Positions 1 to 64,000 of a DNA stretch of 64,000 nt are shown here, piece after piece. The position numbers were made by a program, and so were the translations under genes. The notes beneath the pieces are model-generated. The model saw nothing but the letters and a program-made list of their open reading frames with translations. It was not told the DNA's origin and ran no database searches. Position 1 is the stretch's first letter. Each line of letters begins with the position of its first letter. The stretch comes from a virus (taxonomy: Duplodnaviria; Caudoviricetes). The stretch lies in IMG/VR virus record IMGVR_UViG_3300044627_003892; one strand, given 5' to 3'.

Positions 1-150
1 AAAAAACCCAATTTTCCAAAAAATTTCCCAAAATTTATTTTTTATATATAGGGAACATTTTAAAACAAAGGGTCGCTTTTCTAAAAAATTTTTCCAGGAT
101 TTTTTTGAGGGGATTATCCCCCCTTCTGACCCAAAAAACCCCCTGTGAAA

Positions 151-208
151 GGGGGGATACGGGAGGGGGTACCCCATAGGTAGGGGTATAGGAGGGGGTA
201 GTAGGGGG
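151..208 (+). other. G-run cluster (potential G-quadruplex) in non-coding GC-rich patch
   Basis: GGGGGG-atac-GGG-a-GGGGG-...-GGGG-...-GGGGG-tagta-GGGGG within an otherwise very AT-rich sequence. Confidence 0.4.
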
Positions 209-341
209 TGTTGATAACTTTTAATAAGTATCCCCTCCCCTTTACATTAGGTCACATCCTTTTACCACTGCTACTATGGTAACCATTAGTAGACAGTATA
301 GGATGATAGCTTGATTGGGTGTGATGGTAAATCGTTTCATA

Positions 342-530
342 TTATCTTCTGTGTTTCTTAGGGGTACACTGATGTTGTAGTTGGCTCTTCCCCTTGTTCA
401 CACGTTTAGTTTGTTTATACATCTTCTGTTGTGTGTTAGAATGTTTCTTGTAGTTGTACCCACGTTGTGGGGTAGAACAAGATGTTAGTATAACGACTAA
501 CATGATTAGGGGTAATATATATTTCTTCAT
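342..530 (-). CDS. small putative lipoprotein
   Basis: MKKYILPLIMLVVILTSC: signal peptide with lipobox Cys; ATG at 530 preferred over the longer ORF. Confidence 0.6.
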   Translation of the reverse strand: MKKYILPLIMLVVILTSCSTPQRGYNYKKHSNTQQKMYKQTKRVNKGKSQLQHQCTPKKHRR

Positions 531-575
531 AATGTATAGACTACAAATATAGTTCAAAGGTTTCTTATATACAAA

Positions 576-878
576 TTATTTCTTAGACAAATCAAGTAGT
601 ATGATTGGTAGTCTATCTTTATCTACATATGACAACACATCATCGTAGTCAGATAGTTTAATCCAATCACCTTGGTCACCCCACCATGCCGCTACCTCGA
701 ATGTATCAACTCCATCACCACGTAACATATTCATCCCACCGACAATAGATTGAAGACCACCACCTACAATAGATACTGTGATATTGTTGGGGAGTGTAAG
801 TAATCCTTGTACCGCACCCTTTACCACGTTGTGGGGTTTGAAGTCAAAGTCTTTAATGGTATATATCTTCTGTCTCAT
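576..878 (-). CDS. hypothetical phage protein
   Basis: 100-aa ORF preceded by a minus-strand TAnnTTTG (caaatata on +). Confidence 0.6.
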   Translation of the reverse strand: MRQKIYTIKDFDFKPHNVVKGAVQGLLTLPNNITVSIVGGGLQSIVGGMNMLRGDGVDTFEVAAWWGDQGDWIKLSDYDDVLSYVDKDRLPIILLDLSKK

Positions 879-1205
879 TACTACAAATATAAGATAATAT
901 CTTGGGGAAATATATTTGTTTATTTAAAAAATCCGCCGTAACTTAGCTTGGTGCTTTATATGTTTTTTTTTTATAACAAGAGCGTCAACACAAAGATACG
1001 GCGAAGAAAGTTAATATCCTAATTTTTTATTAATTATTTTTGTTGTAACTTAGCCCCGTAAGTGTACCTTATAACGATAAGGGGATAAAGGGCTGGCACG
1101 GTTAATGCTTGGAGTGTGTACTCCACCCTGCTTTTAAAAAAAAAGAAGATTTTTCTTGTGGGGGAAGAAAATTGTTGTATATTTGTAGAACAATAAACAA
1201 CCACT

Positions 1206-1628
1206 ATGAAAATCACCCAAGACAAACTATCAACCAAATTGTTAATGAGATTCATCAAGAAGCAAAACCTTGTTGTTATGACTGACACATGGAACCACTT
1301 CGGTGAGGTATCGGTTCGTATTGTATCTGTGGGTGAGACAGACAAGTGGAATTGGAACACCAACTCTTATGGTCGTGTGATTAACATAGAGGTAACCCTA
1401 AAGAGAGAAGGTCACCGTTACGCTGAGTCATCAATCCCAAGTGTTAACTCTTGGCGTAGTCATCACAGAGCAAGTTACTTCAAGAGCAGAAAGTGGTCAG
1501 CTAACAATGGGGCACAGAAACTAATCAACAACACAATCATCCCCACGTTCTTCAAAGCAGCTTGTATCTCATTACCAAGACACACTGACGAAATCATCGG
1601 AAACATCACCTACAAATTTATTGACTAA
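1206..1628 (+). CDS. hypothetical phage protein
   Basis: 140-aa ORF downstream of tatatttg (~1178). Confidence 0.65.
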   Translation: MKITQDKLSTKLLMRFIKKQNLVVMTDTWNHFGEVSVRIVSVGETDKWNWNTNSYGRVINIEVTLKREGHRYAESSIPSVNSWRSHHRASYFKSRKWSANNGAQKLINNTIIPTFFKAACISLPRHTDEIIGNITYKFID

Positions 1629-1629
1629 T

Positions 1630-2016
1630 ATGAAACTCAAAGATAGATTAGATACATACACAACCACCGAACTTCGTAAGATGGGGTTACAACTTATAAC
1701 CATAGTTAGAAAGACACTCGGTCATGGAAACAAACCATCCCCGAAACTGAAAATTAGAAATGGGTTAACAAACCTCTATGGTCAATACGATTATGAAGCA
1801 TTAGTTATCAACCCATCCACATGTGAGACTGTTGATAAGTTTGTAAAAACAATCATACACGAATACACCCACCACATACAAAAAGGTATCAAACGTAACT
1901 ACGCATCATCACAATCAAAACATGGTTATTGGAACTGTCCCTTTGAAGTGGAAGCTCGGGGGAATGAAACAAAGTACAAGAGTATTGTATGGAAACAATT
2001 TAAACAAATCCCTTAA
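1630..2016 (+). CDS. zincin-like (HExxH) metallopeptidase-domain protein
   Basis: TIIHEYTHHIQ motif and downstream FEVEAR. Confidence 0.6.
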   Translation: MKLKDRLDTYTTTELRKMGLQLITIVRKTLGHGNKPSPKLKIRNGLTNLYGQYDYEALVINPSTCETVDKFVKTIIHEYTHHIQKGIKRNYASSQSKHGYWNCPFEVEARGNETKYKSIVWKQFKQIP

Positions 2017-2296
2017 CATGGTTGTCCAAAATACGTATTGGATTTTCCTGACCCTTGAATAACTCCATGAACTCAGGGGTAAGTGAATACAATGTTAATA
2101 TCTTCATGTCCCCTTGGTATGTAGATGATGCTTTCCTATACTCCATCTTACCCACCTTTTCCCCATTATAATATAGGGTCACAGCAACAACATCCCGTAA
2201 AGGGTCAGTTATAACCCTTACATTTTTCAGTATGTCAGTTATTGAAATGGGGTTAGACATATCGTCAGGGGGAATTGTTGATAAATTATTATTCAT
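2000..2296 (-). CDS. hypothetical protein
   Basis: 98-aa ORF with protein-like composition, convergent with the previous gene. Confidence 0.45.
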   Translation of the reverse strand: MNNNLSTIPPDDMSNPISITDILKNVRVITDPLRDVVAVTLYYNGEKVGKMEYRKASSTYQGDMKILTLYSLTPEFMELFKGQENPIRILDNHVKGFV

Positions 2297-3076
2297 TTTT
2301 TCTTGATTTTGTCAAAATGTCAGTTGAGTGTCAGATGGGGGATAATCCCCTTGACGGGTTTTAGTCATATTAACAACTATAAATATAGTGTATATTATGT
2401 ATATTGTCCATAGGTAAATGTTCCCACTTTTTACCACTGACGTATGTGTAGTGAGGGTTTTTGGTTATATGAAAAGTGAAAAAAGTGGTCCTCCTGATAG
2501 TGTGAGAAGGGTTTTTTTAACTATATACATTTTCCAGATAAAAATAGGATGTAACAATAAAGTGGCGTGGACAGACTTTAGTTGTTTAAATCCTTCAACG
2601 AAAAGTGTATTTCATTGTGTCTTCAAGGGGGTTTTTAAGATTTCCCCTTACCATATAGACACATGATATCGACAATTATAGTGGTGGTAAAAAGTGGGAC
2701 ATATGTTTCATATCACTATAGTCAGGTTAAACCTGACATAACAGATATGTTTCGTATTGTCCCCTTCACATTCCACCATATATTTTATACCCTAACAGGT
2801 ATACTCATATCATCTTATATACCCTTTAGGGTATTTCATTATCCCGATGGGGTACAATACCATTAACAGTAATATGTTATGTCCCTTCATAGTGTGTGTC
2901 TTTCATTATGGGGAATTATTATAGATTAGTGTTGTACGTTAATTATAGATTCATACAATAGGGGAAATTAGGAAGTAAATAAAGGAATGGACCCATTAGT
3001 GTAATGACCCGAAGGGGAATGGAACGACACGATAGTGGAATGGGGGAATGAGTTTGTTTAATTCATAATTTCTTAT

Positions 3077-3084
3077 TATATTTG
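3077..3084 (+). promoter_or_regulatory. Bacteroidetes-type -7 promoter element (TAnnTTTG)
   Basis: TATATTTG 4 nt before the ATG at 3089; same motif at 10573-10580 before the paralog and before many other genes. Confidence 0.65.
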
Positions 3085-3088
3085 TACT

Positions 3089-3883
3089 ATGGTTATTACA
3101 GATAGATTAAAACAAATTATTTTTAAACACCTATATAGAGAGTTAGGTGATTGTGAGATTATTCCTTATAATGGGTCTATATGGTTCATTAATAGGGATA
3201 ATAAACATTGGTACTTTGAACTTGATGAGTCAGGTACTTTATGGTGGAGATACGATTTTTTTAATTCGTTTTTTCAAATATTCTCCATGAGTTCGGATGA
3301 TTTTTGTCCTGTTCTATCTTCTTGGGTGGAAGAGGTCTTAAATCATAAGGTATCCACAACCCAGGATAGCCTGTGTAACGTATGTAAACTGGTGGAAGAG
3401 GTCTTAAATCATAAGGTATCCACAACCTTCATTCCACTTCCAATTACAACGGACAAGGTGGAAGATGTATTAAATCATAAGGTATCCACAACGTGCGATG
3501 TTAAAGTTCGTGTTCCTTGGAAGGTGGAAGATGTATTAAGTCATAATGTTAAGGTGTCTACAACTACCATTCTCAAATACCCCGAGCATTCATTGGTGGA
3601 AAAGGTCTTAAATCATAAGGTATCCACAACCGATTCACTTGATTACGTTGGAAGAATTGAGGTAGAAGAGGTATTAAATCATAGGGTATCTAGAACCTGC
3701 CAAACAAGCGTTTATTGTGATAGGACGGTGGAAGAGGTCTTAAATCATAAGGTATCCACAACGCAGAATTTGAATTATGTCGGCCAAGGACTGGTGGAAG
3801 ATGTATTAAATCATAAGGTATCTACAACGGAATCGTATTTTGGACCCTTCACAAGAGGGGTGGAAGAGGTATTAAATCAATAA
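3089..3883 (+). CDS. array-bearing protein 1: conserved ~80-aa N-terminal domain + VEEVLNHKVSTT repeats with 10-aa variable inserts
   Basis: Open frame across the whole repeat-spacer array; N-terminal domain shared with 10586, 11208 and 11806. Confidence 0.85.
   Translation: MVITDRLKQIIFKHLYRELGDCEIIPYNGSIWFINRDNKHWYFELDESGTLWWRYDFFNSFFQIFSMSSDDFCPVLSSWVEEVLNHKVSTTQDSLCNVCKLVEEVLNHKVSTTFIPLPITTDKVEDVLNHKVSTTCDVKVRVPWKVEDVLSHNVKVSTTTILKYPEHSLVEKVLNHKVSTTDSLDYVGRIEVEEVLNHRVSRTCQTSVYCDRTVEEVLNHKVSTTQNLNYVGQGLVEDVLNHKVSTTESYFGPFTRGVEEVLNQ
3325..3879 (+). CRISPR. CRISPR-like array inside a CDS (8 full + 1 partial repeats, 8 spacers of 30 nt)
   Basis: Repeats start at 3325, 3391, 3457, 3523 (42 bp, +6 insertion), 3595, 3661, 3727, 3793, 3859 (partial); all spacers exactly 30 nt and mutually unrelated; no cas genes seen. 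Confidence 0.7.
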
Positions 3884-4339
3884 TTAGTTATTCTCTAAAG
3901 TACCTGTATAGAAATCTAATACCATATCAAAAATATCATCTAATACATCTTTTGGTAGTTCTTCATAAGACATATAACTTTCATCTAAAATTTGTGAGTA
4001 TTTATATCCACCATAATGAAACACTGTAACATCTTCTTTATTTATCATTTCTATTTGTGAAAGTTCACCGTCTTCATCCTTGAGGACTATTGGGTTTTCA
4101 TTCATATCCATTAGTACAATATATTCATCATCGGTTGTTTCTACTACTTCCTTAATAATCTTAATCTTATTGTTTGTTGTAAGGAACTCATCACCTAACA
4201 CATTTATAAGGTATTCTATACCACCGAACATTTCTCCTGTCTTTAGTAACCCCGCCTGACTTGCGATAGTTAATAACTTCATCTGTTTTACGGTGTATTC
4301 TTCCCTTAATATTCTTTTTATGTTTTGTTGTAGGTTCAT
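3884..4339 (-). CDS. MNLQE-leader family hypothetical protein
   Basis: MNLQQNIKRILREE N-terminus; TATTTATA motif upstream. Confidence 0.75.
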   Translation of the reverse strand: MNLQQNIKRILREEYTVKQMKLLTIASQAGLLKTGEMFGGIEYLINVLGDEFLTTNNKIKIIKEVVETTDDEYIVLMDMNENPIVLKDEDGELSQIEMINKEDVTVFHYGGYKYSQILDESYMSYEELPKDVLDDIFDMVLDFYTGTLENN

Positions 4340-4371
4340 AATATTATAAATATAATTATATTTATTATCAT

Positions 4372-4701
4372 ATGAAATATCTTATAACAGAATCACAATT
4401 AGATAAAGTAATCTTTAGATATTTGGATATTAAGAACTTTATTCAGATTAAAAGAGGAAACACAATATACTTTGTTAATTCGGAAGATGATAAATATGCC
4501 CAAATCAGATATGATAGAAACGATGGTTGGTGTTATATACGCCATGGATTAATTTACGAAATTTCTTCTTTCTTTTCTTTGGACATATATGATTCTAAGG
4601 AAGTTATCGGTAGATGGGTTGAAAATACTCTACAAATGAGGGTTACTTATACCCGTTTGGTCTTTCACGATGTGAACAATTTGTTTAAAATACCTAACTA
4701 A
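4372..4701 (+). CDS. MKYLITESQL-family protein
   Basis: Paralog of 7873, 6537, 10211 and 49322; ends WVENTL...FKIPN. Confidence 0.8.
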   Translation: MKYLITESQLDKVIFRYLDIKNFIQIKRGNTIYFVNSEDDKYAQIRYDRNDGWCYIRHGLIYEISSFFSLDIYDSKEVIGRWVENTLQMRVTYTRLVFHDVNNLFKIPN

Positions 4702-5410
4702 TAGTAATAATCTTCCACTCCCCATTATAATCTTCCACAAGACATGTAGAGTTCTCACAGAAGTCCCCTGAGTTCATATAGTAATTCTCTATCTTCGGAT
4801 GATGAATATGTCCACATACTGCCACATCATACCCCTTCTGTTTTGTTAGACCTTTTGCGTTATCCTCAAAATCAGATACAAAGTTAATTGCCCCTTTAAC
4901 AGATTGCTTTATTGTGTTTGCTAATGAATGATATGGTAAGTTAAACCACTTTCTTATTTTGTTATATAAAGTATTAAACTTAATCACAATATCATATGAC
5001 CATCCACCGATTACCGCTAACCACCTCGCTTCCATTATAACGAAATCCAATACATCCCCGTGAAAACAAAAATACTTTCTATTATCTATTCCTGTATGTA
5101 TATACTTTCTTACAATCCTGATGTTGTTTAATTTAAATGGAATAAAATCTTTTAGGAAGTCATCGTGGTTTCCTCTTATATAAACCACCTTTGTATTCTT
5201 CTCTGACATCTTCATGAACCTTCTGAATATCTTGGTACAATCCTTTGTCCATTTACCATTACCTTTAAGAGCCCAACCATCTATTATATCACCGTTCAGT
5301 ATTAGTTTTTCCGTTGTGTTATTATCCAAGAAACTTATTATCTTATCTGTCTGTGATTGTCTTGCTCCTAAGTGTAAATCACTCATGATTATCGTTTTCC
5401 AATTATTCAT
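4694..5410 (-). CDS. LpxH/PlcP-like metallophosphoesterase (UDP-2,3-diacylglucosamine hydrolase family)
   Basis: SDLHLG, GDIIDGW, GNHD, HGD, GHIH, NSGDFCE motifs. Confidence 0.85.
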   Translation of the reverse strand: MNNWKTIIMSDLHLGARQSQTDKIISFLDNNTTEKLILNGDIIDGWALKGNGKWTKDCTKIFRRFMKMSEKNTKVVYIRGNHDDFLKDFIPFKLNNIRIVRKYIHTGIDNRKYFCFHGDVLDFVIMEARWLAVIGGWSYDIVIKFNTLYNKIRKWFNLPYHSLANTIKQSVKGAINFVSDFEDNAKGLTKQKGYDVAVCGHIHHPKIENYYMNSGDFCENSTCLVEDYNGEWKIITIS

Positions 5411-6141
5411 TCCCAGTATCCTTTATCATCCTCAAAATGATTTTTATTGTTCCTGTTGAAGAATGAACTAACCATAAGTTTTAACATATACCACACTCCT
5501 TTCTGTTTGAACCTTCTTGGACTTGTGAATACCGTTGTATTCATGATATAAAACTTGCTTGGTTTAACTTGTTTGGAGAATAGATAATCCTCGGCAACTC
5601 TTGCGTTTTCATCAAACCCACCGATTGTATCATATACTTCTTTCTTAACCATCATGAACCCACCAAGACAAAATGGTGTGATTGGTTTGAATACCTTTTG
5701 TATTGTGTCAAACAATCTGAATATACTATTATACTCACCTGTCGTTGACCTTACCTTACATGTAATCAAATCTGTATTATGTAATAAGAACTCCCATATA
5801 CAATTGTTTAATATGTTGAAATCCAATAAGAATATGTCAGCGTCCAAAAATAGAACATAAGGTGTTTCCACATTCTCTGCTCCCTTATTTCTTGCAACAG
5901 ACGGAAGTCCTCCTGAAATAATCTGTAGATTAAAATAATCTGTTCTCCTATTTTCCAAAGAATAGGATGTATAATCATCATCCGATGAATCACAAACAAT
6001 AACTCTAACATCTTGTATTCCCTTTTGAAAGTTTAATAAGGACAACGTTTGTTCTATTATCTTGCCCTCGTTCTTACAAGGGATTACTATGGTTAAAAAC
6101 TTTGATAAATCCATAATAATAACTATTAAAAACAACCTCAA
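5407..6141 (-). CDS. glycosyltransferase family 2
   Basis: IVIPCKNE, ARNKG, FLDAD, AEDY motifs; start may be the internal MDLSK. Confidence 0.85.
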   Translation of the reverse strand: MRLFLIVIIMDLSKFLTIVIPCKNEGKIIEQTLSLLNFQKGIQDVRVIVCDSSDDDYTSYSLENRRTDYFNLQIISGGLPSVARNKGAENVETPYVLFLDADIFLLDFNILNNCIWEFLLHNTDLITCKVRSTTGEYNSIFRLFDTIQKVFKPITPFCLGGFMMVKKEVYDTIGGFDENARVAEDYLFSKQVKPSKFYIMNTTVFTSPRRFKQKGVWYMLKLMVSSFFNRNNKNHFEDDKGYWE

Positions 6142-6222
6142 ACCATATTATCATATTCTTATTAAATTATTAACCCAATATGTATTGTTCAATTTTATGT
6201 GTATCTTTGTATTTATTATAAT

Positions 6223-6540
6223 ATGAAGATTGAGCATAAGGTTAAAGCAATTGTAAAACTAATTAATACATTATACTCTCCTGACGAGATTAAAGTTAGA
6301 AAGAGTGAGTTTGATGATGAGATGTTAATTGATGTTTACGTTTCTCATATTGATGACTCATATATAACCAACCCTTACCATTATAATCTTAATAAACTAA
6401 AGGAATTAAATTTAGAACGTGAGATTAGAAGGGCGATAAAGGATTTTTTGAGTATTAAAACAAGCGGACTTAATCCATACACAGGTTTCGCCCCGTATGC
6501 TGTTCACGGCATAACAATAGATGTAAGATTAATATTATGA
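6223..6540 (+). CDS. hypothetical phage protein
   Basis: ATG MKIEH after a tatctttg motif. Confidence 0.6.
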   Translation: MKIEHKVKAIVKLINTLYSPDEIKVRKSEFDDEMLIDVYVSHIDDSYITNPYHYNLNKLKELNLEREIRRAIKDFLSIKTSGLNPYTGFAPYAVHGITIDVRLIL

Positions 6541-6890
6541 AATACCTTATAACAGAATCAAAATTAGAGAAAGTAATCTTTAAGTATCTTGATATTCAGG
6601 ACTTTGTGATATATGACAACAAGAAGAGATTCAGCAATTATATATATTTCTTAAACAGTGAGTCAGATAGGGAATCACAGATTAGTGTTTATACTAACAA
6701 CGCCTTTGGTGAAGTTAGGAATTGGATATTTGTAAATCGTGATTTGACTGATAAATTATCTACCTTATTCCCCATTGGTAAATCGGATTGTTTGGATATA
6801 ATCAAAGAATGGGTTAATAATACTTTGGGTATTAGTGATAGTACGATTTGGGATGGTCCATATGATTACAGATTAGCGGTTACAGATTAA
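6537..6890 (+). CDS. MKYLITESQL-family protein
   Basis: MKYLITESKLEKVIFKYLD ... WVNNTL. Confidence 0.8.
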   Translation: MKYLITESKLEKVIFKYLDIQDFVIYDNKKRFSNYIYFLNSESDRESQISVYTNNAFGEVRNWIFVNRDLTDKLSTLFPIGKSDCLDIIKEWVNNTLGISDSTIWDGPYDYRLAVTD

Positions 6891-6903
6891 TAGTTAACGA
6901 AGA

Positions 6904-7182
6904 ATGAAATACTTAATTACAGAATCACAGTTAGAATCATTTTTACTTAGAAGGTTTACAATGGATGAATTGGAATCACTTAGGGATGATTATAACTACA
7001 TTATGGATGAAGAAGATTTTGAAGATTCCGCCGACAGAGATGATTACGCTTATGAATTAATTGAAAAGTTCATTGATAGACATAGAGGTGAAGAGTTTTT
7101 TCAATATGATGATGATACTGAATTCTATGATAAACGTTCCAAATATATTGGAGCATTACTCAAATTCTTAAACTCTAATTAA
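6904..7182 (+). CDS. MKYLITESQL-leader acidic protein
   Basis: Leader motif; unrelated acidic body. Confidence 0.7.
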   Translation: MKYLITESQLESFLLRRFTMDELESLRDDYNYIMDEEDFEDSADRDDYAYELIEKFIDRHRGEEFFQYDDDTEFYDKRSKYIGALLKFLNSN

Positions 7183-7185
7183 TCT

Positions 7186-7515
7186 TTAGAAACCTTTTCT
7201 TTCATTATACATCCGTGTAATTCTTTTTCTATAATGATTTTCTAACCCTTGGTGTATATCATCATACCAAAATTCATCTTCAGGTAATGTGCTAACAAAT
7301 CTCCAATGTACCCCATCCATCATAAAGGTTATTGTTGTGTAGACTAACTCATCTAAAAAATGTGAACTTAAAACCTTTCTGTCTTTTGTAAGACGATAAG
7401 CACCTTCAAAAGATTCAAGAAACTCATTTTCCATTTCATCATTAGAAAGTCTTCTTTTAATTCTCGCTGATAGTTCTTCCCTCAGTATTCTTTTTATAGA
7501 TTCTTTTAAGTTCAT
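7186..7515 (-). CDS. MNLQE-leader family protein
   Basis: MNLKESIKRILREE. Confidence 0.75.
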   Translation of the reverse strand: MNLKESIKRILREELSARIKRRLSNDEMENEFLESFEGAYRLTKDRKVLSSHFLDELVYTTITFMMDGVHWRFVSTLPEDEFWYDDIHQGLENHYRKRITRMYNERKGF

Positions 7516-7548
7516 ATTATTATAAATATGATTATATTTATATTCTAT

Positions 7549-7869
7549 ATGAAATATCTTATCACCGAATCACAATTAGATAAAGCCAAATCGGTAATAA
7601 ATAATTTAATGATATCTGAGTTAAATAATATATTAGATTATGATAGAACATCAGATAGTGATTTCATTAATATATATAGCCAGGAAAGAGGCCCTGATTT
7701 TTTTATTTTAATGGAGTTTGACCATAGTGATGGTAGATTATTTATTGATGAATCTTTTTTAGATAAGTTTTCATCCATGTATCCACTTGATAAAGAACAA
7801 TCAGGTAAATTCATTTCTGATTGGTTTAGTAAAGTATTTGATGTTGATGTTATGTTTTTTGAATATTAA
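7549..7869 (+). CDS. MKYLITESQL-leader protein
   Basis: Start reassigned to MKYLITESQL at 7549. Confidence 0.75.
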   Translation: MKYLITESQLDKAKSVINNLMISELNNILDYDRTSDSDFINIYSQERGPDFFILMEFDHSDGRLFIDESFLDKFSSMYPLDKEQSGKFISDWFSKVFDVDVMFFEY

Positions 7870-7872
7870 TAT

Positions 7873-8202
7873 ATGAAATACCTTATCACCGAATCACAAT
7901 TAGACAGAGTAATCTTTAGATATTTGGATATTAAGAACTTTATTCAGATTAAAAAGGGTGCAACTATATTTTTAGTTAATTTAGAAGATGATGAATACGC
8001 TGAGATTAGATATGATAAAATTAGTGGATGGTGTTACATTGTTAATAGTTTAATTAATGAAGTGGCCTCTTTCTTTTCTTTGGGTATCTCCGATTCCATG
8101 GAACTTATCCGTAGATGGGTTGAAAATACCCTCAAAGTAATAGTTGTACAAGTCCGTGGGGCTAAACCCGCACCGAATGTATGGATAAGAGTAAATAACT
8201 AA
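7873..8202 (+). CDS. MKYLITESQL-family protein
   Basis: Close paralog of 4372..4701. Confidence 0.8.
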   Translation: MKYLITESQLDRVIFRYLDIKNFIQIKKGATIFLVNLEDDEYAEIRYDKISGWCYIVNSLINEVASFFSLGISDSMELIRRWVENTLKVIVVQVRGAKPAPNVWIRVNN

Positions 8203-8210
8203 TATAATAT

Positions 8211-8621
8211 ATGAAATACATAATCACTGAGAATCAATATAGCAAAACTCTTAAACCCTTATTAGAGAAATTTGGTATGCGTACTCTGTGTAAAATGACT
8301 GATAAGGAACCTGAAGATATTATTGATGAGATTGGTCTTAAAGGAACAAGAGAAGATATTATCTTTCTAACAAAAACTATACTTGAAAATGATATCTCAA
8401 CCGTCTTGATGTATTGTAGTTATAATATCATACCCACTCGTGACTCTATGAACTTGGTCGTCTACATACCTAAGCCAGCTCCTGCAAATGTGGGAAGGTA
8501 TATCTATGAGGAAGGTACAAGAAGTATGTATAGAGATGTTATTTCTAAGGCTTTATATCAATTGGGTGGTGGTCTAATTAGAGTTCACAATATTGAGGTT
8601 TATAATACAGGAAATTGTTAA
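8211..8621 (+). CDS. MKYIITE-leader protein
   Basis: Leader motif, 136-aa ORF. Confidence 0.7.
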   Translation: MKYIITENQYSKTLKPLLEKFGMRTLCKMTDKEPEDIIDEIGLKGTREDIIFLTKTILENDISTVLMYCSYNIIPTRDSMNLVVYIPKPAPANVGRYIYEEGTRSMYRDVISKALYQLGGGLIRVHNIEVYNTGNC

Positions 8622-8637
8622 CTTATATTTATATATA

Positions 8638-8994
8638 ATGAAATATCTTATCACCGAATCAAAATTAAAAACATTCATTAAAAACAAGTTTAATATTGAC
8701 CTGACAGGTCGTGTGGAATTTGAACCTGATTCATATGAATTATTGGTTTATTTTGATAACTATCTTACTCAAGATAGTTTAGCAAGAAGACGGAGAATGG
8801 ATAACTATGGTCCGATATATTTTATAGAATTAGATAATGGAAATAAAATATTTTATCAAATGAATTATAGTTCAGACAGTCCTTTAATTCTTAGTAACGA
8901 AGGTGCTCAATATACTGAATCACAATTTATGAATTTACTTGGTATCTCAGGTCTTGGAATATCAATTGAACAATTTCTTGATTTATACGTATAA
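8638..8994 (+). CDS. MKYLITE-leader protein
   Basis: Start reassigned to MKYLITESKL at 8638, after TATTTATA. Confidence 0.7.
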   Translation: MKYLITESKLKTFIKNKFNIDLTGRVEFEPDSYELLVYFDNYLTQDSLARRRRMDNYGPIYFIELDNGNKIFYQMNYSSDSPLILSNEGAQYTESQFMNLLGISGLGISIEQFLDLYV

Positions 8995-9009
8995 GATACT
9001 TAATCACTA

Positions 9010-9810
9010 TTAGATTAACGTACCAACATATCCTAATGCATCCCAATGACTCTTTCCTTTTGGTGTCTTAGTTGCACCCGCTACCACATCTAATCCTCTT
9101 GCTTTCGATGGACCTGTAATAACATGTGATGATGGAACTCCTTTACCTACCGCAGACTGAACTGAACTTGATGTATTCTTAGATATAGCGTAAGGTTCTA
9201 CTATGAATAACTTACTTTTGTTTTTAATAAGAGAAGCAACTTTAGATGAGTATGAACATCCTGCACTGAATAATACAACTGTCGCGTTAGGATTTTGTAT
9301 GATTGCGGTTTCAATCTTATCAAATTGATTATATCTATATCCTATAACATTTTTCTTTGAACTATTACTTTTAAGTAAGTTTATTTGTTCACCTATGTTT
9401 AAGTCTCCCTTTCTATAATCTAATCCACCCATTAATATAACATCAACAATTGGAGCTTTAGAATCTTTTTTATCATCAGACTCCGTTGATTCGTATATGA
9501 CATCAACACATTCTTTATTATAAAACCTTTCTAAGTCATCCCTCATGTAGTTTTCTACATACGTAACACCATCTTTATATTTTAACCACTCAGACAACGG
9601 ACCATCGGTATCAGAACCATCTGTAATCATGTCCATAATTTCATGTTGTATACCACGCATGAATGCTTCAAAGTTTTCAAAATCACATGGATAATTAGTT
9701 ACATTGTTATCCCATACAAACGATTTAAATCTATTCAATCTTCTTTTGAACTTTGGTGAAAAATCTGTTTCTTCCCTTAATACTTTTTTTATATTCTCTT
9801 GTAGGTTCAT
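9010..9810 (-). CDS. MNLQE-leader protein with possible alpha/beta-hydrolase-like C-terminal domain
   Basis: Leader motif; C-terminal VILMGGLDY...VLFSAGC...H. Confidence 0.6.
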   Translation of the reverse strand: MNLQENIKKVLREETDFSPKFKRRLNRFKSFVWDNNVTNYPCDFENFEAFMRGIQHEIMDMITDGSDTDGPLSEWLKYKDGVTYVENYMRDDLERFYNKECVDVIYESTESDDKKDSKAPIVDVILMGGLDYRKGDLNIGEQINLLKSNSSKKNVIGYRYNQFDKIETAIIQNPNATVVLFSAGCSYSSKVASLIKNKSKLFIVEPYAISKNTSSSVQSAVGKGVPSSHVITGPSKARGLDVVAGATKTPKGKSHWDALGYVGTLI

Positions 9811-9842
9811 AATATTATAAATATAATTATATTTATTATTAC

Positions 9843-10214
9843 ATGAAGTATATTATTACCGAGTCACAACATAAATTAATATCCGAACTTGAAAGAACTT
9901 GGAGAGATTCTGAATATACGGAACAATACAATAGACTAAAACCTAAAATGATTCGTTATTTTGAAAATTTGGTTGATTCACATTCTGAAAATGATGTAAG
10001 ACTTAACTTATTTGATAGTGACCAAAACGCCGTAATGGTTTATAATAAACCAAGTGGTGATTTATACTATAATAGGAACTTTGACGATATATATGGTACA
10101 GCCTTTCCTCATCCCATTTGGTTAGTTCACGGCAAATTCATTATGTCAGATGTATTTAATGAGTTCTTTCCTGACTACGAAGTTAAATCAGTTAGAAGTA
10201 TAACATTATCATGA
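9843..10214 (+). CDS. MKYIITESQ-leader protein
   Basis: Leader motif. Confidence 0.7.
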   Translation: MKYIITESQHKLISELERTWRDSEYTEQYNRLKPKMIRYFENLVDSHSENDVRLNLFDSDQNAVMVYNKPSGDLYYNRNFDDIYGTAFPHPIWLVHGKFIMSDVFNEFFPDYEVKSVRSITLS

Positions 10215-10549
10215 AATATTTAATCACAGAATCACAATTAGATAAAGCAATACTCAAGTTTCTTGATAGTCAGGATTTTAATATAACTAAAATTGGTGCC
10301 AGTACATATATTTCATACCCTGAAGATGATTTTGCTCAGATTAAATATGGTGGTAATCATTCCAATAATGAATTGTGTTTTATCTATAAAGGTTTAATTG
10401 AAGCAATTTCTTCCTTCTTTTCTCTTAACAGTTATCAATCCACCAGAATTGTTGGGCAATGGGTTAAGAAAAAACTGAATTTGGAGGGTCAAATGTCCAA
10501 CAAGATAATGAGCTCCCAATGGTCGTTAAAATTACCAACTGAAGATTAA
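10211..10549 (+). CDS. MKYLITESQL-family protein
   Basis: Paralog of 4372 (AQIKY...ISSFFSL...IVGQWV). Confidence 0.8.
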   Translation: MKYLITESQLDKAILKFLDSQDFNITKIGASTYISYPEDDFAQIKYGGNHSNNELCFIYKGLIEAISSFFSLNSYQSTRIVGQWVKKKLNLEGQMSNKIMSSQWSLKLPTED

Positions 10550-10585
10550 TTTGTATTTTCAAAGTTTTTTTGTATCTTTGTGCTT

Positions 10586-11224
10586 ATGGTTACAGATAAG
10601 CTAAAACAACTCATATTCAAACACCTATACAAAGAGTTAGGTAATGTGGAGATAATCCCGTATAAAGACTCTGTATGGTTCATTGATAGGGAAAATTGTT
10701 ATTGGTATTTTCAGTTGTCTAAAGATGGATGTTTATTTTGGAGATACTCATTCTTCCCATCGTTTTTCAGTATTTTCTCTTTGGAGCAAAGTGAGTTTGA
10801 ACCAATAATATCTTCTTGGGTGGAAGAGGTATTAAATCATAAGGTATCCACGACAGGTAATAAGCTCGGTTACTTCTCGCGAAAGGTGGAAGAGGTATTA
10901 AATCATAAGGTATCCACAACAAAAATGTTTGTAATTGACGAATTTCCTCTGGTGGAAGAGGTATTAAATCATAAGGTATCCACAACTGAAGAGAAAACTA
11001 CTGTAACAGCAAAGTGGGTGGAAGAGGTCTTAAATCATAAGGTATCCGAAACTTTTGAAGTAGACGCCGCCCAAAAAAGAAAGGTAAAAAAAGTATTAGA
11101 TAGTAGGGTATCAACAACTAAAAATAATTCCTTATTTTCCGAAAGGTCAGTGGAAGAAGTATTAAATAGTGCTTGGGTGAAAAAGGCATTAAACAATAAA
11201 AAAGAAAATGAAAGTAACGGATAG
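10586..11224 (+). CDS. array-bearing protein 2
   Basis: ATG 5 nt after TATCTTTG; same N-terminal domain plus VEEVLNHKVSTT repeats. Confidence 0.85.
   Translation: MVTDKLKQLIFKHLYKELGNVEIIPYKDSVWFIDRENCYWYFQLSKDGCLFWRYSFFPSFFSIFSLEQSEFEPIISSWVEEVLNHKVSTTGNKLGYFSRKVEEVLNHKVSTTKMFVIDEFPLVEEVLNHKVSTTEEKTTVTAKWVEEVLNHKVSETFEVDAAQKRKVKKVLDSRVSTTKNNSLFSERSVEEVLNSAWVKKALNNKKENESNG
10819..11170 (+). CRISPR. CRISPR-like in-frame array (5 repeats + partial, 5 spacers of 30 nt)
   Basis: Repeats at 10819, 10885, 10951, 11017, 11083 (degenerate), 11149 (partial); 66-nt period. Confidence 0.65.
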
Positions 11225-11819
11225 ATTAAGACAACTCATATTCAAACAACTATACAAAGAATTAGGTAATGTGGAAATTATCCCTACCCAATACAGTTAT
11301 TGGTTTATTAATAGAGAAGAAAAATACTGGTATTTCCAACTAACTGAAAGTGGATGTTTATATTGGAGATATGATTATTTCAAATCTTTCTTTTCTTTTT
11401 TCTCTTTGGAGTCCAAAGATTTTGAACCAATTATTTCATCTTGGGTGGAAGAGGTATTGAATAGTAAAGTATCCACAACAATTGTGCAGATGCATCATAA
11501 GAAGGATTCGGTGGAAGAGGTATTGAATAGTAAGGTATCCACAACTCAGCAATTCAGTTTCACTTCGAATGATATGATGGAAGAGGTATTGAATAGTAAG
11601 GTATCCACAACTGCAGGAAAGGCAGGAACTGTAACCATTGCGGTGGAACAGGTATTGAATCGTAAGGTATCCAAAACAGTCCGTGACGTAGGTGAAGGAA
11701 ACTTTTTGGTGGAAGATATATTGAATCGTAAGGTATCCAAAACGGAAGAATTCATCTCAAGAAGAGCGGAATCGGTATATGAGGCATTAAACAACAAAAA
11801 AGAAAATGAAAGTAACTGA
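11208..11819 (+). CDS. array-bearing protein 3 (VEEVLNSKVSTT variant)
   Basis: Paralog overlapping the previous stop; repeat variant LNSK/LNRK. Confidence 0.85.
   Translation: MKVTDRLRQLIFKQLYKELGNVEIIPTQYSYWFINREEKYWYFQLTESGCLYWRYDYFKSFFSFFSLESKDFEPIISSWVEEVLNSKVSTTIVQMHHKKDSVEEVLNSKVSTTQQFSFTSNDMMEEVLNSKVSTTAGKAGTVTIAVEQVLNRKVSKTVRDVGEGNFLVEDILNRKVSKTEEFISRRAESVYEALNNKKENESN
11444..11795 (+). CRISPR. CRISPR-like in-frame array (5 repeats + partial, 5 spacers of 30 nt)
   Basis: Repeats at 11444, 11510, 11576, 11642, 11708, 11774 (partial); consensus GGTGGAAGAGGTATTGAATAGTAAGGTATCCACAAC. Confidence 0.65.
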
Positions 11820-12540
11820 TAGATTAAAACAGGTTGTATTCAAACAACTATACAAAGAATTAGGTAATGTGGAGATAATCCCATATAAAGATTCTATATG
11901 GTTAATTGACCGAGAAAAGGAGCATTGGTATTTTGAATTTGAAAAGAGTGGTCGTTTGTGGTGGAGATATTATTTCTTTAATAGTTTTTTTACTATTTTC
12001 TCATTGGAACCCAAAGATTTTGAACCAATACTCTCTTCTTGGGTGGAAGAGGTATTAAATCATAAGGTGCCCACAACTGAATTGTGTGCGGAGAAAAAGT
12101 ATGATGAGGTGGAAGAGGTATTAAATCATAAGGTATCTACAACTGTTTACATGGGCATGAAGGCAAGTGTGAAGATGGAAGAGGTATTAAATCATAAGGT
12201 ATCCACAACGCAAAACGATATCGGTAAAGAAGGTTTCTTGGTGGAAGATGTATTAAATCATAAGGTATCTACAACACAAACGACGAATGCGGAACAAGTG
12301 GTTTTGGTGGAAAAGGCATTAAATCATAAGGTGTCTACAATATCATTCAATACACCGCCGTTTCCGAATATGGTGGAGAAGGTATTAAATCATAAGGTGT
12401 CTAAAACCTATTGTAGACCCACTATTGTTCCCAGTGAGGTGAAAGAAGTCCTAAATCATAAGGTAACTACAACACACACATCACGTACATGTAATTCACC
12501 AGTGGTGGAAGAGGTATTAAATGAAAACCCCACTGAGTAG
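11806..12540 (+). CDS. array-bearing protein 4
   Basis: Paralog with 7 variable inserts. Confidence 0.85.
   Translation: MKVTDRLKQVVFKQLYKELGNVEIIPYKDSIWLIDREKEHWYFEFEKSGRLWWRYYFFNSFFTIFSLEPKDFEPILSSWVEEVLNHKVPTTELCAEKKYDEVEEVLNHKVSTTVYMGMKASVKMEEVLNHKVSTTQNDIGKEGFLVEDVLNHKVSTTQTTNAEQVVLVEKALNHKVSTISFNTPPFPNMVEKVLNHKVSKTYCRPTIVPSEVKEVLNHKVTTTHTSRTCNSPVVEEVLNENPTE
12042..12522 (+). CRISPR. CRISPR-like in-frame array (7 repeats + partial, 7 spacers of 30 nt)
   Basis: Repeats at 12042, 12108, 12174, 12240, 12306, 12372, 12438, 12504 (partial). Confidence 0.65.
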
Positions 12541-12593
12541 CGAATTCAATGGGGTTAATGTAGCCTAAACTACAACGGTCCTAAGTCCGTATC

Positions 12594-13214
12594 TTAAGTA
12601 TTTTTATCTCTAAGTCTTTCATCTGTTTCTTCTTGGACTTCAGGTATGAATCTATCCAAGATTATTTCATACACTTCTGGTAAGTAAAACGTATTATACC
12701 AATCAAATAAATTATCAACACTATTAAAAAAATAATTACCATTATGTGTATTATGTGTAAGTTCCACAAAATAATCACCATCACCACTTGTATCGTATAT
12801 TCCTACATTAGGTTTCTTTGAGTCATCTTCTAATCCATACCAATCAAGTTCAACGGGTGTATAATCAGCAGTTGCAAAAAAAGGTGTTGCCATTACCCAT
12901 ATTTTTTCTAATACATTAGGTGGATAGTGTCCCGATTTAAACTGCCTTGTCCAATAAAACACATCATCACTACTTATTTCAATTTCAAATCCTTTATATT
13001 TTGCAGGTAAATTACCATTTTCAATATTTTCAACCAATAGTTCTTTAGCAACAAATTCATCAATTTTTAAATCAGACATTTTGTATAAATAGGTAAGACT
13101 CACACCCATCATTTTTGCCGTCTTATAAACACCATGTTTACCAACAGTATCCATAATGAATTTACTCTTTTTATCTTCCCTTAATACTCTTCTTATGTGT
13201 TCCTGTAGATTCAT
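12594..13214 (-). CDS. MNLQE-leader family protein
   Basis: MNLQEHIRRVLRED. Confidence 0.75.
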   Translation of the reverse strand: MNLQEHIRRVLREDKKSKFIMDTVGKHGVYKTAKMMGVSLTYLYKMSDLKIDEFVAKELLVENIENGNLPAKYKGFEIEISSDDVFYWTRQFKSGHYPPNVLEKIWVMATPFFATADYTPVELDWYGLEDDSKKPNVGIYDTSGDGDYFVELTHNTHNGNYFFNSVDNLFDWYNTFYLPEVYEIILDRFIPEVQEETDERLRDKNT

Positions 13215-13215
13215 A

Positions 13216-13644
13216 TTAATTACTTTTACCTGTTCCTTTATTGATTAATTTTATACAGTTAGATGATATATTCTCAAATGTCACAATATGATGTTCATAA
13301 TCTCCACCTTCGAAATGTGCATCTCTATACCAAGTAACCCCAGCACATTCTGTATCTATTAACCATGTGTCATCATCATAACCATCACTAAACATATCTT
13401 CTTTATCCAATGAATCTGTGGCAAAAATTGCTGGTTGACATTCCGTATACCATTCACCATATAAATCCATTGCGTGATTCTCATAACATTCCCCTACCGA
13501 TGTCAACAACCCATTAAGTCGTATATTCTTTCTCCATACCGAATTTGATTTATGGACCACAAACTTATTAGGTGTATATTCATCTCCTGATGGAGAATAT
13601 AGTTCTTCCCTTAATATTCGTCTTATTGTTTCTTGTAGGTTCAT
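13216..13644 (-). CDS. MNLQE-leader protein, possible ADP-ribosyltransferase-like fold
   Basis: Leader motif; VVHKS...NIRLNGL...IFAT...IVTFENI pattern reminiscent of Tpt1/ART-like domains (weak). Confidence 0.5.
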   Translation of the reverse strand: MNLQETIRRILREELYSPSGDEYTPNKFVVHKSNSVWRKNIRLNGLLTSVGECYENHAMDLYGEWYTECQPAIFATDSLDKEDMFSDGYDDDTWLIDTECAGVTWYRDAHFEGGDYEHHIVTFENISSNCIKLINKGTGKSN

Positions 13645-14108
13645 TTCTTTGTATTTTTAACACAGTTAGGGTATCTCTTACCAAACATAGTTTTCATTCC
13701 TTTTTGAGTATATCCTTTCCAACATCTTTCAGTTAATTCACCTTCTTTCATCTCCTGAGTTTTCTTTTTAGATTGTTCTTTTTTGGATTCAATATATTCA
13801 AAGGCAGTTCTTAATCTTTTCTTAACCTCAGGGTCTTTCGCTCTTTCCAAAGCCACTCGTAATCTTTGATGAATTAGATTTATAATCTGAGACTGACGAG
13901 CGTGTGATTTAGATTTGAAACTTTCTTTGTTTAAAGTATCTACAATATCTTGTTTTGTTCTGAACTTAACCGATACAGTATCCTTTGGGTTTTCATCAGT
14001 ATATAATCTTCTGTCGGAATCTTTTGGTTTCTTACCTGTTCCAACTTTGGGGTCTGACTCAACCAAGTATTTCCTCAATAATCTTCTTATTTGTTCTTGT
14101 AGGTTCAT
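13641..14108 (-). CDS. MNLQE-leader basic protein
   Basis: MNLQEQIRRLLRK. Confidence 0.7.
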   Translation of the reverse strand: MNLQEQIRRLLRKYLVESDPKVGTGKKPKDSDRRLYTDENPKDTVSVKFRTKQDIVDTLNKESFKSKSHARQSQIINLIHQRLRVALERAKDPEVKKRLRTAFEYIESKKEQSKKKTQEMKEGELTERCWKGYTQKGMKTMFGKRYPNCVKNTKK

Positions 14109-14109
14109 A

Positions 14110-14745
14110 TTATCTATTATCTAATCTATTAACCTCATTATTACGAAGTTTATTCAAATACATCCATTCTAAAGACCCAGGCTCTCTTTCTTCTAACGCC
14201 AATAAATCTTTTTTACGCCATAGTGTATTGTTCATAATAACCTTAATCATCTCGTCTTGAGTAACTCCTTCAGGTACTTCTTTAATTGGTGGAACACACG
14301 TATATGACCTATCATTAAATGATAATTCTTCAACAGATATATCATTTCTACCCATCATATTTGAGATTTTACTTAAAAAAGTATCTTCAAACCATTCTTC
14401 AATTATATAATAAAGATAATTTCTTCTAACAGGAAAAGCCCCTAATAGTCCACCAACAAAATCTTCTTGTACTGATAATGTTGAAGATTCAAATTGTCTT
14501 TTAGACGTTGGGGTTTTATCGTTAGTTTCTTCAAAGAACAATGCAAGATTCATTATTTGTTTTCCATTCTTACAAAACTCAAAATCGTGTCTTGTTTTAT
14601 AACTTTCAACGTGGTATATTTCAGCACCTGAAGCCATACTATTCAATCTATCCAAAATAAATTTCTCGGATTTTTCACTCGGTTTCAAATACTTCTTGTT
14701 AACCTCTTCTCTTAATACTCTTTTTATGTGTTCCTGTAAGTTCAT
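14110..14745 (-). CDS. MNLQE-leader family protein
   Basis: MNLQEHIKRVLREE. Confidence 0.75.
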   Translation of the reverse strand: MNLQEHIKRVLREEVNKKYLKPSEKSEKFILDRLNSMASGAEIYHVESYKTRHDFEFCKNGKQIMNLALFFEETNDKTPTSKRQFESSTLSVQEDFVGGLLGAFPVRRNYLYYIIEEWFEDTFLSKISNMMGRNDISVEELSFNDRSYTCVPPIKEVPEGVTQDEMIKVIMNNTLWRKKDLLALEEREPGSLEWMYLNKLRNNEVNRLDNR

Positions 14746-14754
14746 AATATATAA

Positions 14755-15063
14755 TTAGTCGTAATGTAAATAAATATAAAATTTGAATGGGAAAAACCTT
14801 GTAATGATTGAACCAATTTCTTTAATTGTTTCTTGTTTTACTTTATTAAAACCTTTGGGATTATCTATCGCATATTGTCTATCATAAAATATATTAACTT
14901 GAAATCCATTCATCATTTCGTCATAATCAAACTCAACACGTTTAACTGCCTTAAATTTTAGTTTGCTGAATAATGTATTAGCAGTTTTTACAAAATGCTC
15001 CACCTTATCAAACTTTTCAGTCTCCTCTTTTAATACTTTTTTTATGTGTTCTTGTAGGTTCAT
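14755..15063 (-). CDS. MNLQE-leader family protein
   Basis: MNLQEHIKKVLKEE. Confidence 0.75.
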   Translation of the reverse strand: MNLQEHIKKVLKEETEKFDKVEHFVKTANTLFSKLKFKAVKRVEFDYDEMMNGFQVNIFYDRQYAIDNPKGFNKVKQETIKEIGSIITRFFPFKFYIYLHYD

Positions 15064-15067
15064 ATAA

Positions 15068-15403
15068 TTAATATTTAACTATCTCTTCCCCATCAGGATT
15101 TAACACTTTAATAAAAACTTGTTCAATAAGTGCCGTGTTTAAATTAATATTTAAAAAATTAAGAAGGTATTTCAGATGATAATCATAAAGATAATGTGGG
15201 TCAAATCCTTTTTCATAAATGTTATATTCATTAATCGTTGGGTCATTTAACTTAACAGTAACATGAAGTTTATAAAAAGGAAAAGAATCGTCACCATCCC
15301 AATCAACATTAACATCAATATTATCAATCATCGGATATATATTTTTAATATATTCCGAATTGAAAAGTTTATTTAATACTTTATCAGTTAAAATCATATT
15401 CAA
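15068..15403 (-). CDS. hypothetical phage protein
   Basis: 111-aa ORF in the same operon. Confidence 0.65.
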   Translation of the reverse strand: MNMILTDKVLNKLFNSEYIKNIYPMIDNIDVNVDWDGDDSFPFYKLHVTVKLNDPTINEYNIYEKGFDPHYLYDYHLKYLLNFLNINLNTALIEQVFIKVLNPDGEEIVKY

Positions 15404-15472
15404 ATTTGTCCTTCAAATTCATTATAATATAAATACTTTTATTTTATATATTTATGTTATATATTTAATCAC

Positions 15473-15991
15473 ATGGAAAAATCATTTTTAGAATCATTAA
15501 GTCAAAAGTTATTATACACAATCCTATATGTCGCTAAAACATCGTTTGATGGTGAAAAAATTGTATTAAACGATATAGAGCATTCATATATTGTAGAAAC
15601 TTTTGAGTCGGCAATTAATTCTGCTATTGGAACAGGAAGAAAAAATTTAGATTATATTGATATAGATTTCATTTTTAATCTTTATGTATTAAATGTTGAT
15701 AAAATCACCACAAATAAAGCTTTTGCTGATTTAACAATACCTGAACCTAAAGAATATACTTATGATGTTTCTGAAAATCGTGTTCAATATGTTGAAACGG
15801 TATATAGAAATACGATAACCAGTTATTCAAAACATTCTGTGACACCAATTATAGAACTTTCACAAAATGATGGTAATTTTGATTATTACTATGGAAAAGA
15901 AGTTAGTGATATTATTACCGATTCTGAAATTCAAGAAGTTAATGTACTTTGGGGAACTATAAAAGAATTTTCACCAGATAAAAGAAAATAA
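15473..15991 (+). CDS. hypothetical phage protein
   Basis: 172-aa ORF. Confidence 0.65.
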   Translation: MEKSFLESLSQKLLYTILYVAKTSFDGEKIVLNDIEHSYIVETFESAINSAIGTGRKNLDYIDIDFIFNLYVLNVDKITTNKAFADLTIPEPKEYTYDVSENRVQYVETVYRNTITSYSKHSVTPIIELSQNDGNFDYYYGKEVSDIITDSEIQEVNVLWGTIKEFSPDKRK

Positions 15992-16108
15992 TTTGTCAGT
16001 ATAAGTTTTTATCATTACATTTGTAGTAATGAAAAAGAGCGACAAAATAGAATCCGTAATCTTTACACTTGTTGCCTTGGTTGCAGTTGTATCAATGATT
16101 TTTATAGG

Positions 16109-16426
16109 ATGTTAATAAAAGAACAAATAAAGAAATTTATTGAATCCCAAAATGTTGAAATATTAAATGATGGTAGTTACTATTTTTTAAAAGTTTCATC
16201 TTTGGAATTACCTATTTGTGTGATAAACTCAACCAAATACGCATATGGTAATAAAGAATTCATTAAAACAATTTCAACCTTACACTCTGTCCCAAAGGCA
16301 TTGGTAATTGAAGTGTTTAATGAATGGGTACAATCACAATTTAATAACGAATTGAAGAGTGTTATATTTTTAGGTTCACCAATTTATAAGTTCATCGCTA
16401 ATTTAGAAATACCATTCCCCAATTGA
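16109..16426 (+). CDS. hypothetical phage protein
   Basis: 105-aa ORF; EVFNEWV segment recalls the paralog family. Confidence 0.55.
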   Translation: MLIKEQIKKFIESQNVEILNDGSYYFLKVSSLELPICVINSTKYAYGNKEFIKTISTLHSVPKALVIEVFNEWVQSQFNNELKSVIFLGSPIYKFIANLEIPFPN

Positions 16427-16479
16427 TTATATCAATTTTTACTACTAAACTTATACAAACAAATAAAAAATAAAACAAA

Positions 16480-16692
16480 ATGGCAAAAGGTTCATCAAAA
16501 GGTATCTACACCTCTAAAGTAGGTTTCTACGACATTTACAAAACTTTACCAAGTCCAAAAGGTGGTTCAGTTGAATTCGTTATTTACCATTCAAAGAAAT
16601 TAGTGGCTAAAGGTTTAAAACAGAAAGAAGAAGCAGTTGAAAAATGTTTGTCGTTACTTGGAGCAAAATACAAATCAGTCTACGGTCTATAA
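16480..16692 (+). CDS. small basic hypothetical protein
   Basis: 70-aa ORF followed by a terminator. Confidence 0.6.
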   Translation: MAKGSSKGIYTSKVGFYDIYKTLPSPKGGSVEFVIYHSKKLVAKGLKQKEEAVEKCLSLLGAKYKSVYGL

Positions 16693-16725
16693 AAACGTAT
16701 CCGTCCTGAAACGATAACAATAAAT

Positions 16726-16753
16726 AAAAAACCCCTAATTCAAGGGGTTTTTT
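16726..16753. terminator. bidirectional intrinsic terminator
   Basis: aaaaaacccct-aattca-aggggtttttt between convergent genes. Confidence 0.7.
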
Positions 16754-16758
16754 AATGT

Positions 16759-17058
16759 TTATTTTCTTTTCTTTTTAGCTCTTCCATCACAATGGGCTCT
16801 CTGACTGAATCCTCTTGGAGCGTTACAGTTAATACTTCTCTTGTATTCATCTGTCCACTTCTCCATGATTTGTTCCAACTCATCAATATAATCAAACTTC
16901 TGTTTGAAGGATGGGTGGTCTTTCATATCATCCCCATGAACATCGTCGTTGTAATCAGTATCAGCCTTCTCATCGTAAGGTTCTGACACATCTTTAGACT
17001 CTCTGATAACTCCCATCATCTGTCTAATTTTTCCAAGTTGTTCTGTTAGTTTTGTCAT
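16759..17058 (-). CDS. hypothetical protein with leader-like N-terminus
   Basis: MTKLTEQLGKIRQMMGVIRES; C-terminal INCNAPRGFSQRAHC. Confidence 0.6.
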   Translation of the reverse strand: MTKLTEQLGKIRQMMGVIRESKDVSEPYDEKADTDYNDDVHGDDMKDHPSFKQKFDYIDELEQIMEKWTDEYKRSINCNAPRGFSQRAHCDGRAKKKRK

Positions 17059-17099
17059 ACCAATAAATATTTGGATGAACCTAAATTGTGATAAATCTA

Positions 17100-17696
17100 T
17101 TACACAATATCTTTTGTTTCAATCAATGTATATGTAAAACGATTTCCGTGAATGTCTTTTGACTTACGACAAATCTTCATAAACTCTTCAAAGTCCGCAG
17201 CCTTCTTAAAGACCTGACATCCTTCAGACCAATTCTCAACATATGTTGAATCAGCACCTGCCTTGTGAATGTTAATACCATAAACACCTTCAGTGATTTT
17301 GTTCTCATCATAAGTCATATCTTTATTGGCATCACGATAAACTTTAACCGCTCTATCCTGTCCCAAAGCTTCGTACTTACCCTGATGTAATCTGATAATA
17401 TGTGAACCACGGTATTGACCTTCAACCAAACGAGCAACACCATCTTTGTTGTGGTATTCCATTACACCCTTCTTACCTGGGTCAGTCGTTGCCGGCCAAA
17501 CGTGACACTTCCATTGTCCATTCTCTTTGTAAGAAATAGTTAAATAATCATCAAAAGCATTTGTAACCTTTTGTCCTGTTGCAGTGTTTCTGATTCCAAC
17601 GATGTTAACATCGTAACCTTTATTAGCAGTATCTTCAAACCATACATAACCTTTTGATTTTACCGCAGTTTCAATTTGTTCTTTTGTGTAACTCAT
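17100..17696 (-). CDS. L,D-transpeptidase-like (YkuD-fold) putative peptidoglycan hydrolase/endolysin
   Basis: GINIHKAG...NWSEGCQV resembles the H-x(n)-S-x-G-C catalytic motif. Confidence 0.6.
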   Translation of the reverse strand: MSYTKEQIETAVKSKGYVWFEDTANKGYDVNIVGIRNTATGQKVTNAFDDYLTISYKENGQWKCHVWPATTDPGKKGVMEYHNKDGVARLVEGQYRGSHIIRLHQGKYEALGQDRAVKVYRDANKDMTYDENKITEGVYGINIHKAGADSTYVENWSEGCQVFKKAADFEEFMKICRKSKDIHGNRFTYTLIETKDIV

Positions 17697-17736
17697 AGTA
17701 TATTTGTTTTACTATAAGTATTTATATAATAAGAAA

Positions 17737-18093
17737 ATGACATACGGAGAACACTTAAAAAATCATATTGAAAGGATATTACCTAAAGCCTTGTCAAAGT
17801 TTGAACAGGATAAAGGTTTTAATCTTCCTAATATTAGGATTAATCGTATTGAAGCTTATCCGTCTAAACAAGAATGGATGAGAGGTAATATTGTTTTCGG
17901 AAGTGTCTTTGTCGATGTAAGTGTTGATATTAAAGATGGTAGAATGGGTAAACTTAAATCTTTTTTAACCAATCTTATTTCCAACGCAATGGACTCACTT
18001 AATTACAAATACGACAATATATATCTTAATATAGAACAATCAGATGATTTGATAGAAGAGTCAATCAAAAAGGAACTCAGAAAATTGAGATAA
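17737..18093 (+). CDS. hypothetical phage protein
   Basis: Start MTYGE after a TATTTATA motif. Confidence 0.6.
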   Translation: MTYGEHLKNHIERILPKALSKFEQDKGFNLPNIRINRIEAYPSKQEWMRGNIVFGSVFVDVSVDIKDGRMGKLKSFLTNLISNAMDSLNYKYDNIYLNIEQSDDLIEESIKKELRKLR

Positions 18094-18225
18094 GAATAAA
18101 GTAGATTACCAAAGCAAAAAGGTAATGAAATACAAACTCACCCAACTCTTCCTTGAATGTTGGTTTTTCTTTAGTTGTTAGTAACCTAACAAACCTTGCA
18201 ATCACTACCCACAATAATACATTTA

Positions 18226-18558
18226 TCACTCAGAATATTTTTTTATATCAGTAATTAAACCATCATCATCAATCACAATACCAAATTTTTTAGCAGAAGT
18301 ATAAACCGTTTTGTTCTGTTTCTTCTTATCTATCTTCTCAACAAATAGATAATCTAGATTATATTTTTTAACACCACTAGTTGTTTCATAATAATATTTA
18401 GGGTCAGAATACCTTAAATTAATATCATAATCCTTACAATCATTACATGGTTTAGATGTTATTGTCCAACCTTGTTTAACAATTTCTTCATCATATAAAT
18501 CCAAAAAATCATCCAACTTGGACTTCAAACCATAATAATCATACTTCATATCAAACAA
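18226..18558 (-). CDS. hypothetical protein
   Basis: Overlapping operon ORF. Confidence 0.6.
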   Translation of the reverse strand: MFDMKYDYYGLKSKLDDFLDLYDEEIVKQGWTITSKPCNDCKDYDINLRYSDPKYYYETTSGVKKYNLDYLFVEKIDKKKQNKTVYTSAKKFGIVIDDDGLITDIKKYSE

Positions 18559-18859
18559 AATTTAACAAGTTTTTATTTTGTGGTCTATAGTCAACATAAA
18601 CCCTTAAATGATGAATCTGTCTTTCAGGATTAATTATTTTTAAAAAGGTTTTCAAATCATTTTCAACCTCTTCTAAAACTTCATATCTGTGGAAATAAAC
18701 TTCAAACGGTATCTTTTTCATTATAAAATGAATCTTGAAGTAAATCTCATCCATGTATTCAATAGACAGACATTCAAATGGAAGATTGTATTTAGTAAGA
18801 ATATTCTCTTTAACTTGTTTGAGGAAGAATAAATCATTCTTCTTCAACAAATCAATCAT
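18551..18859 (-). CDS. hypothetical protein
   Basis: Overlapping operon ORF. Confidence 0.6.
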   Translation of the reverse strand: MIDLLKKNDLFFLKQVKENILTKYNLPFECLSIEYMDEIYFKIHFIMKKIPFEVYFHRYEVLEEVENDLKTFLKIINPERQIHHLRVYVDYRPQNKNLLNFV

Positions 18860-19295
18860 TATTATGTTTTTCGTCTAAAGAAAGTAACCCCTTACCATAT
18901 TTTTCGTATCTTTCGTAGTATCTGTCCTTAACATATTGGTGAATCGGGATTGCCTTACCATCACCATCTATTCTTACAAATGTTATGAATGTTTGTGTAA
19001 CAGCTTCTTGTTTACCAGTATGAACATTATGTTTCCTAACTTCAATATATAATTTGATTGATGTCGTTCCAAACTTCTCTACCTTACCATAAATCTTTAA
19101 TAGACTTCCAATCTTAACAGGACTTTTGAAAATTAACTCATCAATCTTAATCGTGACCATTCTTGATGTATCACATATCTGTGCTGCGTATGATGCTGCC
19201 GAGTCGTCAATTAGAGACATTATCGTCCCACCGAACATGTTGTCGTGAACTCCGATATCACTCTTTTTACATATGTAAGTTGTTATTAATTCCAT
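18852..19295 (-). CDS. acyl-CoA thioesterase (hotdog fold)
   Basis: DIGVHDNMFGGTIMSLID...FKSPVKIG...TFVRID. Confidence 0.85.
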   Translation of the reverse strand: MELITTYICKKSDIGVHDNMFGGTIMSLIDDSAASYAAQICDTSRMVTIKIDELIFKSPVKIGSLLKIYGKVEKFGTTSIKLYIEVRKHNVHTGKQEAVTQTFITFVRIDGDGKAIPIHQYVKDRYYERYEKYGKGLLSLDEKHNND

Positions 19296-20320
19296 TAAAC
19301 ATTTTGAACTGAAAAATTGGCTTCAGCCTGATTGATTGATTCTGTTATTACTTTCATAATTTTGTACGGGTCAGCGTTTGCTGCAGGTCTTCTATCCTCA
19401 ACATAACCTTTCCAATTACTATTCACAGTTGTTTGTGGAACTCTTATGGAAGCACCTCTATCAGAGATACCGTAACTGAATTTACTAATAGACTGAGTTT
19501 CGTGTTTACCAGTTAACCTGAAATGATTGTTTGAACCATAGTTTTCAATATGTTTTTGGTGGTTCATTTCAAAGAAATTAAATATTGTTTCAAAATATTC
19601 TTTCCCACCAATTTCTCTCATCTTTTTGTTTGAGAAGTTTGTATGTAATCCTGAACCATTCCATTCACCATACATCAAAGGTTTTGGGTCGTATACTACT
19701 TCTACTTTATATGTTTCACAAAGTCTTTGTAATAAAAATCTACACAACCAAAGTTGGTCACAAGAATCTAACGTACCTTTACCCATCACTTGGAACTCCC
19801 ATTGTCCAAGTGCCACCTCAGCGTTAATACCTGTAACATTAAGTCCTGAGGATAAACAAACGTCTAAGTGATGTTCAACAATATCTCTAGCGACAACGTT
19901 CTCATAACCAATACCACAATAATACTCACCTTGTGGTCTCATTGTCACATCTTTAGTATGACCTAAAGGTAATTTGTTACTCCAAAGGAAATACTCCTGT
20001 TCAAACCCAACCCAAGTGTTTGAGTCGTCTTTAATCAATGAACGAGTATTAGAACTATGCGGTGTCATGTCAGGGTTAAGAACCTCACACAATACCAAAT
20101 AACCATTCTTTCTCTGTGGGTCTCTGATTATTTTTACAGGTTTTAAAAGACAATCTGAATAGTTACCTTCCGCCTGATTTGTTGATGAACCATCAAAGTT
20201 CCATATTGGGAGTGATTCTAATTCTGGTTCAGTTTCTGATGTTAAAACTTTTGTTTTACTTCTTAAGTTTGGTTCAGGAGTATATCCGTCCAACCAAATG
20301 TATTCTAACTTATATATCAT
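19295..20320 (-). CDS. glnII: glutamine synthetase type II
   Basis: KLEYIWLDG, WNFDGSST, GFEQEY, NAEVALGQWEFQ, WNGSGLHTNFS, RLTGKHET, DRGASIRVP, EDRRPAANADPY. Confidence 0.95.
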   Translation of the reverse strand: MIYKLEYIWLDGYTPEPNLRSKTKVLTSETEPELESLPIWNFDGSSTNQAEGNYSDCLLKPVKIIRDPQRKNGYLVLCEVLNPDMTPHSSNTRSLIKDDSNTWVGFEQEYFLWSNKLPLGHTKDVTMRPQGEYYCGIGYENVVARDIVEHHLDVCLSSGLNVTGINAEVALGQWEFQVMGKGTLDSCDQLWLCRFLLQRLCETYKVEVVYDPKPLMYGEWNGSGLHTNFSNKKMREIGGKEYFETIFNFFEMNHQKHIENYGSNNHFRLTGKHETQSISKFSYGISDRGASIRVPQTTVNSNWKGYVEDRRPAANADPYKIMKVITESINQAEANFSVQNV

Positions 20321-20540
20321 ATTGTATCAATTTCAGGTATTCCGAGTTCATAATACGCTTTCTCAAAAGAATCGTAAAATAAAATTCCTTCGTTATCTCT
20401 ATACTTTTTTGCAAGTTCAAATAATTCCTTGTACATATCTTTAGAATATGCCTCATGTATTATTTCTTCAATAAAATCAGAACTGTTTACACTCATAGTT
20501 AAAATATAAAATAAAGTATTATTTTTGTCAAAGGTTAATG

Positions 20541-21407
20541 TTAAATTCTATCAATTAAACCTCTAAGATATTTTCCGTAATTGTTCTTGTGGTATTTCTC
20601 AGCAAAATAGATAAGTTCACCTTTGTTAATCCACTTGTTTAGATAAGCAATCTCTTCAATACACCCAATCTTTAACCCTTGTCTCTCCTCAATACTCTGA
20701 ACATAGTTTGACGCTTGCATAAGTGATTCAAAGGTCCCTGTGTCAAGCCATGCGGTTCCTCTTTCAAGGATATGAACCTTTAACATGTTCCTTTCAAGAT
20801 AATCTCTATTAACATCTGTAATCTCAAGTTCACCTCTCCAAGATGGTTTAATCTCCTTGGCAATCTGTATCACACTATTGTCGTAGAAGTATAAACCTGG
20901 CACAGCATAATTTGATTTTGGGATTGTTGGTTTCTCATCCAAACTAACTACATTACATTCCTCATCAAACTCAACCACACCATATCTTTCAGGGTCATGA
21001 ACATGATATGCAAATATCATTGAACCATGGATGTTCTTAATCGATTTCTTTATCTTCCTGATATCCAATCCTGAGAATATATTATCACCAAGAACCAACG
21101 CAACACTATCATCACCAATGAAGTCTTCACCTATGATAAACGCTTGTGCTAGTCCATCAGGTGATGGTTGTATTCTATATGTTAGGTTAATACCAAACTG
21201 AGTTCCATCACCTAATAGTTGTTCAAATAGATGTTTATCGTTTGGTGTGCAGATTATCAATATATCTTTGATACCCAAAGACATAAGGGTTGATAAGGGA
21301 TAGTATATCATCGGCTTATCGTAAATTGGTAACAATTGTTTTGTTACTGAAATAGTTAAAGGGTGTAGTCTTGTTCCTGAACCACCTGCTAAAATTATTC
21401 CTTTCAT
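20541..21407 (-). CDS. rfbA: glucose-1-phosphate thymidylyltransferase
   Basis: [18 protein letters not shown]...[17 protein letters not shown]...GELEITD...WLDTGT. Confidence 0.97.
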
Positions 21408-22031
21408 TTAATCAATTTTTTTAATTTCGTAGTAATAGTTATTTGAATCTTCAGACACCCATTTATCCGACTGAGCTTCAACTGATTCAATATGTGTATC
21501 AACTTTTAAAGTTGATGGTTCCATTGGGAATGGTTTAGTCACCCAGTTAGAATCCCTCCAATATATTCTGTTGTTAGGTTGACAAAGTAAATAACCATCA
21601 TCACCAATTAAGATATGCCCACACTTATAATCAGATGGTTCATCAGAATATGGATTTTTATACCAGTCTACTGTCATAAGATATGTTGCCCATATCTTTG
21701 AACCATCTTTTAACGCCACTTGACATCTTTTTTCATAAAGATAGTCATAGGTAATTACACTCACATTTTCAGAGAAACAATCCCATAATTGTTTAAAATC
21801 AAATGGAATATCATTTTTAGGTATTTCCATAAAAATTTCAGATATCGGAACTCTTGACCTCAACATTCCATACTCAGTCATTACGTGGAATGTTAATATC
21901 TTACCAGCTAATGATTGAACCGCAAATGCGTAAGCTTTATGATAAGTGTCCTTATCTTCTTCATTTTTTGTAAAGTGTGATGCTCTAACATAACACTTAA
22001 ATAATTCGATGTTTTCGTTTAATTTTGACAT
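21408..22031 (-). CDS. conserved hypothetical phage protein
   Basis: 207-aa ORF with QLWDCFS and QPNNRIYW segments. Confidence 0.7.
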   Translation of the reverse strand: MSKLNENIELFKCYVRASHFTKNEEDKDTYHKAYAFAVQSLAGKILTFHVMTEYGMLRSRVPISEIFMEIPKNDIPFDFKQLWDCFSENVSVITYDYLYEKRCQVALKDGSKIWATYLMTVDWYKNPYSDEPSDYKCGHILIGDDGYLLCQPNNRIYWRDSNWVTKPFPMEPSTLKVDTHIESVEAQSDKWVSEDSNNYYYEIKKID

Positions 22032-22499
22032 TTAATCTTTTTTAATCCATTTATTTTCTGAGTCCAACTCAAACTCACCAACATATTCTTGTTTCCATTC
22101 TGTTGGTTTGATAATTGATAAGAATAATTCCCCATCTTGTCTACGGTATAGGTAATATATTTCACCAATTATTGGTTGAAATTTATAATTAGAACCATAG
22201 ACAACACTATTCCATTCAAACTCTTTGAGTAATTCGTCGTATTGTTCTTTGATTTCTTGATATTTCTTTTGGAAGTAATGGTTTGTCTTTAATATCCTCT
22301 CATTCTTCCATGTTGATATGTTGTCGGGCGTAATTACTGGTGCTCCAACATTTGTTGCGTATGGTAACAGGTGAGCGTAGTATCCACGTTCCTTACTCCA
22401 TACAACATTGTCGGGGTATTTCTTTTCTTTTGGCATATCGTAAGACATTACGCTTGGTAAATCAGAATATTGACACCATAAATCGTCAGTGTGTTCCAT
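22032..22499 (-). CDS. DUF2452-like protein
   Basis: LLPYATNVGAP...YNFQPIIGEIYYLY...FLSIIKPTEW. Confidence 0.6.
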   Translation of the reverse strand: MEHTDDLWCQYSDLPSVMSYDMPKEKKYPDNVVWSKERGYYAHLLPYATNVGAPVITPDNISTWKNERILKTNHYFQKKYQEIKEQYDELLKEFEWNSVVYGSNYKFQPIIGEIYYLYRRQDGELFLSIIKPTEWKQEYVGEFELDSENKWIKKD

Positions 22500-22840
22500 T
22501 TGTTAATGATATTCCGTGTTTTAGTCCCGTAATAAAATCTTGTAATTCACTTTCGGTGTGAATAAAATCACCCAACACAATACCTATCTCATTTCCAACA
22601 TCAGAGACATCTCCGTTGTCGTAATTAACATTATCCAATTGAGTTTTGATACGATTTAATATGTGTGTGAAATTGTCCATATTATTCTGTGATTACAATC
22701 TTTAAACAATTATTTTTAATATACTCCTCGTCAAAGGTCTCTACACCTTGTGGATAAACACATAGATGTTTCATTTTTGTATCATATAAAACATCTGATG
22801 TGTCAATATAAGTTACAGGTTCTAATGTTGCGGTCATAGG

Positions 22841-23941
22841 TTAATTACTTAATGGTGCTTTAATTGTTGGGTGTGATTGGTAGTTCTCCAAAATAACATC
22901 ATTGACTGAACTACAGAATATTCCATCTCTAACACTAACCTTTGGTAAGTCGTATGGTTCTCTACCAATCTGTTCTTTCGCTTGTTCAATATGATTTAGG
23001 TAAATGTGAGTATCACCCAAGTTACCAATCAATTCGTCAGGAACCATATTCACTTCGTCAGCAATCATAGTCAATAACAATCCATAACTTGCAATGTTGA
23101 ATGGTAAACCTAAGAATGTATCTACCGACCTTTGATTCCACATTAAAGAGATTGCTCGTTTAGGTACATTTAAGTTATCAAAGTACTCTTGTATATTAGG
23201 AACTTGAAGTTCAAGTGGAACCATTGTAGGGTCTAATTTTTCAAAATATAAAACATACCGTTCTTCCAAACTCAACTCTCTTGTATAAACTTGAAATCCA
23301 TAATGACAAGGTGGAAGAACCATTTGGTCTAATTCACCTACATTCCAAGCATTAACCATTAATCGTCTTGAGTCTGGGTTTGTTTTAAGTTCGGAGATTA
23401 GGTATGCAATTTGGTCTACTTGATGAGAAATATTTATAGAGTTAAGGTCAACTTCAATTTCCTCACCTTCTTTTAAGTTAACAAATCCTTCATCTAAACA
23501 GTTCCACTTTCTCCATTGCTTACCATAGATTGGACCTAACTCACCCCACTTCTTAGCAAACTCATTATCTGTTTTGATTTTGTTGATGAATTTATCTTTA
23601 TTGATAATAAATTCTGCTTCACCATTTTCAGGTAATGAATCTACGTATTTAGAAAAATTTCTAATGTAATTGGCAAAGCAGTCACCATCCCAAATATGAC
23701 AATTGTTATCAACAAGGTATTTGATGTTGGTATCACCTGTTAAAAACCATAGTAATTCAGTTACCATAGTTTTCCAAGCCATCTTCTTGGTTGTAAGAAG
23801 TGGAAATCCATCTTTCATATTATGACGAATGGTGTAACCAAAAATTGATTTGGTTCCTGTACCAGTTCGGTCTTTCTTCTCCACCCCAAAATCTAAAATG
23901 GTTTGGAGTAATGTTTGATATTGTTTATCTAGGTTGTTCAT
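22841..23941 (-). CDS. thyA: thymidylate synthase
   Basis: DRTGTGT, FPLLTTKK, LGPIYGKQWR, LPPCHYGFQ, QRSVDTFLGLPFNIASY, GDTHIYLNH. Confidence 0.97.
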   Translation of the reverse strand: MNNLDKQYQTLLQTILDFGVEKKDRTGTGTKSIFGYTIRHNMKDGFPLLTTKKMAWKTMVTELLWFLTGDTNIKYLVDNNCHIWDGDCFANYIRNFSKYVDSLPENGEAEFIINKDKFINKIKTDNEFAKKWGELGPIYGKQWRKWNCLDEGFVNLKEGEEIEVDLNSINISHQVDQIAYLISELKTNPDSRRLMVNAWNVGELDQMVLPPCHYGFQVYTRELSLEERYVLYFEKLDPTMVPLELQVPNIQEYFDNLNVPKRAISLMWNQRSVDTFLGLPFNIASYGLLLTMIADEVNMVPDELIGNLGDTHIYLNHIEQAKEQIGREPYDLPKVSVRDGIFCSSVNDVILENYQSHPTIKAPLSN

Positions 23942-26268
23942 ATTGTTCTATTGTTTGTTCTAATTGATGAAACATTTGTTTGATGTGTTCACCTATAAGT
24001 TGAGGTTCAGCGTCTTTAATAAACTCTAATGTGAGAGCAGTGTTGGACTTAAACCATTGGGGTGTTTTGGATTGTTGTTCATGTCCTAATACTCCCTTAT
24101 ACTTTTTAAACGCAACATCATGCATTGTTACCATACAATCAAATCGTATTTCACAAAGTCGTCTTGTGTCAGCCTCCATTTCGGATACTGGTTTTATTTC
24201 AATTTCGTTATTCATAAATTTTAGTTTTCGCACCCTACTTCACCTGTTGTTCGGTTAAATACGTCATCTATCACACTTTCAGCATGACCATCCAGTTTTA
24301 AAGCCAATTCAAAAGCTTCTCTGATTGCGTAAGGATAATTGCAATGTTTAGTGTCAATTTCTACAATGGCGGATTGTCTTGAATCAGCGTTGTTGTTGTT
24401 AATTATAATTTTCATAGTTATTTAGTTTTGTTTTTCTATTTCTTGTTTAACTTCTTGCCAATAAACTCTTCGAGAATGTATTTGATTACTGTTTGCATTC
24501 CTTACATTTTGCATATAAGAATAATCATTATTTATTTCATCAACTACAATTAATGCGCTTTCTATGGCAATTTGTTTAGTTTCCGCACCTTTAAATACAA
24601 ATTTCGTAAATAAATCTTCAGCTTTTTCTTTTGGTGTCATAATTTTTAGTAATTAAATCCGTTTTTGAATGATTCATTATAGTCATCCCATCTTTTTCCC
24701 AACCAATTAAAAATTGATGTTAAAATCTTTTTTTTAATATTCATAGTTATTTAGTTTTTAGTATCACGTCCAAATTTGTTGAACCACTTATCTGCCTGTT
24801 CTTTGGGTGTCATCATCCAAAATCTTTAAAATTATTAGTTGCCACACCTACATAAGATAGAAATCCTCCAATGAATAAAATAAAACAGAATCCGTAAGGA
24901 AATACACCTGTTTGGGATTCATACCATTGTGTGAAAATTGGTACTACTAATGAACTAATTAATGTTAGTGCGAACATTATATATAGTTTTGTTGCTTTAC
25001 TCATCGTCACCTCCAAATTTTTCGTTGTAGTACTTCTTAAAAGCATCTTCAGATTCTGAATTGTCTAAACCTTTCATTTTTTCAATAGCATACTTAAGCG
25101 CGTTTACCCAAGTAAGTGCGTGTTGATACTCTTGACCTTTACTGTTATCCGAAGATTCAACTTCCACTTCTTTACTCTTGTAATAATCTTCAATAGACTC
25201 ATACTTAAAATAAACACCATCGTGTTTAACAGCACATATCTGTGCCTCTTTAAATATATCAGCCTCTTGCTCCTTCTCCATTTGCTTGGCTTGGTCACGT
25301 ATTTTCTTTCTTTCAATCCAATAATTTTTATGCCCTCCAAAATCAATATCGAGTTCAATTAATCTATTCTCATACCAATCAACCGCAGTTTGTTTTTTCA
25401 TAATGTTGAGATTTTAACGAATACAATTATAAATGTTATTACTATTGCAACAATAGATAATTCTAGCCCAAGAGATGGGTCTTCTTGAGTTTTTGAGTAA
25501 TCATCATACTTATTTTTTTCCATAGTTATTTAAATTTGTTTTTATTTCTTTTACAAATATATTACTACTTCTATAATTTCCCAATACGTATTTTTACGTA
25601 TTAAATTCAGTATCGTCAGGAGTTTCCTCAATATAAGGCTGATTTTCCAATGGTTCAATTACGATGTTGATTGCCTCAGGATAATGATGTCCTCTCTCAG
25701 AGTTAAGATATATTGATGCAAGACCTACCACTTCATTATTGATGTAATGTCTATTCTTACCTTTACCTTTTAGTATTTCGTGGTCCATTGAAACATCGTT
25801 CCAATCTCTCAATACAAGTCCACGACCACCAGGTTCCTTGTAATGTAACCTAATGATGTTGTTGTGACTAAAGTTCTTAATAAATTCTCCTAATTTCATA
25901 TTATTTTTCCTTATTTAAATGATGTCTTCCAATCCATCAATTTCATTTCTTAATGTGTTAATCTTTGAAAGGACATACTCCTCAAGCTCGTAAGATATCT
26001 CCAAATACTTTCTTCTCAATTCGTGGAACTTTTCATCCTGAACTTCTTTGAATGATGAATAATGTTTGAAACAGTAATGGAAACCTTCATTCTCCATTCT
26101 ATAACGAACCATTTCAAACTCTTCAAGTTGTTCATCTAAATTATTTTTCCTGTTTTCAAAACCCATTTTAATTCGTTTAGCCAATTCAACATTCCACTCT
26201 TCAAAGGTAAGAGTTGAGCCAGGGTTGTCTTCCAAAAACTTCCAATATTGTGATTCAAGTGTTGCCAT
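23925..26268 (-). other. run of small co-oriented hypothetical genes
   Basis: Tightly packed ORFs 23925-24233, 24221-24415, 24422-24640, 24813-25046, 24997-25401, 25594-25899, 25915-26268; no recognisable motifs. Confidence 0.6.
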
Positions 26269-26269
26269 A

Positions 26270-26632
26270 TTATTCAAAAACTTGTATTTTAGTTTCAATT
26301 TCTTTTAGTTCCGTCCAATTACCCAAATAAGTAACCGCTCTTACCTTACGATTATCAATCCAAATGTATTCCTGTCCATCTTTGATTCTTGGTTTATCCA
26401 TAACCAACCCGTGATATTTAAATCCATTATCACCCAACCAAGTTTCAGTAACATCCCTATCTTTACTCTCACGTGCAGTGAAAAATGTTATGACGTTTCC
26501 TTCATCATACCACTTATTAATTATCCTTAATGCGTCAGGATAACACTTTGCCGTTGGATATAAATGTGACTCCTCATTTTTTATATCATCACATATTGTC
26601 CCGTCAATATCAATTAAAAAAACTCTATTCAT
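26270..26632 (-). CDS. HAD-superfamily phosphatase
   Basis: FLIDIDGTI (DxDGT), FFTAR, LVMDKP, WIDN motifs. Confidence 0.8.
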   Translation of the reverse strand: MNRVFLIDIDGTICDDIKNEESHLYPTAKCYPDALRIINKWYDEGNVITFFTARESKDRDVTETWLGDNGFKYHGLVMDKPRIKDGQEYIWIDNRKVRAVTYLGNWTELKEIETKIQVFE

Positions 26633-28912
26633 CTTATAATCTTAATCTCCGATTCAGTTTCAATTATCACACGTGCCCCACAGGACAACAATGTCTTTTC
26701 ATTACCACCATACACAACACGACTAGGTCCCAAGATTTCCACTTCAGAACAGTAGGTATTCTTCCTACCTTCTTTAATGGTTATAACAGGTTCTAACTCG
26801 TTATTCTTCTTGTTGGACCTTATCTTGTGTTGATTGACGTGGATATACTTTTTCATTGTTCCCAAACAACTTCTTCAGTTGAAAGTGGTTCAACGAATTT
26901 TCGTTTGTCTTCTTTTGGTTTAACAGCTTTCTTCTTGTTGAAGTTAAACGAAATCCACAGACGAGTCACGACCAAGTCCAAACCAAAGTTATAGGTTGAC
27001 TCTCGTTTCTTCTCACCAGTCTTTTCATCTTTATACCACACATAAGCCAAGTGTCTTGAGGTAAAGACACCAACATGACGATAATTACTTTGTTTCAAAG
27101 TATTATCCGTCCATAGAGTTTTATAATAAAACCCCACAATACATTTTCCTAATTTTACATCAAACAGTTTCATTTACTGATATAGATATTTTTATTTGTT
27201 TATTATTTTTTGTAATAACAGGGATTATGATTTCATCATTTGATTGTTCCACCTCAGGTAGAACCGTTAAACTACAACTTTCAAATCCAGTTCTTTCTTT
27301 CTCAAAATATTTTAGAGCCGTTGTAATTTCGTAAGCAATTTTCTTAACCTCAAAACAATTATCCATAATCCTTATTATTTATTCATATCACAATTGATGA
27401 TGTTGTGGTTATCATCCACGAACATAGCAGTATCACCAATTTTTGGTTTCTTTTTAGTATAATAAAGAATACCATTTTGTGTAGTAACCGCATAGTATTT
27501 ACCTTTACCATAATACTCATCAATTTGAATATCAACGACTACCGCTGGATACATCTCTTCACTACTCAAACAGGTATCCAATGTTTGAAATTCAATTTTG
27601 TCCTCATCTTCATCACATTCATCTTCACAAGATGGTGCTTCAAACTTAGGTGTTTCTTTACTAACAGGGGTTTCTTGATACAACATCTTGGATATCATAA
27701 ATCCAAATGACGCTAAGAATAACACAAGAACAACAGACGCAAGGACTGATAAAATAACTGATTTTTTTGACATATATTTATTTATTTAATTATTAATCGT
27801 AGTTAACTAACTCTTTAACATCACACTTCCACCCAACAACAAACTTCTTTTCAGTATCCAAATTTATAAAGTAAACTTCATTATTCAAAATACAATCTTC
27901 AACAAATTCCCAAACATAATCTTTCTCTTTCCATTCTTTCAATTTGTCCATGGTGGTTTCAATCACACTCCATCGGTTCATAATTTCATTGGTGTCCATC
28001 CAATACCACAAGAACAACCTGTCCTCAAACTTATATAACGACAGGATTGGTGCGTCGTAATAAATTATGTCCTGAACAAACTCCGAACCAGGAAATGGGT
28101 GAGTTGACAATACTTCTCCGTTAATTTTCTTCATATCAATAGTGTAAATCTATGTAAAGGTTATTGTCATTATTATATTTAACACAACACCAAGCTGGAT
28201 GATATTGTTCTTGTTCTGTTTCATACCAAGCACTTTCTTTTAACACAACCCCCCAACCATTTTCCTCATAGTACTTGTCTTCCACTCGTTGTGTTAGAAC
28301 CAAAGCATCATCAGGTAGTTCGGAGTGTTCCTCTAAAAACTTTTTAAGTTTACCAACGGTAAGGTAATCTTCATACTTACTTAAATCTTCAATAACTCTT
28401 ACTTTACTCATAAAATTAATTTTTTTCTTAATACTTTAAGTTCTTCCCTATATGGTTGAAACTCATCTTGTGTATGTGCTTTGTGTCCTTTAGACACAGC
28501 CTCTGTTACAATTGATTCTAATACAATAATCCTTGAAATGATTTCTTGTTGTGTCATTTTCTTTTTATTACCCATAGTCCAAAATCAAAACATAAAAAGT
28601 TTATACACAAGTTATATCTATTTCCGTAGCTTTTAGTTACGAAGATTGTTGGGATTAGTCCAACCTGTTTGAAGTCACTGCTCCAAGTCATATCAAAAAA
28701 TGGTATTATTTTCATACAATTTTTGCATATTTGATTAGTTCATATGTCTCGGTGTAACCCATTCCATTATTGTCTTCTTCAACAATATCAAAGTCAACTT
28801 TATTACCACTATTCATTTCATCCAATTCACTATTTGGATGTACAGGTATGATTTCATTGTTTTTAGTTTCAACGAACCAACCTTTTGTTGTTTTATATAC
28901 TTTACCCGTCAT
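26629..28912 (-). other. run of small co-oriented hypothetical genes
   Basis: ORFs 26629-26865, 26853-27173, 27160-27366, 27375-27773 (N-terminal TM), 27793-28134, 28136-28411, 28712-28912. Confidence 0.6.
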
Positions 28913-29640
28913 TATGATAGATATTTTGACATATTAATCGCCGCAGTTCTTGCGTCTTCCCAATTTTTAATCGTATGTTTACCTCTCTTGTTGAATGGTA
29001 TTACCGATTTGATTCCATCATTATAAATGTGTTTTTTATCAAAATCATCACCCTTTTTATATGACTTGATATATGTTTTCCACCACTTTGTAAATTCCTT
29101 CTCATCATAATCCTCAACAACTGGATTATATTTTTCATCAAACAATCGGTCACCAATTTTGAATAGACCTCCACCACGATGTGTGTAACCATAGTAACCT
29201 TTAATACCACCCCACCCACTCATCAATGTTTTATCAGAGTTTACAGTATTCCAAACAATAGCAACTCCGTTTGGATATTCTTCACAAACAGTCATTCCGT
29301 TTTGAAAATACCACCAAGCAGTCTCAATATTACCAATATATTTACCATCTTTGGTTAAGAAGGAATCCTCCAAAACAAATTCATCATTATCCCACTTGTG
29401 AGTTCCAATAACACCACCAGTATATTTCTCAATCAACTCAACTTTCTTGGGGTCAATATTTGAGTAACCTTCCATAACCTGTTTTGGTTTGAACCTAGTC
29501 ACCAATTTGGTAAACCATAAATTAAGGTGAACCTTATTTAATTTACCATCTTTACCACTTGTGTAGTATGGATGTCTCTCAAACTTCAATACCATTTTCC
29601 CAAGATATGGAGTTCTGTTTTTAACTAATTTTTCAATCAT
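28912..29640 (-). CDS. hypothetical phage protein
   Basis: 242-aa ORF in operon. Confidence 0.7.
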   Translation of the reverse strand: MIEKLVKNRTPYLGKMVLKFERHPYYTSGKDGKLNKVHLNLWFTKLVTRFKPKQVMEGYSNIDPKKVELIEKYTGGVIGTHKWDNDEFVLEDSFLTKDGKYIGNIETAWWYFQNGMTVCEEYPNGVAIVWNTVNSDKTLMSGWGGIKGYYGYTHRGGGLFKIGDRLFDEKYNPVVEDYDEKEFTKWWKTYIKSYKKGDDFDKKHIYNDGIKSVIPFNKRGKHTIKNWEDARTAAINMSKYLS

Positions 29641-30317
29641 AGTATTTCTATTTTTTTATTTTCAACATCAATGGTGATATCAAAAGGTTTTTGGTTGTGA
29701 CTGTAACGCTCATCCAAGATAGATGCGTTGAAGAAGTGTGTTCCATTCTTCTCAACATATCCATAACCTGTGTGGATGTGACCGCAACTATGGATTAGTG
29801 GGTGTAATGTCTCCAATCGTTTGGTTAACATTTCACATCCAAGATTAACATCACGACGATTGACTACGGTATCCAAGATACCCCAAGCCGGTCCGTGTGT
29901 TAACAAGATGTCGGTATCGTCAGGGATGTTGTTCCACTTCTCTTCCAACTCCTCACCATTACGTGGTAGGTTGAATGCCCAATTGTAGAACTCAGGTTGC
30001 CAAGGACTACCATATATTTTCAATCCCTCAAACTCAACGAAGTCATCAATCAAACAAACAACACCTTTGTCGTTAAATTCACGAATCATCTTCCAAGCGT
30101 CAAATGGTTTGTCCTCAATGTATCTGTCGTGATTACCAGGAATGAATACCTTCATCTTATATGGTAGTTCACTGAACCATTTTAAGAAGTCATACAAATC
30201 TTCCCAATTGTAACCTGAGTTCATAACATCACCGCTATGTAAAATCAAATCACCACCATTCACAAGAACGTTACGTTCTTTGGTGTGCGTGTCTGATATT
30301 AGGGTTACTTTCAACAT
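29637..30317 (-). CDS. calcineurin-like metallophosphoesterase
   Basis: ISDTH, HSGD, PGNHD, THGP, CGHIH motifs. Confidence 0.9.
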   Translation of the reverse strand: MLKVTLISDTHTKERNVLVNGGDLILHSGDVMNSGYNWEDLYDFLKWFSELPYKMKVFIPGNHDRYIEDKPFDAWKMIREFNDKGVVCLIDDFVEFEGLKIYGSPWQPEFYNWAFNLPRNGEELEEKWNNIPDDTDILLTHGPAWGILDTVVNRRDVNLGCEMLTKRLETLHPLIHSCGHIHTGYGYVEKNGTHFFNASILDERYSHNQKPFDITIDVENKKIEIL

Positions 30318-30341
30318 TTAACAAATATACGAATAAATTAC

Positions 30342-31496
30342 TTACTTTCCAACTTTATACATATCAAAATAGATAGTATCACCAACAGATACCTGTCTTA
30401 ACGACTTCATCTCCACACCATTTTCAAGTGTGATATCATAATACAAGTTCATCTCTTCATGAACATTCTGTGGTCGGTGTCTTTCAACCTTTATAACATA
30501 ATGAGCCTCAGTATAATGATAACCATTTTGTTTATCATAAGACGCAATTACAATTAACGACATTACTGTTGCGACGAACACGAAGAACAATGTCCAAGGG
30601 GATGTTAAAATTTTTTTCATAGTTTTATTTAGTTTTATTTTTCAGTTGTCTTTCCATCCATTTAGCACCTTGAATAAACCCCATATAATGAGAAGTTCTA
30701 TTCGTTTGATTTACAGCATAAGATTGTGCCGCAGTAATAATCGTTTCTTCGTTAAATTCTTCTTGTAGAATGATGATTTTATACTTTCGTAATACATTGG
30801 TACTACCTTTTAATATTGGATTGTTTTGGTTGAATTGCTCGTACTCATAAGTAATAAAAACTTCCTCACAAGTTGGATTCGTAACAAACCATTCTAAGAA
30901 CTCATCATCTATAGGTTGAACACCCTCATTTATTAATTCTTGGTCTGTTGTTAAAATGATTTTTTTACCATTAGAATTAACTTTAGATACTAAACAATAA
31001 AGATTATTATCTTCACCTAAATAATAATCATCAAATTTAATCTCCTCATCATTAGTGATGTAGATGTTTTGGTTAATCGTATGTCCATTAGAAGTTGTTG
31101 AAACACTATCTAAATGCAATTGACCATTATTGTTATATAACCTGCTTGGTTTGTCTGTTGGTAACAAATGTACGTTTTTCATAACTTTTATTTTTAATTT
31201 TCCACTGCTTTGGCCCCAATGATAATTTTCATTATTCTCCAATTACCTTTAACTGTTCTAACGTCAAAAGTATACTCATTATCGACTGGCTGAATTGATG
31301 TGAGTACTTTCCATTCTTTACCACACCAAGAGTAAACATTATACTTCTTAATGGTTTTTATGATTTCATTCTCAATTACATCCTTCCATTCTGTAAATGG
31401 TTCAAAACTAAGTGAAAGGAATAGATTCTCAATCTCTGTTCGGATTGATTCCCATCTTTGTTTTACTCGTTGTTTTTTATCTTTTCTTTTACTCAT
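30342..31496 (-). other. three hypothetical genes
   Basis: ORFs 30342-30620 (TM), 30625-31242, 31194-31496. Confidence 0.55.
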
Positions 31497-31589
31497 AACT
31501 TTTAGTTTTTATATCTTTTACAAATATATTAACATTTTTATAATTTCCCCATACGTATTTCTACGTATTTAGAATACTCCCCTTTGAAT

Positions 31590-32651
31590 TTATAGTTTTT
31601 TATATTCGGGTTTTAAATAATTCCATATTGCTTTATCAGTACTCTTTCCATCCCACATCATAAAGCATAATGCCTTTATCTTTGGGTGAGTATCACATTC
31701 TTGTAAGTGTAAAGCAAACTCTTTCTTTGATGGTTCAGGGTCTCTGTCCCCATATTTACCATATCTGAAATACTGATATATCTTACCAGCACGTTCTCCA
31801 AACTGATAGTGGTTATACCTTAACTCCTGAACATACATCTTTATCTTCTTATAGAATTCGTCAGGGACATCCTTCAATATCTCCAACACATCTTTGTCCT
31901 CACTCAACATTTCCCAAACAGAAGTGGTAGATACATTAGTCATAAGTTTATGAAGACGAAGATACTCCACACCCTTAACTTTCATTCTATCTCCGTTAGT
32001 AAAACGAACAACAAATCCTTCAGCGTTTTGTTCAACTTTACCCTTCAATTCGGTATAATCCCGAATTCCATCGTATTTTTTAACAACTTTGAAGCCAAGA
32101 TTGTTAACCATGTTCTTTAATCTAACATCAACTCCCTCACCATACAAATCAACCTCATACCCAGTTTCAGTATTTATCATACCAAGTAATACCAAGTCCT
32201 CATAGTCATACTTAACAACTATACGGTTATCATCATATATTATTTCAAACAGGTAAGTGTAATCTTTGTGAAGTTTCTTAAAGTCATACTTTTGTAGCAT
32301 GAAGAAACCTTTTAATGATTGGTCAGAAGCAAATGAACCACGAGTTGCTATCACCCATTGTCCTTCATAGTTGAACAATATACCAAGTGAACCATCCATC
32401 TTTTCGTATACATCAAACTCAGAAGTTGGGGTGTGTCTTTCCTCTTCTATGTTGAAGAACTTTCTAAATGGACGAGCAACAACATTACCTTTGTCGTCGG
32501 TAACTAACCCACGAGTTTGTAAAGTTACATCATCCCATAAACCTTCGTACTGAACCTTTTCAGTGTAGTTCCATATAGTCAAAGGAAGAGTTGGGTGTAC
32601 TTGTTTATACACCAACCCTTCCTCAAAATATTTGTTTAGTACTTCGTTCAT
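31590..32651 (-). CDS. T4 Rnl1-type RNA ligase
   Basis: LTIWNY, RGLV, PFRKFFN, EKMDGS (adenylation Lys), FEII, EGFVV, KVKG. Confidence 0.9.
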   Translation of the reverse strand: MNEVLNKYFEEGLVYKQVHPTLPLTIWNYTEKVQYEGLWDDVTLQTRGLVTDDKGNVVARPFRKFFNIEEERHTPTSEFDVYEKMDGSLGILFNYEGQWVIATRGSFASDQSLKGFFMLQKYDFKKLHKDYTYLFEIIYDDNRIVVKYDYEDLVLLGMINTETGYEVDLYGEGVDVRLKNMVNNLGFKVVKKYDGIRDYTELKGKVEQNAEGFVVRFTNGDRMKVKGVEYLRLHKLMTNVSTTSVWEMLSEDKDVLEILKDVPDEFYKKIKMYVQELRYNHYQFGERAGKIYQYFRYGKYGDRDPEPSKKEFALHLQECDTHPKIKALCFMMWDGKSTDKAIWNYLKPEYKKL

Positions 32652-32671
32652 TTAACAAAGATACAAAACAA

Positions 32672-33058
32672 TTAACGATTAAACAAATAATGATACGTTA
32701 AAAATAACTGACCATAATGTAACACTTGGTCAAAACCAACACTGACAAAGAAGTAATGAACTTTACCTGCCGCCCACAACTTACTATTCAGACGACTAGT
32801 AAAGTAATCGGTAATAGTGTGAACAACAAAAGTAATTACACTAAAATATAAAGTAGACCAAACAATCCATTCAGTTGTTGCACCTTCTTTCATCATACCA
32901 AAGACAAAACACATAGGTAACAACCACACCATTGAATAATTTGATGTGTGACTTAATAAAGCAAAGTTGTTCTTACTTTTGTTTTGGGCTTGCCAGTCAG
33001 TTTGTAATACAAAGTCGGCAATCCAATGGATGAAAATAATGATAAATGAAATTAACAT
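32672..33058 (-). CDS. DUF3307-like membrane protein
   Basis: HWIADFVLQT...HTITDY...GFDQVLH, several TM segments. Confidence 0.75.
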   Translation of the reverse strand: MLISFIIIFIHWIADFVLQTDWQAQNKSKNNFALLSHTSNYSMVWLLPMCFVFGMMKEGATTEWIVWSTLYFSVITFVVHTITDYFTSRLNSKLWAAGKVHYFFVSVGFDQVLHYGQLFLTYHYLFNR

Positions 33059-33651
33059 AATGAATTAGGTAAGAATAATAAAGTTGGATTTTTCTTTTGA
33101 ATATCAACGTCAGGAAATACATTTTTAAACGCCATAGCATCAAATCTATCGGTAATGAAATGATAACCATTTTTGGTTGGAATGATACATTTAATCTTAT
33201 CTCCCTCAGGTCTGATAATATTGATGACTTTAGTTATTCTAACCACTTCACCTTCATCTTGAGTATCCAAATCTACAATCCATCTACTCTCATGAGTTTT
33301 AATCTGTCCGACAACTGAGTCAAACAAATGTTTTTGGTTATGTTGTCCGTTCTTAATCTTTTCAGCTAGTCCAATCATCATTTCCAAAGATACATCCTTA
33401 TGGTTTTGTTTTTGAACGTGGATATATGCCCGAGCTTTAAACATCTCACAGAGTTGTTTAATCTCATCGTATCGTTTCTCCAAGTATTCAATACTTTCAA
33501 CACAATAAGTTTTGATAGTCCGAACTGATTGGTGATTGTCTCTCTCACCTTCAGGTTGGTCCTTCTTTCGTTTGAATACGTAGAGCATATAGAAGTCACC
33601 CTCGTTTTCAAAGTTCAATAATGGTTTTATTAATTCAATATTATCAATCAT
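33052..33651 (-). CDS. hypothetical phage protein
   Basis: 199-aa ORF with WIVDLD and TKNGYHFIT motifs. Confidence 0.7.
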   Translation of the reverse strand: MIDNIELIKPLLNFENEGDFYMLYVFKRKKDQPEGERDNHQSVRTIKTYCVESIEYLEKRYDEIKQLCEMFKARAYIHVQKQNHKDVSLEMMIGLAEKIKNGQHNQKHLFDSVVGQIKTHESRWIVDLDTQDEGEVVRITKVINIIRPEGDKIKCIIPTKNGYHFITDRFDAMAFKNVFPDVDIQKKNPTLLFLPNSLC

Positions 33652-33657
33652 TGTTTG

Positions 33658-34047
33658 TTAAAGTTTTACTTCAAAACGGTTTTTCATTAATTCTAACTTG
33701 TCTTCAGGTACACCATGTTCATTTACACCTTCGTGTCTGTTCTCCACTATAAGTGAAAAAACTCTGTATCCGTATTGTTTGGCTAACTCATAGTAAGCGT
33801 CCATTTCCCATTCTTGAGTAAATGTGTTTGAAACAGCAATCTTTTGGGAACTATCTTCCATACTTTGCTCAACACGTAATTTACACCAGTTATGAGCCAG
33901 TTTTATTTTTGACCCGTCAAATTTGTATTCACCTGTTTCAGAGTCAATAAAATATTGGTCAGCCTCAAATACAGGACAATCCAATGATTGTGCAAATGTG
34001 CTTTTACCACTTCCTGGTATTCCTCTTACGATATATAATGTTTTCAT
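33658..34047 (-). CDS. P-loop kinase (AAA_33 / polynucleotide-kinase-like)
   Basis: IVRGIPGSGKSTF, EADQYF, VSNTF, HGVP. Confidence 0.85.
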   Translation of the reverse strand: MKTLYIVRGIPGSGKSTFAQSLDCPVFEADQYFIDSETGEYKFDGSKIKLAHNWCKLRVEQSMEDSSQKIAVSNTFTQEWEMDAYYELAKQYGYRVFSLIVENRHEGVNEHGVPEDKLELMKNRFEVKL

Positions 34048-34437
34048 ATTTTAATCTTCTAATTCTTCAGGTATATCATCAATAATATGGCGTCTCCACC
34101 ATTTGTCAAATTTACTACCTTTAAACGTGTCCGCCAAATAAGTTCCTAAAATTACCACTAAAAGGGCACCAATACTAATCAAAAATACCCAAGAAAATAT
34201 AATAACGATTGCGTGTCCCATATTAATTAATTGTATAATATACTTTTGTAGTTCTTGGAAGTCCTGGGTAGAAACTATCAATCCTACGATGGATGTTCTC
34301 GTCCTGTTCATCAACATCATCAGGTATTGGGCCAATTCCAAAATCCAAGATGTCAAAGTGTTGGTCAATCTTTTTAATGATATCTAAACGTTGGTCAATC
34401 GTAAGATTGATAGTTAATTCTATTCTACTTGTTAGTG

Positions 34438-34887
34438 TCATACGGTATGTGGTATTTGAACTCTAATACAATTTTGTGGTTTACCCTCATTCATCAAGAA
34501 GTTATTGATATAACCCATGATGTTAGCACTACCAATAGGATTAGCTGAGTGAGTATAAACATCAGGGAACTTAATTGGTTCTCTCTTTCGGTTGGAATAA
34601 CCCATCTCCAATCTTTCAGGGTTTAGTTTATAGAACTCATCAACCAAGAACTTCGCAGCATCGTAGCCAGTCTTCTCATCAATGTTTTCATAACTCAATT
34701 TATAGTTAGGTGAAACATTTGTGTGATACTCAGTCATAGCACTATCACCCAAGTCGTGGTCTAATGATATAACATCAATAGCATTCAATCCAACCTTCTG
34801 AACCAAGTCAGATAGTTCATAAAAAGTTCTAACAACCTGCCAGTCCTTTTCAACAGGAGTTCGGATATCATCTAGGTAGATTTTCAT
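34438..34887 (-). CDS. cyclic-phosphate-processing receiver-like domain protein
   Basis: IYLDDIRTP...ISLDHDLG...TGYDAAKFL...THSANPIGS. Confidence 0.7.
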   Translation of the reverse strand: MKIYLDDIRTPVEKDWQVVRTFYELSDLVQKVGLNAIDVISLDHDLGDSAMTEYHTNVSPNYKLSYENIDEKTGYDAAKFLVDEFYKLNPERLEMGYSNRKREPIKFPDVYTHSANPIGSANIMGYINNFLMNEGKPQNCIRVQIPHTV

Positions 34888-34893
34888 GTATTT

Positions 34894-35592
34894 TTATTTA
34901 TCAGCGTTTAATAATCTTTCAAGGTGGTGGTCATTTGGCATATCTGACAACTGCTCACGATTTTTCATCAAAGGTAATACTTCTCTCAACAAGTTGTATG
35001 GTCGGAACTCAGGGTGTCCGTCAAATCCAACGTCCATTTTCTTTCCATTACCGAACTTTTTATTGTTTGGTAAGTGAACGTGTCCGTGAAGGTGAGGAAT
35101 ACCTTTATTCATCCCGTCCCAACTTTGGATTGGGTAGTGCATACATACGAACTCGTGACGATTAGTCACACCTTTCTTCACAGGTTCCATAACAACAATT
35201 CGTAGGTATTCGGATACTGAACTGAAGATTGATTGTATGTCCCCTTTGTTTCTTTCAACGTGTTGGTCATGGTTACCTAATACAAGGTGAACATTCTTAC
35301 ACACAATTCTATCTCTGAATTGTTTAATGAACTCAAACCCACCAAAGGACCAGTCACCAAGACAAACCAATACATCATCCTGTCCAACGTTCCAATTGAT
35401 ACCATCAACGATAGATTGGTTCATTCGTTCAAGTGTGTCAAAGTCACGAGTTTGGTCAACAGGGATTTCGTTATCTGTTGTTCTCCAATTAGTCGTTCCT
35501 CTACAAATGTTCTTGTGGTTGTAGTGCGGGTCAGAACATATCCAAATGTTTGGGAATACCCCTTTTATGTCTTGTTCAATCTTTAAAATCAT
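34894..35592 (-). CDS. calcineurin-like phosphoesterase
   Basis: SDPHYNH, LGD, GNHD, HYP, HLHGHVH, DVGFD. Confidence 0.88.
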   Translation of the reverse strand: MILKIEQDIKGVFPNIWICSDPHYNHKNICRGTTNWRTTDNEIPVDQTRDFDTLERMNQSIVDGINWNVGQDDVLVCLGDWSFGGFEFIKQFRDRIVCKNVHLVLGNHDQHVERNKGDIQSIFSSVSEYLRIVVMEPVKKGVTNRHEFVCMHYPIQSWDGMNKGIPHLHGHVHLPNNKKFGNGKKMDVGFDGHPEFRPYNLLREVLPLMKNREQLSDMPNDHHLERLLNADK

Positions 35593-35615
35593 ACCACAAA
35601 GATAATGCGTTTTTT

Positions 35616-35807
35616 CTATTCACCCTCATATAACTTCTTATTTTTTTGTTCAGCCCAAAGGTCAACTAAAAGGAACAGTCCCCACCACTTAACATCAACA
35701 TATTCTTCAATTTTAGTTCCTGTAAATGCTGAAATCAACAATACCACAAAAAGGTAAAGAGCAACGATTAAGGGAAGTATTCCTATTATTTTTTTGAAAG
35801 TTTTCAT
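35616..35807 (-). CDS. small membrane protein
   Basis: Two hydrophobic segments. Confidence 0.55.
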   Translation of the reverse strand: MKTFKKIIGILPLIVALYLFVVLLISAFTGTKIEEYVDVKWWGLFLLVDLWAEQKNKKLYEGE

Positions 35808-35850
35808 AATATATTTTTTTAAAAAGTTACAAGAGTTCTTTATGTTTATT

Positions 35851-36237
35851 TTATCCTTTTAAAAGGTCTTTATTTTTTTTAACATCAAAATACGTATCAA
35901 TCATTTTATCAATACGTTTATCAGTGTATGAGTTGGACTCGTTAACAGAATCCATAATTCTGGTATCTATACCTCTCCAAATATCTGTAATTTGTCTTTC
36001 CAATCTGTCGCTATATCCTCTAACCTCAGATTGAATGTTTTGTCTTTCATAATCAATACGACGAGTCGTATCTTCTATTTCTTGTGAGATTGTTCTCACT
36101 AATCCTTGGATATCTTCTTTCAGATTTCCAATTTCTGTTTGTTGTTTACTAATCTTAAACATACCCCAAGCAATTACCCCAATGAAAATTAGAGCAACAA
36201 CCGAGAGCATACCTAAAACAAAATAAGTTGTTTCCAT
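35851..36237 (-). CDS. N-terminally anchored coiled-coil protein
   Basis: TM helix followed by a heptad-rich segment. Confidence 0.65.
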   Translation of the reverse strand: METTYFVLGMLSVVALIFIGVIAWGMFKISKQQTEIGNLKEDIQGLVRTISQEIEDTTRRIDYERQNIQSEVRGYSDRLERQITDIWRGIDTRIMDSVNESNSYTDKRIDKMIDTYFDVKKNKDLLKG

Positions 36238-36258
36238 AATATTATCTCTTTATTTATT

Positions 36259-36289
36259 TCAAAGAACTCTTGTAACTGATACAAATGTA
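36259..36289 (-). promoter_or_regulatory. TAnnTTTG promoter followed by boxA-like GTTCTTTGA
   Basis: Minus strand TACATTTG (36282-36289) then GTTCTTTGA (36259-36267); same arrangement at 63158-63179. Confidence 0.5.
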
Positions 36290-36321
36290 AAACAAAAACC
36301 CCACCTTTTCAAGTGGGGTTT
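36290..36321. terminator. intrinsic terminator, 32-bp exact repeat of 37063-37094
   Basis: aaacaaaaaccccaccttttcaagtggggttt occurs twice. Confidence 0.75.
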
Positions 36322-36341
36322 TCAACAATATTTATTTGTTT

Positions 36342-37028
36342 TTACTTTTTTTGAAGTTCTTTACTATACTCAATAATAGGTACAGGTGTTCCCACAGGAT
36401 AAGGAAATCCAATCTTAGCTGCCGTGATTGATGTCATACCTGTTTTAACAGGAATTGCTTTACGTAATGGAACCGCCGCCTCGTTAAGTGGACCATATAC
36501 TTTCGCCAACACAATACCTGTAGATGTTGTATCAAAGATAATACCTGGCATTGCGAACATATTACTTTCACTTGTACTTGGTTCATCTGTATTTACAACA
36601 AAAGCTCTATTCACAGGTGTCATCATTTCCCATTCTTTAGTTGAAGGGTTAAATTGAGGAATAGTCGTAGTTGAATCATAATACCAAAATAACGACCAAA
36701 CAGTATTATTGGTTCCGTCAGGACTTTGGAAGTATTCATTAACATTAAACTTTCCGTAGGTTTCACTAAAACCTTCCATCGCCAAATTGGAGATTGATGG
36801 CCCTGATAATACAGGACATATTGCACAACCCTCATCATATTCTACACCTTGAACAACAATCTTTCGTCCGGTTGGAATCGCTCCCGATGCACCACAAAAA
36901 GCAAAAGACCCATCATGTATCTTAACAATTTTATCAGATTTAATGTCTTCAGCATTTTCAGTTTTTGTACTTGTATTACAACTAAATAACATAGTTGACA
37001 TAATAATACTTAAAATAATTTTTTTCAT
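36342..37028 (-). CDS. putative lipoprotein
   Basis: MKKIILSIIMSTMLFSC lipobox. Confidence 0.7.
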   Translation of the reverse strand: MKKIILSIIMSTMLFSCNTSTKTENAEDIKSDKIVKIHDGSFAFCGASGAIPTGRKIVVQGVEYDEGCAICPVLSGPSISNLAMEGFSETYGKFNVNEYFQSPDGTNNTVWSLFWYYDSTTTIPQFNPSTKEWEMMTPVNRAFVVNTDEPSTSESNMFAMPGIIFDTTSTGIVLAKVYGPLNEAAVPLRKAIPVKTGMTSITAAKIGFPYPVGTPVPIIEYSKELQKK

Positions 37029-37062
37029 AATTTTTTGGTTTTTTATTTATAAATATCCCGTT

Positions 37063-37094
37063 AAACAAAAACCCCACCTTTTCAAGTGGGGTTT
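37063..37094. terminator. intrinsic terminator (copy 2)
   Basis: Identical to 36290-36321. Confidence 0.75.
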
Positions 37095-37111
37095 AATAGA
37101 TTAAAAAACCA

Positions 37112-37750
37112 TTAGTTTGGTATAGGTCGTTTTGCTAATTGGCCAGCACCTCCCATACCAACCGCTCTTTTCGTATATCCCGTTGGGGATGAAAGTATTT
37201 TTTCTTCTAAACTATCTAATGCGTTTGGAACAATTACTTTACATTGTGAATCTTCAGTATTCTTAATCCAAAAACTTACTAATCGGTATCCAGCATCATA
37301 ACTACCTTTATATCTTATATTATCACTTAAACCTTTTGGTAGAATTAAATCATATTTTTTAGATAGTTCCTGAGCTAATTTGGGTTTAGTGTATACATTA
37401 CATCCGAATTGGTCAGTTGGGTCAAAAATAATTGTAGGACTTTTTTCACCATTTTCATAATAGAATATTCTACCATACTTTTCAACTTTATCAAAATTTA
37501 ATGAGTTCAGATAATCAAATGAGTCGTTTTGAATTTCTTTTGTAATAGTATAAGGTTTTTCATCTTTTTTCATTTCATCTTTTTCAGATTTACCAAATAA
37601 CCCTTTAACACCTTTAACACCTTGTGAAATCAATGAATTATTATTCATTAAATCGTCAATGAAGTTATCTTCTGATACTTCTTGTTCACTAATAACCCTT
37701 TTAACTATTCTAACCAAATCAGATTCAGTTAGTCTTATAACTTTTTTCAT
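37112..37750 (-). CDS. MKKVIRLTESDL-leader protein
   Basis: Leader shared with 48935 and 63436. Confidence 0.75.
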   Translation of the reverse strand: MKKVIRLTESDLVRIVKRVISEQEVSEDNFIDDLMNNNSLISQGVKGVKGLFGKSEKDEMKKDEKPYTITKEIQNDSFDYLNSLNFDKVEKYGRIFYYENGEKSPTIIFDPTDQFGCNVYTKPKLAQELSKKYDLILPKGLSDNIRYKGSYDAGYRLVSFWIKNTEDSQCKVIVPNALDSLEEKILSSPTGYTKRAVGMGGAGQLAKRPIPN

Positions 37751-37812
37751 ATTAATATTTTACTATAAATATATCACAAAAAAAAAACCACCCTCTCAGA
37801 TGGTTTTTTTTA

Positions 37813-38337
37813 TTAAATGTTTTCTTCACCTTCTTGTGTCGGTTCCTCTGTTGGGTATTCCTCAACGATTGGTTCCTCATATACTTCAGGTTCAGTATAT
37901 ACAACTGGTTCTTCAACAACCACAGGAGTTTCTTCTTTAACTTGTGTAACTACAACAACTGGTGGTTGTGGTGGTCTTGGAGTTGTTGGGTATTCCACAG
38001 CACTTGATAGTGATGTTCCATCTTCCTCGTCAACCTTTTGAATTAACATCTTGTCTCTGTCTTCAGAGTTAAACCAGTAATCAACAACCTTGTTAAGATT
38101 ACCAACGAATGCTCCAAATAATATCAATAACATTTCTTTCCAACTTTCTTCAATGGACACACCGAAAAATATTGCGGAGTTTATACCAGCAATGATAAAG
38201 AAGAATAAAAACAATACAATCATTGTTATTTTCCATCTGTTTGCCTGCATTTGTTGAAGCATGTAATAAAAACGATTTTTATCTTCAACCTTTACATACG
38301 GAGTTTCACCGAATAACATTCTTTTAAATCTACTCAT
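37813..38337 (-). CDS. two-TM membrane protein with Pro/Glu-rich tail
   Basis: Hydrophobic pair and a PEVYEEPIVEE tail. Confidence 0.7.
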   Translation of the reverse strand: MSRFKRMLFGETPYVKVEDKNRFYYMLQQMQANRWKITMIVLFLFFFIIAGINSAIFFGVSIEESWKEMLLILFGAFVGNLNKVVDYWFNSEDRDKMLIQKVDEEDGTSLSSAVEYPTTPRPPQPPVVVVTQVKEETPVVVEEPVVYTEPEVYEEPIVEEYPTEEPTQEGEENI

Positions 38338-38353
38338 TTTTTTATTTTTTTAT

Positions 38354-39037
38354 TTATTTATCTTTGTTAGGACTTGCCCCATACTTTACCCCAAGTATTG
38401 TTCCCACGATACTGAAACTATTTGTTAACAGGATACCAAACATATTACTCCAAGTGGAGCCAATGATGTCTGTATCCATTCCTATTGACATAGAATAAAC
38501 ATATATACCAGTCGTAATAAATCCAACACCTATGATTACATAAAGTGCAACTCTAACAATATTATTAATCAACTCAAATTGAGTTTTCTTCTGTATTAAA
38601 TCCAAATTGTTTTCAGCTTCGTTCTTAGCGTTTTCAGCAGTTATTCTTGCTTGTTCAGATTGTTTCATTGCCTCAACAAGTTCGGCACCAATCTTTTCGT
38701 TCTCCATTTTCCATTCAAGAAGTTCAGAGTTTTGACTTTCAATCTGATTGTTTTGGTCTTCCATACTTGTTAAAGTATTTTGGAGTTCCTCCATCATTCT
38801 TTGATTTTCTTCGTTAAGTTCAGTCAAGTCTTTGTTCTGAATCTGAACCTGTTTGGTCATCTCTAAACGTTTACGTCTGGTTGTAGTATCCTTTTCAATA
38901 CAAGTTTTAAGATACTCTTTAAACTCTTGGTCATCTTCAGCATCTATTAATTTAGTAATGTTACCCTCAAGACCAATGTTCTTGGTCTTAAAGGTCTCCA
39001 TTAATATCTTCTTTGTATTTTTATCTAAAACAATCAT
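38354..39037 (-). CDS. coiled-coil protein with C-terminal TM pair
   Basis: Long heptad region then two TM helices; directly downstream of the response regulator. Confidence 0.7.
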   Translation of the reverse strand: MIVLDKNTKKILMETFKTKNIGLEGNITKLIDAEDDQEFKEYLKTCIEKDTTTRRKRLEMTKQVQIQNKDLTELNEENQRMMEELQNTLTSMEDQNNQIESQNSELLEWKMENEKIGAELVEAMKQSEQARITAENAKNEAENNLDLIQKKTQFELINNIVRVALYVIIGVGFITTGIYVYSMSIGMDTDIIGSTWSNMFGILLTNSFSIVGTILGVKYGASPNKDK

Positions 39038-39465
39038 TTATAAACTTTGAAAGGGTTTGTTCTGTTCTTATATCCGTCGTAGTCTTTCTTAAACTCTTCA
39101 AGTCTTGGTTCAATGTCATCCGACTTGATAATCCAAAACTGAGCACCAGCCTGAACTGCCTTAGCCTGTTCTTCAGGTTCGTTACTTGAAGATATGATAC
39201 CGATAACTACATGGTTACCATATTCAAAGTTAATCTTACGGATAAGTTCAATACCATCAAAGGATGAACCTATAATGTTTAAATCCACAAACACACATTC
39301 AGGTTTTTGTGATGTATCTTTTTGCCATCCAGCAAATAATTTAGCAGCTTCATCCGAACTGTTCAAACTTCTTAATGACAATGTAATGTCAAGTAATGAA
39401 CAAGAGTCCTCAAATACCAAGTGGAACAAATCCTCGTCATCCACTAACAAAATTGAATCAATCAT
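39034..39465 (-). CDS. single-domain response regulator (receiver)
   Basis: ILLVDDED, VFVDLNI (phospho-Asp), IISSS, IIK. Confidence 0.9.
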   Translation of the reverse strand: MIDSILLVDDEDLFHLVFEDSCSLLDITLSLRSLNSSDEAAKLFAGWQKDTSQKPECVFVDLNIIGSSFDGIELIRKINFEYGNHVVIGIISSSNEPEEQAKAVQAGAQFWIIKSDDIEPRLEEFKKDYDGYKNRTNPFKVYK

Positions 39466-39479
39466 TTTTTTCTTTCTCT

Positions 39480-40808
39480 TTATTTTATTTTTATTTTCAT
39501 TTTGGTTCCACCTTCAATTTTTTCACAACTCAATTTAAAACCATGTTCTTCTAATATCGCAACACATATATTCAACCCAAGACCCTTCTCTTCACCAGTG
39601 ACATCAGCCTTCTTTGAATACTTTGTTAAATGTTTTTCAAGTTGTTTTTGTGAGAATCCTTTACCATTGTCCTCAACTATTAAATATTCTTCTTCGTTAT
39701 ATATCTTAACTTTTTTAACTTCACTATCGTTATATGATAAACCATTCTTAATTAAGTTCTCAACCGCATTACAGAATAAAGTCTCATTCACTTCCATATC
39801 ACCCAAGTCAGATATCTCAACCTGTGAACTATATGAATTTGGTGAAATGTATTTCCAAATCAAATCTTTAGCGTTAACCACAGATTTATTTAACACAACA
39901 TTTTGTTTAACAAGATTGGTAAACTCATAAACACTCTTATAAACTTTTTGAGTGTGGTTTAATCCTTCTTTAACCATCTTAAGTGCTCCTTCAATCTTCA
40001 ATCTTTGGATGTCCTCAACGGTTAATCTTTTTTCTAATGATGTAATACCTCTTGGCATGTATGTATTAATACCTGAGTGCATGTCATGTCTGATGATTCT
40101 TGCTGCGTGTTCCAAGTAACTATTCTTCTTAGCAATATCACTAATCTGTTGTTCAATCTCAACATCCTGTACTTGTATTCTCTTTCTTTGTAAGACAACC
40201 GCCAATATTAAAACAAACAGTATAACAACACCTAAAGCACCATAAAGGTATTTCTTCAAGGTCTCTCTTTGTTTTTCCAAATCAGTTTTTTCAGTCATCA
40301 AATTTCCATTCTCATCCATTAAGTCATCAGTCTCCAAAGTCAAACCGATGATATTCTTTTCTTTACTTAACGAAGTAATGGTATTTTCTTTTGATTTTAT
40401 AAGTTCTTCATTTCTTATAGCTTGAGCTAATAATAAATCTCGTTCTGCGGTAAGTTTATTAATCTTGTTATCAATTTGAACTAATACATTTTTTAAATCT
40501 TCTTTAGGTAAATCAGTATACGATTTTGGTAAGTCAGTTAAAAACTGTAAGTCTTCAGCAATACTTGCTAAATCACTTTCAGACAATTTAGTTTCATCAA
40601 CTGGTTCAGGTTCAGGTGGAATCCAAGTTGTAACGATTTCTTGTATATCCATAGCCGCAACTTGACTAGTATCACCATCAATCTGTAAATTATCGTTAGA
40701 CCATGAAACGTCAATTCCGTCAACTAATGTATCGTTGTAATTCAAATTTTGTGAGTGTAAACCTGTCGATACGAGTGTTACTAAAATCAATAATATTATC
40801 TTTTTCAT
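39480..40808 (-). CDS. membrane sensor histidine kinase
   Basis: Signal peptide, coiled coil, TM, IRHDMHSG (H box), NLIKNG (N box), DNGKG, GLGLNIC. Confidence 0.9.
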   Translation of the reverse strand: MKKIILLILVTLVSTGLHSQNLNYNDTLVDGIDVSWSNDNLQIDGDTSQVAAMDIQEIVTTWIPPEPEPVDETKLSESDLASIAEDLQFLTDLPKSYTDLPKEDLKNVLVQIDNKINKLTAERDLLLAQAIRNEELIKSKENTITSLSKEKNIIGLTLETDDLMDENGNLMTEKTDLEKQRETLKKYLYGALGVVILFVLILAVVLQRKRIQVQDVEIEQQISDIAKKNSYLEHAARIIRHDMHSGINTYMPRGITSLEKRLTVEDIQRLKIEGALKMVKEGLNHTQKVYKSVYEFTNLVKQNVVLNKSVVNAKDLIWKYISPNSYSSQVEISDLGDMEVNETLFCNAVENLIKNGLSYNDSEVKKVKIYNEEEYLIVEDNGKGFSQKQLEKHLTKYSKKADVTGEEKGLGLNICVAILEEHGFKLSCEKIEGGTKMKIKIK

Positions 40809-41425
40809 TACTTTTTTAATTCTTCTTTTAATAAACTTTTATTTTTCCAAATCCATGATTCATATCTTCGAGTTATACCATTAAAATCAAGAAACTTTAA
40901 ATTGTGAAAATAATTTGTTGCTGGTGCGAACTGCATATCAAACTCTTCTCTGAATTTTTTATATTCTTCATACTCACTTTTAGTCATTTTTTCAAAAACA
41001 AGAATTTTTCCGTATTCATGAGTGTAAAGATTGTAATCATCTAAATTCACAAAATATAACTTGTTGTATGGGGGTATAGTGTATATGAACGCTCCATTTG
41101 TAGCGTATTCCCAAAGAGTCATGTTCAATTCATCAGCCCATTTATATGTCGTATCTGCTACATATTTGATACTATCTAACATGTTAGGTATATTTTCAAC
41201 AATGTTATTTAAACTATCTATCTTATTATTTAAGGATGTGATTTTTTTACCTTGTTCTCTAATAATCCTTCTTTGTGTTTCAATTGCTTTATTAATATCA
41301 ACAGATTGTTTAACAGATAGGATAACAACAGAGTCACCTCTATAGATTGTTTGAATTGGGTATTTAATTTGACTAAACCCAAACAAAGAAATTGTTAAGA
41401 AAATAAAAGTTAGTAATGTTTTCAT
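40808..41425 (-). CDS. secreted coiled-coil hypothetical protein
   Basis: Signal peptide; lies between the two kinases. Confidence 0.65.
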   Translation of the reverse strand: MKTLLTFIFLTISLFGFSQIKYPIQTIYRGDSVVILSVKQSVDINKAIETQRRIIREQGKKITSLNNKIDSLNNIVENIPNMLDSIKYVADTTYKWADELNMTLWEYATNGAFIYTIPPYNKLYFVNLDDYNLYTHEYGKILVFEKMTKSEYEEYKKFREEFDMQFAPATNYFHNLKFLDFNGITRRYESWIWKNKSLLKEELKK

Positions 41426-42693
41426 TTAAATTTGATTTTCATTTTAGTTCCTGTTTCATTTTTTTCACAGGTTATTTTAAATCCGTGTTCTTCTAAAATG
41501 GCAACACAGATATTCAATCCTAAACCAGTACCCGATTCTTTTTGACCTTCTTTTCTGGTGTATGGTTTTGATAAATAATTAAAATCTTCTTGGGTAATAC
41601 CTCTACCATTATCCTGTATGAATATCATATCACCTTCAGAGTATATCTTAACAAACTTTGTTTCAGAGTCGTTATACTTTAAACCATTCCTAATTAGATT
41701 ATCAACTGCAGTACAGAACAATGGTTCATTCAATTCAATCGTTGGTAGGTTATCATCCAACATAACCTGACTAATGTATGCCGTCGAGGACAAATAGTCC
41801 TTGAGAATGTCCTTGATGTTAAATTCAGTTTTATTAAGAACAACATCTTTCTTTACCAGATTGGTAAATTCATAAACACCTTTATAAACTTTCTGTGAAT
41901 GCTTAAGTCCTTCCTTAATCATTTTAAGTGGTGCCTCAATTTTAAGTTTAACAATATCTTCTTGAGTTAATCTTCTCTCCAACGAGTTAACACCTCTTGG
42001 TATATAGGTATTAATACCTGAATGCATATCGTGTCTCAATATCTTAGCAGCATGTTCCAAGTATGTATTCTTTCTTTCAATCTCTTTCTTCTGTTCGTAA
42101 GAATTCGTGATATCAATAGCGATTTTCATAACACGATAAATCTTACCATCAGTATCAAAAATAGGATTGTAGGTCGCTTGTAAATAAACTAAAGACCCAT
42201 CTTTTTTAACTCTAACAATTTCCCCTGAAAATAATACACCACTTCTTAATTTTTCCCAAAAAAGACAATAATCCTCACTTTTCTCATAATCATCTTCCAC
42301 AAAAATTCTGTGATGTTTTCCAACTATTTCATCCTGTGATGGATATCCCATAGTTTTTATAAACAAATCATTGGCAAAAATAATATTACCTTCTAAATCA
42401 AATTCAATTACCGCATTAGATTTATTGATAGCGGTCATTCTATTAGTAAGTTCATTTTCTATTTTAATTAACTTATCTACAGATTCTTTAGATATTGAAT
42501 TTTTATTAGATTTGATAAAGTCTTTAATCATTAATATTGATATAGGAATTAACAAAATAAAACAAATGTATTCAATACCACGTGTAACTCTTGTTGATTC
42601 CTGTATTTCAAGTAAAACCGATGTTTTAACCAAAAAGAATACAGACATTATTAAAATAGAACAAAGTAAATAGATTTTTGTTTTTTTAGTCAT
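41422..42693 (-). CDS. PAS/PAC sensor histidine kinase
   Basis: 2 TMs, PAS (AVIEFDLEGNIIFANDLF...GKHHRIF...ATYNPI), LRHDMHSG, NLIRNG, DNGRG, GLGLNIC. Confidence 0.92.
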   Translation of the reverse strand: MTKKTKIYLLCSILIMSVFFLVKTSVLLEIQESTRVTRGIEYICFILLIPISILMIKDFIKSNKNSISKESVDKLIKIENELTNRMTAINKSNAVIEFDLEGNIIFANDLFIKTMGYPSQDEIVGKHHRIFVEDDYEKSEDYCLFWEKLRSGVLFSGEIVRVKKDGSLVYLQATYNPIFDTDGKIYRVMKIAIDITNSYEQKKEIERKNTYLEHAAKILRHDMHSGINTYIPRGVNSLERRLTQEDIVKLKIEAPLKMIKEGLKHSQKVYKGVYEFTNLVKKDVVLNKTEFNIKDILKDYLSSTAYISQVMLDDNLPTIELNEPLFCTAVDNLIRNGLKYNDSETKFVKIYSEGDMIFIQDNGRGITQEDFNYLSKPYTRKEGQKESGTGLGLNICVAILEEHGFKITCEKNETGTKMKIKFK

Positions 42694-42765
42694 ATTTCAT
42701 AAATACCTTTATTAAATAAAAAAACCCCTCAAATTAGAGGGGTTTAAACATTAGTTGGTTGTGAA

Positions 42766-44646
42766 CTACTTACCAACTTCTTCAAAATCTACATCAGATA
42801 CTTCAGAATCGTTATTCTCCATTTCGTTCATGTTGTTCATTTCAGAAGTTTGACTATAAAGATTTACAGTAATCTCTTGGAACACCTTGTTGATGTTATC
42901 AATACCTTCCTTAATCTTCTCAATATCTTTTGACGAATGAGCCGACTTTAATTCTTCAAGAGCTACAGTTACCTCTGACTTTTGTTCTTCCGTAATCTTG
43001 TCTTCAATATCTTTCAAAGACTTTTCCACTTGGAAGATTGTTGTGTCAGCTTGGTTGATAACCTCAGCATCTTCTTTTGCTTTCTTATCTGATTCAGCGT
43101 TCATCTCCGCTTCCTTCTTCATCGTTTCAATCTCTTCTTTCGAAAGTCCTGATGATGATTCAATACGGATATTTTGTTGTTTGTTAGTTCCTTTGTCAAG
43201 AGCCGATACATTGATAATACCATTAGCATCAATATCAAACGTTACCTCAACCTGTGGAATACCTCTTTGTGCCGGTGGGATACCATCCAGGTGGAAACGT
43301 CCAATACTTCGGTTGTCTTTCGCCATTGCTCTCTCACCTTGTAATACATGGATTTCAACGGTTGGTTGGTTATCAACTGCAGTTGAGAATACCTGTGACT
43401 TCTTGGTCGGGATAGTAGTGTTCGCTTCAATTAACTTTGTGAATACTCCACCCATAGTTTCAATACCAAGTGATAGTGGTGTTACATCTAATAACAATAC
43501 ATCTTTAACATCACCTGCTAATACACCTGCCTGAATTGCTGCTCCAAGAGCAACAACCTCATCAGGGTTAACACCCTTTGATGGTTCCTTACCGAAGAAC
43601 TTCTTAACTGCTTCCTGAATTGCCGGAATACGTGTTGTTCCTCCAACCAAAATGATTTCGTCAATATCACTTGTCTTAATTCCTGCGTTCTTCAATGCCG
43701 ACTTACAAGGAGCAATAGTTCTTTCAACCAAACTATCAACAAGTTGTTCAAACTTAGCCTTAGTTAAAGTTCTTACCAAGTGTTTCGGTATACCATCAAC
43801 AGGCATAATATATGGTAAGTTAATCTCCGTAGATGGTGAAGAAGATAATTCAATCTTCGCCTTCTCAGCTCCTTCACGAAGACGTTGAAGAGCCATAGCA
43901 TCTTTGGTCAAGTCAATTCCGTTTTCATCTTTGAACTCTGTAACCAACCAGTCAATGATTGCTTGGTCAAAGTCATCACCACCAAGGTGTGTATCACCAT
44001 CAGTAGACAATACTTCAAAAACACCATCACCAAGTTCCAAGACAGATACGTCATGTGTTCCACCACCACAGTCAAACACAACAATCTTCATATCTTTAGA
44101 TTGTTTGTCCAATCCGTAAGCAAGTGCCGCCGCAGTTGGTTCATTAACAATTCTCATTACTTTCAAACCTGCAATCTCTCCAGCTTCTTTCGTAGCTTGA
44201 CGTTGAGCATCGTTGAAGTATGCTGGTACCGTGATAACTGCCTCAGTTACCTCTGAACCCAAATAGTCCTCAGCAGTTTGTTTCATCTTTTGGAGAACCA
44301 TTGCCGAAATTTCTTGTGGTGAATATTTTCTATCCTCAATCTCAACACGAGGAGTTCCACCATCACCCTTAACTACTTTATAAGGAACACGTTTAACCTC
44401 ACCCTTACTTTCATCAAAACTTGTTCCCATGAAACGTTTGATAGATGAGATAGTCTTATCAGGATTAGTAACCGCCTGACGTTTAGCAGGGTCACCAACC
44501 TTTCTTTCACCACCATTTAAGAAACCCACAATTGAAGGGGTGGTTCTTTTTCCTTCACTGTTTGTAATTACAACTGGTTCGTTACCTTCCATTACGGCAA
44601 CACATGAGTTAGTTGTTCCAAGGTCAATACCTATAATTTTTCCCAT
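42766..44646 (-). CDS. dnaK: molecular chaperone DnaK
   Basis: [50 protein letters not shown]. Confidence 0.98.
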
Positions 44647-44748
44647 AGTTTAATTTAATTTTGTTTAATAATATTGATTATTTTTTATGGAGTCAAGTCC
44701 GACCCCCATTATTAAACAATGTGCCAAAGAAAAAAGTATGACAAATTG

Positions 44749-45891
44749 TCACGCGAAAAGACTTCTTGTGTCGTAATAATTTTGGTATATGTCAGCAATC
44801 TCTTTGTTGGATAATACCCTATTGTACGCCAGAAATACTTGTAAACCACCACGGTATTGTTGTCTGTTACTTGGTATCACCAAATTACCTAAAGTGAATG
44901 GTTCAATGTTTGGATTCCAATTAGAAGGTTCAAAGTCCTCTTGGTTAGTTTCATTCAATACACCATCAACATAAAAACTTATATTAGATTTACCAGCGGA
45001 ATCGTCAGGGGCGAAAACGTATGTATAAAGATGCCAACTTCTGTCATCTAAAGCGTTAACACCAATTCTTGATTGTGTAGAATTTGTTGTGTCAGTAATA
45101 TTATAATAAAAATAGATGAAACCACCTGTATTGTAAAAACCAACCCTTTGACTAAAAGTTGGAGTACATGAGAAAAGAGTTGGTGTATCACCTTCGTTAA
45201 CATATGAAGGGAAAGCCCAAAACATCAAAGTAAAAGTATTCCCAAGTTGTCTTCGTGGAGTGTTCGGGTCAATAAAGTATTGACCTGTACTGTTAAAATC
45301 ATAAAGTAAACTACCATTATCAAATCTAGCAATTACTGAAGAAGTTCCAGAAAATCCGCTCATAGCTGAGCGTCTAAAATCATACCATGTTGAACCTATC
45401 CAAGGATAAGAAGCCACATGTCCAGCATCCAAAGCAAATGTCAAACCACTTGTTGGTATGTTTGGATAATTCATATTAACACAAACATTCTTACCTTTTT
45501 CACCACCAGAATTACCTGAACCATCCTCCTTAAACCAATTAAACGCTGCTTCAATAGTTGTTGTTGCTGTAAATTTGTTAACAAAATCAATAACACCTTG
45601 CTGGTCATCAAATTGAACACACCTGTATTTGTCGTTAGCGTTCCCAGTATTACCTATTGTACTCCCAGTATAATATATAGTATACACCAAATCATCTATA
45701 CTACGATTATCAATACCCTGATACCATCCAGTACCTGAAGAAGGATAATAAGGACGATTAACATCAATACCAAAATACCAAGTATTAATATTTAAATAAT
45801 TGGAATCGTAATTAAGATTATTTTTATTACCGTTTGAGGTATAATCTATTTTGATTTTGTTTGGAACAATACTGTTGTATATCTCAGCCAT
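44749..45891 (-). CDS. LamG/concanavalin A-like domain protein (probably virion-associated)
   Basis: LTFALDAG..ASYP, FTLMFW, WHLYTYV, FYVDGVL, YNRVLS..EI. Confidence 0.75.
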   Translation of the reverse strand: MAEIYNSIVPNKIKIDYTSNGNKNNLNYDSNYLNINTWYFGIDVNRPYYPSSGTGWYQGIDNRSIDDLVYTIYYTGSTIGNTGNANDKYRCVQFDDQQGVIDFVNKFTATTTIEAAFNWFKEDGSGNSGGEKGKNVCVNMNYPNIPTSGLTFALDAGHVASYPWIGSTWYDFRRSAMSGFSGTSSVIARFDNGSLLYDFNSTGQYFIDPNTPRRQLGNTFTLMFWAFPSYVNEGDTPTLFSCTPTFSQRVGFYNTGGFIYFYYNITDTTNSTQSRIGVNALDDRSWHLYTYVFAPDDSAGKSNISFYVDGVLNETNQEDFEPSNWNPNIEPFTLGNLVIPSNRQQYRGGLQVFLAYNRVLSNKEIADIYQNYYDTRSLFA

Positions 45892-45902
45892 ACTAATAAG
45901 TA

Positions 45903-46289
45903 TTATACAACAGATTTAATTTTGTCATATAAAGTGGTAACCTCAGGGTGATTATATTCAATCCATTTGATTAACTGTTCATGCCATCTACCCTCACCAA
46001 ATAAACCATCAAGTTTTTCTTGAATAAAATACTCAACAACTATCATAGGAACATCTCCACCCCTATAAGGATTTCTTATACGTATCTTAAAAAGCATCTC
46101 GTAACTTTCCGCATCATAAAACGATACCGAATCAATTTGATTTATATCAGGTACCTCATTCAAATCATCATAGTCATCAAAACCATCAATAAATTCAACA
46201 TTAACATATTCAGGCATAATATCCTCAATAACATTATAAATCATGTTCTGAAGTTTCTGATATTGATGAGCACTTAATTGGATTTTCAT
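45903..46289 (-). CDS. hypothetical protein
   Basis: 128-aa ORF. Confidence 0.65.
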   Translation of the reverse strand: MKIQLSAHQYQKLQNMIYNVIEDIMPEYVNVEFIDGFDDYDDLNEVPDINQIDSVSFYDAESYEMLFKIRIRNPYRGGDVPMIVVEYFIQEKLDGLFGEGRWHEQLIKWIEYNHPEVTTLYDKIKSVV

Positions 46290-47389
46290 CTTAAAGAATA
46301 AAGTTTTGAAACCCTTTTTAACATATTGTTTGCCGTGAATTTGAATCTCTTCTCAAAGTATTCAAAAAACTTCTTTGGGTCTTTTCTAACGGCCAATGGT
46401 ACGGCATCAATCTTTGAAGCACTAACACCAGTTGTTATTAAATGGTTTGTAATCTTTTGTAAAATATCATTCCATTCAAAAATCCATTCATAAGCCTTCT
46501 CAACCGATGTCTGTTTAACTATCATATCTTGGATACTGTTAATCTTACCAAACGAGTTAAGTAATTCTTCCGCCGAGAAATTTCTTAATTCCTCAATCTC
46601 ACCAAAAATCTGTGTACCCTTTAAAGCACCAATGAAATCTTCGTAACTATCTATCTTAGTCCGTCTTAAGATTTGTGAAACCTGTGGAATACGAGCATCT
46701 TGCTCAAACTTTAAACTCACATAAATTAAATGTAAAAAATTATTCCACTCAGGTAAAAACTGATTGTTAATAGCATTAACCAAAACATTAGTTGTCTGTC
46801 CCTTACCAAATCCTACCTGACCCTTATTAACATATCTTTTATACAACTGATAAGCATGTAACAACTCATGTGAAATAACCGAATCCAACTTTGGTGATAA
46901 CAATTCCAAATTATCCCACGTTTCTTCATCCATTCTGATATGGAAGTCTAACGTACTAACATCAAAGACATCTTCACTCTTGAAATCCTTAGCCTCAAAA
47001 CTATGTGAAGCATCAATATTAAGATTACTTTTATAAACCGCCGGTAAAACATCCTCTTCAAATATTTCAAACCTAATACCAATAGGATTTTTATACATAG
47101 GGAATTTTTTCCACTCATTTTCATCAAAGCTTTGTGATTGCTTAACCATATTCCAAGACTTCTCCCCACCAATAGTTATTACACCAGAACGCATAACACT
47201 TTCACCAACGGTTTTAACATCAATCTCAACCTCGTCTAAAGGTTCGTTGGCAGACTTAAAAGAATAGAGCAGTTTTTTAACGACCTCAGTGAATACCGAA
47301 GTCATCATTTCAATATCAGAAGGAACACCTACCGCCTCACGTAGTAGGTTTCTTATTTTCAGTTTGTTTGATACGGACATTTTTCTCAA
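46286..47389 (-). CDS. HExxH-containing hypothetical protein
   Basis: ISHELLHAY...EQDAR; N-terminal IRNLLREA leader. Confidence 0.65.
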   Translation of the reverse strand: MRKMSVSNKLKIRNLLREAVGVPSDIEMMTSVFTEVVKKLLYSFKSANEPLDEVEIDVKTVGESVMRSGVITIGGEKSWNMVKQSQSFDENEWKKFPMYKNPIGIRFEIFEEDVLPAVYKSNLNIDASHSFEAKDFKSEDVFDVSTLDFHIRMDEETWDNLELLSPKLDSVISHELLHAYQLYKRYVNKGQVGFGKGQTTNVLVNAINNQFLPEWNNFLHLIYVSLKFEQDARIPQVSQILRRTKIDSYEDFIGALKGTQIFGEIEELRNFSAEELLNSFGKINSIQDMIVKQTSVEKAYEWIFEWNDILQKITNHLITTGVSASKIDAVPLAVRKDPKKFFEYFEKRFKFTANNMLKRVSKLYSLR

Positions 47390-47543
47390 ATAATTCTTTA
47401 TTCCTTTCGTATAAAGATAAGTCAGTAGTAAACATCAGTTTCTTAATCTGTTCCTCCGTTAAACCTTCAAATGGATTTTTCATAATACGAATATAATGAT
47501 AAATATTAATAAAACCAAAAAACCCCCTAAATAAATTAGAGGG

Positions 47544-47888
47544 TCATTTCCAAAACAACTGAACCATCAGTATCATCAAACTCAATAACAAACATACACC
47601 AGTTTTAATCGTTATCGGTTCACCAAATAATGAGACAGACATAATTGTAAACATTATCGTACCAATAACAAACCCTATCAATCTTGATGGCCACAACTGA
47701 CCGTCAAAATGTTGAACCATTAAACCAACTGATGTCATAAACAATATTGAAATCGGGATACCCATCAACACAACCAACCACTGATGGTTTTTCATCCACT
47801 CAAACTTCCATCTCCCCTGTAGTTGTAAGAAAGTTAGTACTTGAGCGAGTGACCCGATTAACATTGCCAGTAATAATTTCATTAACAA
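47544..47888 (-). CDS. small four-TM membrane protein
   Basis: Four hydrophobic segments, SMR/EamA-like layout. Confidence 0.65.
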   Translation of the reverse strand: MLMKLLLAMLIGSLAQVLTFLQLQGRWKFEWMKNHQWLVVLMGIPISILFMTSVGLMVQHFDGQLWPSRLIGFVIGTIMFTIMSVSLFGEPITIKTGVCLLLSLMILMVQLFWK

Positions 47889-47917
47889 ATATAAGGTGAA
47901 ACTTTTAGATAATCAAA

Positions 47918-48472
47918 TTATCTTGGTTGTCTAAAGGAAAGATTATACTCATCTAAATCAACGGAACCTCTAAGTTCATTTTCTAACTCAATCTTAAAAT
48001 CTTTCCAATCGGCAAATTGTTCCTTTGTTAAATTAGTAAATGTAATTGTTATTTCAGGATTGGTACTTCTATCCCAACTTAATTCTGTATTGGGATAGTT
48101 TGTTCTCTTAATTGCTTCTTCAATTTTATCATTGATATCTGATATGTAATCATAATTAATGAATTCATCAAAAACTTTATAATATTCTTTTGGTAATCCT
48201 GTTGAATTAAAAAACTCAGTAAACACACCTTCAAACTTTTTTGACCAATCATATGTAAACAACGGAATTCCAGTTAATTTTTTTCTTGAGGGTCTAAAAA
48301 ACTTGGTGTATTCTTCATCGTATTGTCCACTGTTTTTATCAGTTTTGGCAACATCAGTATAAACCTTCAATGCTCGTCTACCATCCAAATCAACAAACTC
48401 ATATTTAACATCTTTTGGGATGTTCAGTTTAGCCTTTAAAAAACTACTCAATATTTGTTCTTTCTTTGTCAT
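47918..48472 (-). CDS. hypothetical protein
   Basis: Start MTKKE after a TATTTAT motif. Confidence 0.6.
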   Translation of the reverse strand: MTKKEQILSSFLKAKLNIPKDVKYEFVDLDGRRALKVYTDVAKTDKNSGQYDEEYTKFFRPSRKKLTGIPLFTYDWSKKFEGVFTEFFNSTGLPKEYYKVFDEFINYDYISDINDKIEEAIKRTNYPNTELSWDRSTNPEITITFTNLTKEQFADWKDFKIELENELRGSVDLDEYNLSFRQPR

Positions 48473-48545
48473 ATAATTTATAAATACAAATATAAACAAA
48501 AAACCCCATCATTTACGACAGGGTTTAATAATTTTTGTTTTAAGA

Positions 48546-48899
48546 TTACTTGGTATAAGTTCTCAAACAGTGTGAAGCCCAAGCCATAGAACCAAGAATT
48601 ACTGGTACCAAGAAACCTGAACCACCCATAAGGGCTACGTGAAGAGCAACTGCTCCTGACATTACTGAAGACAAGATAACCGCTCCGTAGATTGATGTTC
48701 TTGGGATACAAAGAGCTATAACACCAGCAACTTCCATCACACCAACAAGTGCCATGTAAGGTAGTAAGTTCATTGCCGTGAAATTAGTAACTTGTTGTTC
48801 AGCACTAGTGATTTTTGTTAGTCCGCTCATTCCAAGCATAAAGGTAACGATTGCCGTTAGCAACCATCCCAAATTTTTAAGTGTAAGATATTTTTTCAT
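48546..48899 (-). CDS. DoxX-family membrane protein
   Basis: MSGLTK...VGVMEVAG...IPRTSIYGA...GAVALH. Confidence 0.75.
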   Translation of the reverse strand: MKKYLTLKNLGWLLTAIVTFMLGMSGLTKITSAEQQVTNFTAMNLLPYMALVGVMEVAGVIALCIPRTSIYGAVILSSVMSGAVALHVALMGGSGFLVPVILGSMAWASHCLRTYTK

Positions 48900-48934
48900 A
48901 TTCCAATTATAGAATATAAACTTTAGATTGTCAA

Positions 48935-49306
48935 TTATTTTTTATAAGGAATTGTTTTAGTCCATTTTAACCTATACTGACCATTAACTTTGTCAAATGG
49001 TTCAAAACTAAATCTAAAATCACCTATGTTAGCATACACTGGATAAATTGGGAACTCATAATCTTGTTTAACATGGAACGCATTTATACCAACCTTACTT
49101 TTGTTTAACTTTTCTAAAAAAGTTTTAGGTGTTTCTTTATTTAGTAAATTAATACCCATCTTTTTAGCGTCCTGAATAATATTATTATCAATATTAATTT
49201 CAGCATTTTTAGGAATTGCAACAGGACCATCCTTTGTTTGTTCGGCAATAACTCTTTTTATAATTCTAACCAAATCACTCTCAGTTAAGTTAATAATTTT
49301 TTTCAT
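48935..49306 (-). CDS. MKKIINLTESDL-leader protein
   Basis: Leader motif. Confidence 0.7.
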   Translation of the reverse strand: MKKIINLTESDLVRIIKRVIAEQTKDGPVAIPKNAEINIDNNIIQDAKKMGINLLNKETPKTFLEKLNKSKVGINAFHVKQDYEFPIYPVYANIGDFRFSFEPFDKVNGQYRLKWTKTIPYKK

Positions 49307-49321
49307 ACTTTATAAATAGAT

Positions 49322-49651
49322 TTAATCAGAAAATTTAAAAGGATACTTTTTCATCAAAATATTAGGATTAATTTCAGATATATCGACACCAAGTGTGTTT
49401 TCAACCCAAATACCTATATTATCTTTTGATACAGTTTTATCAATAGTGAAAAAATCACATATCTCCCTAATCAAATCAGGCGAAATAAAACAATAATGTT
49501 TAGTGATGTCAAATACAATTTCAGAATACGTATCATTTTCTGAATTTAAAAAATATATATAACCGTCTTTTTCAATTTGAATGAAGTCCTGGTTATCCAA
49601 ATATTTAAAGATTACTCTATCTAATTGTGATTCTGTGATTATATATTTCAT
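49322..49651 (-). CDS. MKYLITESQL-family protein
   Basis: Paralog of 4372 (IFKYLDNQDFIQI...WVENTL). Confidence 0.8.
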   Translation of the reverse strand: MKYIITESQLDRVIFKYLDNQDFIQIEKDGYIYFLNSENDTYSEIVFDITKHYCFISPDLIREICDFFTIDKTVSKDNIGIWVENTLGVDISEINPNILMKKYPFKFSD

Positions 49652-49660
49652 TTATAATAC

Positions 49661-50560
49661 TTACTCAGGTTCGTCACTCTTGGGGCTCTTATAACCAATT
49701 TTTTCAAATGGTTCTCTATTTTCTTTTTTAGCACTATAAAATAACTCATACATCATATTGAGTAACCTTGTCTCCCCAATAAGTTTTAATAACTTACTAC
49801 TAACAATAATACTTCTGTTTAAAACAAGTTTTCTTCTGTTTTTCTTGGTTAAGTATCTTTCATAGATACTATCAGTTACAATTTCAATTACTTTACTTTT
49901 AGGTAATCCGTCTTCAATTAATAAGACCGAATCATCGTAAACAACTGCGTTAATATCCGGCATTTCTAATAATCTTCTAAAAACTTCCTGAACCGCATTA
50001 GTTGCATTTTCAGCTGATTGTATAAATCCAAGTTTATGAAGAAGTGACCTGTAAATTTTAACACCGAGATTATACCCAAGTAATGATTTAGGTAGTCCTA
50101 CCGGGAAGTGAGTTCTATTTCTTGGCTGGTCAGTGTACATGTAAATCCATATTGTTTCTATAAACTCCCTGTAATCAGCAGCCATTTGAGCAATCTTACT
50201 AAGAGGATTTAATCCGTTTGTATAACCATTCTTATTTAATTCTTCGTACAACTCAGTCATCTCTTTCATTTTATTAGTTATGTTTTTTGGTAACATAACA
50301 TAAAAAAACTTATTTGGTTCATAAAAATTGATGTCTTCCCATTTAATATTTCGGAGTTCACTATCAATTTCGGAGTAAAGGTTATTACATTTTTTAACCA
50401 TCTTCTTTAACTCACTTCTTGATTCTTCACTCTTTTCTTTATCGATAAGAGATTTGACAAGATAGTTCTTTGGCTGAGAAGCTCTTACCTTTCTCATACT
50501 GAGTCCCATTTCTTTAACTTCAGCTTCTTCTCTTATGATTTTTTTGATTAAATCCCTCAT
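49661..50560 (-). CDS. hypothetical protein with LIKKIIREE leader
   Basis: 299-aa ORF. Confidence 0.7.
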   Translation of the reverse strand: MRDLIKKIIREEAEVKEMGLSMRKVRASQPKNYLVKSLIDKEKSEESRSELKKMVKKCNNLYSEIDSELRNIKWEDINFYEPNKFFYVMLPKNITNKMKEMTELYEELNKNGYTNGLNPLSKIAQMAADYREFIETIWIYMYTDQPRNRTHFPVGLPKSLLGYNLGVKIYRSLLHKLGFIQSAENATNAVQEVFRRLLEMPDINAVVYDDSVLLIEDGLPKSKVIEIVTDSIYERYLTKKNRRKLVLNRSIIVSSKLLKLIGETRLLNMMYELFYSAKKENREPFEKIGYKSPKSDEPE

Positions 50561-50635
50561 ACCAAATAAATATCACATTGTTTTTCTTTTTTTAAAGTAT
50601 TAGAACATGTAATTTTTTGTATATTAGCTTAAAAT

Positions 50636-51304
50636 ATGACTATGGAACTAAACAACATCAATTTGACAGATGAACAAAAATCAAAGATTAATAAGTTCAT
50701 TTCTGACTTGGAAGAAAAATGTTCAAAACATAATATTGACACACTTACACCAAACACCATAGGTGTTGAGTATCCTTCTAATGATACATTAACAAATGGA
50801 TATTTTGACTCGGATAACCGACTTCTTGCTTGTGCAACAGGTAAGGAACTTAATCAATGGTTACCCATCTTAATTCACGAATCCTCACATATGGACCAAT
50901 TCCTTGAGAATGACCCTGTATTTAATAATTCATTGGGATTAGATGAAACTTTCAAATGGACTGAAGGTTCAGAGGATGTTGATTTCAATAAAATTGATAG
51001 AGAGATTGAATCAGGTATCGCAGTTGAGGTGGATTGTGAAAAAAGAACCGTTGAAAAGATTAAACAATACGGTTTGGAGTTTGTAGTATCAGTTGATGAG
51101 TATATTCAAAAGTCAAACGCTTACGTTTTGTTCTACCGATGGATGAGAAAAAATAGAACTTGGTACAAGATTGGTCTTGAACCATACAATATCAAATCTG
51201 TATACACAAAGATGCCAAAGACATTTGACATTGATTACTCAACACTGTCTGAAGAAATTTCAAAAACCTTTGATGAACTACTTGTCTTATCAAATCAAGA
51301 ATAA
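50636..51304 (+). CDS. zincin-like (HExxH) protein
   Basis: ILIHESSHMDQ...EVDCE. Confidence 0.65.
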   Translation: MTMELNNINLTDEQKSKINKFISDLEEKCSKHNIDTLTPNTIGVEYPSNDTLTNGYFDSDNRLLACATGKELNQWLPILIHESSHMDQFLENDPVFNNSLGLDETFKWTEGSEDVDFNKIDREIESGIAVEVDCEKRTVEKIKQYGLEFVVSVDEYIQKSNAYVLFYRWMRKNRTWYKIGLEPYNIKSVYTKMPKTFDIDYSTLSEEISKTFDELLVLSNQE

Positions 51305-51355
51305 TAAAAAACCCCTCACATCGGAGGGGCTTTAAGAAACCTTGTTGATATTTTT

Positions 51356-52381
51356 TTAGTCAATGACAATAGCTCTCAACGAGTCGGATGTCAATGAATC
51401 TGATTTTATGTAAATTAGTTTATTTTCATTTCTCTTTAAGAAATTATCTAAAGTGTCATTATATGTTAACATAACATAATGTTTACCATCAATACTTACT
51501 TTAGTGTCCATAGTATAATGAATTTCAGTTTTGGTTCTAACCATTTGTTTTCCACATTGAGGACAGAATTTCCAAGATGATTTTTTTATCTTGGTTCCAC
51601 AATTTGAACAATGTGTAATATTCACTTCGGTTGCGGTCAATGGTTTTTCCGATAAAGGTAATATTTTCCATGTTGAATAGTTTGATGGGAATGAATTAAA
51701 ATTCATATCAACTGATTCAAACTCTTGTTTTGAATCTGAACCTTTCTCAATTCTACCAGTCTCTTTGAACCTGTCAGTTTGTAATGACTTTTTTAAGTTT
51801 TGTGAACTGTTCGTATTATACGAATCGTTGGTATAAAAAGCGTTTGAGTCACCTGCAAAAGTATTACTGTTAGATGTTAAATTAACGTTTGTGTTATAAT
51901 ACTTAGCATTTTCTCCCCAATTTATACTATACGTACCTGTGGTTATAGTGTTTATATCACCATGCCATTTATCATTAGTCCAAGTACTATTAGCACCACC
52001 CGCCAACGTCATAATTGGGTTAGTCAAATAAACATTCTCATCATAGAATTCAACGACAACCTCACCATTGTTTTGGATGGCTTCTTGGACTTCCTTTGAT
52101 GATGAGTTAACCTCATACACCTCAAATTTGAACTTCTTAGCTTCGTTCAAATATCTTTCCAAGAATACCCTTTGACCAGGTTTGATAATAATACCACCAC
52201 CTGATAGGTAATTCCCGTTGATTTTTATTTTCGCTAAAACTGAATTTGATTTTGGGTTGAAGATTTCTACCTCAAATTCTTCCCCGTTGTTAAGATAAAC
52301 GTTTGAGCCGTTTTGTTTTAATCTTTGTTTCCCTGTCGTAATATAAGCGGACGGAAACTTCTTGAGTTTTGTGTAATACAT
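51356..52381 (-). CDS. conserved phage protein with C-terminal zinc ribbon
   Basis: CSNCG...FCPQCG. Confidence 0.7.
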   Translation of the reverse strand: MYYTKLKKFPSAYITTGKQRLKQNGSNVYLNNGEEFEVEIFNPKSNSVLAKIKINGNYLSGGGIIIKPGQRVFLERYLNEAKKFKFEVYEVNSSSKEVQEAIQNNGEVVVEFYDENVYLTNPIMTLAGGANSTWTNDKWHGDINTITTGTYSINWGENAKYYNTNVNLTSNSNTFAGDSNAFYTNDSYNTNSSQNLKKSLQTDRFKETGRIEKGSDSKQEFESVDMNFNSFPSNYSTWKILPLSEKPLTATEVNITHCSNCGTKIKKSSWKFCPQCGKQMVRTKTEIHYTMDTKVSIDGKHYVMLTYNDTLDNFLKRNENKLIYIKSDSLTSDSLRAIVID

Positions 52382-52751
52382 TTTTTTCCTTATTTTATTT
52401 TTTATGTTTATTGAACCCCACTTCGTTGGTATTTCTCCAACTCAACTGTCTCACAGGACAGGTGGACCTCATCAACAAGGTTTCATTAATAACTATAAGG
52501 TAATTTGTTTTTTTTGTAAATAAAAAACCCCACTCTTTTGGAATGGGGGTTTAAGATTGTCGGTTATAATTCACACCAACCAAGACATACCTTACCAAAG
52601 GTAATCTTTTGAACTAATTTGCAAATATATTTCTTCATACTTTATAAATATTATATTAATATAAAAACCCCACTCTTTTGGAGATGGGGTTTAACAAACT
52701 CGGGCCCAGCGAGCCAATATTTCAGGAAGCGCCCTTTTTAAAGTTGGTTTG

Positions 52752-52834
52752 TGGGAGTAGAAGGACTCGAACCTACGAAACCAAAATGGTGAAACATTTA
52801 CAGTGTTTTGCAATTGCCTCTATGCGATACTCCC
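52752..52834 (-). tRNA. tRNA-Tyr(GTA)
   Basis: Anticodon arm aaaca-ctGTAaa-tgttt, long variable arm, GGTTCGAGTCC. Confidence 0.85.
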
Positions 52835-52941
52835 CTTAATTCTTTTACAAAGATACTATAAATATTTAAAAAAACAAGAAAAAAATGATTAGGACAACTA
52901 ACTTTTGATAAGAGTTCGTATATTTATAATAAAAGAGCATT

Positions 52942-53841
52942 ATGGAATGTAAAACTTGTGGTAAAGAAATTAAAGGTAATGGGGCACTAGTGGTTCATCA
53001 AACTACTTGTGAGTATGTTTATAATGTAAAAGAAGAGATTAAAAAATTATATGTTGATGAATTGTGGTCAATTAAAAGAATTAAAGACAAATATAATTTA
53101 GGGTCACAAACGATTACAGACATATTAGGAGATAATTTGAGGACCGCAAGTGAGTCAAATAAGATTGCACGTAAATTATTTCCAGAATCATTTATACACT
53201 CTGATGAAACAAAACAAAAAATCAGAGAAAAGAGAATTAAGTTTATGAAAGAAAACCCTGAACAAACTGCTTGGAGGACTAAGAATCTATCTTACCCTGA
53301 AAAACTATTTTTGGAAAAGGTATATGATTTATGTTTAGATAAAAAATATTCAATAGTTAGGGAGTATTCCGTATTTCCTTTCTTTATAGATTTTGCATTT
53401 GTTAATGAAAAGGTCGCAGTTGAAATTGATGGGTCCCAACATTTATTGCCTGAAAGAAAAGAAAGAGACGATAAAAAAGATGAGTTATTAAAAAAAGATG
53501 GTTGGTTTATCTTACGTGTTAGTGAAAACGAAGTTAAAACAAATATTAACTCAGTATTTAACACAATAATCTCAATAATTAATGATAGACCAAAAATACA
53601 ATCTATGAAACTTGGGGTAGTGAAGTTTCCAAAGAAAAGACAGATGAAAGAAAGAGAATCTTGTGGTTTAACAAAAGGTGAAATTGAAAGGTCTATTAAA
53701 CAAAGAAGAGTTACTCGTCCCCCATATCAAGAATTAATTAATTTAATTAAAACAAATGGATATAGTAAGACCGGAAAAATGTTTGGTGTTTCTGACAACT
53801 CAATCCGAAAGTGGATTAAATCTTATGAAAAAGATTTGTAG
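52942..53841 (+). mobile_element. free-standing DUF559/Vsr-like endonuclease with NUMOD3-like motif (homing-endonuclease-like)
   Basis: HSDETKQKIRE; IDFAF...AVEIDGSQH...D..KD..L...GW.ILRV; antisense between tRNA genes. Confidence 0.7.
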
Positions 53842-53910
53842 CCCGTGGCGGTAACGCTCCGCCGTCTCTGCCGTGAAAGGGCAGTGTACTTACTTCTATA
53901 CGAACGGGCC
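53839..53910 (-). tRNA. tRNA-Glu(TTC), non-canonical T loop
   Basis: ctgcc-ctTTCac-ggcag; T arm ggcgg-AGCGTTA-ccgcc. Confidence 0.75.
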
Positions 53911-54029
53911 AAATAAAAAAGATAGCTTATAGTGTCCACATTATACCATTATAAGAAGTAACGACCAGTTAAGTTGTGATTCTTACTTTACGTTGCCTGC
54001 AACAGGTGTAACTTACTTCTATCCTTTAG

Positions 54030-54104
54030 AAGCAGGAGCAAGATTCGAACTTGCGACCTTGACCTTATGAGAGTCACGAGATAGACCATCTTCTCCATCC
54101 TGCT
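54030..54104 (-). tRNA. tRNA-Met/Ile2(CAT)
   Basis: tgact-ctCATaa-ggtca; GTTCGAATC. Confidence 0.8.
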
Positions 54105-54188
54105 TTATAATATTTCAAATTAACATTCAGTCGTTCCTGAATTGTCTGACAAATGTAAGGTATAAATACTCTCGTGTCAAGAAAAATC

Positions 54189-54671
54189 TTATTTAACTTC
54201 CCAAGAATACAAAATAACTCGTTTTTTCATTTTAGAATCTTCTGTGTTTCCAACAACAACACCATCAATGATTGAGAAGGCGTGTCCACGAACAACAACA
54301 AGATATCTACCTTTTGGGTATTTCTTAATGAACGTTCCTGTGGTCATGTTACGTTTAACAATCTGACCTTTAACTTTAACATCATATTTCATATGTCCGT
54401 GTTGGTCACCCAAGTTGGAGAATGACTTACCATTAATCAAAACTCCTCTACTAACCATACCACGCATACCTCCAATGAAGTTTCTTGTTCCCTCACGATT
54501 TCCACGAAACCATTTTTTCGCAACGAACTTGTGAGCTTCATCGTAATGCATTTCAAACGAAGATGCAATCGCTCTAACTACACAATCATTACTTTCACTT
54601 TGAGCGATTTTAGAATCACTGTATCCAATAATCGCGTCTTTTGTAGGTATGTACTTTATTTCGTTATTCAT
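54189..54671 (-). CDS. conserved hypothetical phage protein
   Basis: NDCVVRAIA...GHAF..IDG motif. Confidence 0.7.
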   Translation of the reverse strand: MNNEIKYIPTKDAIIGYSDSKIAQSESNDCVVRAIASSFEMHYDEAHKFVAKKWFRGNREGTRNFIGGMRGMVSRGVLINGKSFSNLGDQHGHMKYDVKVKGQIVKRNMTTGTFIKKYPKGRYLVVVRGHAFSIIDGVVVGNTEDSKMKKRVILYSWEVK

Positions 54672-54745
54672 ATCACAAATATAAGGCGAAATACTTTACC
54701 CCACAAATTTTTTTGTAGTACGCTTTCACATTACGTAATACCTAA

Positions 54746-54967
54746 CTATTTTATCTTTACAGTTGATGTAATCTCTCCAGATAAATTAACACGAACATCT
54801 AAAGCGTGTAACGAATCAATAACTATATATCTTTCGTTATTTATCGGATACACAACACTATTAGGGTACTTTGTTTGTAGCATCTCTGTGTCTTGATATG
54901 AGGTGGTTTTATCTGAACAACCAGTTAAAAACATACCGATACCTAATATTACAATTATTCTTTTCAT
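54746..54967 (-). CDS. small lipoprotein
   Basis: MKRIIVILGIGMFLTGC. Confidence 0.6.
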   Translation of the reverse strand: MKRIIVILGIGMFLTGCSDKTTSYQDTEMLQTKYPNSVVYPINNERYIVIDSLHALDVRVNLSGEITSTVKIK

Positions 54968-54982
54968 ATCTTTTATTTTTTG

Positions 54983-55087
54983 TACTCAGAGAAGGACTTG
55001 AACCTTCACGTCATTTCTGACTCGGGTAGGTTACCCTAGCGTCTATCCATCGGACTAATGCATTAGTCTCGCTTCCGCCACCTGAGT
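54983..55087 (-). ncRNA. tRNA-Leu-like RNA with D-loop hairpin insertion and aberrant anticodon arm
   Basis: Acceptor actcagg/tctgagt, GGCGGAA^...TAGACGC, T arm gaagg-TTCAAGT-ccttc; no 5-bp stem/7-nt loop anticodon arm. Confidence 0.6.
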
Positions 55088-55091
55088 ATTT

Positions 55092-55343
55092 TTAATTACC
55101 TAAAGTATCTACTTCAGCTGTAATTTCATCATTAAACTCACGGATTTGTTTTCTTGACAATTTACCTTTAACCGCATCTCTACCCGCCTTGTCAGCTGAC
55201 TTAAACGCATTGTTCAAAATTTTATCATATTGTTTTTGAGTAACCGTAGTACCATTAGCAAGTTCCACAGTTTTTTGTTGTTTCGTACATGACGAAACCA
55301 AGATAATCAAAACTAACATCGAGATAACTTTATTCATTTTCAT
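55092..55343 (-). CDS. small lipoprotein
   Basis: LVSSC lipobox. Confidence 0.6.
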   Translation of the reverse strand: MKMNKVISMLVLIILVSSCTKQQKTVELANGTTVTQKQYDKILNNAFKSADKAGRDAVKGKLSRKQIREFNDEITAEVDTLGN

Positions 55344-55400
55344 AGTTTTATATATTTATACAAATATACGTGGTTTTACCCGTATAAAAAAATATATTAC

Positions 55401-57116
55401 ATGAAAAAATTATTAATAACTGAAGATGATAAAAAACACATACTAAACTTGTATGGTCTTTTAACTGAGGCAATTGACCCTAATTCAGGTGGTACTACTA
55501 CAATTAACAATTATTACCCATCAGGATGGTATACATTAGGAAATAAAGATACTCAATCCGGTAAAATCATACAAAATCAATTAGATGAAATATTAGTTCA
55601 AGTAACTGAATTTGCTAAAAAATACCCTAACTCCATAGTGAGTGTTAAATTTATATCACAAGAATCAGCAATACCTAATAAAGATAATGAAGGGAAAGCC
55701 GGTGGTGGATATTTAGAAGTTGGTGGGTTGAGTGATTTGAGAAAACAATACTTAGAAGCACATATTAAAAAATATTTTGATAATTTAAAAGCTAACGGTG
55801 TTATTGGACAAACAGTTGAGGTTCCTCCTATAGAGTATGAAAGAAAACCCATTGTTACCGCTTGGGTAGGAACACCTTTTTGTCCGGCAAATGCAACCAA
55901 AGAACAACAAAGAGGTGAATGTTACAAGAAATATAAAGCCGGTGAAAAAACAACTTATAAAGATTATTTTAACAAATACCAAAAAGAACAATCAAGTCAA
56001 TTAGAAATTACTGTAAAGTTAAAAGAAGAACCAAAAATAACAACGACAACTATTGACTATGGTAAATGTGCGGTTCAATTAAAAATTAGAGTATGGGTTG
56101 AGTCTCATAATTGTCAAAATGCTGAATTTTTCATTTTTGCAAATGATTTACTACTTTATAACACACAGGGAGGTATGACTGCAAATTTAAATAATGCCGG
56201 CACGTCTAGAGGTATACCAAAACCAACAGCTCCACCAATATTTGATGCTGAATACTTAAACCCTGGTTATGGTGAGTTAAAAAATGGTGACGGTACATTT
56301 TCATACGGTTATGGTATAAAAAAACTATCTGGTGATAAAGAGGGAAGTAGGTCAGACACCTTTACAATAACTAAAGAGCAATCATTAGAATTATTAAAAA
56401 AATCTGATGGTAAAATTAATCTTTGGATGATTGCCACAACATCGGCAGCCCATAAAGACATTCCAAAGGTAACAATCACAAAATCAGATGGTACAGTAAT
56501 CTATAATAAAGCCCCTAAAATAAGACAAGGTAAATTGTTAACTTTAGATGGATGTACCTATAAAGTAATTGAAGGAAATAACGCTTCAGTTCCTTCTGTT
56601 GCAAGTTATGTTAATAAAATTAGAGACGAAAGAAGTGCTTTACAAAAAACATATGAAATTAAAGGAGGTAGTAAAAAGAAACAACAGAAGATGGATACTA
56701 AAGCATTAATTTTAGAGAGGTGTACTGAATTGGTCGATAAAATGACTAATTTATTACAATATTTAAAATTAAAATTACAACCATCTGAATCACGATATGG
56801 AACACCTGAAATAGAGGCGGAAATCACTAAGAATTACGAGCTCTTCGAGAGCCTATTAACAGATACAGGAACAGACGAAAATCCTCAACCACAATTATAT
56901 AAGTCCGATGGTACATTTCACGATGAAACTATTGCCAATGATAAACTGTTTGGTGATGTTAGACAAGATTTAGAACAATTTTACGAAGGATTTAATGCGG
57001 TGTTTGTTAAAAGCAAAAAAGTATTTTCTAATGGAATTAGAAATTCATCGGGTGAATTGGATGGTAATAAGATATTAAATAATATTAAAAACCTAAAACA
57101 ATATATGATAGACTAA
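55401..57116 (+). CDS. large hypothetical protein with MKKLLITEDDKKHIL leader (probably virion-associated)
   Basis: 571-aa ORF, leader motif; no nuclease motif recognised. Confidence 0.7.
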   Translation: MKKLLITEDDKKHILNLYGLLTEAIDPNSGGTTTINNYYPSGWYTLGNKDTQSGKIIQNQLDEILVQVTEFAKKYPNSIVSVKFISQESAIPNKDNEGKAGGGYLEVGGLSDLRKQYLEAHIKKYFDNLKANGVIGQTVEVPPIEYERKPIVTAWVGTPFCPANATKEQQRGECYKKYKAGEKTTYKDYFNKYQKEQSSQLEITVKLKEEPKITTTTIDYGKCAVQLKIRVWVESHNCQNAEFFIFANDLLLYNTQGGMTANLNNAGTSRGIPKPTAPPIFDAEYLNPGYGELKNGDGTFSYGYGIKKLSGDKEGSRSDTFTITKEQSLELLKKSDGKINLWMIATTSAAHKDIPKVTITKSDGTVIYNKAPKIRQGKLLTLDGCTYKVIEGNNASVPSVASYVNKIRDERSALQKTYEIKGGSKKKQQKMDTKALILERCTELVDKMTNLLQYLKLKLQPSESRYGTPEIEAEITKNYELFESLLTDTGTDENPQPQLYKSDGTFHDETIANDKLFGDVRQDLEQFYEGFNAVFVKSKKVFSNGIRNSSGELDGNKILNNIKNLKQYMID

Positions 57117-57166
57117 CAAAAAACCCATCAAAAGATGGGTTTTTTTATAGTAGTAAATTTAAATTA

Positions 57167-57886
57167 TTAAAATAAAAGACTTTTTTTGTAGTAGTCATCA
57201 AACCCATCAAGCATTTCGGTGATTGATTTAGTTCCATCGGTTTTAATAACCTCATCAATCAATCCAAACTCTTTCGCTTCATCTGAGTTAAACCATCTGT
57301 CACGTGCAGAGAATTCCAATACCTCATCAATAGTTTTACCACAATTCTCAGCCAACATCTTAAATAAGATATAGTTATACTTCTCAGCTTCCATCTGGTT
57401 GATACGAGTATCTTGAATGTTACCACTTGTTCCGTGACTAACTTGGTGAGTCATAACCTTTGAATATACAAGTGATGAACGTTTACCTTTGGTTCCTGAT
57501 GAAAGTAACACTGAACCCATAGATGCACACATACCAATATTTGTGGTAACAACATCTGATTTAATGTAGTTCATCAAATCTACAATACCAAGACCACACA
57601 ATACAGAACCACCTGGTGAGTTGATATATAAGGTAATATCTTTCTGTTCAACCGAATCCAAGAATAACATCTGAGCTTGAACAATATCGGACATACGTTG
57701 GTTCACCGCTCCTGATACCCACAAGATACGTTCTCTCATCAATCGTGAGAAGATATCAATCTGTGTTGCTCTCATCTCTCTTTCCTCTAACACATAAGGT
57801 GTTAATGAGTTCTCAAACGCATCAAGGCTAGTTGATGAAATCCCTTCACTTAACGCAAACTTTCTAAATTCTTTTCCGTAATTCAT
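57167..57886 (-). CDS. clpP: ATP-dependent Clp protease proteolytic subunit
   Basis: DIFSRLMRERI, LYINSPGG, CASMG, MTHQ, RDRWF..DEAKEFGLIDEV. Confidence 0.97.
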   Translation of the reverse strand: MNYGKEFRKFALSEGISSTSLDAFENSLTPYVLEEREMRATQIDIFSRLMRERILWVSGAVNQRMSDIVQAQMLFLDSVEQKDITLYINSPGGSVLCGLGIVDLMNYIKSDVVTTNIGMCASMGSVLLSSGTKGKRSSLVYSKVMTHQVSHGTSGNIQDTRINQMEAEKYNYILFKMLAENCGKTIDEVLEFSARDRWFNSDEAKEFGLIDEVIKTDGTKSITEMLDGFDDYYKKSLLF

Positions 57887-58279
57887 ATTATATTATTTTA
57901 TTCCTTTACAAATTTGTTTATCGTCTGATGTGTCCCATAGTTTGGGATTAACCATATGACAGGTGTGTTTTCTACCTGTTCGTTGAACAAAGTTTTTTAA
58001 CTTACTATTGTGATTATTTTCAACCTTCCAAGGACATTCCTTACAACAAGACATATTATATCTTTTCGTATTTAATATTATCAAGTTTTTCCATGAGTTG
58101 GTAATAGATGGTAAGGTTCATACCTACATTTTCTTTTTCATATTTCGCAAAATATAGTTTTACCAATTTCTTTGCAGCAACTCCCTGTAAGGGTGTCTTA
58201 CAGGACTTTATTACCTCCTCAACCCATAATAGGGTGTCATACCAATTTTTTCCTTTTGCCGCCATAATTTTAAAATTTG

Positions 58280-58353
58280 TGAAGAAGACGGGAATCGAAC
58301 CACGTGGCACAAGATGTTTCAAACCTTTGCTCTACCGACTGAGCTACTTCTTC
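58280..58353 (-). tRNA. tRNA-Phe(GAA)
   Basis: aaggt-ttGAAac-atctt; GGTTCGATTCC. Confidence 0.8.
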
Positions 58354-58407
58354 ATATAAGTTAAAGGCCGGTGTATTTCACAATCCGACCTTTATATATA
58401 AATTAAA

Positions 58408-58773
58408 TTAGATTACTTCAGAGATTGCCTCGTCAGCACAATCCATTATAATATCTGAGTGAATTTCGCCTGTAGCACTTACGAATGTGTCTCTCAAAAC
58501 ATCTTCGTCAATACTTGGGATGATTAAACGACCATCAACTTCAAATGTTACCACATCATTAGCTTCTAATGAATTAATCATTTCATCAAAGATACATTCA
58601 TTAATTTTACCGGTGTATTCAATCAAGAAATCTTTTAATTGTTCTCTTGTGAAAACGATATCCGCTTCTTCAACTACGATACCCGCTTCAGATTTAACTT
58701 CATTTAATTGTGATTGGATTTCAATTAATTTCTCAATTAACTCTTCGTTTTGTTTTTTGTTCTTCTTAGACAT
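58408..58773 (-). CDS. acidic hypothetical protein
   Basis: 121-aa ORF after a TAnnTTTG motif. Confidence 0.65.
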   Translation of the reverse strand: MSKKNKKQNEELIEKLIEIQSQLNEVKSEAGIVVEEADIVFTREQLKDFLIEYTGKINECIFDEMINSLEANDVVTFEVDGRLIIPSIDEDVLRDTFVSATGEIHSDIIMDCADEAISEVI

Positions 58774-58837
58774 ATTATTATTTTTTTGTTTTTATTTCTT
58801 TTACAAATATATAAAGTATTTCTGATACTATCAAATA

Positions 58838-59437
58838 TTATCTTACCAAACTAACAAAACCTTTTTGGTAATGTGGTGTTCCTTTTTCATCACGGTAATA
58901 CATCTTCCAAGTGTATATACCCGACTCACAATAGTATCCACTGTTATTCACATTACCTGTCCAATATTGTGATTGTGATTCAATAACACAAACCAGTTGA
59001 CCCCATTGGGTATAAATCTCTAATCGTGGATTAAACACATTGGTTCCCTTGAAGGAAAATATATCATTCAGCCCATCGTTGTTAGGTGAAAACGAATTGG
59101 GAACATAAAGTTTATGACAGGCAGTGGTGGTAATAGTTAAAGAAGCAGTATCAGTACTACACCCATTTAAATCCACACCATACACTTCAATCAAATAATT
59201 ATCAGTGGTATCATCCCAAGTCAATGAAATATCATTGTCGGATTCAACCTGACCTACACTATCAACCGTCCAGTAATAAACAACATTGTCTATGTTCTCA
59301 ACAGAATAGTTATGTGTCTTAAACTCTGAACACATATCAAGCACATTACCATCGTGTGTTATCGTTAGTGGTAAAGTATCACACTGTCCAAAGAAGTGTG
59401 AGGGAATAAATAATAATACAAATAAAAGTTTTTTCAT
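58838..59437 (-). CDS. secreted protein with T9SS type B sorting (gliding-motility-associated, CHU_C) C-terminal domain
   Basis: Signal peptide; LYVPNSFSPNNDGLNDIF...IYTQWGQLV...WTG...GIYTW. Confidence 0.85.
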   Translation of the reverse strand: MKKLLFVLLFIPSHFFGQCDTLPLTITHDGNVLDMCSEFKTHNYSVENIDNVVYYWTVDSVGQVESDNDISLTWDDTTDNYLIEVYGVDLNGCSTDTASLTITTTACHKLYVPNSFSPNNDGLNDIFSFKGTNVFNPRLEIYTQWGQLVCVIESQSQYWTGNVNNSGYYCESGIYTWKMYYRDEKGTPHYQKGFVSLVR

Positions 59438-59471
59438 ACGAAATCAATAATACACATTAGACTTTGTAAAG

Positions 59472-60245
59472 TCAAAAAAAATTGAGGTCGGAGTTGGAAG
59501 AATTATCTTTATTAAATTTATCATTCCATTCTTTTATCCTTGAAATAAGTTCATCAATAGTAATTGAGCAAGATGTTTTTTTTACACTATTTTCAGAATA
59601 CTTTAATAATTGACAGTTTGCCGGATGTTTTATTATTTCAGGGTCTATTTTATTAATGAAACCTTCTTTAACTGAATACATATGGTCCTTACTGACCCCA
59701 TTTAAATTATTACCTTTATTTGAAGGACTATACCATCCTAATTTTTTTAAATCAGTGGTGTTAAATTCTGCTTCAAAAGTTTTGAAGTCAAAGTCAAATT
59801 CACAAGACGGTCTATAAAACTTATAATATTGGTATCTACAATCATCACAAGTTATTTTATATTTTGGTATTTTTTTTTCAAGATTACAAGAACGACATTT
59901 TTTATTTTTTTCTTTTACCGGCCCATAGTGTTTTTTTAATGATTGACTTATTTTATTCTTAACATCTTCTGTCAACCCATTTCTTTGTAAATTATTATAA
60001 GAAGCTGAACAATTTAAAGAACAAAAAAATCTTTCTTCACTAATATATGAAACAAATTCATCACCACAATACTTACAACTTTGTTTATGACTTTTAGATG
60101 GTAATTGTGATTTTAATTTTAACCTAAAACAACGATTGTTAATTGTTTTTTTTGACACGCCAAAAATTATAGATATTTCTTTGTGTGTTTTACCTTCTTG
60201 GATTAACTCCTTTAAGGTATTATCATTTTGTTTAGTCCATTTCAT
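59472..60245 (-). mobile_element. free-standing HNH-like endonuclease
   Basis: HTH-like N-terminus, CxxC...FCSLNC zinc motifs, SKDH...HPANC...EN..K; located in the tRNA cluster. Confidence 0.55.
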
Positions 60246-60293
60246 ATCTATAAATATATGAAAATGAGTTTTTTTCATAGTTGAACTTAATTG

Positions 60294-60381
60294 AGTGTTC
60301 GGTCAGATTCGAACTGACGATGTTGCTATTAACAAAACCAATTTTGCAGATTGGCGGTTTCAACCACTCACCCACGAACAC
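60294..60381 (-). tRNA. tRNA-Cys(GCA) with long variable arm
   Basis: ccaat-ctGCAaa-attgg, U73 discriminator, ~19-nt extra arm. Confidence 0.75.
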
Positions 60382-60408
60382 TTATAATTTAATACCAAAA
60401 AAGTCAAG

Positions 60409-60496
60409 AGGAGAGCAACAGACTCGAACTGTGCCCAACTTAATGGGTTACTGTTTAGCAAACAGTCGGGGACACCATTTCCCTCCTTTACTCTCC
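60409..60496 (-). tRNA. tRNA-Ser(GCT)
   Basis: actgt-ttGCTaa-acagt, long variable arm. Confidence 0.8.
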
Positions 60497-60500
60497 AATG

Positions 60501-60575
60501 TGTGTCTAGCGGGATTCGAACCCGCGATGACCTGAACCACAATCAGGCGACTTAAACCTCTTGTCAATAGACACC
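60501..60575 (-). tRNA. tRNA-His(GTG)
   Basis: cctga-ttGTGgt-tcagg. Confidence 0.8.
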
Positions 60576-60581
60576 GTGTAG

Positions 60582-60664
60582 TACCCCCTGTAGGACTCGA
60601 ACCTACACGTCTTTAAGACAATTGTTTCTAAGACAACTCTGACTACCAGTTCCAGCAAGGGGGT
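60582..60664 (-). tRNA. tRNA-Leu(TAG)
   Basis: gttgt-ctTAGaa-acaat, long variable arm. Confidence 0.85.
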
Positions 60665-60671
60665 AAATAAG

Positions 60672-60758
60672 CGGAAGAGATAGGACTCGAACCTACACAT
60701 CAGTTTCCCGATACCGGTTTTCAAGACCGGGGCGATACCAATTACGCTTTACTCTTCC
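60672..60758 (-). tRNA. tRNA-Ser(TGA)
   Basis: ccggt-ctTGAaa-accgg, G73 discriminator. Confidence 0.88.
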
Positions 60759-60763
60759 AAGTT

Positions 60764-61020
60764 CCCCACCTGAGATTACAGTGAGTAGATTTTAACGGGT
60801 TACTCTGACTGTTTCGAGAACCATCACTATTCTGGGTTCGACGCCAGACCTAGCTTTTTCATTAGTGTCTTACCACATAAAAACCTGTCAATCCTATACG
60901 TCGGAGCTGCGGATATGCTTCACTTTAACCCGAATCGATTCCCCATTAAGGTCGGGGGCTTTTTACTACCACTACTTTTTTAAAGAATGTAGCCAATCTT
61001 GCCGAGTATCTCTTACTCAT
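60764..61020 (-). ncRNA. unidentified structured RNA, copy 1 (257 nt)
   Basis: Highly similar to 61921-62177 with compensatory changes; strand assumed from the flanking tRNAs. Confidence 0.6.
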
Positions 61021-61022
61021 TG

Positions 61023-61211
61023 CAATCAGAACAGGATTCGAACCTGTATGATGTATTTCCCTTACATCTCGGAATTAAGAGTATCATAGAAACAACTTAA
61101 TCCTACTAACTTACTTGTTGCGTCTACCAAGTTAACATTGACCCCGTAGTGGATTCTAACCACGCTATTTTTACATCTAGAACGGGGTTGTTAACATTCC
61201 GCCACCTGACT
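61023..61211 (-). ncRNA. tRNA-Leu-scaffold RNA with large central insert and nested D-loop insertion
   Basis: agtcagg..GGCGGAA^..TTGGTAGACGCA..(~70 nt)..acagg-TTCGAAT-cctgt-tctgatt. Confidence 0.6.
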
Positions 61212-61276
61212 ATTTTTTTTCTCCCCATATTAACCATCCTATGATGATTCCAATTACAATACCTGATACCATATCC

Positions 61277-61594
61277 TTATCGTTTTGTTATTTCTTTATA
61301 GTTAGAAACAAGTTTATCCAAAAAATTTACCAACTCTTCATTAGACATATCACCCATCCAATATTCGTCAGGTATTGATGTCACATCATCTCCCTTTGCT
61401 GATATGGAAATTCCATTGATTTCACCAATCATTCTTGAAACACATTGGTGAGGACCATCCTCAACTTCAATATAACCATTTGGGAATGTTATACCCCATC
61501 CTGTTGATCCGTCAACATATAATTCATATATCCCAAGGTTGCATGACTTATACAAAAATTCACTTTTAAAAGGTGTTTCAAGTGTGTTATTCAT
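61277..61594 (-). CDS. hypothetical protein
   Basis: 105-aa ORF after a caaagata promoter motif. Confidence 0.55.
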   Translation of the reverse strand: MNNTLETPFKSEFLYKSCNLGIYELYVDGSTGWGITFPNGYIEVEDGPHQCVSRMIGEINGISISAKGDDVTSIPDEYWMGDMSNEELVNFLDKLVSNYKEITKR

Positions 61595-61650
61595 TTGACA
61601 AAGATATGAATACTTTTCCGATATTCCTAATCTTTTTTGATGTTTTTTAG

Positions 61651-61733
61651 TACTCGGAGCGGGAATCGAACCCGCACTCCCTATGGGAACATCATTTTAA
61701 GTGATGCGTGTCTACCTGTTCCACCATCCAAGC
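61651..61733 (-). tRNA. tRNA-Leu(TAA)
   Basis: catca-ctTAAaa-tgatg, long variable arm. Confidence 0.88.
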
Positions 61734-61771
61734 GTTTAATCATTAACAATACGTAAAAGAACTTTGTTTTG

Positions 61772-61844
61772 CGGTCCCAACGGGATTCGAACCCGTACCT
61801 CGCACCGTGACAGGGTGGTATTGTAGCCATTCAACCATGGGACC
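61772..61844 (-). tRNA. tRNA-Asp(GTC)
   Basis: cacc-ctGTCac-ggtg, G73 discriminator. Confidence 0.85.
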
Positions 61845-61920
61845 AAGTTTATCAGTCTTTCCTGATCGTCACCTCTAACCCACAGGTATGAACCCGTATT
61901 GTAGTGAAGCTTGGTTTGCT

Positions 61921-62177
61921 CCTCACCTGAGATCTCAGTGAGTAGATTTTAACGGGTTTCTCTAACTATTTCGAGAACCATATCCCCTTCTGCCTTTCGC
62001 TCAGTCGGTCTTTTTCATTAGTGTCTTACCACATAAAAACCTGTCAATCCTTTACGTCGGAGCTGCGGATACGCTTCACTTTAACCCGAATCGATACCTC
62101 ATTAAGGTCGAGGATTTTTTTACCACCACTACTTTTTTACAGAATGTAGCCAATCTTGCTGAGGATCTCTCACTCAT
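61921..62177 (-). ncRNA. unidentified structured RNA, copy 2 (257 nt)
   Basis: Paralog of 60764-61020; starts just 3' of tRNA-Glu. Confidence 0.6.
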
Positions 62178-62179
62178 TG

Positions 62180-62251
62180 TAGTCGGTACGGGATTCGAAC
62201 CCGTGTGACAAGAATGAAAATCTTGTATCCTAACCCCTAGATGAACCGACC
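62180..62251 (-). tRNA. tRNA-Glu(TTC)
   Basis: caaga-ttTTCat-tcttg. Confidence 0.85.
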
Positions 62252-62258
62252 ATCTATG

Positions 62259-62328
62259 TGGACACTGTGGGAATCGAACCCAAACGATCTGATTGCAAAT
62301 CAGTCTACCTGCCGTTGGCATCAGGCCC
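62259..62328 (-). tRNA. tRNA-Ala(TGC)
   Basis: ctga-ttTGCaa-tcag; G3:U70 present, acceptor stem imperfect. Confidence 0.65.
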
Positions 62329-62333
62329 ATTTG

Positions 62334-62406
62334 AGCGGGAGAGGGGACTCGAACCCCCAACAACCAGTTTGGAAGACTGGAACTCTACCAATTGAGCTAC
62401 TCCCGC
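62334..62406 (-). tRNA. tRNA-Gly(TCC)
   Basis: ccagt-ctTCCaa-actgg, U73 discriminator. Confidence 0.9.
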
Positions 62407-62621
62407 AATTGTGACTACTCCTTGGGAAGTTTCGTCACGTTTTACGTGAATGGGGTGATCAAACCTACTTACATCACGGTTGTAAGTTTATACGTTAAAC
62501 TATCAACATAAAACGTCAGTTTTTAACGACCAAAACTGAATAAACGGCTTATCTCTTTGGAACCCCTTTTAAAGTGTGTGTCCCTACCATCATAAGCTGA
62601 TCCCTACTGTTAACACTCCCG

Positions 62622-62702
62622 TACTGATGGTTGGATTCGAACCAACGTTTGCAACTTACCTCTACAGGTATGGACGATATAAGCGTCCACTGGTACATCA
62701 GC
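62622..62702 (-). tRNA. atypical D-arm-less tRNA, anticodon TAT (Ile?)
   Basis: Acceptor gctgatg/catcagt, 7-nt linker instead of a D arm, ggacg-ctTATat-cgtcc, extra stem, canonical T arm. Confidence 0.5.
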
Positions 62703-62708
62703 ATTTAG

Positions 62709-62780
62709 TTGCGGGAGAGGGATTCGAACCCCCGACCTCAAGGTTATGAGCCTTGCGAGCTACCACTGCTCTATCCCGCG
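62709..62780 (-). tRNA. tRNA-fMet(CAT)
   Basis: C1:A72 mismatch, caagg-ctCATaa-ccttg. Confidence 0.88.
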
Positions 62781-62785
62781 ATATG

Positions 62786-62901
62786 TAGTCAGGACAGGAT
62801 TCGAACCTGTAATAAGAGAGGTCACTTACCGCTGATGGGACTTATACCATCACCCTCTGTATTGCCATACCACGTTGCGTCTACCCTTCCGCCACCTGAC
62901 T
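62786..62901 (-). ncRNA. tRNA-Leu-scaffold RNA with structured central insert
   Basis: agtcaggTGGCGGAAGGGTAGACGCA..(~63 nt)..acaggTTCGAATcctgtcctgact. Confidence 0.6.
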
Positions 62902-62987
62902 ATGTTCCTCGTCTTTCCGAGGTGTCAACTACTTGCATTTTGTTTAATTGCAACAACTCAATGCCAATCCTCTTATAGCCGATTTGG

Positions 62988-63143
62988 TAGTCAGAACAGG
63001 ATTCGAACCTGCACGTACACTTGAATCCTACCTAAATGATGTTCTCCATCAATCTACTGTCATCGTTAATGGATTCAAACCATTCAACTCTTGTAGTATC
63101 GGTTTTTACTTAGTGTAGCGTTTACCAATTTCGCCACCTGACT
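62988..63143 (-). ncRNA. tRNA-Leu-scaffold RNA with ~100-nt central insert
   Basis: agtcaggTGGCGAAATTGGTAAACGC-tacac..gtgta..gcaggTTCGAATcctgttctgact. Confidence 0.6.
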
Positions 63144-63157
63144 ATGTTATTAATCTT

Positions 63158-63179
63158 TCAAAGAACTTCAACAAAGATA
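63158..63179 (-). promoter_or_regulatory. TAnnTTTG promoter + boxA-like element heading the tRNA operon
   Basis: TATCTTTG (63172-63179) then GTTCTTTGA (63158-63166); another GTTCTTTGA at 63231-63239. Confidence 0.5.
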
Positions 63180-63435
63180 TAGCAACTTTTTCATTCTGCC
63201 TAATCTTTTTTAATCTTTTTTACCAATAAATCAAAGAACCTAAAAACAAAAAACCCACCTCTTTTGGAGATGGGTTTGAAATTTATATATGTAAATTATC
63301 ATACCATCTCCATATAGGAACGATCCTCAGCTATCGCCAATCCGCCTAATAATATGATATGTAAATTTTTCATTTGCGTTTTTATTTGTTTTTTATAATT
63401 ATACCACACTTTTAAAAAGTGTCAAGTTTTTTAAA

Positions 63436-63768
63436 TTATTTTTTTCTTTTTAATTTGTCCTCAAGACTTTTTAACTCATTTCTATTACTTGTATAGATCC
63501 CAATTGCTTTATTATTGTCGTCATCATTAGCCCCATGACCTTTTTTAAGGTTACTGTATATTGATCGTGCCATGTTTTCAGCACCTGAAGGAGTTAATAA
63601 GTAATTCGCCAAAGTAATCATCTCGTCATTTCCTTTTTCTGAAAATTCAAATTTGGATAATACGTGATCAATAATTTCACTTATTGATTTTTTTCCTTTA
63701 CTCTCATTAATAGTACGTTTAACAATTCTTGCCAAATCAGATTCTGTTAATCTTACAACTTTTTTCAT
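63436..63768 (-). CDS. MKKVVRLTESDL-leader protein
   Basis: Leader motif; TATTTATA upstream. Confidence 0.7.
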   Translation of the reverse strand: MKKVVRLTESDLARIVKRTINESKGKKSISEIIDHVLSKFEFSEKGNDEMITLANYLLTPSGAENMARSIYSNLKKGHGANDDDNNKAIGIYTSNRNELKSLEDKLKRKK

Positions 63769-63829
63769 AATAATATTTTATTATAAATATATCAAGATAT
63801 GAAAATGTTTATTTAATATTGACCTTTTG

Positions 63830-63910
63830 TACCCTCGGAGAGACTCGAACTCTCACACCCTTCGGCATCAGATTCTAAATCTGACGTGTCTGCCATTCCA
63901 CCACGGGGGC
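63830..63910 (-). tRNA. tRNA-Leu(TAG)
   Basis: tcaga-ttTAGaa-tctga, long variable arm. Confidence 0.88.
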
Positions 63911-64000
63911 ATTTTACCAATTTTTAATTCTTTCTTTTAACACATCAATAGTAATAGAACTATTGTAATTTTTTTTATTGTTTTCTGTATGTATCAATAA

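Follow-up and report, generated by a model that had tools for sequence, protein, structure and literature searches.

Judged from their sequence, the four repeat-spacer arrays of a huge lake phage with a Bacteroidota host are CRISPR-type arrays embedded in frame in protein-coding genes of the phage. The genes lie in a window of 64,000 nucleotides, the whole stretch of DNA that was analysed, and each of them encodes a folded domain of about 79 amino acids fused to an array, kept in frame, in which 36-nt repeats alternate with 30-nt spacers. Comparison with related phages and with bacterial genomes shows that a new 66-bp unit is made of a 30-bp piece of host chromosome and a duplicated 36-bp repeat. 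Moreover, unit addition is shown to favour the junction of the N-terminal domain and the first repeat (between TG and GGTG, inside a Trp codon), the fragments to be drawn from host genes regardless of strand and frame and to lack a flanking motif, and units to be lost as wholes too. Our preferred reading, to which we give a probability of about 0.6, is CRISPR-type integration of host DNA, probably by a type II-C Cas1-Cas2 of the host acting in trans, filtered by selection for translation.

Array genes and their layout

The 36-nt consensus occurs 15 times in the window at up to three mismatches, always on the plus strand, and never in 100 shuffles. Looser matching reveals four arrays with a strict period of 66 nt. 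Gene A (3089..3883, plus strand) encodes 264 amino acids. The original prediction had described it as a domain of about 80 amino acids that continues into an in-frame array, and this holds: the coding sequence of the N-terminal domain (3089..3324) occupies the position of a CRISPR leader and is followed by array A (3325..3880). Eight full 36-bp repeats and a partial one had been counted there. The partial repeat is present (3859; the protein ends VEEVLNQ-stop), while the full count was off by one because the repeat at 3523-3564 is a 42-nt variant, with a 6-nt insertion that keeps the frame. Array A hence consists of seven 36-nt repeats (3325, 3391, 3457, 3595, 3661, 3727 and 3793), the variant, the partial terminal repeat and, as the coordinates bear out, eight 30-nt spacers (3361, 3427, 3493, 3565, 3631, 3697, 3763 and 3829), all on the plus strand. 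The three paralogues, each again an N-terminal domain with an array on the plus strand, are gene B (10586..11224, repeats from 10819), gene C (11208..11819, repeats from 11444) and gene D (11806..12540, repeats from 12042). They add 5, 5 and 7 spacers, which gives the predicted total of 25, all of 30 nt. Genes B, C and D overlap, gene B being the first.

Each array gene or operon has its own promoter, which lies upstream of the ATG. A Bacteroidetes-type promoter motif (TTTG-N20-TAnnTTTG) at 3053..3084 on the plus strand ends 4 nt ahead of the gene A ATG, so that the mRNA should be leaderless, and another at 10550..10580 on the same strand immediately precedes gene B. The window contains 17 copies of the motif where 3.9 are expected, and none of 100 shuffles reaches 17.

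The AF2 model of the N-terminal domain of gene A (pLDDT 89.5) has the predicted fold a1-b1-b4-a2-a3, with helix a3 continuing into the first repeat; the end of this last helix is encoded by the 5' half of the repeat. The array portion is of low-confidence fold (pLDDT 25-50), and the full-length protein is modelled poorly (pLDDT 48). The domain is homologous to non-array paralogues of the phage (BLASTP E=4e-7), and gene A has more than 1000 metagenome homologues, whose lengths step by 22 amino acids. An N-terminal helix is conserved both in this family and in the neighbouring families of paralogues. No informative fold match was obtained with the good domain model and no match to the domain in the protein atlas; neither Pfam nor PHROGs matched the four array genes or the paralogues. 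Rfam, searched over positions 2500-13000, gave no CRISPR and no other RNA family, and no INPHARED phage matched the array genes in DNA or protein searches, even at E<=1.

Unit boundaries fall inside codons. At the domain-repeat junction, the first G of the repeat completes a Trp codon as its third base, and 24 of 25 spacers are followed by a G, as stated before, the exception being 11149. Codons bearing this post-spacer G specify Leu (7), Lys (5), Glu (3), Ser (3), Met (2) and, once each, Thr, Gly, Trp, Ala and Val; only three are thus Met or Trp. The first base of the spacer is free to vary, again in agreement with the earlier description. CRISPR arrays are non-coding and are preceded by an AT-rich leader, itself non-coding, whereas here the array forms an open reading frame and a folded domain is encoded where the leader would lie.

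Source of the spacers

At least 21 distinct spacers match bacterial chromosomal genes at 26-30 of 30 positions, 17 of them at 28-30; within the window, 9-11 of the 25 are matched. Every protospacer falls in one genus of small-genome (streamlined) freshwater Bacteroidota, and 22 of its 27 genomes are matched by the arrays of the window. The best matches are of 30/30 and 29/30, and the matches end exactly at the predicted spacer boundaries, so that the proposed search for external protospacers was borne out. They give a direct putative host assignment for an uncultured huge phage, to one streamlined lake Bacteroidota genus. That the inserts come from the host chromosome, and that the host is the likely source of the integrase, goes beyond what the original prediction foresaw.

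Spacer A1 (3361..3390, plus strand), which is domain-proximal and unique to this phage, is an antisense copy of bacterial rplM. It is found at 30/30 in one metagenome contig (L045) and at 29/30 in a second (L046), with no repeats flanking it there. Spacer A2 (3427..3456, plus strand) is a copy of a host gene for an S1/P1-nuclease-like protein, in sense orientation and outside the host's frame, with 30/30 in one genome (G514) and 27-29/30 in about 20 more of the same genus. Spacer A3 (3493..3522, plus strand; CDVKVRVPWK) copies a SIS-domain gene in the host's own frame (27/30 to genome G603, where the host peptide reads CDVEVRVPW) and is shared more widely than any other cassette, being found in 28 of 96 arrays. 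Host matches were likewise found for the plus-strand spacers of gene C at 11546 and 11612, the latter being secA in frame, and of gene D at 12078, 12144 and 12210.

The 21 protospacers comprise 10 in antisense, 5 in sense out of frame and 6 in sense in the host's frame; the in-frame share of 29% compares with about 27% estimated for a stop filter alone. The GC content of the spacers is 42.1%, equal to that of the host (42.1%), and that of the phage is 32%. No flank position exceeds 0.15 bit in the 21 protospacers, with flanks read in relatives of the true source strain, and no PAM is thus seen. In type II adaptation a PAM is usual. No full-length spacer match was obtained among 401 Bacteroidota genomes sampled phylum-wide, because the host genus was absent from this sample. 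None of 89 spacers had a self-protospacer at <=6 mismatches in a related 240-kb phage genome, the window or the other loci, no phage-derived spacer was found in that genome or in phage databases, and five domain-proximal spacers searched against IMG/VR matched nothing or only their own contigs. Adaptation in infected cells that yields no phage-derived spacers is unusual. For one divergent lineage (L012) no host match was found in the host family.

Paralogues with other repeat sequences carry a single unit each. The one at 4372..4701 (plus strand), filed as non-array, is a one-spacer mini-array with a repeat-equivalent (4617-4652), a 30-nt insert (4653-4682), a partial repeat and a stop; its insert matches a host genome (G613) at 28/30, and the match runs precisely from one predicted spacer end to the other. 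Two short-tail paralogues (6537..6890 and 10211..10549, both plus strand) extend, after a WV motif, 43 nt (30 nt + 13 nt) and 52 nt past the repeat-equivalent, and a further paralogue (7873..8202, plus strand) has a 36+30+19-nt layout with a 30-nt insert of 57% GC. No host match was found for these three. The CACAAC end is missing from a single-unit paralogue's repeat, and even where the repeat is of quite different sequence the 30-nt insert stands at the same 36-nt offset.

Array dynamics in related phages

The 66-nt period is present in all 14 sources, namely the window and 13 related loci, and repeats of constant length (36 nt) alternate throughout with unique spacers of constant length (30 nt), one repeat having the 6-nt insertion. 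Orthologous arrays are collinear. As had been anticipated, they differ by the presence or absence of entire 66-nt units and novelty is concentrated domain-proximally: in 96 arrays, singletons account for 48% of the cassettes at the first position and for 19% of those at the last. Arrays differ at internal units as well, as deletions would produce. In arrays B, C and D the number of mismatches to the consensus increases with distance from the domain, and the repeats of gene B degenerate towards the 3' end; growth polarised at the leader end and degenerate distal repeats are those of a CRISPR array. It had been suggested that the spacers might instead prove to be diverged copies of one 30-mer. 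Their pairwise Hamming distances are, however, those of random sequences. Because the spacers are unrelated, whole units are gained and lost and external protospacers exist, the predicted spacer-acquisition-like process, acting on DNA with duplication of the repeat, is supported as far as sequence can tell. The array is present in 14 public runs from the lake, and no usable RNA run contained the locus. In four lake runs the Logan contigs are interrupted at each repeat and therefore give no view of unit gain and loss within populations.

Integrase and host CRISPR systems

Type II-C arrays of the host family have 30-nt spacers, and one has the 36/30 geometry with a period of 66. Read leader-first, three of four II-C repeats start with GGTG or GTTG and the remaining one with ACTG, and all four end in CACAAC. 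The phage repeat has the ends GKTG...CACAAC and the polarity in common with them, and the leader ends in TTG in two of the family genomes (G459, G470), just as the corresponding phage sequence does. In spacer length, repeat ends and polarity the phage arrays are thus compatible with the II-C arrays of the host, as in-trans use would demand. Among the bacterial genomes, many of which are probably incomplete assemblies, Cas1 was found in 1 of 27 for the host genus and in 16 of 236 for the family. The sole II-C system found in the genus has repeats of 47 nt, not 36, and the spacers of its one array do not match the phage. A tracrRNA-like anti-repeat at 40034-40053 (18/20 match) lies inside an unrelated ORF and was treated as chance.

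Alternatively, the phage itself may encode the machinery, an unrecognised integrase or nuclease-ligase set that copies host DNA to diversify a protein family, the likeness to II-C being convergence or coincidence. We judge this unlikely. Neither Cas1 nor Cas2, reverse transcriptase (RVT_1) or an rve-type integrase was found in five related phage records, no Cas effector was seen among ten large ORFs of the closest one, and no candidate gene consistently adjoins the arrays; these records are 45-82% complete, so that a phage integrase could have been missed. A phage enzyme would suit the very large size of the family, with more than 1000 homologues and with four arrays and several one-unit paralogues per genome, the rarity of Cas1 in the host genus, the lack of a PAM and the constant insert of 30 nt at a 36-nt offset in divergent paralogue repeats, yet it would leave the agreement of repeat ends, 30-nt spacer length and polarity with host-family II-C arrays to coincidence. 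The search for Cas1, Cas2 and reverse transcriptase genes, which had been proposed together with the claim of a system distinct from diversity-generating retroelements (DGRs), accordingly yielded no enzyme; the claim itself stands, with neither a reverse transcriptase nor a template repeat found.

RNA or protein function

It is just as unlikely, in our view, that the arrays act as RNA, either as guides via a Cas effector of the host or as decoys that load host Cas proteins, with translation only protecting the transcript from termination or degradation. Cas-less arrays of huge phages do have spacers against host transcription and translation genes (PMC7162821), and the repeat resembles that of type VI-B arrays (24/36 to Flavobacterium columnare), with the same 36/30 geometry and in sense orientation (10.1101/092577). 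Some spacers are antisense to rplM and other host genes, and synonymous sites are more conserved in the repeat than in the N-terminal domain. Strand use is random, however, with 10 antisense to 11 sense spacers, so that half of them could not guide an RNA-targeting effector, and a DNA-targeting effector would find no PAM. Folding of the repeat is weak, and gene A has no downstream co-directional gene for polarity to affect. No 36-nt array with both GKTG and CACAAC ends was found in 236 host-family genomes; with no such arrays there and no Cas effector in the phage, a type VI-B link of the host is weak and was set aside.

The reading frame points to translation. In 71 unrelated spacer clusters from the window and the 13 related loci there is no in-frame stop, against 17-44 in each of the five other frames. 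Changes in shared spacers are 10 synonymous to 10 non-synonymous, where 24% synonymous would be expected (p=0.01), an excess in the frame of the ORF that also speaks against an RNA role. A C-terminal tail is conserved, and the only arrays found are those whose frame is open through to it. We infer that the array protein is made because its frames are stop-free, it has its own promoter, the tail is conserved and shared spacers show the synonymous excess.

Somewhat less probable again is that the arrays are functionless scars, left by off-target ('neo-CRISPR') integration by host Cas1-Cas2 and tolerated as long as the gene is unbroken, or, in a variant, decoy sites that divert host adaptation complexes. 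Off-target integration can reportedly seed arrays that take as their repeat the sequence next to the insertion site on its downstream side (Nivala 2018, cited in 10.1101/148544), and the phage repeat does derive from the gene's own last helix. Peptides of singleton cassettes resemble random translation of host DNA, with r=0.86 to random 42%-GC translation against 0.60 to the phage proteome. A stop in an early spacer would, on the other hand, merely yield a protein like the stable one-unit paralogues, yet none of the 71 clusters contains one. Conserved C-terminal tails are retained, four arrays per genome are kept across diverged phages, arrays are unchanged in lake metagenome runs released 2018 to 2024, and retained cassettes show signs of purifying selection. 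CRISPR finders often mis-call repeat-protein genes. An ordinary tandem-repeat protein, grown by slippage or unequal crossing-over with variable segments point-mutated under diversifying selection, is what the 22-aa period and the conserved 12-aa segment look like, but this reading is almost certainly wrong, the spacers being as unlike one another as random sequences with no intermediates, shared spacers nearly identical in DNA where N-terminal domains differ and unit boundaries inside codons, and the host matches, exact copies of host genes irrespective of strand and frame, refute it.

Discussion

CRISPR-type integration of host DNA under a translation filter may be pictured as follows. A type II-C Cas1-Cas2 of the host, acting in trans during infection, would recognise the domain-repeat junction together with the repeat ends GKTG...CACAAC that are also found in host-family II-C repeats. 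Of random insertions, about half would contain a stop and be purged, presumably because the translated product matters. The product would be a small folded domain followed by a chain in which constant 12-aa segments alternate with 10-aa peptides encoded by host DNA. Diversification would then be the purpose of the arrays and not a tolerated by-product.

The closest known arrangement is that of type VI-B arrays of Flavobacterium columnare (PMC8092290, 10.1101/092577), where a Cas1-less 36/30 array was shown to use a II-C Cas1 in trans (PMC8092290); the proposed use of host II-C Cas1-Cas2 parallels it. Both have 36-nt repeats, 30-nt spacers and 66-nt units, repeat ends of the form G(K)TG...ACAAC, a leader upstream of the G(K)TG end with transcription from leader to array, and no adaptation genes of their own. 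They differ in that the arrays described here are located on a phage and not in a bacterium, a protein domain is encoded in place of the leader and the array is itself an open reading frame, no cas13b accompanies them and no such arrays are seen in the host family, and the inner hairpin of VI-B repeats is not kept. Moreover, VI-B spacers come from host genome and phage, whereas the matched spacers of the phage arrays are all from the host.

Cas-less arrays are also known from huge phages (Al-Shayeb et al. 2020, PMC7162821), and the DnaK most similar to that of our phage comes from 630-735-kb phages described there. In both cases huge phages of Bacteroidota hosts lack Cas1, Cas2 and Cas4 and carry spacers that match host genes, translation genes included (rplM here). 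Those arrays were described as non-coding CRISPR loci and are thought to supply guides (PMC7162821); the present ones are in frame, stop-free and fused to a folded domain, occur as four paralogues with one-unit relatives, and show random strand use and no PAM. Viral mini-arrays and RNA anti-CRISPRs (PMC10651486, PMC11656645) are likewise CRISPR-like, host-repeat-related repeats on viruses without cas genes. They are non-coding, have one or two spacers, mostly targeting related viruses, and repeats identical to those of the host, whereas the phage arrays have up to eight spacers, the traced ones all from the host, match host repeats at the ends alone and are probably translated. In neo-CRISPR arrays (Nivala et al. 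2018), to go by the account of them in 10.1101/148544, the stretch of native DNA downstream of the insertion point becomes the repeat, through duplication over a fixed ruler length, and arrays can arise inside unrelated DNA, both as proposed here. They were obtained in E. coli with over-expressed Cas1-Cas2 and, within that account, are not known to persist naturally; the phage arrays are conserved across a large phage family under reading-frame constraint.

Variable peptide cassettes in a constant frame are shared with DGRs and with hypervariable multi-core precursors such as the cyanobactin precursor PatE. DGRs require a template repeat as well as a reverse transcriptase, and the positions they mutate are adenines. 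No RVT_1 match was obtained in the five related records, and the spacers are related neither to one another nor to the phage genome. In PatE the cassette flanks are conserved at the nucleotide level; we know of no external DNA source and no repeat duplication for cassettes of this type.

Integrated spacers are known as sources of guide RNAs. We found no published report of spacers serving as coding sequence and no published description of host DNA written into phage proteins in this way. The arrays point to CRISPR-type spacer integration operating on protein-coding genes of a virus with the reading frame as a filter, and to a naturally occurring Cas1-less array, carried by a mobile element, that appears to draw on the adaptation module of its host. 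They suggest a route to new peptide sequence from non-homologous DNA in any frame, and the domain-repeat junction may serve as a substrate for studying recognition by II-C integrases, including how one could serve both 47-nt and 36-nt repeats. Tentatively, a huge-phage family would write 30-bp pieces of host DNA in frame into its genes by CRISPR integrase chemistry, borrowed from the host or provided by an unrecognised phage enzyme, and so gain heritable 10-aa peptides on a constant scaffold that selection keeps or discards, an adaptive diversification at the level of protein, mechanistically unrelated to DGRs. Slightly more doubtful is that the product serves the phage as a diversifying protein, which might be an effector encountering host defences. 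If the product is functional, the arrays would represent a new kind of viral diversification system.

Results

Four genes end in repeat-spacer arrays

The 36-nt repeat consensus of the original prediction occurs 15 times in the window at up to three mismatches, always on the + strand, and not once in shuffled sequences. Looser matching to this consensus reveals four arrays with a strict 66-nt period, each of them the 3' part of an ORF on the + strand: genes A (3089-3883), B (10586-11224), C (11208-11819) and D (11806-12540), the last three overlapping end to start. A recount of the four arrays agrees with the predicted 25 spacers of 30 nt each. It also bears out that the base following the spacer is a G in 24 of 25 cases, that this G takes the wobble position in codons specifying ten different amino acids, and that variation is free at the first spacer base, the wobble position of the final Thr codon. 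At the junction between domain and first repeat, the initial G of the repeat completes a Trp codon. A single repeat (3523-3564) holds a 6-nt insertion, which keeps the frame.

The paralogue at 4372-4701, seemingly devoid of an array, follows the same plan with a single unit: a 36-nt repeat-equivalent, a 30-nt insert (4653-4682), a partial repeat and the stop. One further paralogue shares this 36+30+19-nt layout and two others have similar tail lengths. The region 3884-13644 is filled by small genes of two large paralogous families, one on the + strand which includes the array genes and starts MKYLITESQL..., the other on the - strand (3884-4339, 7186-7515, 9010-9810, 12594-13214, 13216-13644) with the start MNLQE.I.RILREE. 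In both, an N-terminal helix is conserved and the remainder is variable, which may recall capsid-targeting sequences of phage internal proteins. In the approximately 700 nt upstream of gene A (2400-3088), the only ORFs are short and odd, and several small palindromes occur, of the types ACCCTTTAGGGT and CCCGATGGGG; this stretch may be non-coding or regulatory.

The window belongs to a huge phage and has a GC content of about 32%. Its 14 tRNA genes form a cluster at 52751-63910, every one of them on the - strand, in which Glu, Met and Leu(tag) are each represented twice. Among its PHROG hits are thymidylate synthase and an RNA ligase. A full-length DnaK/Hsp70 homologue (42766-44646, - strand) shares 62-70% identity with its closest matches, the DnaK proteins of 630-735-kb metagenomic phages, and is followed by two ORFs (39480-40808, 41422-42693) with a PHROG match annotated as kinase. 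Within the first of these, an unrelated ORF on the - strand, 40034-40053 (+) matches the reverse complement of the repeat at 18/20 positions; shuffled queries gave no such match, but the one in the window is probably due to chance.

The arrays are probably coding

Spacers of the window and of 13 related loci form 71 mutually unrelated clusters. All 71 are free of stop codons when read in the ORF frame, whereas each of the five alternative frames is interrupted in 17-44 clusters. The spacers that phages have in common carry 20 distinct substitutions; read in the ORF frame, 10 of these are synonymous, as compared to 24% expected (p=0.01). The window has 17 copies of the Bacteroidetes sigma-A type promoter motif TTTG-N17-21-TAnnTTTG versus 3.9 expected, about fourfold over shuffles (e.g. 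3053-3084, 10550-10580, 15992-16023, 17675-17706). Two of these motifs stop 4-5 nt short of the ATGs of genes A and B, whose mRNAs should therefore be leaderless. In the predicted structure, residues 1-79 (the N-domain) fold confidently (pLDDT 89.5) in the order a1-b1-b4-a2-a3, the last helix terminating within the first repeat; the array portion folds poorly. The N-domain is homologous to the neighbouring small-protein family (BLASTP E=4e-7), and this homology extends through the first repeat (WVEEVLNHKVSTT versus WVENTLQMRVTYT).

The arrays behave like CRISPR arrays

More than 1000 metagenome homologues of the array genes differ in length by steps of 22 aa. Orthologous arrays are collinear and differ by whole units; common spacers are near-identical in DNA and the remaining ones unrelated. 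Related arrays contain no intermediates between spacers, pairwise distances being at the level of random sequence. The cassettes of 96 arrays fall into 228 clusters, of which 153 are singletons; these account for 48% of units in first position versus 19% in last position, and repeat decay increases distally. In diverged copies, synonymous-site conservation is 0.76-0.94 in the repeat versus 0.47-0.65 in the N-domain, and the repeat uses rare codons. Singleton peptides correlate with a random translation of 42%-GC DNA at r=0.86 and with the phage proteome at r=0.60.

Contigs from two lake metagenome runs (X9, X12) join a repeat of array B (10977) to one of array D (12434), the two being separated by 35 other letters. 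The likely source is the array of a related phage with a different spacer, and the join probably shows array variants co-existing in one lake. A divergent phage lineage (L012:5333-6150) keeps the 66-nt in-frame plan with another repeat, VEEVLNHEVETT, ending GAAACAAC. A search of the host family with the variable segments of this lineage was negative, and it may therefore have another host.

Traced spacers derive from one bacterial genus

When metagenome contigs were scanned for the core of 3361-3390, the spacer of array A nearest the N-domain, two contigs without repeats came up, which hold the full spacer at 30/30 and 29/30 inside rplM. The rplM-bearing fragment is a piece of bacterial chromosome (sdhABC, tsf, rpsB, rpsI, rplM, queA, truB) whose SdhA points to Bacteroidota. 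When the arrays were searched against that family, many spacers matched full-length, all in one genus of small-genome freshwater bacteria (22 of 27 genomes, 1.6-2.8 Mb); 401 genomes spanning the phylum gave no full-length match. Arrays of related phages match the same genus, and the insert 4653-4682 is 28/30 identical to a host genome, its boundaries falling precisely at the predicted positions. No match was found in phage collections or in the phage's own relatives.

Window and related arrays together give 21 distinct protospacers, which account for 9-11 of the 25 window spacers and lie in rplM, secA, a dehydrogenase, a nuclease-like gene, a SIS-domain gene and others. The limits of the host matches coincide exactly with those of the spacers, and GC content is 42.1% in host loci and spacers alike. 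Transfer went from host to phage, since the matched stretches belong to conserved housekeeping genes present in many genomes. Ten protospacers are antisense, five sense but out of frame and six in the host's own frame, the mix expected from a stop-codon filter alone. No flank position of the 21 exceeds 0.15 bit.

Candidate integrases

The phage relatives compared are IMG/VR contigs of 130-240 kb. In five such records (estimated 45-82% complete) Cas1, Cas2, RVT_1 and rve found no match, and the ten large ORFs of the closest related record include no Cas effector. One genome of the host genus has a type II-C locus (cas9, cas1, cas2) with 47-nt repeats and 30-nt spacers; in the host family, Cas1 is present in 16 of 236 genomes. 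Four family arrays adjoining cas1-cas2 were read: all have 30-nt spacers, their repeats begin, leader first, with GGTG, GTTG or ACTG, and all end in CACAAC, as does the phage repeat. In two (G459, G470) the last leader bases preceding the first repeat are TTG, as in the phage. One of the four has 36-nt repeats with a 66-nt period. At the family locus L082 (G428:C33:104000-109000), the array that comes after cas1-cas2 has 36-nt repeats, 30-nt spacers and a 66-nt period, and its end reads CACACAAC.

Discussion

Cas-less arrays with host-matching spacers are known from huge phages (PMC7162821), mini-arrays and solitary repeats from viruses (PMC10651486, PMC11656645), and adaptation in trans has been described (PMC8092290), as has, according to work cited in 10.1101/148544, off-target formation of 'neo-CRISPR' arrays. 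We found no description in the literature of arrays that are in frame, translatable, placed on the last helix of a domain and present across a paralogous gene family.

The phage arrays share repeat ends and 36/30 geometry with type VI-B arrays of Flavobacterium columnare and F. covae, the only arrays to do so in 185,579 species genomes scanned; their repeat is identical to the phage repeat at 24/36 positions. VI-B arrays have 36-nt repeats and 30-nt spacers (10.1101/092577), and those of F. columnare and F. covae, without cas1, gain spacers via II-C Cas1 (PMC8092290). Owing to this precedent, the likeness to II-C arrays and the lack of a phage integrase match, host II-C Cas1-Cas2 acting in trans would most likely be the integrase. 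This reading is weakened by the rarity of Cas1 in the host genus, the 47-nt repeats of its only II-C system, the absence of a PAM and the lack of phage-derived spacers.

The arrays may act as RNA, either as guides or as decoys, and they may also be a sink for host adaptation complexes. Our observations argue that the translated product would matter beyond RNA alone or a neutral scar: the stop-free rule is strict, even though an early stop would merely yield a protein like the one-unit paralogues; the C-terminal tails are conserved; and synonymous changes are in excess within shared spacers.

Follow-up and report, generated by a model that had tools for sequence, protein, structure and literature searches.

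Here we report four paralogous genes with in-frame, CRISPR-like arrays in a 64,000-nucleotide stretch of viral DNA (Duplodnaviria; Caudoviricetes; IMG/VR record IMGVR_UViG_3300044627_003892), which is referred to below as the window. The first gene and its array, together with the three paralogues, are located as follows.

3089..3883, + strand: gene A, an ORF of 264 aa with an N-terminal domain of ~80 aa, followed by array A
3317..3328, + strand: junction at which repeat 1 adjoins the coding 'leader', ...CTTG then GGTG
3325..3360, + strand: first copy of the 36-nt repeat in array A, from the sequence scan and the codon contexts
3325..3879, + strand: array A, with 8 repeats, 8 spacers (30 nt each) and, at the end, a truncated repeat
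3361..3390, + strand: spacer A1, exact (30/30) reverse complement within bacterial rplM (ribosomal protein L13)
3427..3456, + strand: spacer A2, identical (30/30) to part of a 335-aa ORF in the host-genus genome G297, sense but out of frame
3523-3564, + strand: 42-nt frame-keeping variant repeat of array A
10580..11224, + strand: gene B, paralogue; array B from 10819, with 5 spacers and degenerate distal repeats
11208..11819, + strand: gene C, paralogue; array C from 11444; spacers C2, C3 and C5 map to the host genus
11806..12540, + strand: gene D, paralogue; array D from 12042; spacers D1, D2, D3 and D7 map to the host genus

The repeat at window positions 3325-3360 (GGTGGAAGAGGTCTTAAATCATAAGGTATCCACAAC) differs by one mismatch from the repeat consensus (GGTGGAAGAGGTATTAAATCATAAGGTATCCACAAC). 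With up to three mismatches allowed, the window contains 15 copies (none in 100 shuffled sequences), and looser matching recovers 24 full copies, without exception on the + strand, in four arrays that start at 3325, 10819, 11444 and 12042. Scanning IMG/VR with the phage repeat yielded 13 viral loci with 27 further arrays. In the resulting 14 sequences, all 31 arrays lie wholly within open frames, and leader and array share one open frame in 31/31 cases. The next repeat follows after 66 nt in 158 cases out of 166; the remaining intervals measure 138 nt (seven, because of a 42-nt in-frame variant repeat) and 132 nt (one). All 158 regular spacers are exactly 30 nt long. Near-identical repeats thus alternate with unique spacers of fixed length, as in any array written by Cas1-Cas2; the repeat has the 36 nt that type VI-B repeats require, and the distal (3') repeats are degenerate. 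No CRISPR repeat family was matched in an Rfam search of region 2500-13000 at E up to 10, and the arrays gave only chance-level matches to a cultured-phage database at E up to 5.

The repeat is positioned in the reading frame such that base 1 (G) of the copy at 3325 is the wobble base of the preceding codon and bases 35-36 (AC) open a Thr codon. Base 1 is a G in 132 of 134 distinct contexts, though the preceding codon specifies 12 different amino acids; base 2 is a G in 126 of 134 copies, and base 34, the four-fold wobble of the first Thr codon, is an A in 132 of 134. The following Thr codon has its wobble position at the first base of the spacer, and there all four bases occur. The boundary between constant and variable sequence therefore cuts through codons. 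Such a boundary would be expected from inserts of 30 bp placed between copies of a 36-bp DNA unit.

Each ORF encodes the conserved ~80-aa domain, followed by VEEVLNHKVSTT and 10 variable residues per 66-nt unit. The model of the N-terminal domain has a confident fold (pLDDT 91.5), and the first repeat begins within its last helix, a site at which small paralogues share the motif W-V-E-x-x-L; no significant or named fold match was found in PDB or the AFDB clusters. For the whole array protein, single-sequence AlphaFold gave a pLDDT of 36. Searches of the four array proteins and their neighbours against Pfam and PHROGs yielded nothing above threshold. The C-terminal tails are conserved. The N-terminal domain has at least 314 close relatives in metagenomes, whose lengths rise in steps of 22 aa; the best 120 of these carry 213 distinct cassettes, which brings the known total to ~280, and a search of 1.8 billion representative proteins returned 291 relatives. 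More distant relatives contain in-frame arrays with the same 36/30 geometry that are built on other repeats: GTTG...AACAACAAC in L177, where the GTTG...CAAC ends are present, GGTA...ACAACAAC in L178, GGTGGA...GGGTAACAACAAC in L179, and G(G/T)TGGA...AACAAC in L180. The 3' ACAAC, including the A at the four-fold wobble position, is retained in all four. A contig from an RNA library carries an array variant resembling that of L004, which is weak evidence for transcription of the arrays; that they are also translated is suggested by the conservation of the frame.

The 158 spacers comprise 79 different sequences in 66 families. Pairwise distances between spacers are either at most 6 differences or indistinguishable from those of shuffled pairs, with no continuum between the two. 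Between phages, orthologous arrays have spacers in common that occur in an identical order, and their differences amount to entire cassettes; arrays also turn over among closely related phages. The spacers have a G + C content of 42.2% (GC3 0.39), compared with 33% (GC3 0.28) for the phage genes, and match the G + C content of the host loci described below (41.8%). Their amino-acid make-up is closer to that of a random translation (r 0.80) than to that of the phage proteome (r 0.62).

The origin of the spacers was traced with spacer A1. In a comparison of the array region with public sequencing runs, a 187-nt contig from a freshwater metatranscriptome matches window positions 3361-3390 exactly, with flanks that are unlike the repeat. 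A metagenome scan with A1 and four flank bases on each side as query returned one contig (L147), which carries rpsB, rpsI, rplM, queA, truB and recN; spacer A1 is antisense to its rplM. The QueA encoded on this contig shows 97-99% identity to that of 12 species genomes in an order-level sample of Flavobacteriales, and when the arrays were compared by BLAST with 14 genomes from this group, matches fell at spacer intervals only. With up to 5 mismatches allowed, 25 spacers map to chromosomes of one genus of Flavobacteriales, among them 4 with perfect identity (30/30) and 9 with at most one mismatch; the count for the spacers of the window is 13/25. The chance expectation is 0.33 matches with at least 25/30 identical positions and ~1e-6 with at least 29/30. 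All 25 protospacers are located inside host ORFs, some of them in essential genes (e.g. rplM and secA), and their edges coincide with the repeat boundaries. Thirteen are antisense and 12 sense, 7 of the latter in the host's own frame. We conclude that the spacers are captured DNA, namely exact 30-bp pieces of host chromosome in either orientation and in any frame, and the genus is taken to be the host of the phage. Neither flank of the 25 protospacers, a small and partly diverged sample, showed a common motif or PAM, including the NNNNNTAAA of F. columnare. Self-protospacers were absent from the window, the 13 viral loci and a 240-kb relative, where the best off-array match was 15 nt long, and two leader-side spacers had no match in IMG/VR.

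The arrays are polar. The farther a spacer lies from the leader, the more it mismatches the host (rho 0.77, p 0.002), and the sharing of spacers among phages increases toward the trailer, i.e. the 3' end (Spearman rho 0.32, a value reached in 0/2000 within-array permutations). A Fisher test of private spacers at the first versus the last position was not significant, and rank tests were used instead. The newest spacers adjoin the N-terminal domain, which stands in for a leader, and the degenerate repeat is found on the trailer side, as in arrays with polar growth. Captured pieces of 30 bp that are edged at the repeats, with the newest on the leader side, are the product expected of integration of the Cas1-Cas2 type.

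The open frame is under selection. Random 30-mers from the host keep the frame open in 64.5% of cases, and the probability that all 66 spacer families do so by chance is therefore ~3e-13; the lack of 29- or 31-nt spacers adds a factor of ~2e-9, given that 30-nt spacers make up 88% of those in bacterial arrays. Variants within spacer families comprise 11 synonymous and 11 non-synonymous changes, where 22% synonymous changes would be expected; this corresponds to a dN/dS of ~0.28 (p 0.003), calculated from a small sample and without a correction for transition bias. Selection thus retains only insertions that leave the frame open, so that in each gene product a conserved domain precedes units made up of 12 constant and 10 hypervariable residues.

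The repeat was compared with those of type VI-B (Cas13b) systems, whose hallmarks are a 36-nt repeat with a poly-U open loop and the ends 5'-GUUG and CAAC-3', protospacers of 30 nt, and a crRNA with the spacer at its 5' and the repeat at its 3' end (bioRxiv 10.1101/092577); the VI-B repeats of F. columnare and F. branchiophilum have been tabulated (PMC5395568). A scan of 185,579 species genomes for a VI-B-type pattern yielded at least 120 loci in Bacteroidota. Cas13b (NF038190) adjoins the VI-B arrays that were checked, and the Cas13b of B. zoohelcum next to its array is identical to PDB 6AAY. In the arrays among the matches listed, 516 of 587 spacers are 30 nt long, and the VI-B repeats among these matches are identical to the phage repeat at 16-24 of 36 positions. 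On a position profile built from 67 distinct VI-B repeats among the matches listed, the ends of the phage repeat score 24.9 bits, which corresponds to ~1e-5 per random site; the pattern used for sampling had, however, itself been selected by these ends. The 22 interior positions score -11.7 bits, below every family member listed, for which the minimum is -10.6 and the median +20, and do not surpass 7% of random sites (p 0.07). Ends and geometry are therefore VI-B-like, and the interior is not. This agrees with the sequence-only reading, which had described repeat ends that mimic those of VI-B without the internal stem and had noted a short GTGGA/TCCAC stem; RNA folding produced no poly-U stem-loop, and the sole stem is the 5-bp GUGGA/UCCAC (-5.4 kcal/mol, z = -1.3).

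The likeness to VI-B extends beyond the 36-nt repeat and the 30-nt spacers to the 3' end ...GGTAT(C/T)(C/T)ACAAC. In some window copies, the last 14 nt are exactly those of the repeat of Flavobacterium sp. J27, and AAGGTATCTACAAC is found in both. The 5' end of the phage repeat, G(G/T)TGGAA, is close to that of Bergeyella zoohelcum, and a start with GGTG also occurs in a few arrays of Sphingobacteriaceae among the matches listed. In the phage and in VI-B arrays alike, the leader lies upstream in the same orientation, with the same polarity and degenerate distal repeats. The differences are the lack of a poly-U loop and an inner stem, the 5' GGTG in place of GUUG (with the 3' CAAC present), which breaks one pair of the terminal stem, the location of the phage array in a translated frame, and the failure to find cas13b in the phage records or the host genus. 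The phage leader shared no motif beyond the junction with ~50 bacterial VI-B arrays.

The sequence-only reading had seen no cas genes near the repeat, and this holds true for the window, the 240-kb relative and five further related records. An HMM search of five related records of up to 240 kb and of the nearest record found neither Cas13b nor Cas1, and tblastn of the window, the 240-kb relative and the viral loci found no Cas13b, Cas9, Cas1 or Cas2. A reverse match indicative of an anti-repeat or tracrRNA-like element was absent from the window and the 240-kb relative at up to 11 mismatches. In the host genus, Cas13b was found in 0 of 27 species genomes (positive controls 3/3 found) and Cas1 in 1 of 27, a lower bound because many of the assemblies are fragmented. 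Genome G092 of this genus carries cas9-cas1-cas2 (TIGR01865, cas1_NMENI, cas2), and this type II-C system is the only adaptation module seen among the 27 species genomes. In its array, the spacers measure 30 nt and the repeat 47 nt; with the leader on the left, the repeat starts with GGTGTTTCG and ends with CAATTCACAAC. The leader junction is ...CATTTG next to GGTG in G092 and ...CTTG next to GGTG in the phage, and aligning the two repeats with gaps gives a score of 11.4, compared with -0.7 +/- 2.4 for 2000 shuffles. The spacers of the II-C array had no match in the phage, and no arrays bearing the phage repeat were present in the host genomes searched.

In F. columnare, the Cas1-Cas2 of the II-C system acts in trans on the VI-B array, a foreign array with 36-nt repeats, and fills it with both host and phage DNA (PMC8092290), and II-C and VI-B repeats have a leader-distal GTTGT in common (Hoikkala et al. 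2021, PMC8092290), which is the reverse complement of the 3' end of the phage repeat. Like the phage, G092 combines a repeat of the form GGTG...CACAAC with 30-nt spacers and a ...TTG|GGTG junction; it differs from the phage in the length of its repeat (47 versus 36 nt) and in the repeat interior, while the phage has no detected anti-repeat and no PAM was seen at its protospacers. What the phage repeat and the II-C and VI-B repeats of Bacteroidota share is restricted to the length, the ends G[G/T]TG...CACAAC and the 30-nt size of the spacers. An alignment of the repeat, as proposed in the sequence-only reading, thus bears out the ends, which match both VI-B and the II-C repeat of G092, and shows an interior that is unlike both. 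The ends are those that II-C and VI-B have in common, and the GGTG start is closer to the II-C repeat of the host genus than to the GTTG of VI-B. The claim that the phage keeps the features recognised by an integrase while its middle is recoded is supported by the 36/30 geometry, the terminal motifs and the free middle; the description of the ends as those of VI-B is too narrow, as the ends are not specific for VI-B and the start fits II-C better.

Four genes of this giant lake-water phage contain arrays with host-derived spacers, so a CRISPR-type integrase, probably that of the host, appears to write new variable segments into the phage proteins. The explanation that we favour, and consider probable, is that a true CRISPR-type array resides in a phage gene and that its host-derived spacers are written by the Cas1-Cas2 of the infected cell. 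The array lies inside the gene, and ribosomes would read straight through it. The degraded chromosome of the host would provide the fragments that serve as substrate for integration, and the Cas1-Cas2 of the infected cell would use the phage repeat as its target, duplicating the repeat with each insertion. The repeat would have retained the features read by the integrase (ends and length) and lost the inner structure read by the effector, and the insertions that survive selection are those with an open frame. Several observations sit uneasily with a host Cas1-Cas2 as the writer: just one of the 27 host-genus species genomes had a Cas1 (a lower bound), no PAM was seen in 25 protospacers, and the II-C repeat of G092 is 47 nt long, that of the phage 36. 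Cas9-assisted adaptation in type II systems normally leaves a PAM. Two further points tell against the favoured explanation. The phage 'leader' is coding and, past the junction, has no likeness to the leaders of bacterial VI-B arrays, and there are no phage-derived spacers, for which substrate supply alone offers no obvious explanation.

It is possible, though we hold this more tentatively, that CRISPR adaptation here acts as a generator of phage protein diversity, with the host Cas1-Cas2 writing random 30-bp host fragments in frame. Each insertion would then add one constant helix and a new 10-residue loop, and selection would act on the resulting library. Such a system would be a cassette-writing counterpart of diversity-generating retroelements (DGRs), with CRISPR arrays as coding sequence. 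The sequence-only reading had proposed that the phage hijacks host adaptation to diversify its proteins; the host origin, 30-bp size and polar order of the spacers support the hijacking of adaptation, in which the writing enzyme is the inferred part.

The same host-derived arrays might also have been written by an unrecognised phage enzyme or by a mechanism that is free of Cas1, in which case the CRISPR-like ends would be a relic. The rarity of Cas1 in the host genus (1/27), the lack of a visible PAM and the turnover of arrays among closely related phages all speak for such a writer. We nevertheless regard it as fairly unlikely, as no Cas1-like gene was found in the window, the 240-kb relative and five further records, and the terminal motifs, including the four-fold wobble base, are conserved even in distant arrays. 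We know of no other enzyme that inserts exactly 30 bp and copies a 36-bp repeat in the process. If the writer is instead the host Cas1-Cas2, the arrays could be decoy integration sites: numerous junctions of leader and repeat, carried on phage DNA as it replicates, would absorb the integration events of the host Cas1-Cas2, and the cell's own array would seldom be immunised. Cassettes would then arise as by-products, with the open frame serving just to avoid harm. At least four arrays per genome with integrase-type ends and an interior that lacks effector-binding features would suit this purpose, as would spacers that are random host fragments in both orientations. We consider decoy sites unlikely. 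Spacers derived from the phage would be expected and none were seen, and the purifying selection on spacer variants at the protein level (dN/dS ~0.28), the conserved C-terminal tails and the widespread family with its 22-aa length steps suggest that the product matters.

Function at the RNA level is less probable. A working guide-RNA array, whose crRNAs would load Cas9 or Cas13b of the host and direct it against host genes such as rplM and secA, is in keeping with spacers that match host genes, essential ones among them, and do not target the phage itself, and host-targeting arrays in phages have a precedent (PMC7162821). We judge it improbable, since the 13 antisense and 12 sense protospacers would leave half of the spacers unable to guide an RNA-targeting enzyme, the effectors are rare or absent in the host genus, and the repeat interior resembles neither VI-B nor the II-C of the host; there is also no PAM, the window and the 240-kb relative lack an anti-repeat or tracrRNA-like element, and the strictly open frame would be left without explanation. 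The sequence-only reading had also suggested that the mRNA acts as a Cas13b decoy or RNA anti-CRISPR, its repeats binding and sequestering the enzyme. A 3' end that is exactly that of some VI-B repeats, along with the 36/30 geometry, fits this suggestion; against it stand the random-like interior (-11.7 bits, with neither poly-U loop nor inner stem), the 0/27 host-genus species with Cas13b in a search that found its positive controls, and the even orientation of the spacers, which have no antisense bias. Also, the best identity to a VI-B repeat among the matches listed is 24/36, compared with 90% for candidate RNA anti-CRISPRs (Racrs; PMC10651486), and we consider the suggestion very improbable. 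There remains the reading as an ordinary tandem-repeat protein, its variable parts having diverged in situ and its likeness to CRISPR being due to chance. It would account for the first repeat beginning inside the last helix of the N-terminal domain and for the W-V-E-x-x-L motif of the small paralogues at that site. The divergence of the spacers without a continuum and the conserved wobble positions at the unit boundaries are at odds with such a protein, and the exact 30-bp matches to the host chromosome, which stop at the repeat edges, refute it; its probability is practically nil.

CRISPR arrays are generally treated as non-coding, with an AT-rich non-coding leader. The phage differs from generic Cas1-Cas2 arrays in that both array and leader are coding, and a literature search of incomplete coverage found no description of an in-frame translated CRISPR array; what the present analysis newly adds is the protospacers, the genus of the host and the Cas content of that genus. 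The non-coding view, combined with searches for repeat mimics that mask ORFs, has left the class of in-frame arrays invisible to such searches. Here, the grammar of an array, i.e. duplication of the repeat, captured spacers of 30 bp and polar growth, is found in genes that appear to be expressed and in hundreds of proteins from lake metagenomes. If the host integrase is the writer, the adaptation machinery of a bacterium can be turned to the use of a phage, and phage arrays record the hosts infected by a lineage, in this case naming the genus for an uncultured giant phage. The requirements of II-C and VI-B integration could then also be read from a natural 'minimal' substrate in which the repeat ends alone are kept.

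Among known systems, DGRs rewrite adenines via reverse transcription of a template repeat. The phage arrays are similar in that a dedicated mechanism renders a defined part of a phage protein hypervariable, and different in that whole cassettes of 10 residues are added as captured host DNA. With Racrs and other solitary repeat units, they share the mimicry of a CRISPR repeat by a phage that carries no cas genes. Candidate Racrs are non-coding, with an identity to host repeats of 90% or more. None have been reported for type VI; the search pipeline masks predicted ORFs (PMC10651486), so in-frame arrays could not have been found by it. The unit described here lies in an ORF, and its best identity to the repeats among the matches listed is 24/36. 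A further resemblance is to the compact Cas-less arrays of huge phages and to virus-borne mini-arrays, with spacers that match the host (Al-Shayeb et al. 2020, PMC7162821). Here, too, a large phage carries compact arrays, of 5-8 repeats, with spacers from the host chromosome, genes for translation included, and no cas genes for adaptation or interference were found. The arrays of huge phages are described as non-coding, with repeats like those of the host, whereas those reported here are fused in frame to a protein domain, with a frame that is under selection, a repeat interior that has diverged, and spacers in random orientation.

The 36-nt array repeat may be an outgrowth of a protein domain that the phage carries many times over. 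A large family of small paralogues in the window shares the N-terminus MKY(L/I)ITE(S/N)Q, and its members lie at the following positions:

4372-4701, MKY(L/I)ITE(S/N)Q paralogue
6537-6890, MKY(L/I)ITE(S/N)Q paralogue
7528-7869, MKY(L/I)ITE(S/N)Q paralogue
7873-8202, MKY(L/I)ITE(S/N)Q paralogue
8211-8621, MKY(L/I)ITE(S/N)Q paralogue
8593-8994, MKY(L/I)ITE(S/N)Q paralogue
9843-10214, MKY(L/I)ITE(S/N)Q paralogue
10211-10549, MKY(L/I)ITE(S/N)Q paralogue

Most of these paralogues contain a W-V-(E/N/K)-x-x-L motif near the C-terminal end. In alignment this motif coincides with the beginning of the array repeat, which has therefore perhaps grown from the C-terminal helix of the family. A second paralogous family, whose proteins share the N-terminus MNLQE.I+R.LRE and are otherwise unrelated, yielded no match in Pfam or PHROG; its members are all encoded on the minus strand:

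3884-4339, minus strand, MNLQE.I+R.LRE protein
7186-7515, minus strand, MNLQE.I+R.LRE protein
9010-9810, minus strand, MNLQE.I+R.LRE protein
12594-13214, minus strand, MNLQE.I+R.LRE protein
13216-13644, minus strand, MNLQE.I+R.LRE protein
13641-14108, minus strand, MNLQE.I+R.LRE protein

The N-domain that precedes the translated arrays may extend to cultured phages of Flavobacteriia. In gene C, window positions 11353-11381, which lie within this domain, resemble a hypothetical gene in the Cellulophaga phages phi4:1 and phi17:2 (93% over 28-29 nt). The sequence directly before the start codon (ATG) of gene A, TATATTTG (window 3060-3088), fits TAnnTTTG, the -7 promoter motif of Bacteroidota. This putative Bacteroidota-type promoter agrees with the Flavobacteriales host found via the spacers.

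The array A region was present in an RNA library (run X16), where a lake metatranscriptome contig of 151 nt joins window positions 3495-3522 to 3793-3915. Since array A in this contig lacks 270 nt (four units) and its cassettes follow one another as in the related phage L004, array variants coexist. For window 3000-4400, 96-97% of the sampled words were present in each of 14 metagenome runs of lake water, which date from 2020 to 2024 and all have separate study codes. This version of the array has therefore been stable and widespread for years.

Spacer A7 (window 3763-3792) has a diverged protospacer in the host-genus genome G170 (locus L160). Of the 21 nt downstream of this protospacer (L160:1525-1545), 15 are identical to the corresponding bases among the first 21 of the phage repeat, so that BLAST merged spacer and repeat into a single 49-nt match of 82% identity; such a repeat-like flank was found for only one of the 25 protospacers.

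A Bacteroidaceae MAG from roe deer abomasum (L062) contains two copies of a 36-nt unit separated by 30 nt; the unit starts with GGTGGAAG, as does the phage repeat, and ends with GGGTAGTTACAAC. It may represent either a short CRISPR array or a repeat within a coding sequence. Among the matches listed, natural arrays of VI-B pattern in Sphingobacterium and Parapedobacter have repeats with a weak inner stem that start with GGTG rather than GTTG; these arrays are at L061 (where cas13b was absent within 8 kb), L071, L096, L059, L018, L098, L054, L047, L129 and L088.

Follow-up and report, generated by a model that had tools for sequence, protein, structure and literature searches.

Why should a row of CRISPR-like spacers in a phage genome read through as protein, with a base composition different from that of its surroundings? 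The question is raised by positions 3361-3858 of a stretch of 64,000 nt from a virus of the Caudoviricetes (IMG/VR record IMGVR_UViG_3300044627_003892; the whole stretch is called the window below). From the sequence, the initial annotation had claimed that none of the 25 spacers seen interrupts the reading frame, that they are GC-richer than the DNA around them, and that fragments acquired from a foreign, possibly host, source appear to be filtered by selection for translation. As set out below, the spacers at positions 3361-3858 very probably belong to a CRISPR-type array that makes up the 3′ two thirds of a gene for a phage protein.

With a GC content of 32.9%, the window is AT-rich, and its genes are phage-like, including those for a T4-type RNA ligase, thymidylate synthase, Hsp70, and PAS histidine kinases; in IMG/VR, the relatives of the window are viral contigs with sizes up to 241 kb. 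Four paralogous genes on the + strand (A-D) share one layout, an N-terminal domain followed directly by a repeat-spacer array. Gene A (3089..3883, +), an open frame of 264 aa, comprises the coding region of the N-terminal domain (3089..3324, 29.7% GC) and array A, whose repeat 1 lies at 3325..3360, whose other repeats start at 3391, 3457, 3523, 3595, 3661, 3727, and 3793, and whose last repeat (3859-3879) is truncated. The repeat at 3523 has 42 nt and carries a 6-nt in-frame insert; altogether, array A has 9 repeats, between which lie 8 spacers with a length of exactly 30 nt. The same arrangement is found in gene B (10586..11224, +; repeats from 10819, 5 spacers), gene C (11208..11819, +; repeats from 11444, 5 spacers), and gene D (11806..12540, +; repeats from 12042, 7 spacers). 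In the series B, C, D, the beginning of the next gene overlaps the stop of the previous one, with the start codon of gene C overlapping the end of gene B. On the 3′ side of array A, the segment 3884-4339 is convergent, so that no same-strand gene follows downstream.

The window therefore contains 8 + 5 + 5 + 7 = 25 spacers in 4 arrays, each 30 nt long. The repeat has 36 nt (consensus GGTGGAAGAGGTATTAAATCATAAGGTATCCACAAC) and encodes VEEVLNHKVSTT in frame, and each 66-nt unit of 22 codons yields VEEVLNHKVSTT plus ten variable residues. Since the repeat begins at codon position 3, its boundaries fall within codons. Near-identical direct repeats within the range of 23-50 nt, separated by unique spacers of constant length, agree with the generic description of a CRISPR array. 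No ORF of the window exceeds 626 aa, and the 17 ORFs of at least 238 aa contain no cas family according to Pfam.

The spacers of array A contain 101 G+C in 240 nt (42.1%), which confirms the initial count. The 25 window spacers together have 40.0% GC, compared with 32.9% in the window as a whole, 32.7% in its 86 other ORFs, and 28-33% in the N-terminal domains of genes A-D; when sets of 25 in-frame 30-mers were sampled 20,000 times from the coding DNA of the window, the rate at which they attained the spacer value was 5e-5. The spacers are thus GC-richer than their surroundings, as had been claimed, and do not share the composition of genome-wide coding DNA, but the value of about 30% that had been estimated by eye for the flanks was too low, as these have 32-35% GC. 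In-frame stop codons are absent from all 25 spacers, against 9, 26, 13, 8, and 8 in the other five frames (the out-of-frame TAG at 3367-3369 is one example). Shuffled spacers are stop-free with a probability of 0.48 each, which gives 1e-8 for 25 spacers, and 30-mers derived from host genes (see below) with a probability of 0.657, which gives 2.7e-5 for the 25 window spacers and 1.7e-15 for the 81 distinct spacers of the family described next. The earlier rough estimate that such a set would occur once in a million was about right.

Relatives of these arrays were detected by searching for pairs of repeat ends at a distance of 66 nt, which returned 16 viral loci. Fifteen of them hold 29 further arrays of the gene-embedded family, and each of these 29 is located in an open frame running beyond the last repeat. 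Including the window, all 33 arrays are inside open frames, not in a non-coding locus transcribed into crRNAs, and array A is open in all eight contigs carrying it. The family comprises 212 spacers with the window included, all of exactly 30 nt and with a GC content of 41.4%, which represent 104 distinct sequences in 81 clusters. None of these 81 distinct spacers has an in-frame stop, and in each of the other frames 21-50 of the 81 do. The sixteenth locus (L008) has a non-coding array of similar general type, with 29-nt spacers and stops in all frames. For comparison, bacterial type VI-B arrays with a related repeat were taken from Flavobacterium columnare, F. covae, and F. sp. J27 (the J27 array adjoins cas13b, NF038190). 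Unlike in the phage family, their spacers vary from 29 to 31 nt (72% are 30-mers and 28% have 29 or 31 nt), the repeat itself has stops, and 41% of the spacers bear a stop in the equivalent frame (59% are stop-free). Related arrays with in-frame stops are absent from the gene-embedded family; the proposed filter by selection for translation is borne out by the 33 open arrays, the uniform length of 212 spacers, the lack of stops in 81 distinct ones, and the synonymous bias described below.

With regard to the origin of the spacers, the core of spacer A1 was scanned against metagenomes, which led to bacterial contigs of 41-42% GC. By stepwise DNA searches through class and order samples, an uncultured genus of freshwater Bacteroidota was reached, which is represented by 27 species genomes of 1.6-2.8 Mb that are 91-97% identical to the A1-matching rplM contig over 2.7 kb. 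In a sample of 401 genomes from the order of F. columnare, the identity of the rplM region is just 64-76%. The class sample included one unpublished genome (G883), on which none of the conclusions depend. Close proteins in NCBI are named "Bacteroidota bacterium" and once "Flavobacteriales", the protein atlas gives the phylum only, and the L13 protein of the A1-matching contig is present in 295 blocks of lake assemblies.

The genus was searched with the window arrays and with four array sets of sister phages, and 22 distinct protospacers were found in its chromosomes. Five of them are identical at 30/30 positions, five at 29, eight at 28, one at 27, two at 26, and one at 25, so that 19 of the 22 reach at least 27/30; by our own calculation, chance would provide about 0.001 matches at this level and about 0.4 matches at 25/30 over all spacers. 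All 22 are located in long ORFs; 21 protospacer ORFs were scanned, and Pfam families confirmed 20 of them as well as rplM. The flanks of the protospacers consist of gene sequence, not of repeats. The host loci have 42.0% GC, close to the spacers of the family; the spacers are GC-richer than the 33%-GC phage because they were copied from a 42%-GC chromosome. Hence, the 30-bp spacers are copies of chromosomal DNA from an uncultured 42%-GC genus of freshwater Bacteroidota, which is presumably the host of the phage.

In the window itself, 11 of the 25 spacers match this genus, ten of them at 27/30 or better, in line with the foreign source that had been proposed. Spacer A1 (3361..3390, +), carried by this phage only, corresponds to the antisense strand of the host rplM gene (ribosomal protein L13), with 30/30 identities in L053, L060, L068, and L076 and 29/30 on L054. 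Spacer A2 (3427..3456, +) is identical at 30/30 positions to a Zn-dependent phospholipase-C-like gene in L123, in sense orientation and shifted frame. Spacer A4 (3565..3594, +) derives from a glycoside hydrolase family 92 gene in L138, likewise sense and shifted in frame (27/30 for the window copy and 28/30 for the sister-phage copy). A weak match was observed for spacer A7 (3763..3792, +), which is antisense at 25/30 in L115 and could be due to chance. In array B, spacer B1 (10855-10884, +) is antisense to a SIMPL/DUF541 gene (28/30, via the copy on contig L010). In array C, spacer C2 (11546-11575, +) matches a DUF5916 gene, sense and in a shifted frame, and spacer C3 (11612-11641, +) matches secA in its native frame, both at 29/30. 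Four sources were found for array D: a gene without a Pfam family for spacer D1 (12078-12107, +; native frame, 27/30), glutamate dehydrogenase for D2 (12144-12173, +; native frame, 29/30), htpG for D3 (12210-12239, +; antisense, 27-28/30), and a peptidase M28 gene for D7 (12474-12503, +; antisense, 27-28/30).

For the other 14 spacers of the window, the 27 genomes of the genus contain no matching source. In array A, these are spacer A3 (3493..3522, +), common to eight contigs; A5 (3631..3660, +); A6 (3697..3726, +), found in this phage only; and A8 (3829..3858, +), which belongs to the oldest unit of the array and is common to seven contigs.

Several other sources were tried and rejected. Flavobacterium yielded only chance-level short matches in the 4 genomes with the nearest repeats, and chance-level matches only in the 401 further genomes, in which two candidates were scored per genome. 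A search of 50,697 phage records and of 211 kb of the phage group's own DNA outside the arrays produced no match, and the cores of spacers A1 and C1 have no source match in IMG/VR.

These matches bear on a simpler reading, according to which the locus encodes an ordinary tandem-repeat protein whose linkers have diverged by point mutation, its likeness to CRISPR being coincidental. The units of 22 codons and the location in a real gene would suit such a protein. However, unrelated host genes supply identical or almost identical counterparts of the spacers on both strands, the repeat boundaries lie inside codons, and sister phages differ by whole units; the 30/30 protospacers refute the reading, and its probability is close to nil.

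The protospacers also reveal how the fragments were taken. Eleven are antisense and occur in all three phases; of the 11 in sense orientation, six have kept their native frame (6 of the 22) and five are shifted. A filter model was built in which every 30-mer of the host genes, on both strands, was put through the stop test of the phage frame. The pass rate is 96% for the native frame and 52-68% for the others (65.7% overall), and the model predicts that 24% of the survivors are in the native frame, compared with 27% observed. The full frame distribution does not deviate from the filter model (chi-square P = 0.16, n = 22), and with the same 22 protospacers it is also indistinguishable from a uniform one (P = 0.13). 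The equal strands and the presence of all frames indicate that fragments were not selected for their original frame or strand, and the check for reuse of native frame or strand that had been recommended at the outset found none beyond the prediction of the filter. These observations fit random capture of host DNA followed by loss of frame-breaking inserts.

Base composition departs somewhat from the filter model. In the spacers, third-position GC is 37% (43% in the model), third-position T is 0.36 (0.30), and first-position G is 0.28 (0.235); the departures have z values of 2.6 to 3.7 and lean to the codon usage of the phage. Either further selection is acting, or codon usage drifts towards that of the phage, or there is a second source. 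Where host and phage copies differ, the mismatches favour AT (16 vs. 10), though not significantly.

Apart from the reading frame, the encoded residues appear to be constrained as well. Spacer variants between sister phages comprise 19 synonymous and 14 non-synonymous changes, with 27% synonymous expected (P = 2e-4), and the bias persists at 14:13, against the same 27% expected, when native-frame spacers are left out. The synonymous excess suggests that the encoded peptides are under selection. For spacers in their native frame, it may be added that host polymorphism could imitate a synonymous bias.

It could be argued that translation through the array is needed while the peptide itself is irrelevant, stops being harmful by way of mRNA decay, Rho-dependent termination, or the uncoupling of genes B, C, and D. 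The start-on-stop overlap of these three genes, the predicted disorder of the tail, and the use of arbitrary host fragments in any frame as inserts are all compatible with this. Nevertheless, array A, which has no same-strand gene downstream, is still open in eight of eight contigs, and the synonymous bias of 14:13 is seen even without native-frame spacers; we consider the proposal unlikely. Selection on the peptides is the reading preferred here.

The arrays differ among phages in the manner expected of CRISPR adaptation. Between orthologous arrays, entire units of 66 nt (repeat plus spacer) have been gained or lost, mostly at the end adjoining the N-terminal domain. The sharing of units rises along the array, from a mean of 2.8 contigs for the first unit to 5.5 for the last (rho = 0.34, P = 5e-7), and the distal repeats are decayed. 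The whole-unit differences, the sharing gradient, and the decayed distal repeats together point to polarised CRISPR adaptation in which the first repeat is duplicated, with growth at one end and degenerate repeats at the old end. Array A (95% of sampled words) was found in 14 lake-water metagenomes from 2018 to 2023, and this lack of change indicates slow turnover and rare acquisition.

What machinery might add these units? In F. columnare, a VI-B array that lacks cas1 receives its spacers in trans from the type II-C Cas1-Cas2; they are inserted in inverse orientation, and the cell's own chromosome is often their source (PMC8092290). In the host genus, cas1 was found in only 1 of the 27 genomes (G1240), whose type II-C locus consists of cas9-cas1-cas2 and an array in which a repeat of 47 nt alternates with spacers of 30 nt. 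Read as its reverse complement, this repeat begins with GGTG and ends with CACAAC, as does the phage repeat. In the flanks of the phage protospacers, Y-Y occurs at -3/-2 in 12 of 19 cases, against a background of 26% (uncorrected P = 7e-4, a weak motif), and both traceable protospacers of the G1240 II-C array (n = 2, independent) have R-R at +2/+3, the reverse complement of Y-Y. The PAM of F. columnare (TTTANNNNN upstream) is absent from the phage protospacer flanks, and the type II-C spacers of G1240 do not match this phage group. Based on the 30-nt size, the repeat ends, the flank motif, and the precedent of F. columnare, loading of the phage arrays by a type II-C module of the host is regarded as the likeliest mechanism, with roughly even chances of being correct.

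Alternatively, the inserter may be a phage enzyme unrelated to Cas1, or the units may arise by recombination between repeats and not by the host's CRISPR adaptation. Apart from the single host genome with Cas1, cas1 was not found in five related phage contigs (45-82% complete), and the repeat also serves as the last helix of a domain common to many small phage paralogues, both of which speak for this alternative. The exact insert size of 30 bp, which is the spacer size of type II-C in the host genus, the polarised additions, the repeat ends and flank motif that mirror type II-C, and the experimental demonstration that type II-C can load a VI-B array in trans (PMC8092290) argue against it, and such an inserter seems doubtful. 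Loading by the type II-C module is accordingly the explanation carried forward.

A further question is whether the array functions as RNA, i.e., whether crRNAs made from it load a Cas13b-type effector of the host or phage against host transcripts, the open frame being incidental. The geometry is that of type VI-B arrays: the repeat has 36 nt, the spacers have about 30 nt, and the repeat is identical at 24 of 36 positions to the VI-B repeats of F. columnare and F. sp. J27, with similar ends (GGTG...CACAAC, as against GTTG...CAAC in type VI-B). Moreover, crRNAs would have the same sense as the coding strand, one spacer in two is antisense to a host mRNA, and cas-less arrays with host-matching spacers are known in huge phages (PMC7162821). 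On the other hand, the phage repeat no longer has the inner stem of the VI-B hairpin. Its folding energy is -5.4 kcal/mol (z -1.3), compared with -10 to -11 kcal/mol (z -2.5 to -3) for the VI-B repeats; it folds no better than shuffled sequences and does not form the two-stem hairpin bound by Cas13b. The repeat RNA has no match in Rfam. Furthermore, cas13b was found neither in the 27 host-genus genomes, which are MAGs and maybe incomplete, nor in five related phage contigs, while the control search recovered it in 3 of 3 Flavobacterium genomes. Guides directed against transcripts would also leave unexplained the even strand ratio of 11:11, the strict 30-nt length, the 81 stop-free spacers, and the synonymous excess, and an untranslated array of such a type looks like the non-coding one at L008. 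A function as guide RNA is therefore judged very improbable. Contigs from RNA libraries span parts of related arrays, from which transcription, ends, and strand are not readable; one of them bears a sister-phage array, which is at most a hint of transcription.

If the array is instead read as protein, the product consists of two parts. The N-terminal domain of about 80 residues is conserved across the four paralogues and 26 homologues. In the AF2 model of gene A, residues 1-90 have a pLDDT of 66-81 and are predicted to fold into a helix, four strands, and two helices, the last of which includes the WVEEVL of repeat 1; residues 92-264 have a pLDDT of 26-37, and the array-encoded tail past repeat 1 is predicted to be disordered. 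A fold search with the N-terminal domain yielded no solved structure above Z 4.7, the array proteins have no match in Pfam or PHROGs, and the only viral matches, the homologues in UniProt, are uncharacterised proteins of uncultured phages.

Taken together, a scheme can be proposed in which a Cas1-Cas2-type integration would add new units and duplicate the first repeat, the integrase being supplied in trans, most likely by a type II-C module of the host that makes 30-nt spacers. Units of 29 or 31 nt, as well as the approximately one third of 30-mers with a stop, would then be purged by selection, presumably because the array must be translated. The putative product would be a folded domain of 90 residues followed by a disordered tail, in which VEEVLNHKVSTT plus 10 variable residues is repeated n times. 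It is a tentative idea, with chances a little short of even, that CRISPR integration serves here as a protein-writing device by which host DNA is inserted in frame into four paralogous genes.

Short arrays without cas genes (median of six repeats), some of them with host-like repeats and with spacers that match host chromosomes, have been described in huge phages (PMC7162821). The arrays reported here resemble them in being phage-borne and short (5-9 repeats), in having no cas1, cas2, or effector nearby, in a repeat that resembles a bacterial one, and in spacers that match the chromosome of the presumed host. Unlike those compact arrays, which were described as non-coding RNA loci, they form the 3′ part of an ORF, and their spacers have a length of 3n, are free of stops, and bear signs of purifying selection on the encoded residues. 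With the VI-B arrays of Flavobacterium, they share the 36-nt repeat and 30-nt spacers, the 24/36 identity including the last 12-14 nt, transcription from the variable end inward, many spacers from the own chromosome without choice of strand (PMC8092290), and perhaps a flank motif that is the reverse complement of a type II-C motif. They differ from these in the lost hairpin and in the lack of cas13b among the genomes of the host genus and the phage relatives searched.

Two other phage systems are also comparable in part. Virus-borne mini-arrays and solitary repeats, known as RNA anti-CRISPRs, act as RNA decoys and need neither spacers nor an open frame. The arrays described here are likewise repeat mimics on a virus without cas genes; however, they accumulate spacers and are predicted to be translated. 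Diversity-generating retroelements (DGRs) of phages mutate a template copy by means of a reverse transcriptase. Both are phage devices that vary a defined segment of a phage protein, but here whole foreign pieces of 30 bp are inserted, and no reverse transcriptase is involved. In a literature search, no published description of a CRISPR array used as a frame-selected coding sequence was found. The novel part is that the array appears to be a coding sequence under selection for both frame and residues.

CRISPR arrays are understood as non-coding stores of guide RNA, whereas in this family 33 of 33 copies appear to be selected for reading as protein. If this is true, a phage genome can be a target of spacer integration during infection, with host DNA as the material taken up, and a translation filter determines which spacers survive; arbitrary inserts of 10 residues could become fixed in a phage protein and be conserved thereafter. 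The arrays offer a natural test bed for how the adaptation modules of type II-C recognise foreign repeats, and the protospacer matches directly assign a host to an abundant group of uncultured jumbo phages from lakes. Should the more tentative idea of protein writing hold, CRISPR adaptation would here diversify a protein instead of storing guide RNAs, and each phage lineage would possess its own disordered peptide modules, kept by selection.

Array genes B, C and D of the phage, each of which joins an N-terminal domain to a translated repeat-spacer array, overlap start-on-stop at window 11208-11224 (B/C) and 11806-11819 (C/D), which suggests that the three are translationally coupled. Numerous small paralogues lie around them, at window 4372-10549 and 12594-13644, and fall into two sets. 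Proteins of the first set start with MKYLITESQ and end in a WVENTL-like motif that is homologous to the WVEEVL encoded by the array repeat, and four of them share 17-23% identity with the array proteins in alignment; members of the second set are encoded on the minus strand and start with MNLQE. Elsewhere, at window 39480-44646, two PAS/HATPase histidine-kinase-like phage genes adjoin a full-length Hsp70 (DnaK) gene.

Array A also occurs in a shorter version. Window points 3522 and 3793 are joined in one contig of RNA library X19, and this contig bears the three-spacer array of another viral contig, L005, which shows that a sister phage with a shorter array A exists.

Beyond the gene-embedded arrays, a non-coding VI-B-like array is present on the minus strand of a further viral contig (L008:1-1443), with the repeat GTTGTATACACCTTTCAAATAAGAGGTATCCACAAC and 29-nt spacers. 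All of its frames are interrupted by stops; possibly it is related to the gene-embedded arrays but is not translated. A Sphingobacterium MAG (L017:513-810) has degenerate units that recur every 66 nt and end in GGTATCCACAAC; they may be either the remains of an array or repeats within a coding sequence. In F. covae AL-02-36, the cas13b gene adjoining the VI-B array (G004:C1:3184982-3188564) is disrupted by numerous stop codons.

On the host side, genomes G1424 and G1434 contain two or three copies of the protospacer of spacer D2 (window 12144-12173), which lies in a glutamate dehydrogenase gene. Some copies sit at contig ends, and the cause may be a duplication of the gene or a split in the assembly. 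Another genome of the host genus, G1240, has 10 spacers in its type II-C locus (L230:6402-12122); of these, h3 matched 12 IMG/VR contigs and h9 matched one. By these matches, the host genus targets that phage group, which is distinct from the phage of the window.

Follow-up and report, generated by a model that had tools for sequence, protein, structure and literature searches.

Can a CRISPR array also be the coding sequence of a protein, and if so, what writes it? The question is raised by three neighbouring genes on the genome of a giant (jumbo) phage from lake water, each of which runs from a folded domain into a series of repeats and spacers. CRISPR arrays are usually regarded as non-coding memory banks of cellular defence, and we found no published description of translated CRISPR-type arrays in phage genes. 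We analysed the three genes within a 64,000-nucleotide stretch of the phage DNA (the window) and compared them with related phage sequences and bacterial genomes.

Anatomy of the array genes

The three genes lie on the + strand at 10586-11224, 11208-11819 and 11806-12540, encode proteins of 212, 203 and 244 aa, and overlap successively. Each begins with a folded N-terminal domain (N-domain) of approximately 87 aa, followed by in-frame 66-nt units that consist of a 36-nt repeat and a 30-nt spacer. In gene 1, which has orthologues in IMG/VR contigs, the N-domain (10586-10818) precedes an array-coding part (10819-11224). The array itself (10819-11148) has repeats starting at 10819, 10885, 10951, 11017 and 11083 and spacers at 10855-10884, 10921-10950, 10987-11016, 11053-11082 and 11119-11148, and is followed by two truncated or degenerate repeats (11149-11198). 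Gene 2 comprises an N-domain (11208-11443), an array (11444-11773) with spacers at 11480-11509, 11546-11575, 11612-11641, 11678-11707 and 11744-11773, and a terminal truncated repeat (11774-11797). In gene 3, the N-domain spans 11806-12041 and the array 12042-12521, with spacers at 12078-12107, 12144-12173, 12210-12239, 12276-12305, 12342-12371, 12408-12437 and 12474-12503 and a terminal truncated repeat at 12504-12521. A fourth paralogue of the same family (3089-3883, + strand) carries eight spacers, and its array includes one irregular 72-nt unit.

The initial annotation had placed the starts of genes 2 and 3 within AAAGAAAATGAAAGTAAC, counted 5, 5 and 7 spacers, and described the spacers as unshared and every array as ending in a truncated repeat. 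Gene calls and translations bear out the start positions and the counts; all 17 spacers are exactly 30 nt long, and the arrays all finish in GTGGAAGAGGTATTAAAT plus a short tail. The closest pair among the 24 regular spacers of the window differs at 16 of 30 positions, and pairwise differences within this set centre on the random expectation. The repeat is not a product of chance, with 15 matches at ≤3 mismatches in the window and none in 100 shuffles.

Across the family, 343 of 347 spacers are 30 nt long, and the cassettes form roughly 270 families. The 36-nt repeats, fixed spacer length and mutually unrelated spacers are those of a CRISPR array; the departure from such arrays, which are non-coding, is that each array lies inside a stop-free open reading frame (ORF) under protein-level constraint. 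More than 900 homologues were found in lake metagenomes, all with multi-unit arrays, by a search whose length window would have left out array-less forms. The same phage also has further paralogues with single repeat-spacer units. Repeat termini in other phage lineages read ..CTCTCAAC and ..AACACAAC.

The host-type promoter reported upstream of the cluster proved to be a complete Bacteroidota sigma-A-type motif, TTTG-N19-TAnnTTTG (10550-10580, + strand), with the -7 box TATCTTTG at 10573-10580 and the ATG of gene 1 located 5 nt downstream. With this spacing, the mRNA would be leaderless or nearly so. The window contains 17 copies of the motif, compared with 3.9 ± 1.9 in shuffles, and a second copy (3053-3084) lies 4 nt upstream of the fourth paralogue. 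A promoter of this kind suggests that the cluster is probably transcribed early by the host RNA polymerase. The transcription signal comes from metatranscriptome contigs, which may reflect DNA carry-over.

Constraint at the protein and nucleotide levels

An AlphaFold2 model of residues 1-122 of the gene 3 product places the first repeat inside the last helix (residues 69-87) of a confidently predicted domain; the rest of the model has pLDDT <50. The DNA encoding this last helix, W-VEEVLNHKVSTT, doubles as the 36-nt repeat. The N-domain has a pN/pS of 0.21. A neighbouring gene of the MKYLITESQ family (10211-10549, + strand) encodes a domain homologous to the N-domain; the homology takes in the final WV..L helix (hhalign probability 91.7%, E 8e-7). 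Pfam and PHROGs searches with the four array proteins returned noise only, Rfam gave no CRISPR-DR or any other family, and fold searches with the N-domain produced no informative match.

Constraint extends into the array. Among 147 unique spacers, there is a single stop in the coding frame compared with 52-151 in the other five frames. Degenerate distal repeats keep V1, E2, V4, L5, N6 and V9 at 0.68-0.95, against an expectation of 0.39-0.48, and the amino-acid composition of the spacers is approximately that of a random translation. Judged by its stops and conserved residues, the array is translated and under selection.

A second layer of constraint is seen in the nucleotides. The base preceding the Val codon is G in 93 of 93 unique units, even though the amino acid of its codon varies, and the Val codon itself is GTG in 34 of 35 distinct first repeats compared with a GTG usage of 26% in N-domains. 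The borders of the units are evidently set by nucleotides and lie out of codon register.

Origin of the spacers

For at least 8 of the 17 spacers, a match was found in conserved genes of a single Bacteroidota genus. The matches occur on either strand and irrespective of frame, and they end exactly on the spacer borders. Spacer 1 of gene 1 matches host genome G1204 at 27/30 positions. For gene 2, host matches were found for spacer 2 (28/28 and 29/30), spacer 3 (29/30) and spacer 5 (87%). For gene 3, they were found for spacer 1 (91%), spacer 2 (29/30, in a leucine dehydrogenase gene), spacer 3 (27/30) and spacer 7 (26/28), and for the gene at 3089, for spacers 1 (29/29) and 2 (31/31). Only seven genomes in an order-level sample of 401 had spacer-coincident matches, and all seven came from the one genus, which has 27 species. 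Counts of matched genomes within it were 21/27 and 23/27, always at spacer coordinates, and the closest matches reached 31/31, 29/29 and 28/28. The arrays of a related phage match the same genus, including one match of 32/32. No single species genome contains all protospacers at 30/30. Searches of a 401-genome phylum sample and of 401 Flavobacterium genomes gave no spacer matches beyond low-complexity hits.

The protospacers sit within long conserved host ORFs such as that of leucine dehydrogenase. Of 13 protospacers, seven are sense and six antisense, and no PAM-like motif is found among them; the PAM of the F. columnare type (TTTANNNNN upstream) was looked for and not seen. GC content is 40.2% in the spacers, 41.4% in the host loci and 32% in the phage. 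Sense-only spacers and mimicry of host peptides were both ruled out, since six of the 13 protospacers are antisense and only four are in frame.

Protospacers were absent from the cultured phages and plasmids of INPHARED and PLSDB, which gave only noise (E ≥0.1). Two spacers searched in IMG/VR had no viral target, occurring only in orthologous arrays, and a scan of JGI metagenome contigs with two spacers returned 0 matches but also missed phage contigs known to hold one. Phage histidine kinase homologues, tried as a clue to the host, proved to be other phages. It is unlikely that the protospacer contigs are phage contamination of metagenome-assembled genomes (MAGs), because what they carry are long, conserved housekeeping ORFs that no repeats flank. 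Overall, the exact borders and near-identity of these matches identify the spacers as captured host DNA.

Polarity and repeat strata

The initial annotation proposed that the arrays grow by copying the repeat next to the N-domain, with the coding domain acting as leader, that distal repeats decay, and that the arrays expanded independently after gene duplication. The two repeat variants it described in gene 2 are present, with TTGAATAGT (LNSK; the AGT/ACAAC variant) in repeats 1-3 and TTGAATCGT...AAAAC (LNRK..SKT; the CGT/AAAAC variant) in repeats 4-5. From oldest to newest toward the domain, the strata are CGT/AAAAC, CGT/ACAAC and AGT/ACAAC, each tied to particular spacers in all orthologues, and strata of this kind are a prediction of first-repeat copying. 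Distal decay is also evident: across 46 family genes, mismatches to the first repeat of the array rise steadily with distance (2.7, 4.8, 6.5, 9.5 and 11.7), the distal values being inflated because irregular units (such as the 72-nt unit of the gene at 3089) are counted in a fixed 66-nt register.

Orthologous arrays in related phage contigs have distal spacers in common and differ at the domain-proximal end. Among 117 unique arrays, 51% of cassettes are singletons at position 1 compared with 31% at the last position, and mean cassette population frequency is 2.6 and 6.3 at the same two positions. Comparative evidence (orthologues, strata and the decay gradient, together with the degenerate terminal repeat), the host-derived spacers and the matching II-C arrays of the host family described below thus support the view that arrays grow at the repeat next to the domain, with the coding sequence as leader. 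Independent expansion holds in part. Cassettes are also exchanged between paralogue types, and the mosaic structure of the arrays goes beyond what polar addition alone can produce, so recombination and deletion must also act. No insertion event was caught in the population, where spacer-spanning contigs are identical in lake-water metagenome runs from 2020 and 2024; Logan contigs break at repeats, and population-level indels are therefore unreadable from them.

These observations bear on whether the arrays are simply protein tandem repeats, produced by slippage or unequal crossing-over with linkers under diversifying selection, or cassettes of the RiPP-precursor type, with no CRISPR machinery involved. 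Such an origin would fit the in-frame 22-residue period, the conserved helix motif, the hypervariable inserts between constant segments and the shuffling of cassettes between genes, and cyanobactin-type precursors have a comparable layout of conserved flanks and hypervariable inserts. It is hardly credible, however, for units whose borders lie out of codon register, whose repeats differ in age in a polar manner, and whose mutually unrelated spacers reproduce host chromosomal DNA almost exactly, irrespective of frame and strand. A multi-core RiPP precursor was specifically rejected, given cassettes of host DNA in any frame or strand and the lack of recognised enzyme genes beside the cluster; maturation enzymes and reverse transcriptase were not identified.

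Candidate integrases

The phage repeat has the termini GGTG...ATCCACAAC, and its junction with the domain-coding sequence reads ..TTG|GGTG. II-C arrays of the host genus and family have termini GGTG...ATYCACAAC, 30-nt spacers and leader polarity as in the phage arrays, with repeats of 47 or 36 nt. One example is host genome G872, whose cas9-cas1-cas2-leader-array locus combines a repeat of the form GGTG...ATTCACAAC and 30-nt spacers with a leader that ends in TTG and a distal repeat that has degenerated. None of 200,000 shuffles of the phage repeat matched both termini. The interior of the phage repeat is unrelated to that of the G872 repeat and is probably unable to pair with a II-C tracrRNA, the phage repeat is 11 nt shorter, and the 10 spacers of the G872 array match none of the phage sequences compared.

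Cas1 is encoded in 1 of 27 genomes of the host genus and in 16 of 201 genomes of the host family. MAGs often lose CRISPR loci, yet the integrase may be truly rare in these hosts. Cas1 (PF01867) is absent from five related phage genomes, two of them complete, and a search for cas-like genes near the arrays gave no hits. There is a precedent for loading at a distance: in Flavobacterium columnare, VI-B arrays that lack Cas1 are loaded in trans by a co-resident II-C Cas1-Cas2 and contain many host-genome spacers (PMC8092290). We infer that the writer of the phage arrays is most likely the host Cas1-Cas2, likewise acting in trans.

The rarity of Cas1 in the host genus would suit an unrecognised phage enzyme that inserts fragments released by phage degradation of the host chromosome. 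The lack of a PAM, the very wide distribution of a family that always carries arrays, and the single-unit paralogues in the same phage also point in this direction. We nevertheless assign this explanation a low probability, as related phages have no Cas1, no candidate enzyme was identified, and it would make an unexplained coincidence of the termini, 30-nt spacers, TTG|GGTG junction and polarity that the phage arrays have in common with host-family II-C arrays.

The resemblance to VI-B arrays raises another possibility, in which the arrays act as RNA. A host effector (Cas13b or similar) could make crRNAs from them, leading to host shut-off or to saturation of the effector by harmless guides in the manner of a Racr-like decoy. 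The 36 + 30 nt geometry and the host genes matched by the spacers are in keeping with such guides, and transcription would start from the leader side, as in VI-B arrays. A looser termini pattern found only the VI-B arrays of F. columnare and F. covae among species genomes, and the phage repeat, whose ends GGTG...CACAAC are similar to the GTTG...CAAC ends of VI-B direct repeats, is identical to the F. covae VI-B direct repeat at 23 of 36 positions, including GGTATCYACAAC. Phage repeat mimics that inhibit CRISPR (Racr RNA anti-CRISPRs) are also known (PMC10651486). Against this, the internal stem of VI-B direct repeats is absent from the phage repeat (-5.4 vs -10.9 kcal/mol), and the exact termini pattern occurs in 0 arrays of 185,579 bacterial species genomes. 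About one spacer in two has the same sense as the host mRNA and could therefore not guide an RNA-targeting effector. Guide RNAs would also leave stop purging and the protein-level conservation of old repeats unexplained, and we consider this role quite unlikely.

A model for array growth

On balance, we think it probable that the helix DNA of the phage gene is a CRISPR repeat into whose translated tail an integrase of the host family, most likely II-C Cas1-Cas2 in trans, writes host 30-mers. The helix-coding DNA at the end of the domain would serve also as a CRISPR repeat of the host-family type. The integrase would insert 30-bp fragments of the host chromosome at the point where the domain-coding 'leader' meets the first repeat (..TTG|GGTG), and that repeat would be copied at every insertion. 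Insertion at this site would make units progressively older toward the 3' end and leave decaying repeats there, while the cassettes would be reshuffled by deletion and by recombination between repeats. Since the array is translated as a protein tail, an insertion would survive only if it measured exactly 30 bp and brought no stop into the frame. The predicted product has a folded domain and, behind it, a flexible chain in which further copies of the domain's own amphipathic helix (V-E-x-V-L-N-x-x-V) alternate with arbitrary 10-residue linkers.

Integration need not benefit the phage. The host integrase might mis-insert at repeat-like helix DNA (neo-CRISPR) and leave neutral scars in a disordered tail that tolerates them, with selection removing only frameshifts and stops. 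The spacers would indeed pass for random host fragments, taken from either strand, in any frame and without a PAM; the tail is predicted to be disordered, spacer composition is near random, and the arrays did not change over four years. Several findings make purely neutral scars unlikely. Recognition-type nucleotides are retained through disfavoured codons (the GTG codons and invariant first G described above), and the helix motif is kept at the protein level in old repeats. A stop in a spacer would spare the N-domain, yet such alleles number 1 in 147, even where no coupled gene lies downstream. Multi-unit arrays are also present in all of the >900 homologues, bearing in mind the length window of that search.

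If integration is beneficial, our leading guess is that it yields an early, multivalent protein in which integration varies how many helices and linkers there are; a decoy for host adaptation is the alternative. Taken furthest, the host CRISPR integrase would be the writing device of the phage, each integration adding a functional helix and a random 10-residue linker of host DNA and so varying an early protein, in valency as well as sequence, heritably and adaptively. We advance this reading tentatively, as a possibility that we do not yet favour. Such a device would be a novel type of mechanism for generating diversity or expanding repeats, and CRISPR adaptation would for the first time be seen to act on coding sequence.

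The viral arrays have all the comparative hallmarks of CRISPR adaptation: repeats and spacers of fixed length, polarity, decaying old repeats and captured DNA. At the same time, they encode a family of proteins that counts more than 900 members in lake metagenomes. Should the host integrase be their writer, phage genomes are open to spacer integration in the course of infection, and arbitrary DNA can become protein sequence. The arrays would in addition log the bacteria infected by a phage lineage and permit host assignment for uncultured jumbo phages; here the spacers located the host genus among approximately 1,400 genomes sampled across the phylum. How Cas1-Cas2 chooses its target amid many decoy arrays in a cell becomes a testable question.

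Comparison with known systems

The VI-B arrays of F. columnare resemble the phage arrays in having 36-nt repeats, 30-nt spacers and no adjacent cas1 or cas2, in polar acquisition at the leader, host-genome spacers and transcription from the leader into the array, and in a leader-distal GTTGT motif common with II-C repeats, which are often 11 bp longer (PMC8092290). They differ in being chromosomal, whereas the phage arrays are carried by a jumbo phage of lytic type. In the phage, moreover, the place of the leader is taken by a protein-coding domain that is under purifying selection, the entire array is a stop-free ORF, the repeat has no internal stem, and no Cas13b is known to be linked to it. 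Racr and other virus-borne mini arrays are likewise host-repeat mimics on viruses without cas genes (PMC10651486). Those are short and non-coding, in contrast to the 5-8 units, host-derived spacers and protein-level constraint of the translated phage genes, which mimic the repeat termini only.

Host II-C arrays such as that of G872 have the same termini (GGTG...ATYCACAAC when read in cas-gene orientation), the TTG leader end, 30-nt spacers, a degenerate distal repeat and, within the family, 36-nt versions of the repeat. They are non-coding arrays beside cas genes, with an unrelated repeat interior (47 nt in G872) and crRNA produced from the opposite strand. Nivala et al. reportedly observed in 2018 that Cas1-Cas2 can integrate spacers off target, at genomic sites that resemble repeats ('neo-CRISPR'). 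A target-duplicating insertion of that type could explain how an array arose from helix-coding sequence, although the phage arrangement is ancient, family-wide and kept competent by synonymous-site selection. Constant flanks around hypervariable short coding cassettes are also a feature of cyanobactin PatE-type precursors and diversity-generating retroelements; the phage cassettes differ from both in being captured host DNA rather than evolved core peptides or mutated templates.

Array genes join a folded domain to in-frame repeats and spacers

The window is AT-rich jumbo-phage DNA (32% GC) that encodes Hsp70, two histidine kinases, ThyA, an RNA ligase and a GlnA-like protein, and 18 or more lake-water metagenome runs (2020–2024) contain it. 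Three array genes follow one another in overlap on the plus strand (10586-11224, 11208-11819 and 11806-12540), and a fourth paralogue lies at 3089-3883. All four open with an N-terminal segment of ~78 residues that ends in ..SSW and is followed by 66-nt units, each a 36-nt repeat, GGTGGAAGAGGTATTAAATCATAAGGTATCCACAAC (protein VEEVLNHKVSTT), plus a 30-nt variable segment (spacer), in frame throughout. We obtained the 5, 5 and 7 spacers that the initial annotation had counted in the cluster, and found the truncated terminal repeat that it had claimed for every array. Its statement that no spacers are shared among these arrays and the 3089 locus also holds: the window's 24 regular spacers are unrelated, the closest pair differing at 16/30 positions. 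A second multi-copy family (9010-9810 and 12594-15063, minus strand), with proteins starting MNLQE.I+RVLRE, has 5' ends conserved at the nucleotide level (direct-repeat family D6). A two-component-like cassette (39034-42693, minus strand) comprises a PAS histidine kinase, a 205-aa gene, a second HATPase kinase and a 143-aa gene that occupies the place of a response regulator (PF00072) in related phage contigs; its closest homologues (70–100%) all come from contigs of other jumbo phages, and some of them have additional PAS or GAF domains.

AlphaFold2, run with a 40-sequence alignment, confidently predicts an alpha/beta domain for residues 1–87 (the N-domain), with pLDDT <50 throughout beyond residue 87. 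The first repeat falls within the last helix (69–87) of this predicted domain. A fold search with the N-domain returned no informative structural neighbour, and no Pfam or PHROG family was found for the array proteins. Homology links the N-domain to the MKYLITESQ small paralogues that surround the cluster, final WVE.TL helix included (hhalign 91.7%, E 8e-7); copies of this small family lie at 4372-4701, 6537-6890, 7873-8202, 10211-10549 and, on the minus strand, 49322-49651. Together, the predicted helix and this homology indicate that the repeat corresponds to the stretch of DNA encoding the last helix of the domain. The small paralogues end in W-VEN-TL (GGTTGAAAATAC..) and a short unrelated tail, and may represent a one-unit or no-unit state preceding array growth.

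Spacers match the genomes of one Bacteroidota genus

Spacer GC is 40.2 +/- 0.7%, versus a mean of 34% for no-stop-filtered fragments of phage or Flavobacterium DNA. Pattern scans of genome and metagenome collections gave no match, the metagenome scan missing even known spacer-bearing phage contigs, and none was found in 401 sampled Bacteroidota or 401 sampled Flavobacterium genomes. We used the phage DnaK/Hsp70 (42766-44646, minus strand) as a guide to order: it shares 73–79% identity with the DnaK of one Bacteroidota order, against about 65–68% for most other sampled genomes. In 401 genomes of that order, then searched with array DNA, seven matched at 28–29/30, exactly on spacer coordinates. 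The seven come from a single genus, which comprises 27 species-level genomes (1.6–2.8 Mb), and the phage DnaK served as a usable host-lineage marker because its best-matching order contains this spacer-supplying genus. Within the genus, 21/27 genomes match spacers of the three-gene arrays and 23/27 those of the 3089 array, with best alignments of 31/31, 29/29 and 28/28; none of the reported matches of array DNA to the 27 genomes lies in the N-domain or repeat. Eight of the 17 cluster spacers are matched (array 1: spacer 1; array 2: 2, 3, 5; array 3: 1, 2, 3, 7), and the host loci have a GC of 41.4%. Arrays of the related phage contig L005 match the same genus (32/32 in genome G872). The related jumbo-phage contig L127 adds support for a Bacteroidota host: it encodes (3011-3742) a protein whose C-terminal sorting domain is of the T9SS type (Por_Secre_tail).

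The protospacers sit within long ORFs showing conservation from species to species, without flanking repeats. One such ORF is a leucine dehydrogenase gene, whose nearest named NCBI homologues are in MAGs labelled 'Bacteroidetes bacterium' (85%) and 'Flavobacteriales bacterium' (75%). These host protospacers exclude a plain protein tandem repeat. Among 13 distinct protospacers, seven are sense (four of them in the phage reading frame), six are antisense, and no PAM-like motif is visible. Such strands and frames are the expectation of random double-stranded host DNA capture with a no-stop filter. Peptide mimicry is excluded by the mixed strands and frames, and a sense-only rule by the six antisense cases.

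Array growth is polarized across the family

A protein search, whose length window would have excluded array-less forms, found 932 array-gene homologues, all metagenomic and identical in architecture, some of them from contigs about 294 kb long. Distant lineages carry repeat variants (VEEVLNCKVNTT, VEDTLNCKVLST, VEGILNRGVSAT, VEEVLKHGVSST) and retain the 36+30 geometry and leading G; their proximal repeats, next to the N-domain, are identical even at synonymous sites, and their distal repeats are degenerate. Orthologous arrays have distal cassettes (spacer units) in common and differ in proximal ones. From proximal to distal, the 10586-type array reads GNKLG, KMFVI, EEKTT, FEVDA, KNNSL in the window and RIPSV, GNTLA, KMFVI, EEKTT, FEVDA, KNNSL in the related-phage locus L001. 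The population structure is CRISPR-like: across 117 unique arrays there are 268 cassette families, 193 of which occur once, and such singletons account for 51% of cassettes at the first position versus 31% at the last, where mean population frequency rises from 2.6 to 6.3.

Distal repeat decay, already reported from the initial annotation, recurs in our counts: the farther a repeat lies from the first of its array, the more it mismatches that first repeat. These counts use a fixed 66-nt register, so that distal values are raised by arrays containing an irregular unit. Growth by copying the domain-proximal repeat, with N-domain-coding DNA as leader, had been proposed, and the repeat-variant layers of 11208-type orthologues fit this prediction: in all of them, repeats of old spacers have CGT/AAAAC (or ATT/AAAAC), those of middle spacers CGT/ACAAC and those of new spacers AGT/ACAAC. 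The accompanying idea that arrays expand independently holds only in part: arrays are also mosaic, and some cassettes are found in more than one paralogue type, which points to additional deletion and recombination between repeats. Spacer-spanning contigs from one 2020 and one 2024 lake-water metagenome run are identical, and no acquisition event was seen in this comparison.

Constraint, expression and function

Constraints at the nucleotide level and the protein level coexist in the array units, as judged from units of 53 IMG/VR loci plus the window. A G precedes the Val codon in 93/93 unique units, while that codon's amino acid varies, and the repeat's last Thr codon is unconstrained at its third base, so that the unit runs 1+33+2 nt and does not coincide with codon boundaries. 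Of 347 spacers, 343 have a length of exactly 30 nt, and GTG is the Val codon in 34/35 distinct first repeats versus 26% of Val codons in N-domains. Stops in 147 unique spacers number one in the coding frame and 52–151 in the other five frames. Degenerate distal repeats (n=59) keep V1, E2, V4, L5, N6 and V9 at 0.68–0.95, versus 0.39–0.48 expected from random substitution. The N-domain, with a pN/pS of 0.21, evolves under purifying selection.

Counting both strands, the window has 17 copies of the full Bacteroidota promoter consensus TTTG-N17-21-TAnnTTTG, about 4-fold the 3.9 +/- 1.9 expected from shuffles (for example at 3053-3084, 15992-16023, 17675-17706 and 47886-47917). As had been noted for the cluster, a promoter lies just ahead: consensus copies end 4–5 nt before the ATGs of the cluster and the 3089 gene. 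This placement fits host-polymerase transcription and near-leaderless mRNAs of the array genes, whose expression would probably be early. Metatranscriptome contigs of related strains link N-domain, repeat and spacer, with DNA carry-over possible. The consensus could serve to map the phage's host-polymerase (early) regulon.

Stops are purged even in genes without a downstream partner, though a stop would spare the N-domain, and old repeats retain the amphipathic-helix motif; both observations argue that the translated tail matters. Our leading guess is that the array product is a multivalent early protein, in which extra copies of the N-domain's own docking helix would be strung on arbitrary linkers and integration would alter helix number and linkers. 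Less probable rival readings are a neutral integration scar and a guide or decoy RNA array.

A host Cas1-Cas2 as candidate writer

A phage-encoded writer is a less probable rival to the reading set out here. Cas1 is absent from five genomes of related phages, including two complete ones. In the host genus, Cas1 occurs in 1/27 genomes, G872, within a type II-C locus ordered cas9-cas1-cas2-leader-array (contig G872:C13, L201, 9339-15122). The G872 repeat, in cas-gene direction, is GGTGTTTCGAATATTTCAAAGATCTCAATTAAACAGCAATTCACAAC (47 nt), its leader ends in ..CATTTG, spacers are 30 nt in 9/10 cases, and the most distal repeats are degenerate. Its 10 spacers have no match in the phage sequences examined. 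The phage and G872 repeats have 5' GGTG in common and are alike at 8 of the last 9 bases (ATCCACAAC versus ATTCACAAC), and the arrays agree in spacer length, TTG|GGTG junction and polarity. Both II-C termini were matched by 0/200,000 shuffles of the phage repeat. Across the host family, Cas1 is found in 16/201 genomes, and II-C arrays have 47-nt or 36-nt repeats, 30-nt spacers and termini as in G872 and the phage repeat; one 36-nt repeat ends in ..AGCAATCCACAAC.

Published work offers a close precedent: in Bacteroidota, II-C Cas1-Cas2 acts in trans to load VI-B arrays that lack Cas1 and have 36-nt repeats. Most species concerned have II-C repeats exceeding the VI-B repeats by 11 bp, and the two have only a leader-distal GTTGT motif in common (PMC8092290). 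Many VI-B spacers are of host-genome origin, and transcription proceeds from the leader (PMC8092290). The phage repeat is identical to the F. covae VI-B repeat at 23/36 positions but lacks its internal stem. Given the absence of Cas1 from the related phage genomes, the likeness to II-C in termini, junction, spacer length and polarity, and the VI-B precedent, we infer that host Cas1-Cas2 acting in trans is the best-supported writer of the phage arrays. This reading is weakened by the rarity of Cas1 in the host genus (1/27), the lack of a PAM and the lack of an observed acquisition event.

In full-text literature searches, we found no account of a CRISPR-type array that is translated as part of a gene. 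Closest among known systems are orphan arrays and repeat mimics carried by viruses (PMC10651486) and the VI-B arrays loaded in trans (PMC8092290).
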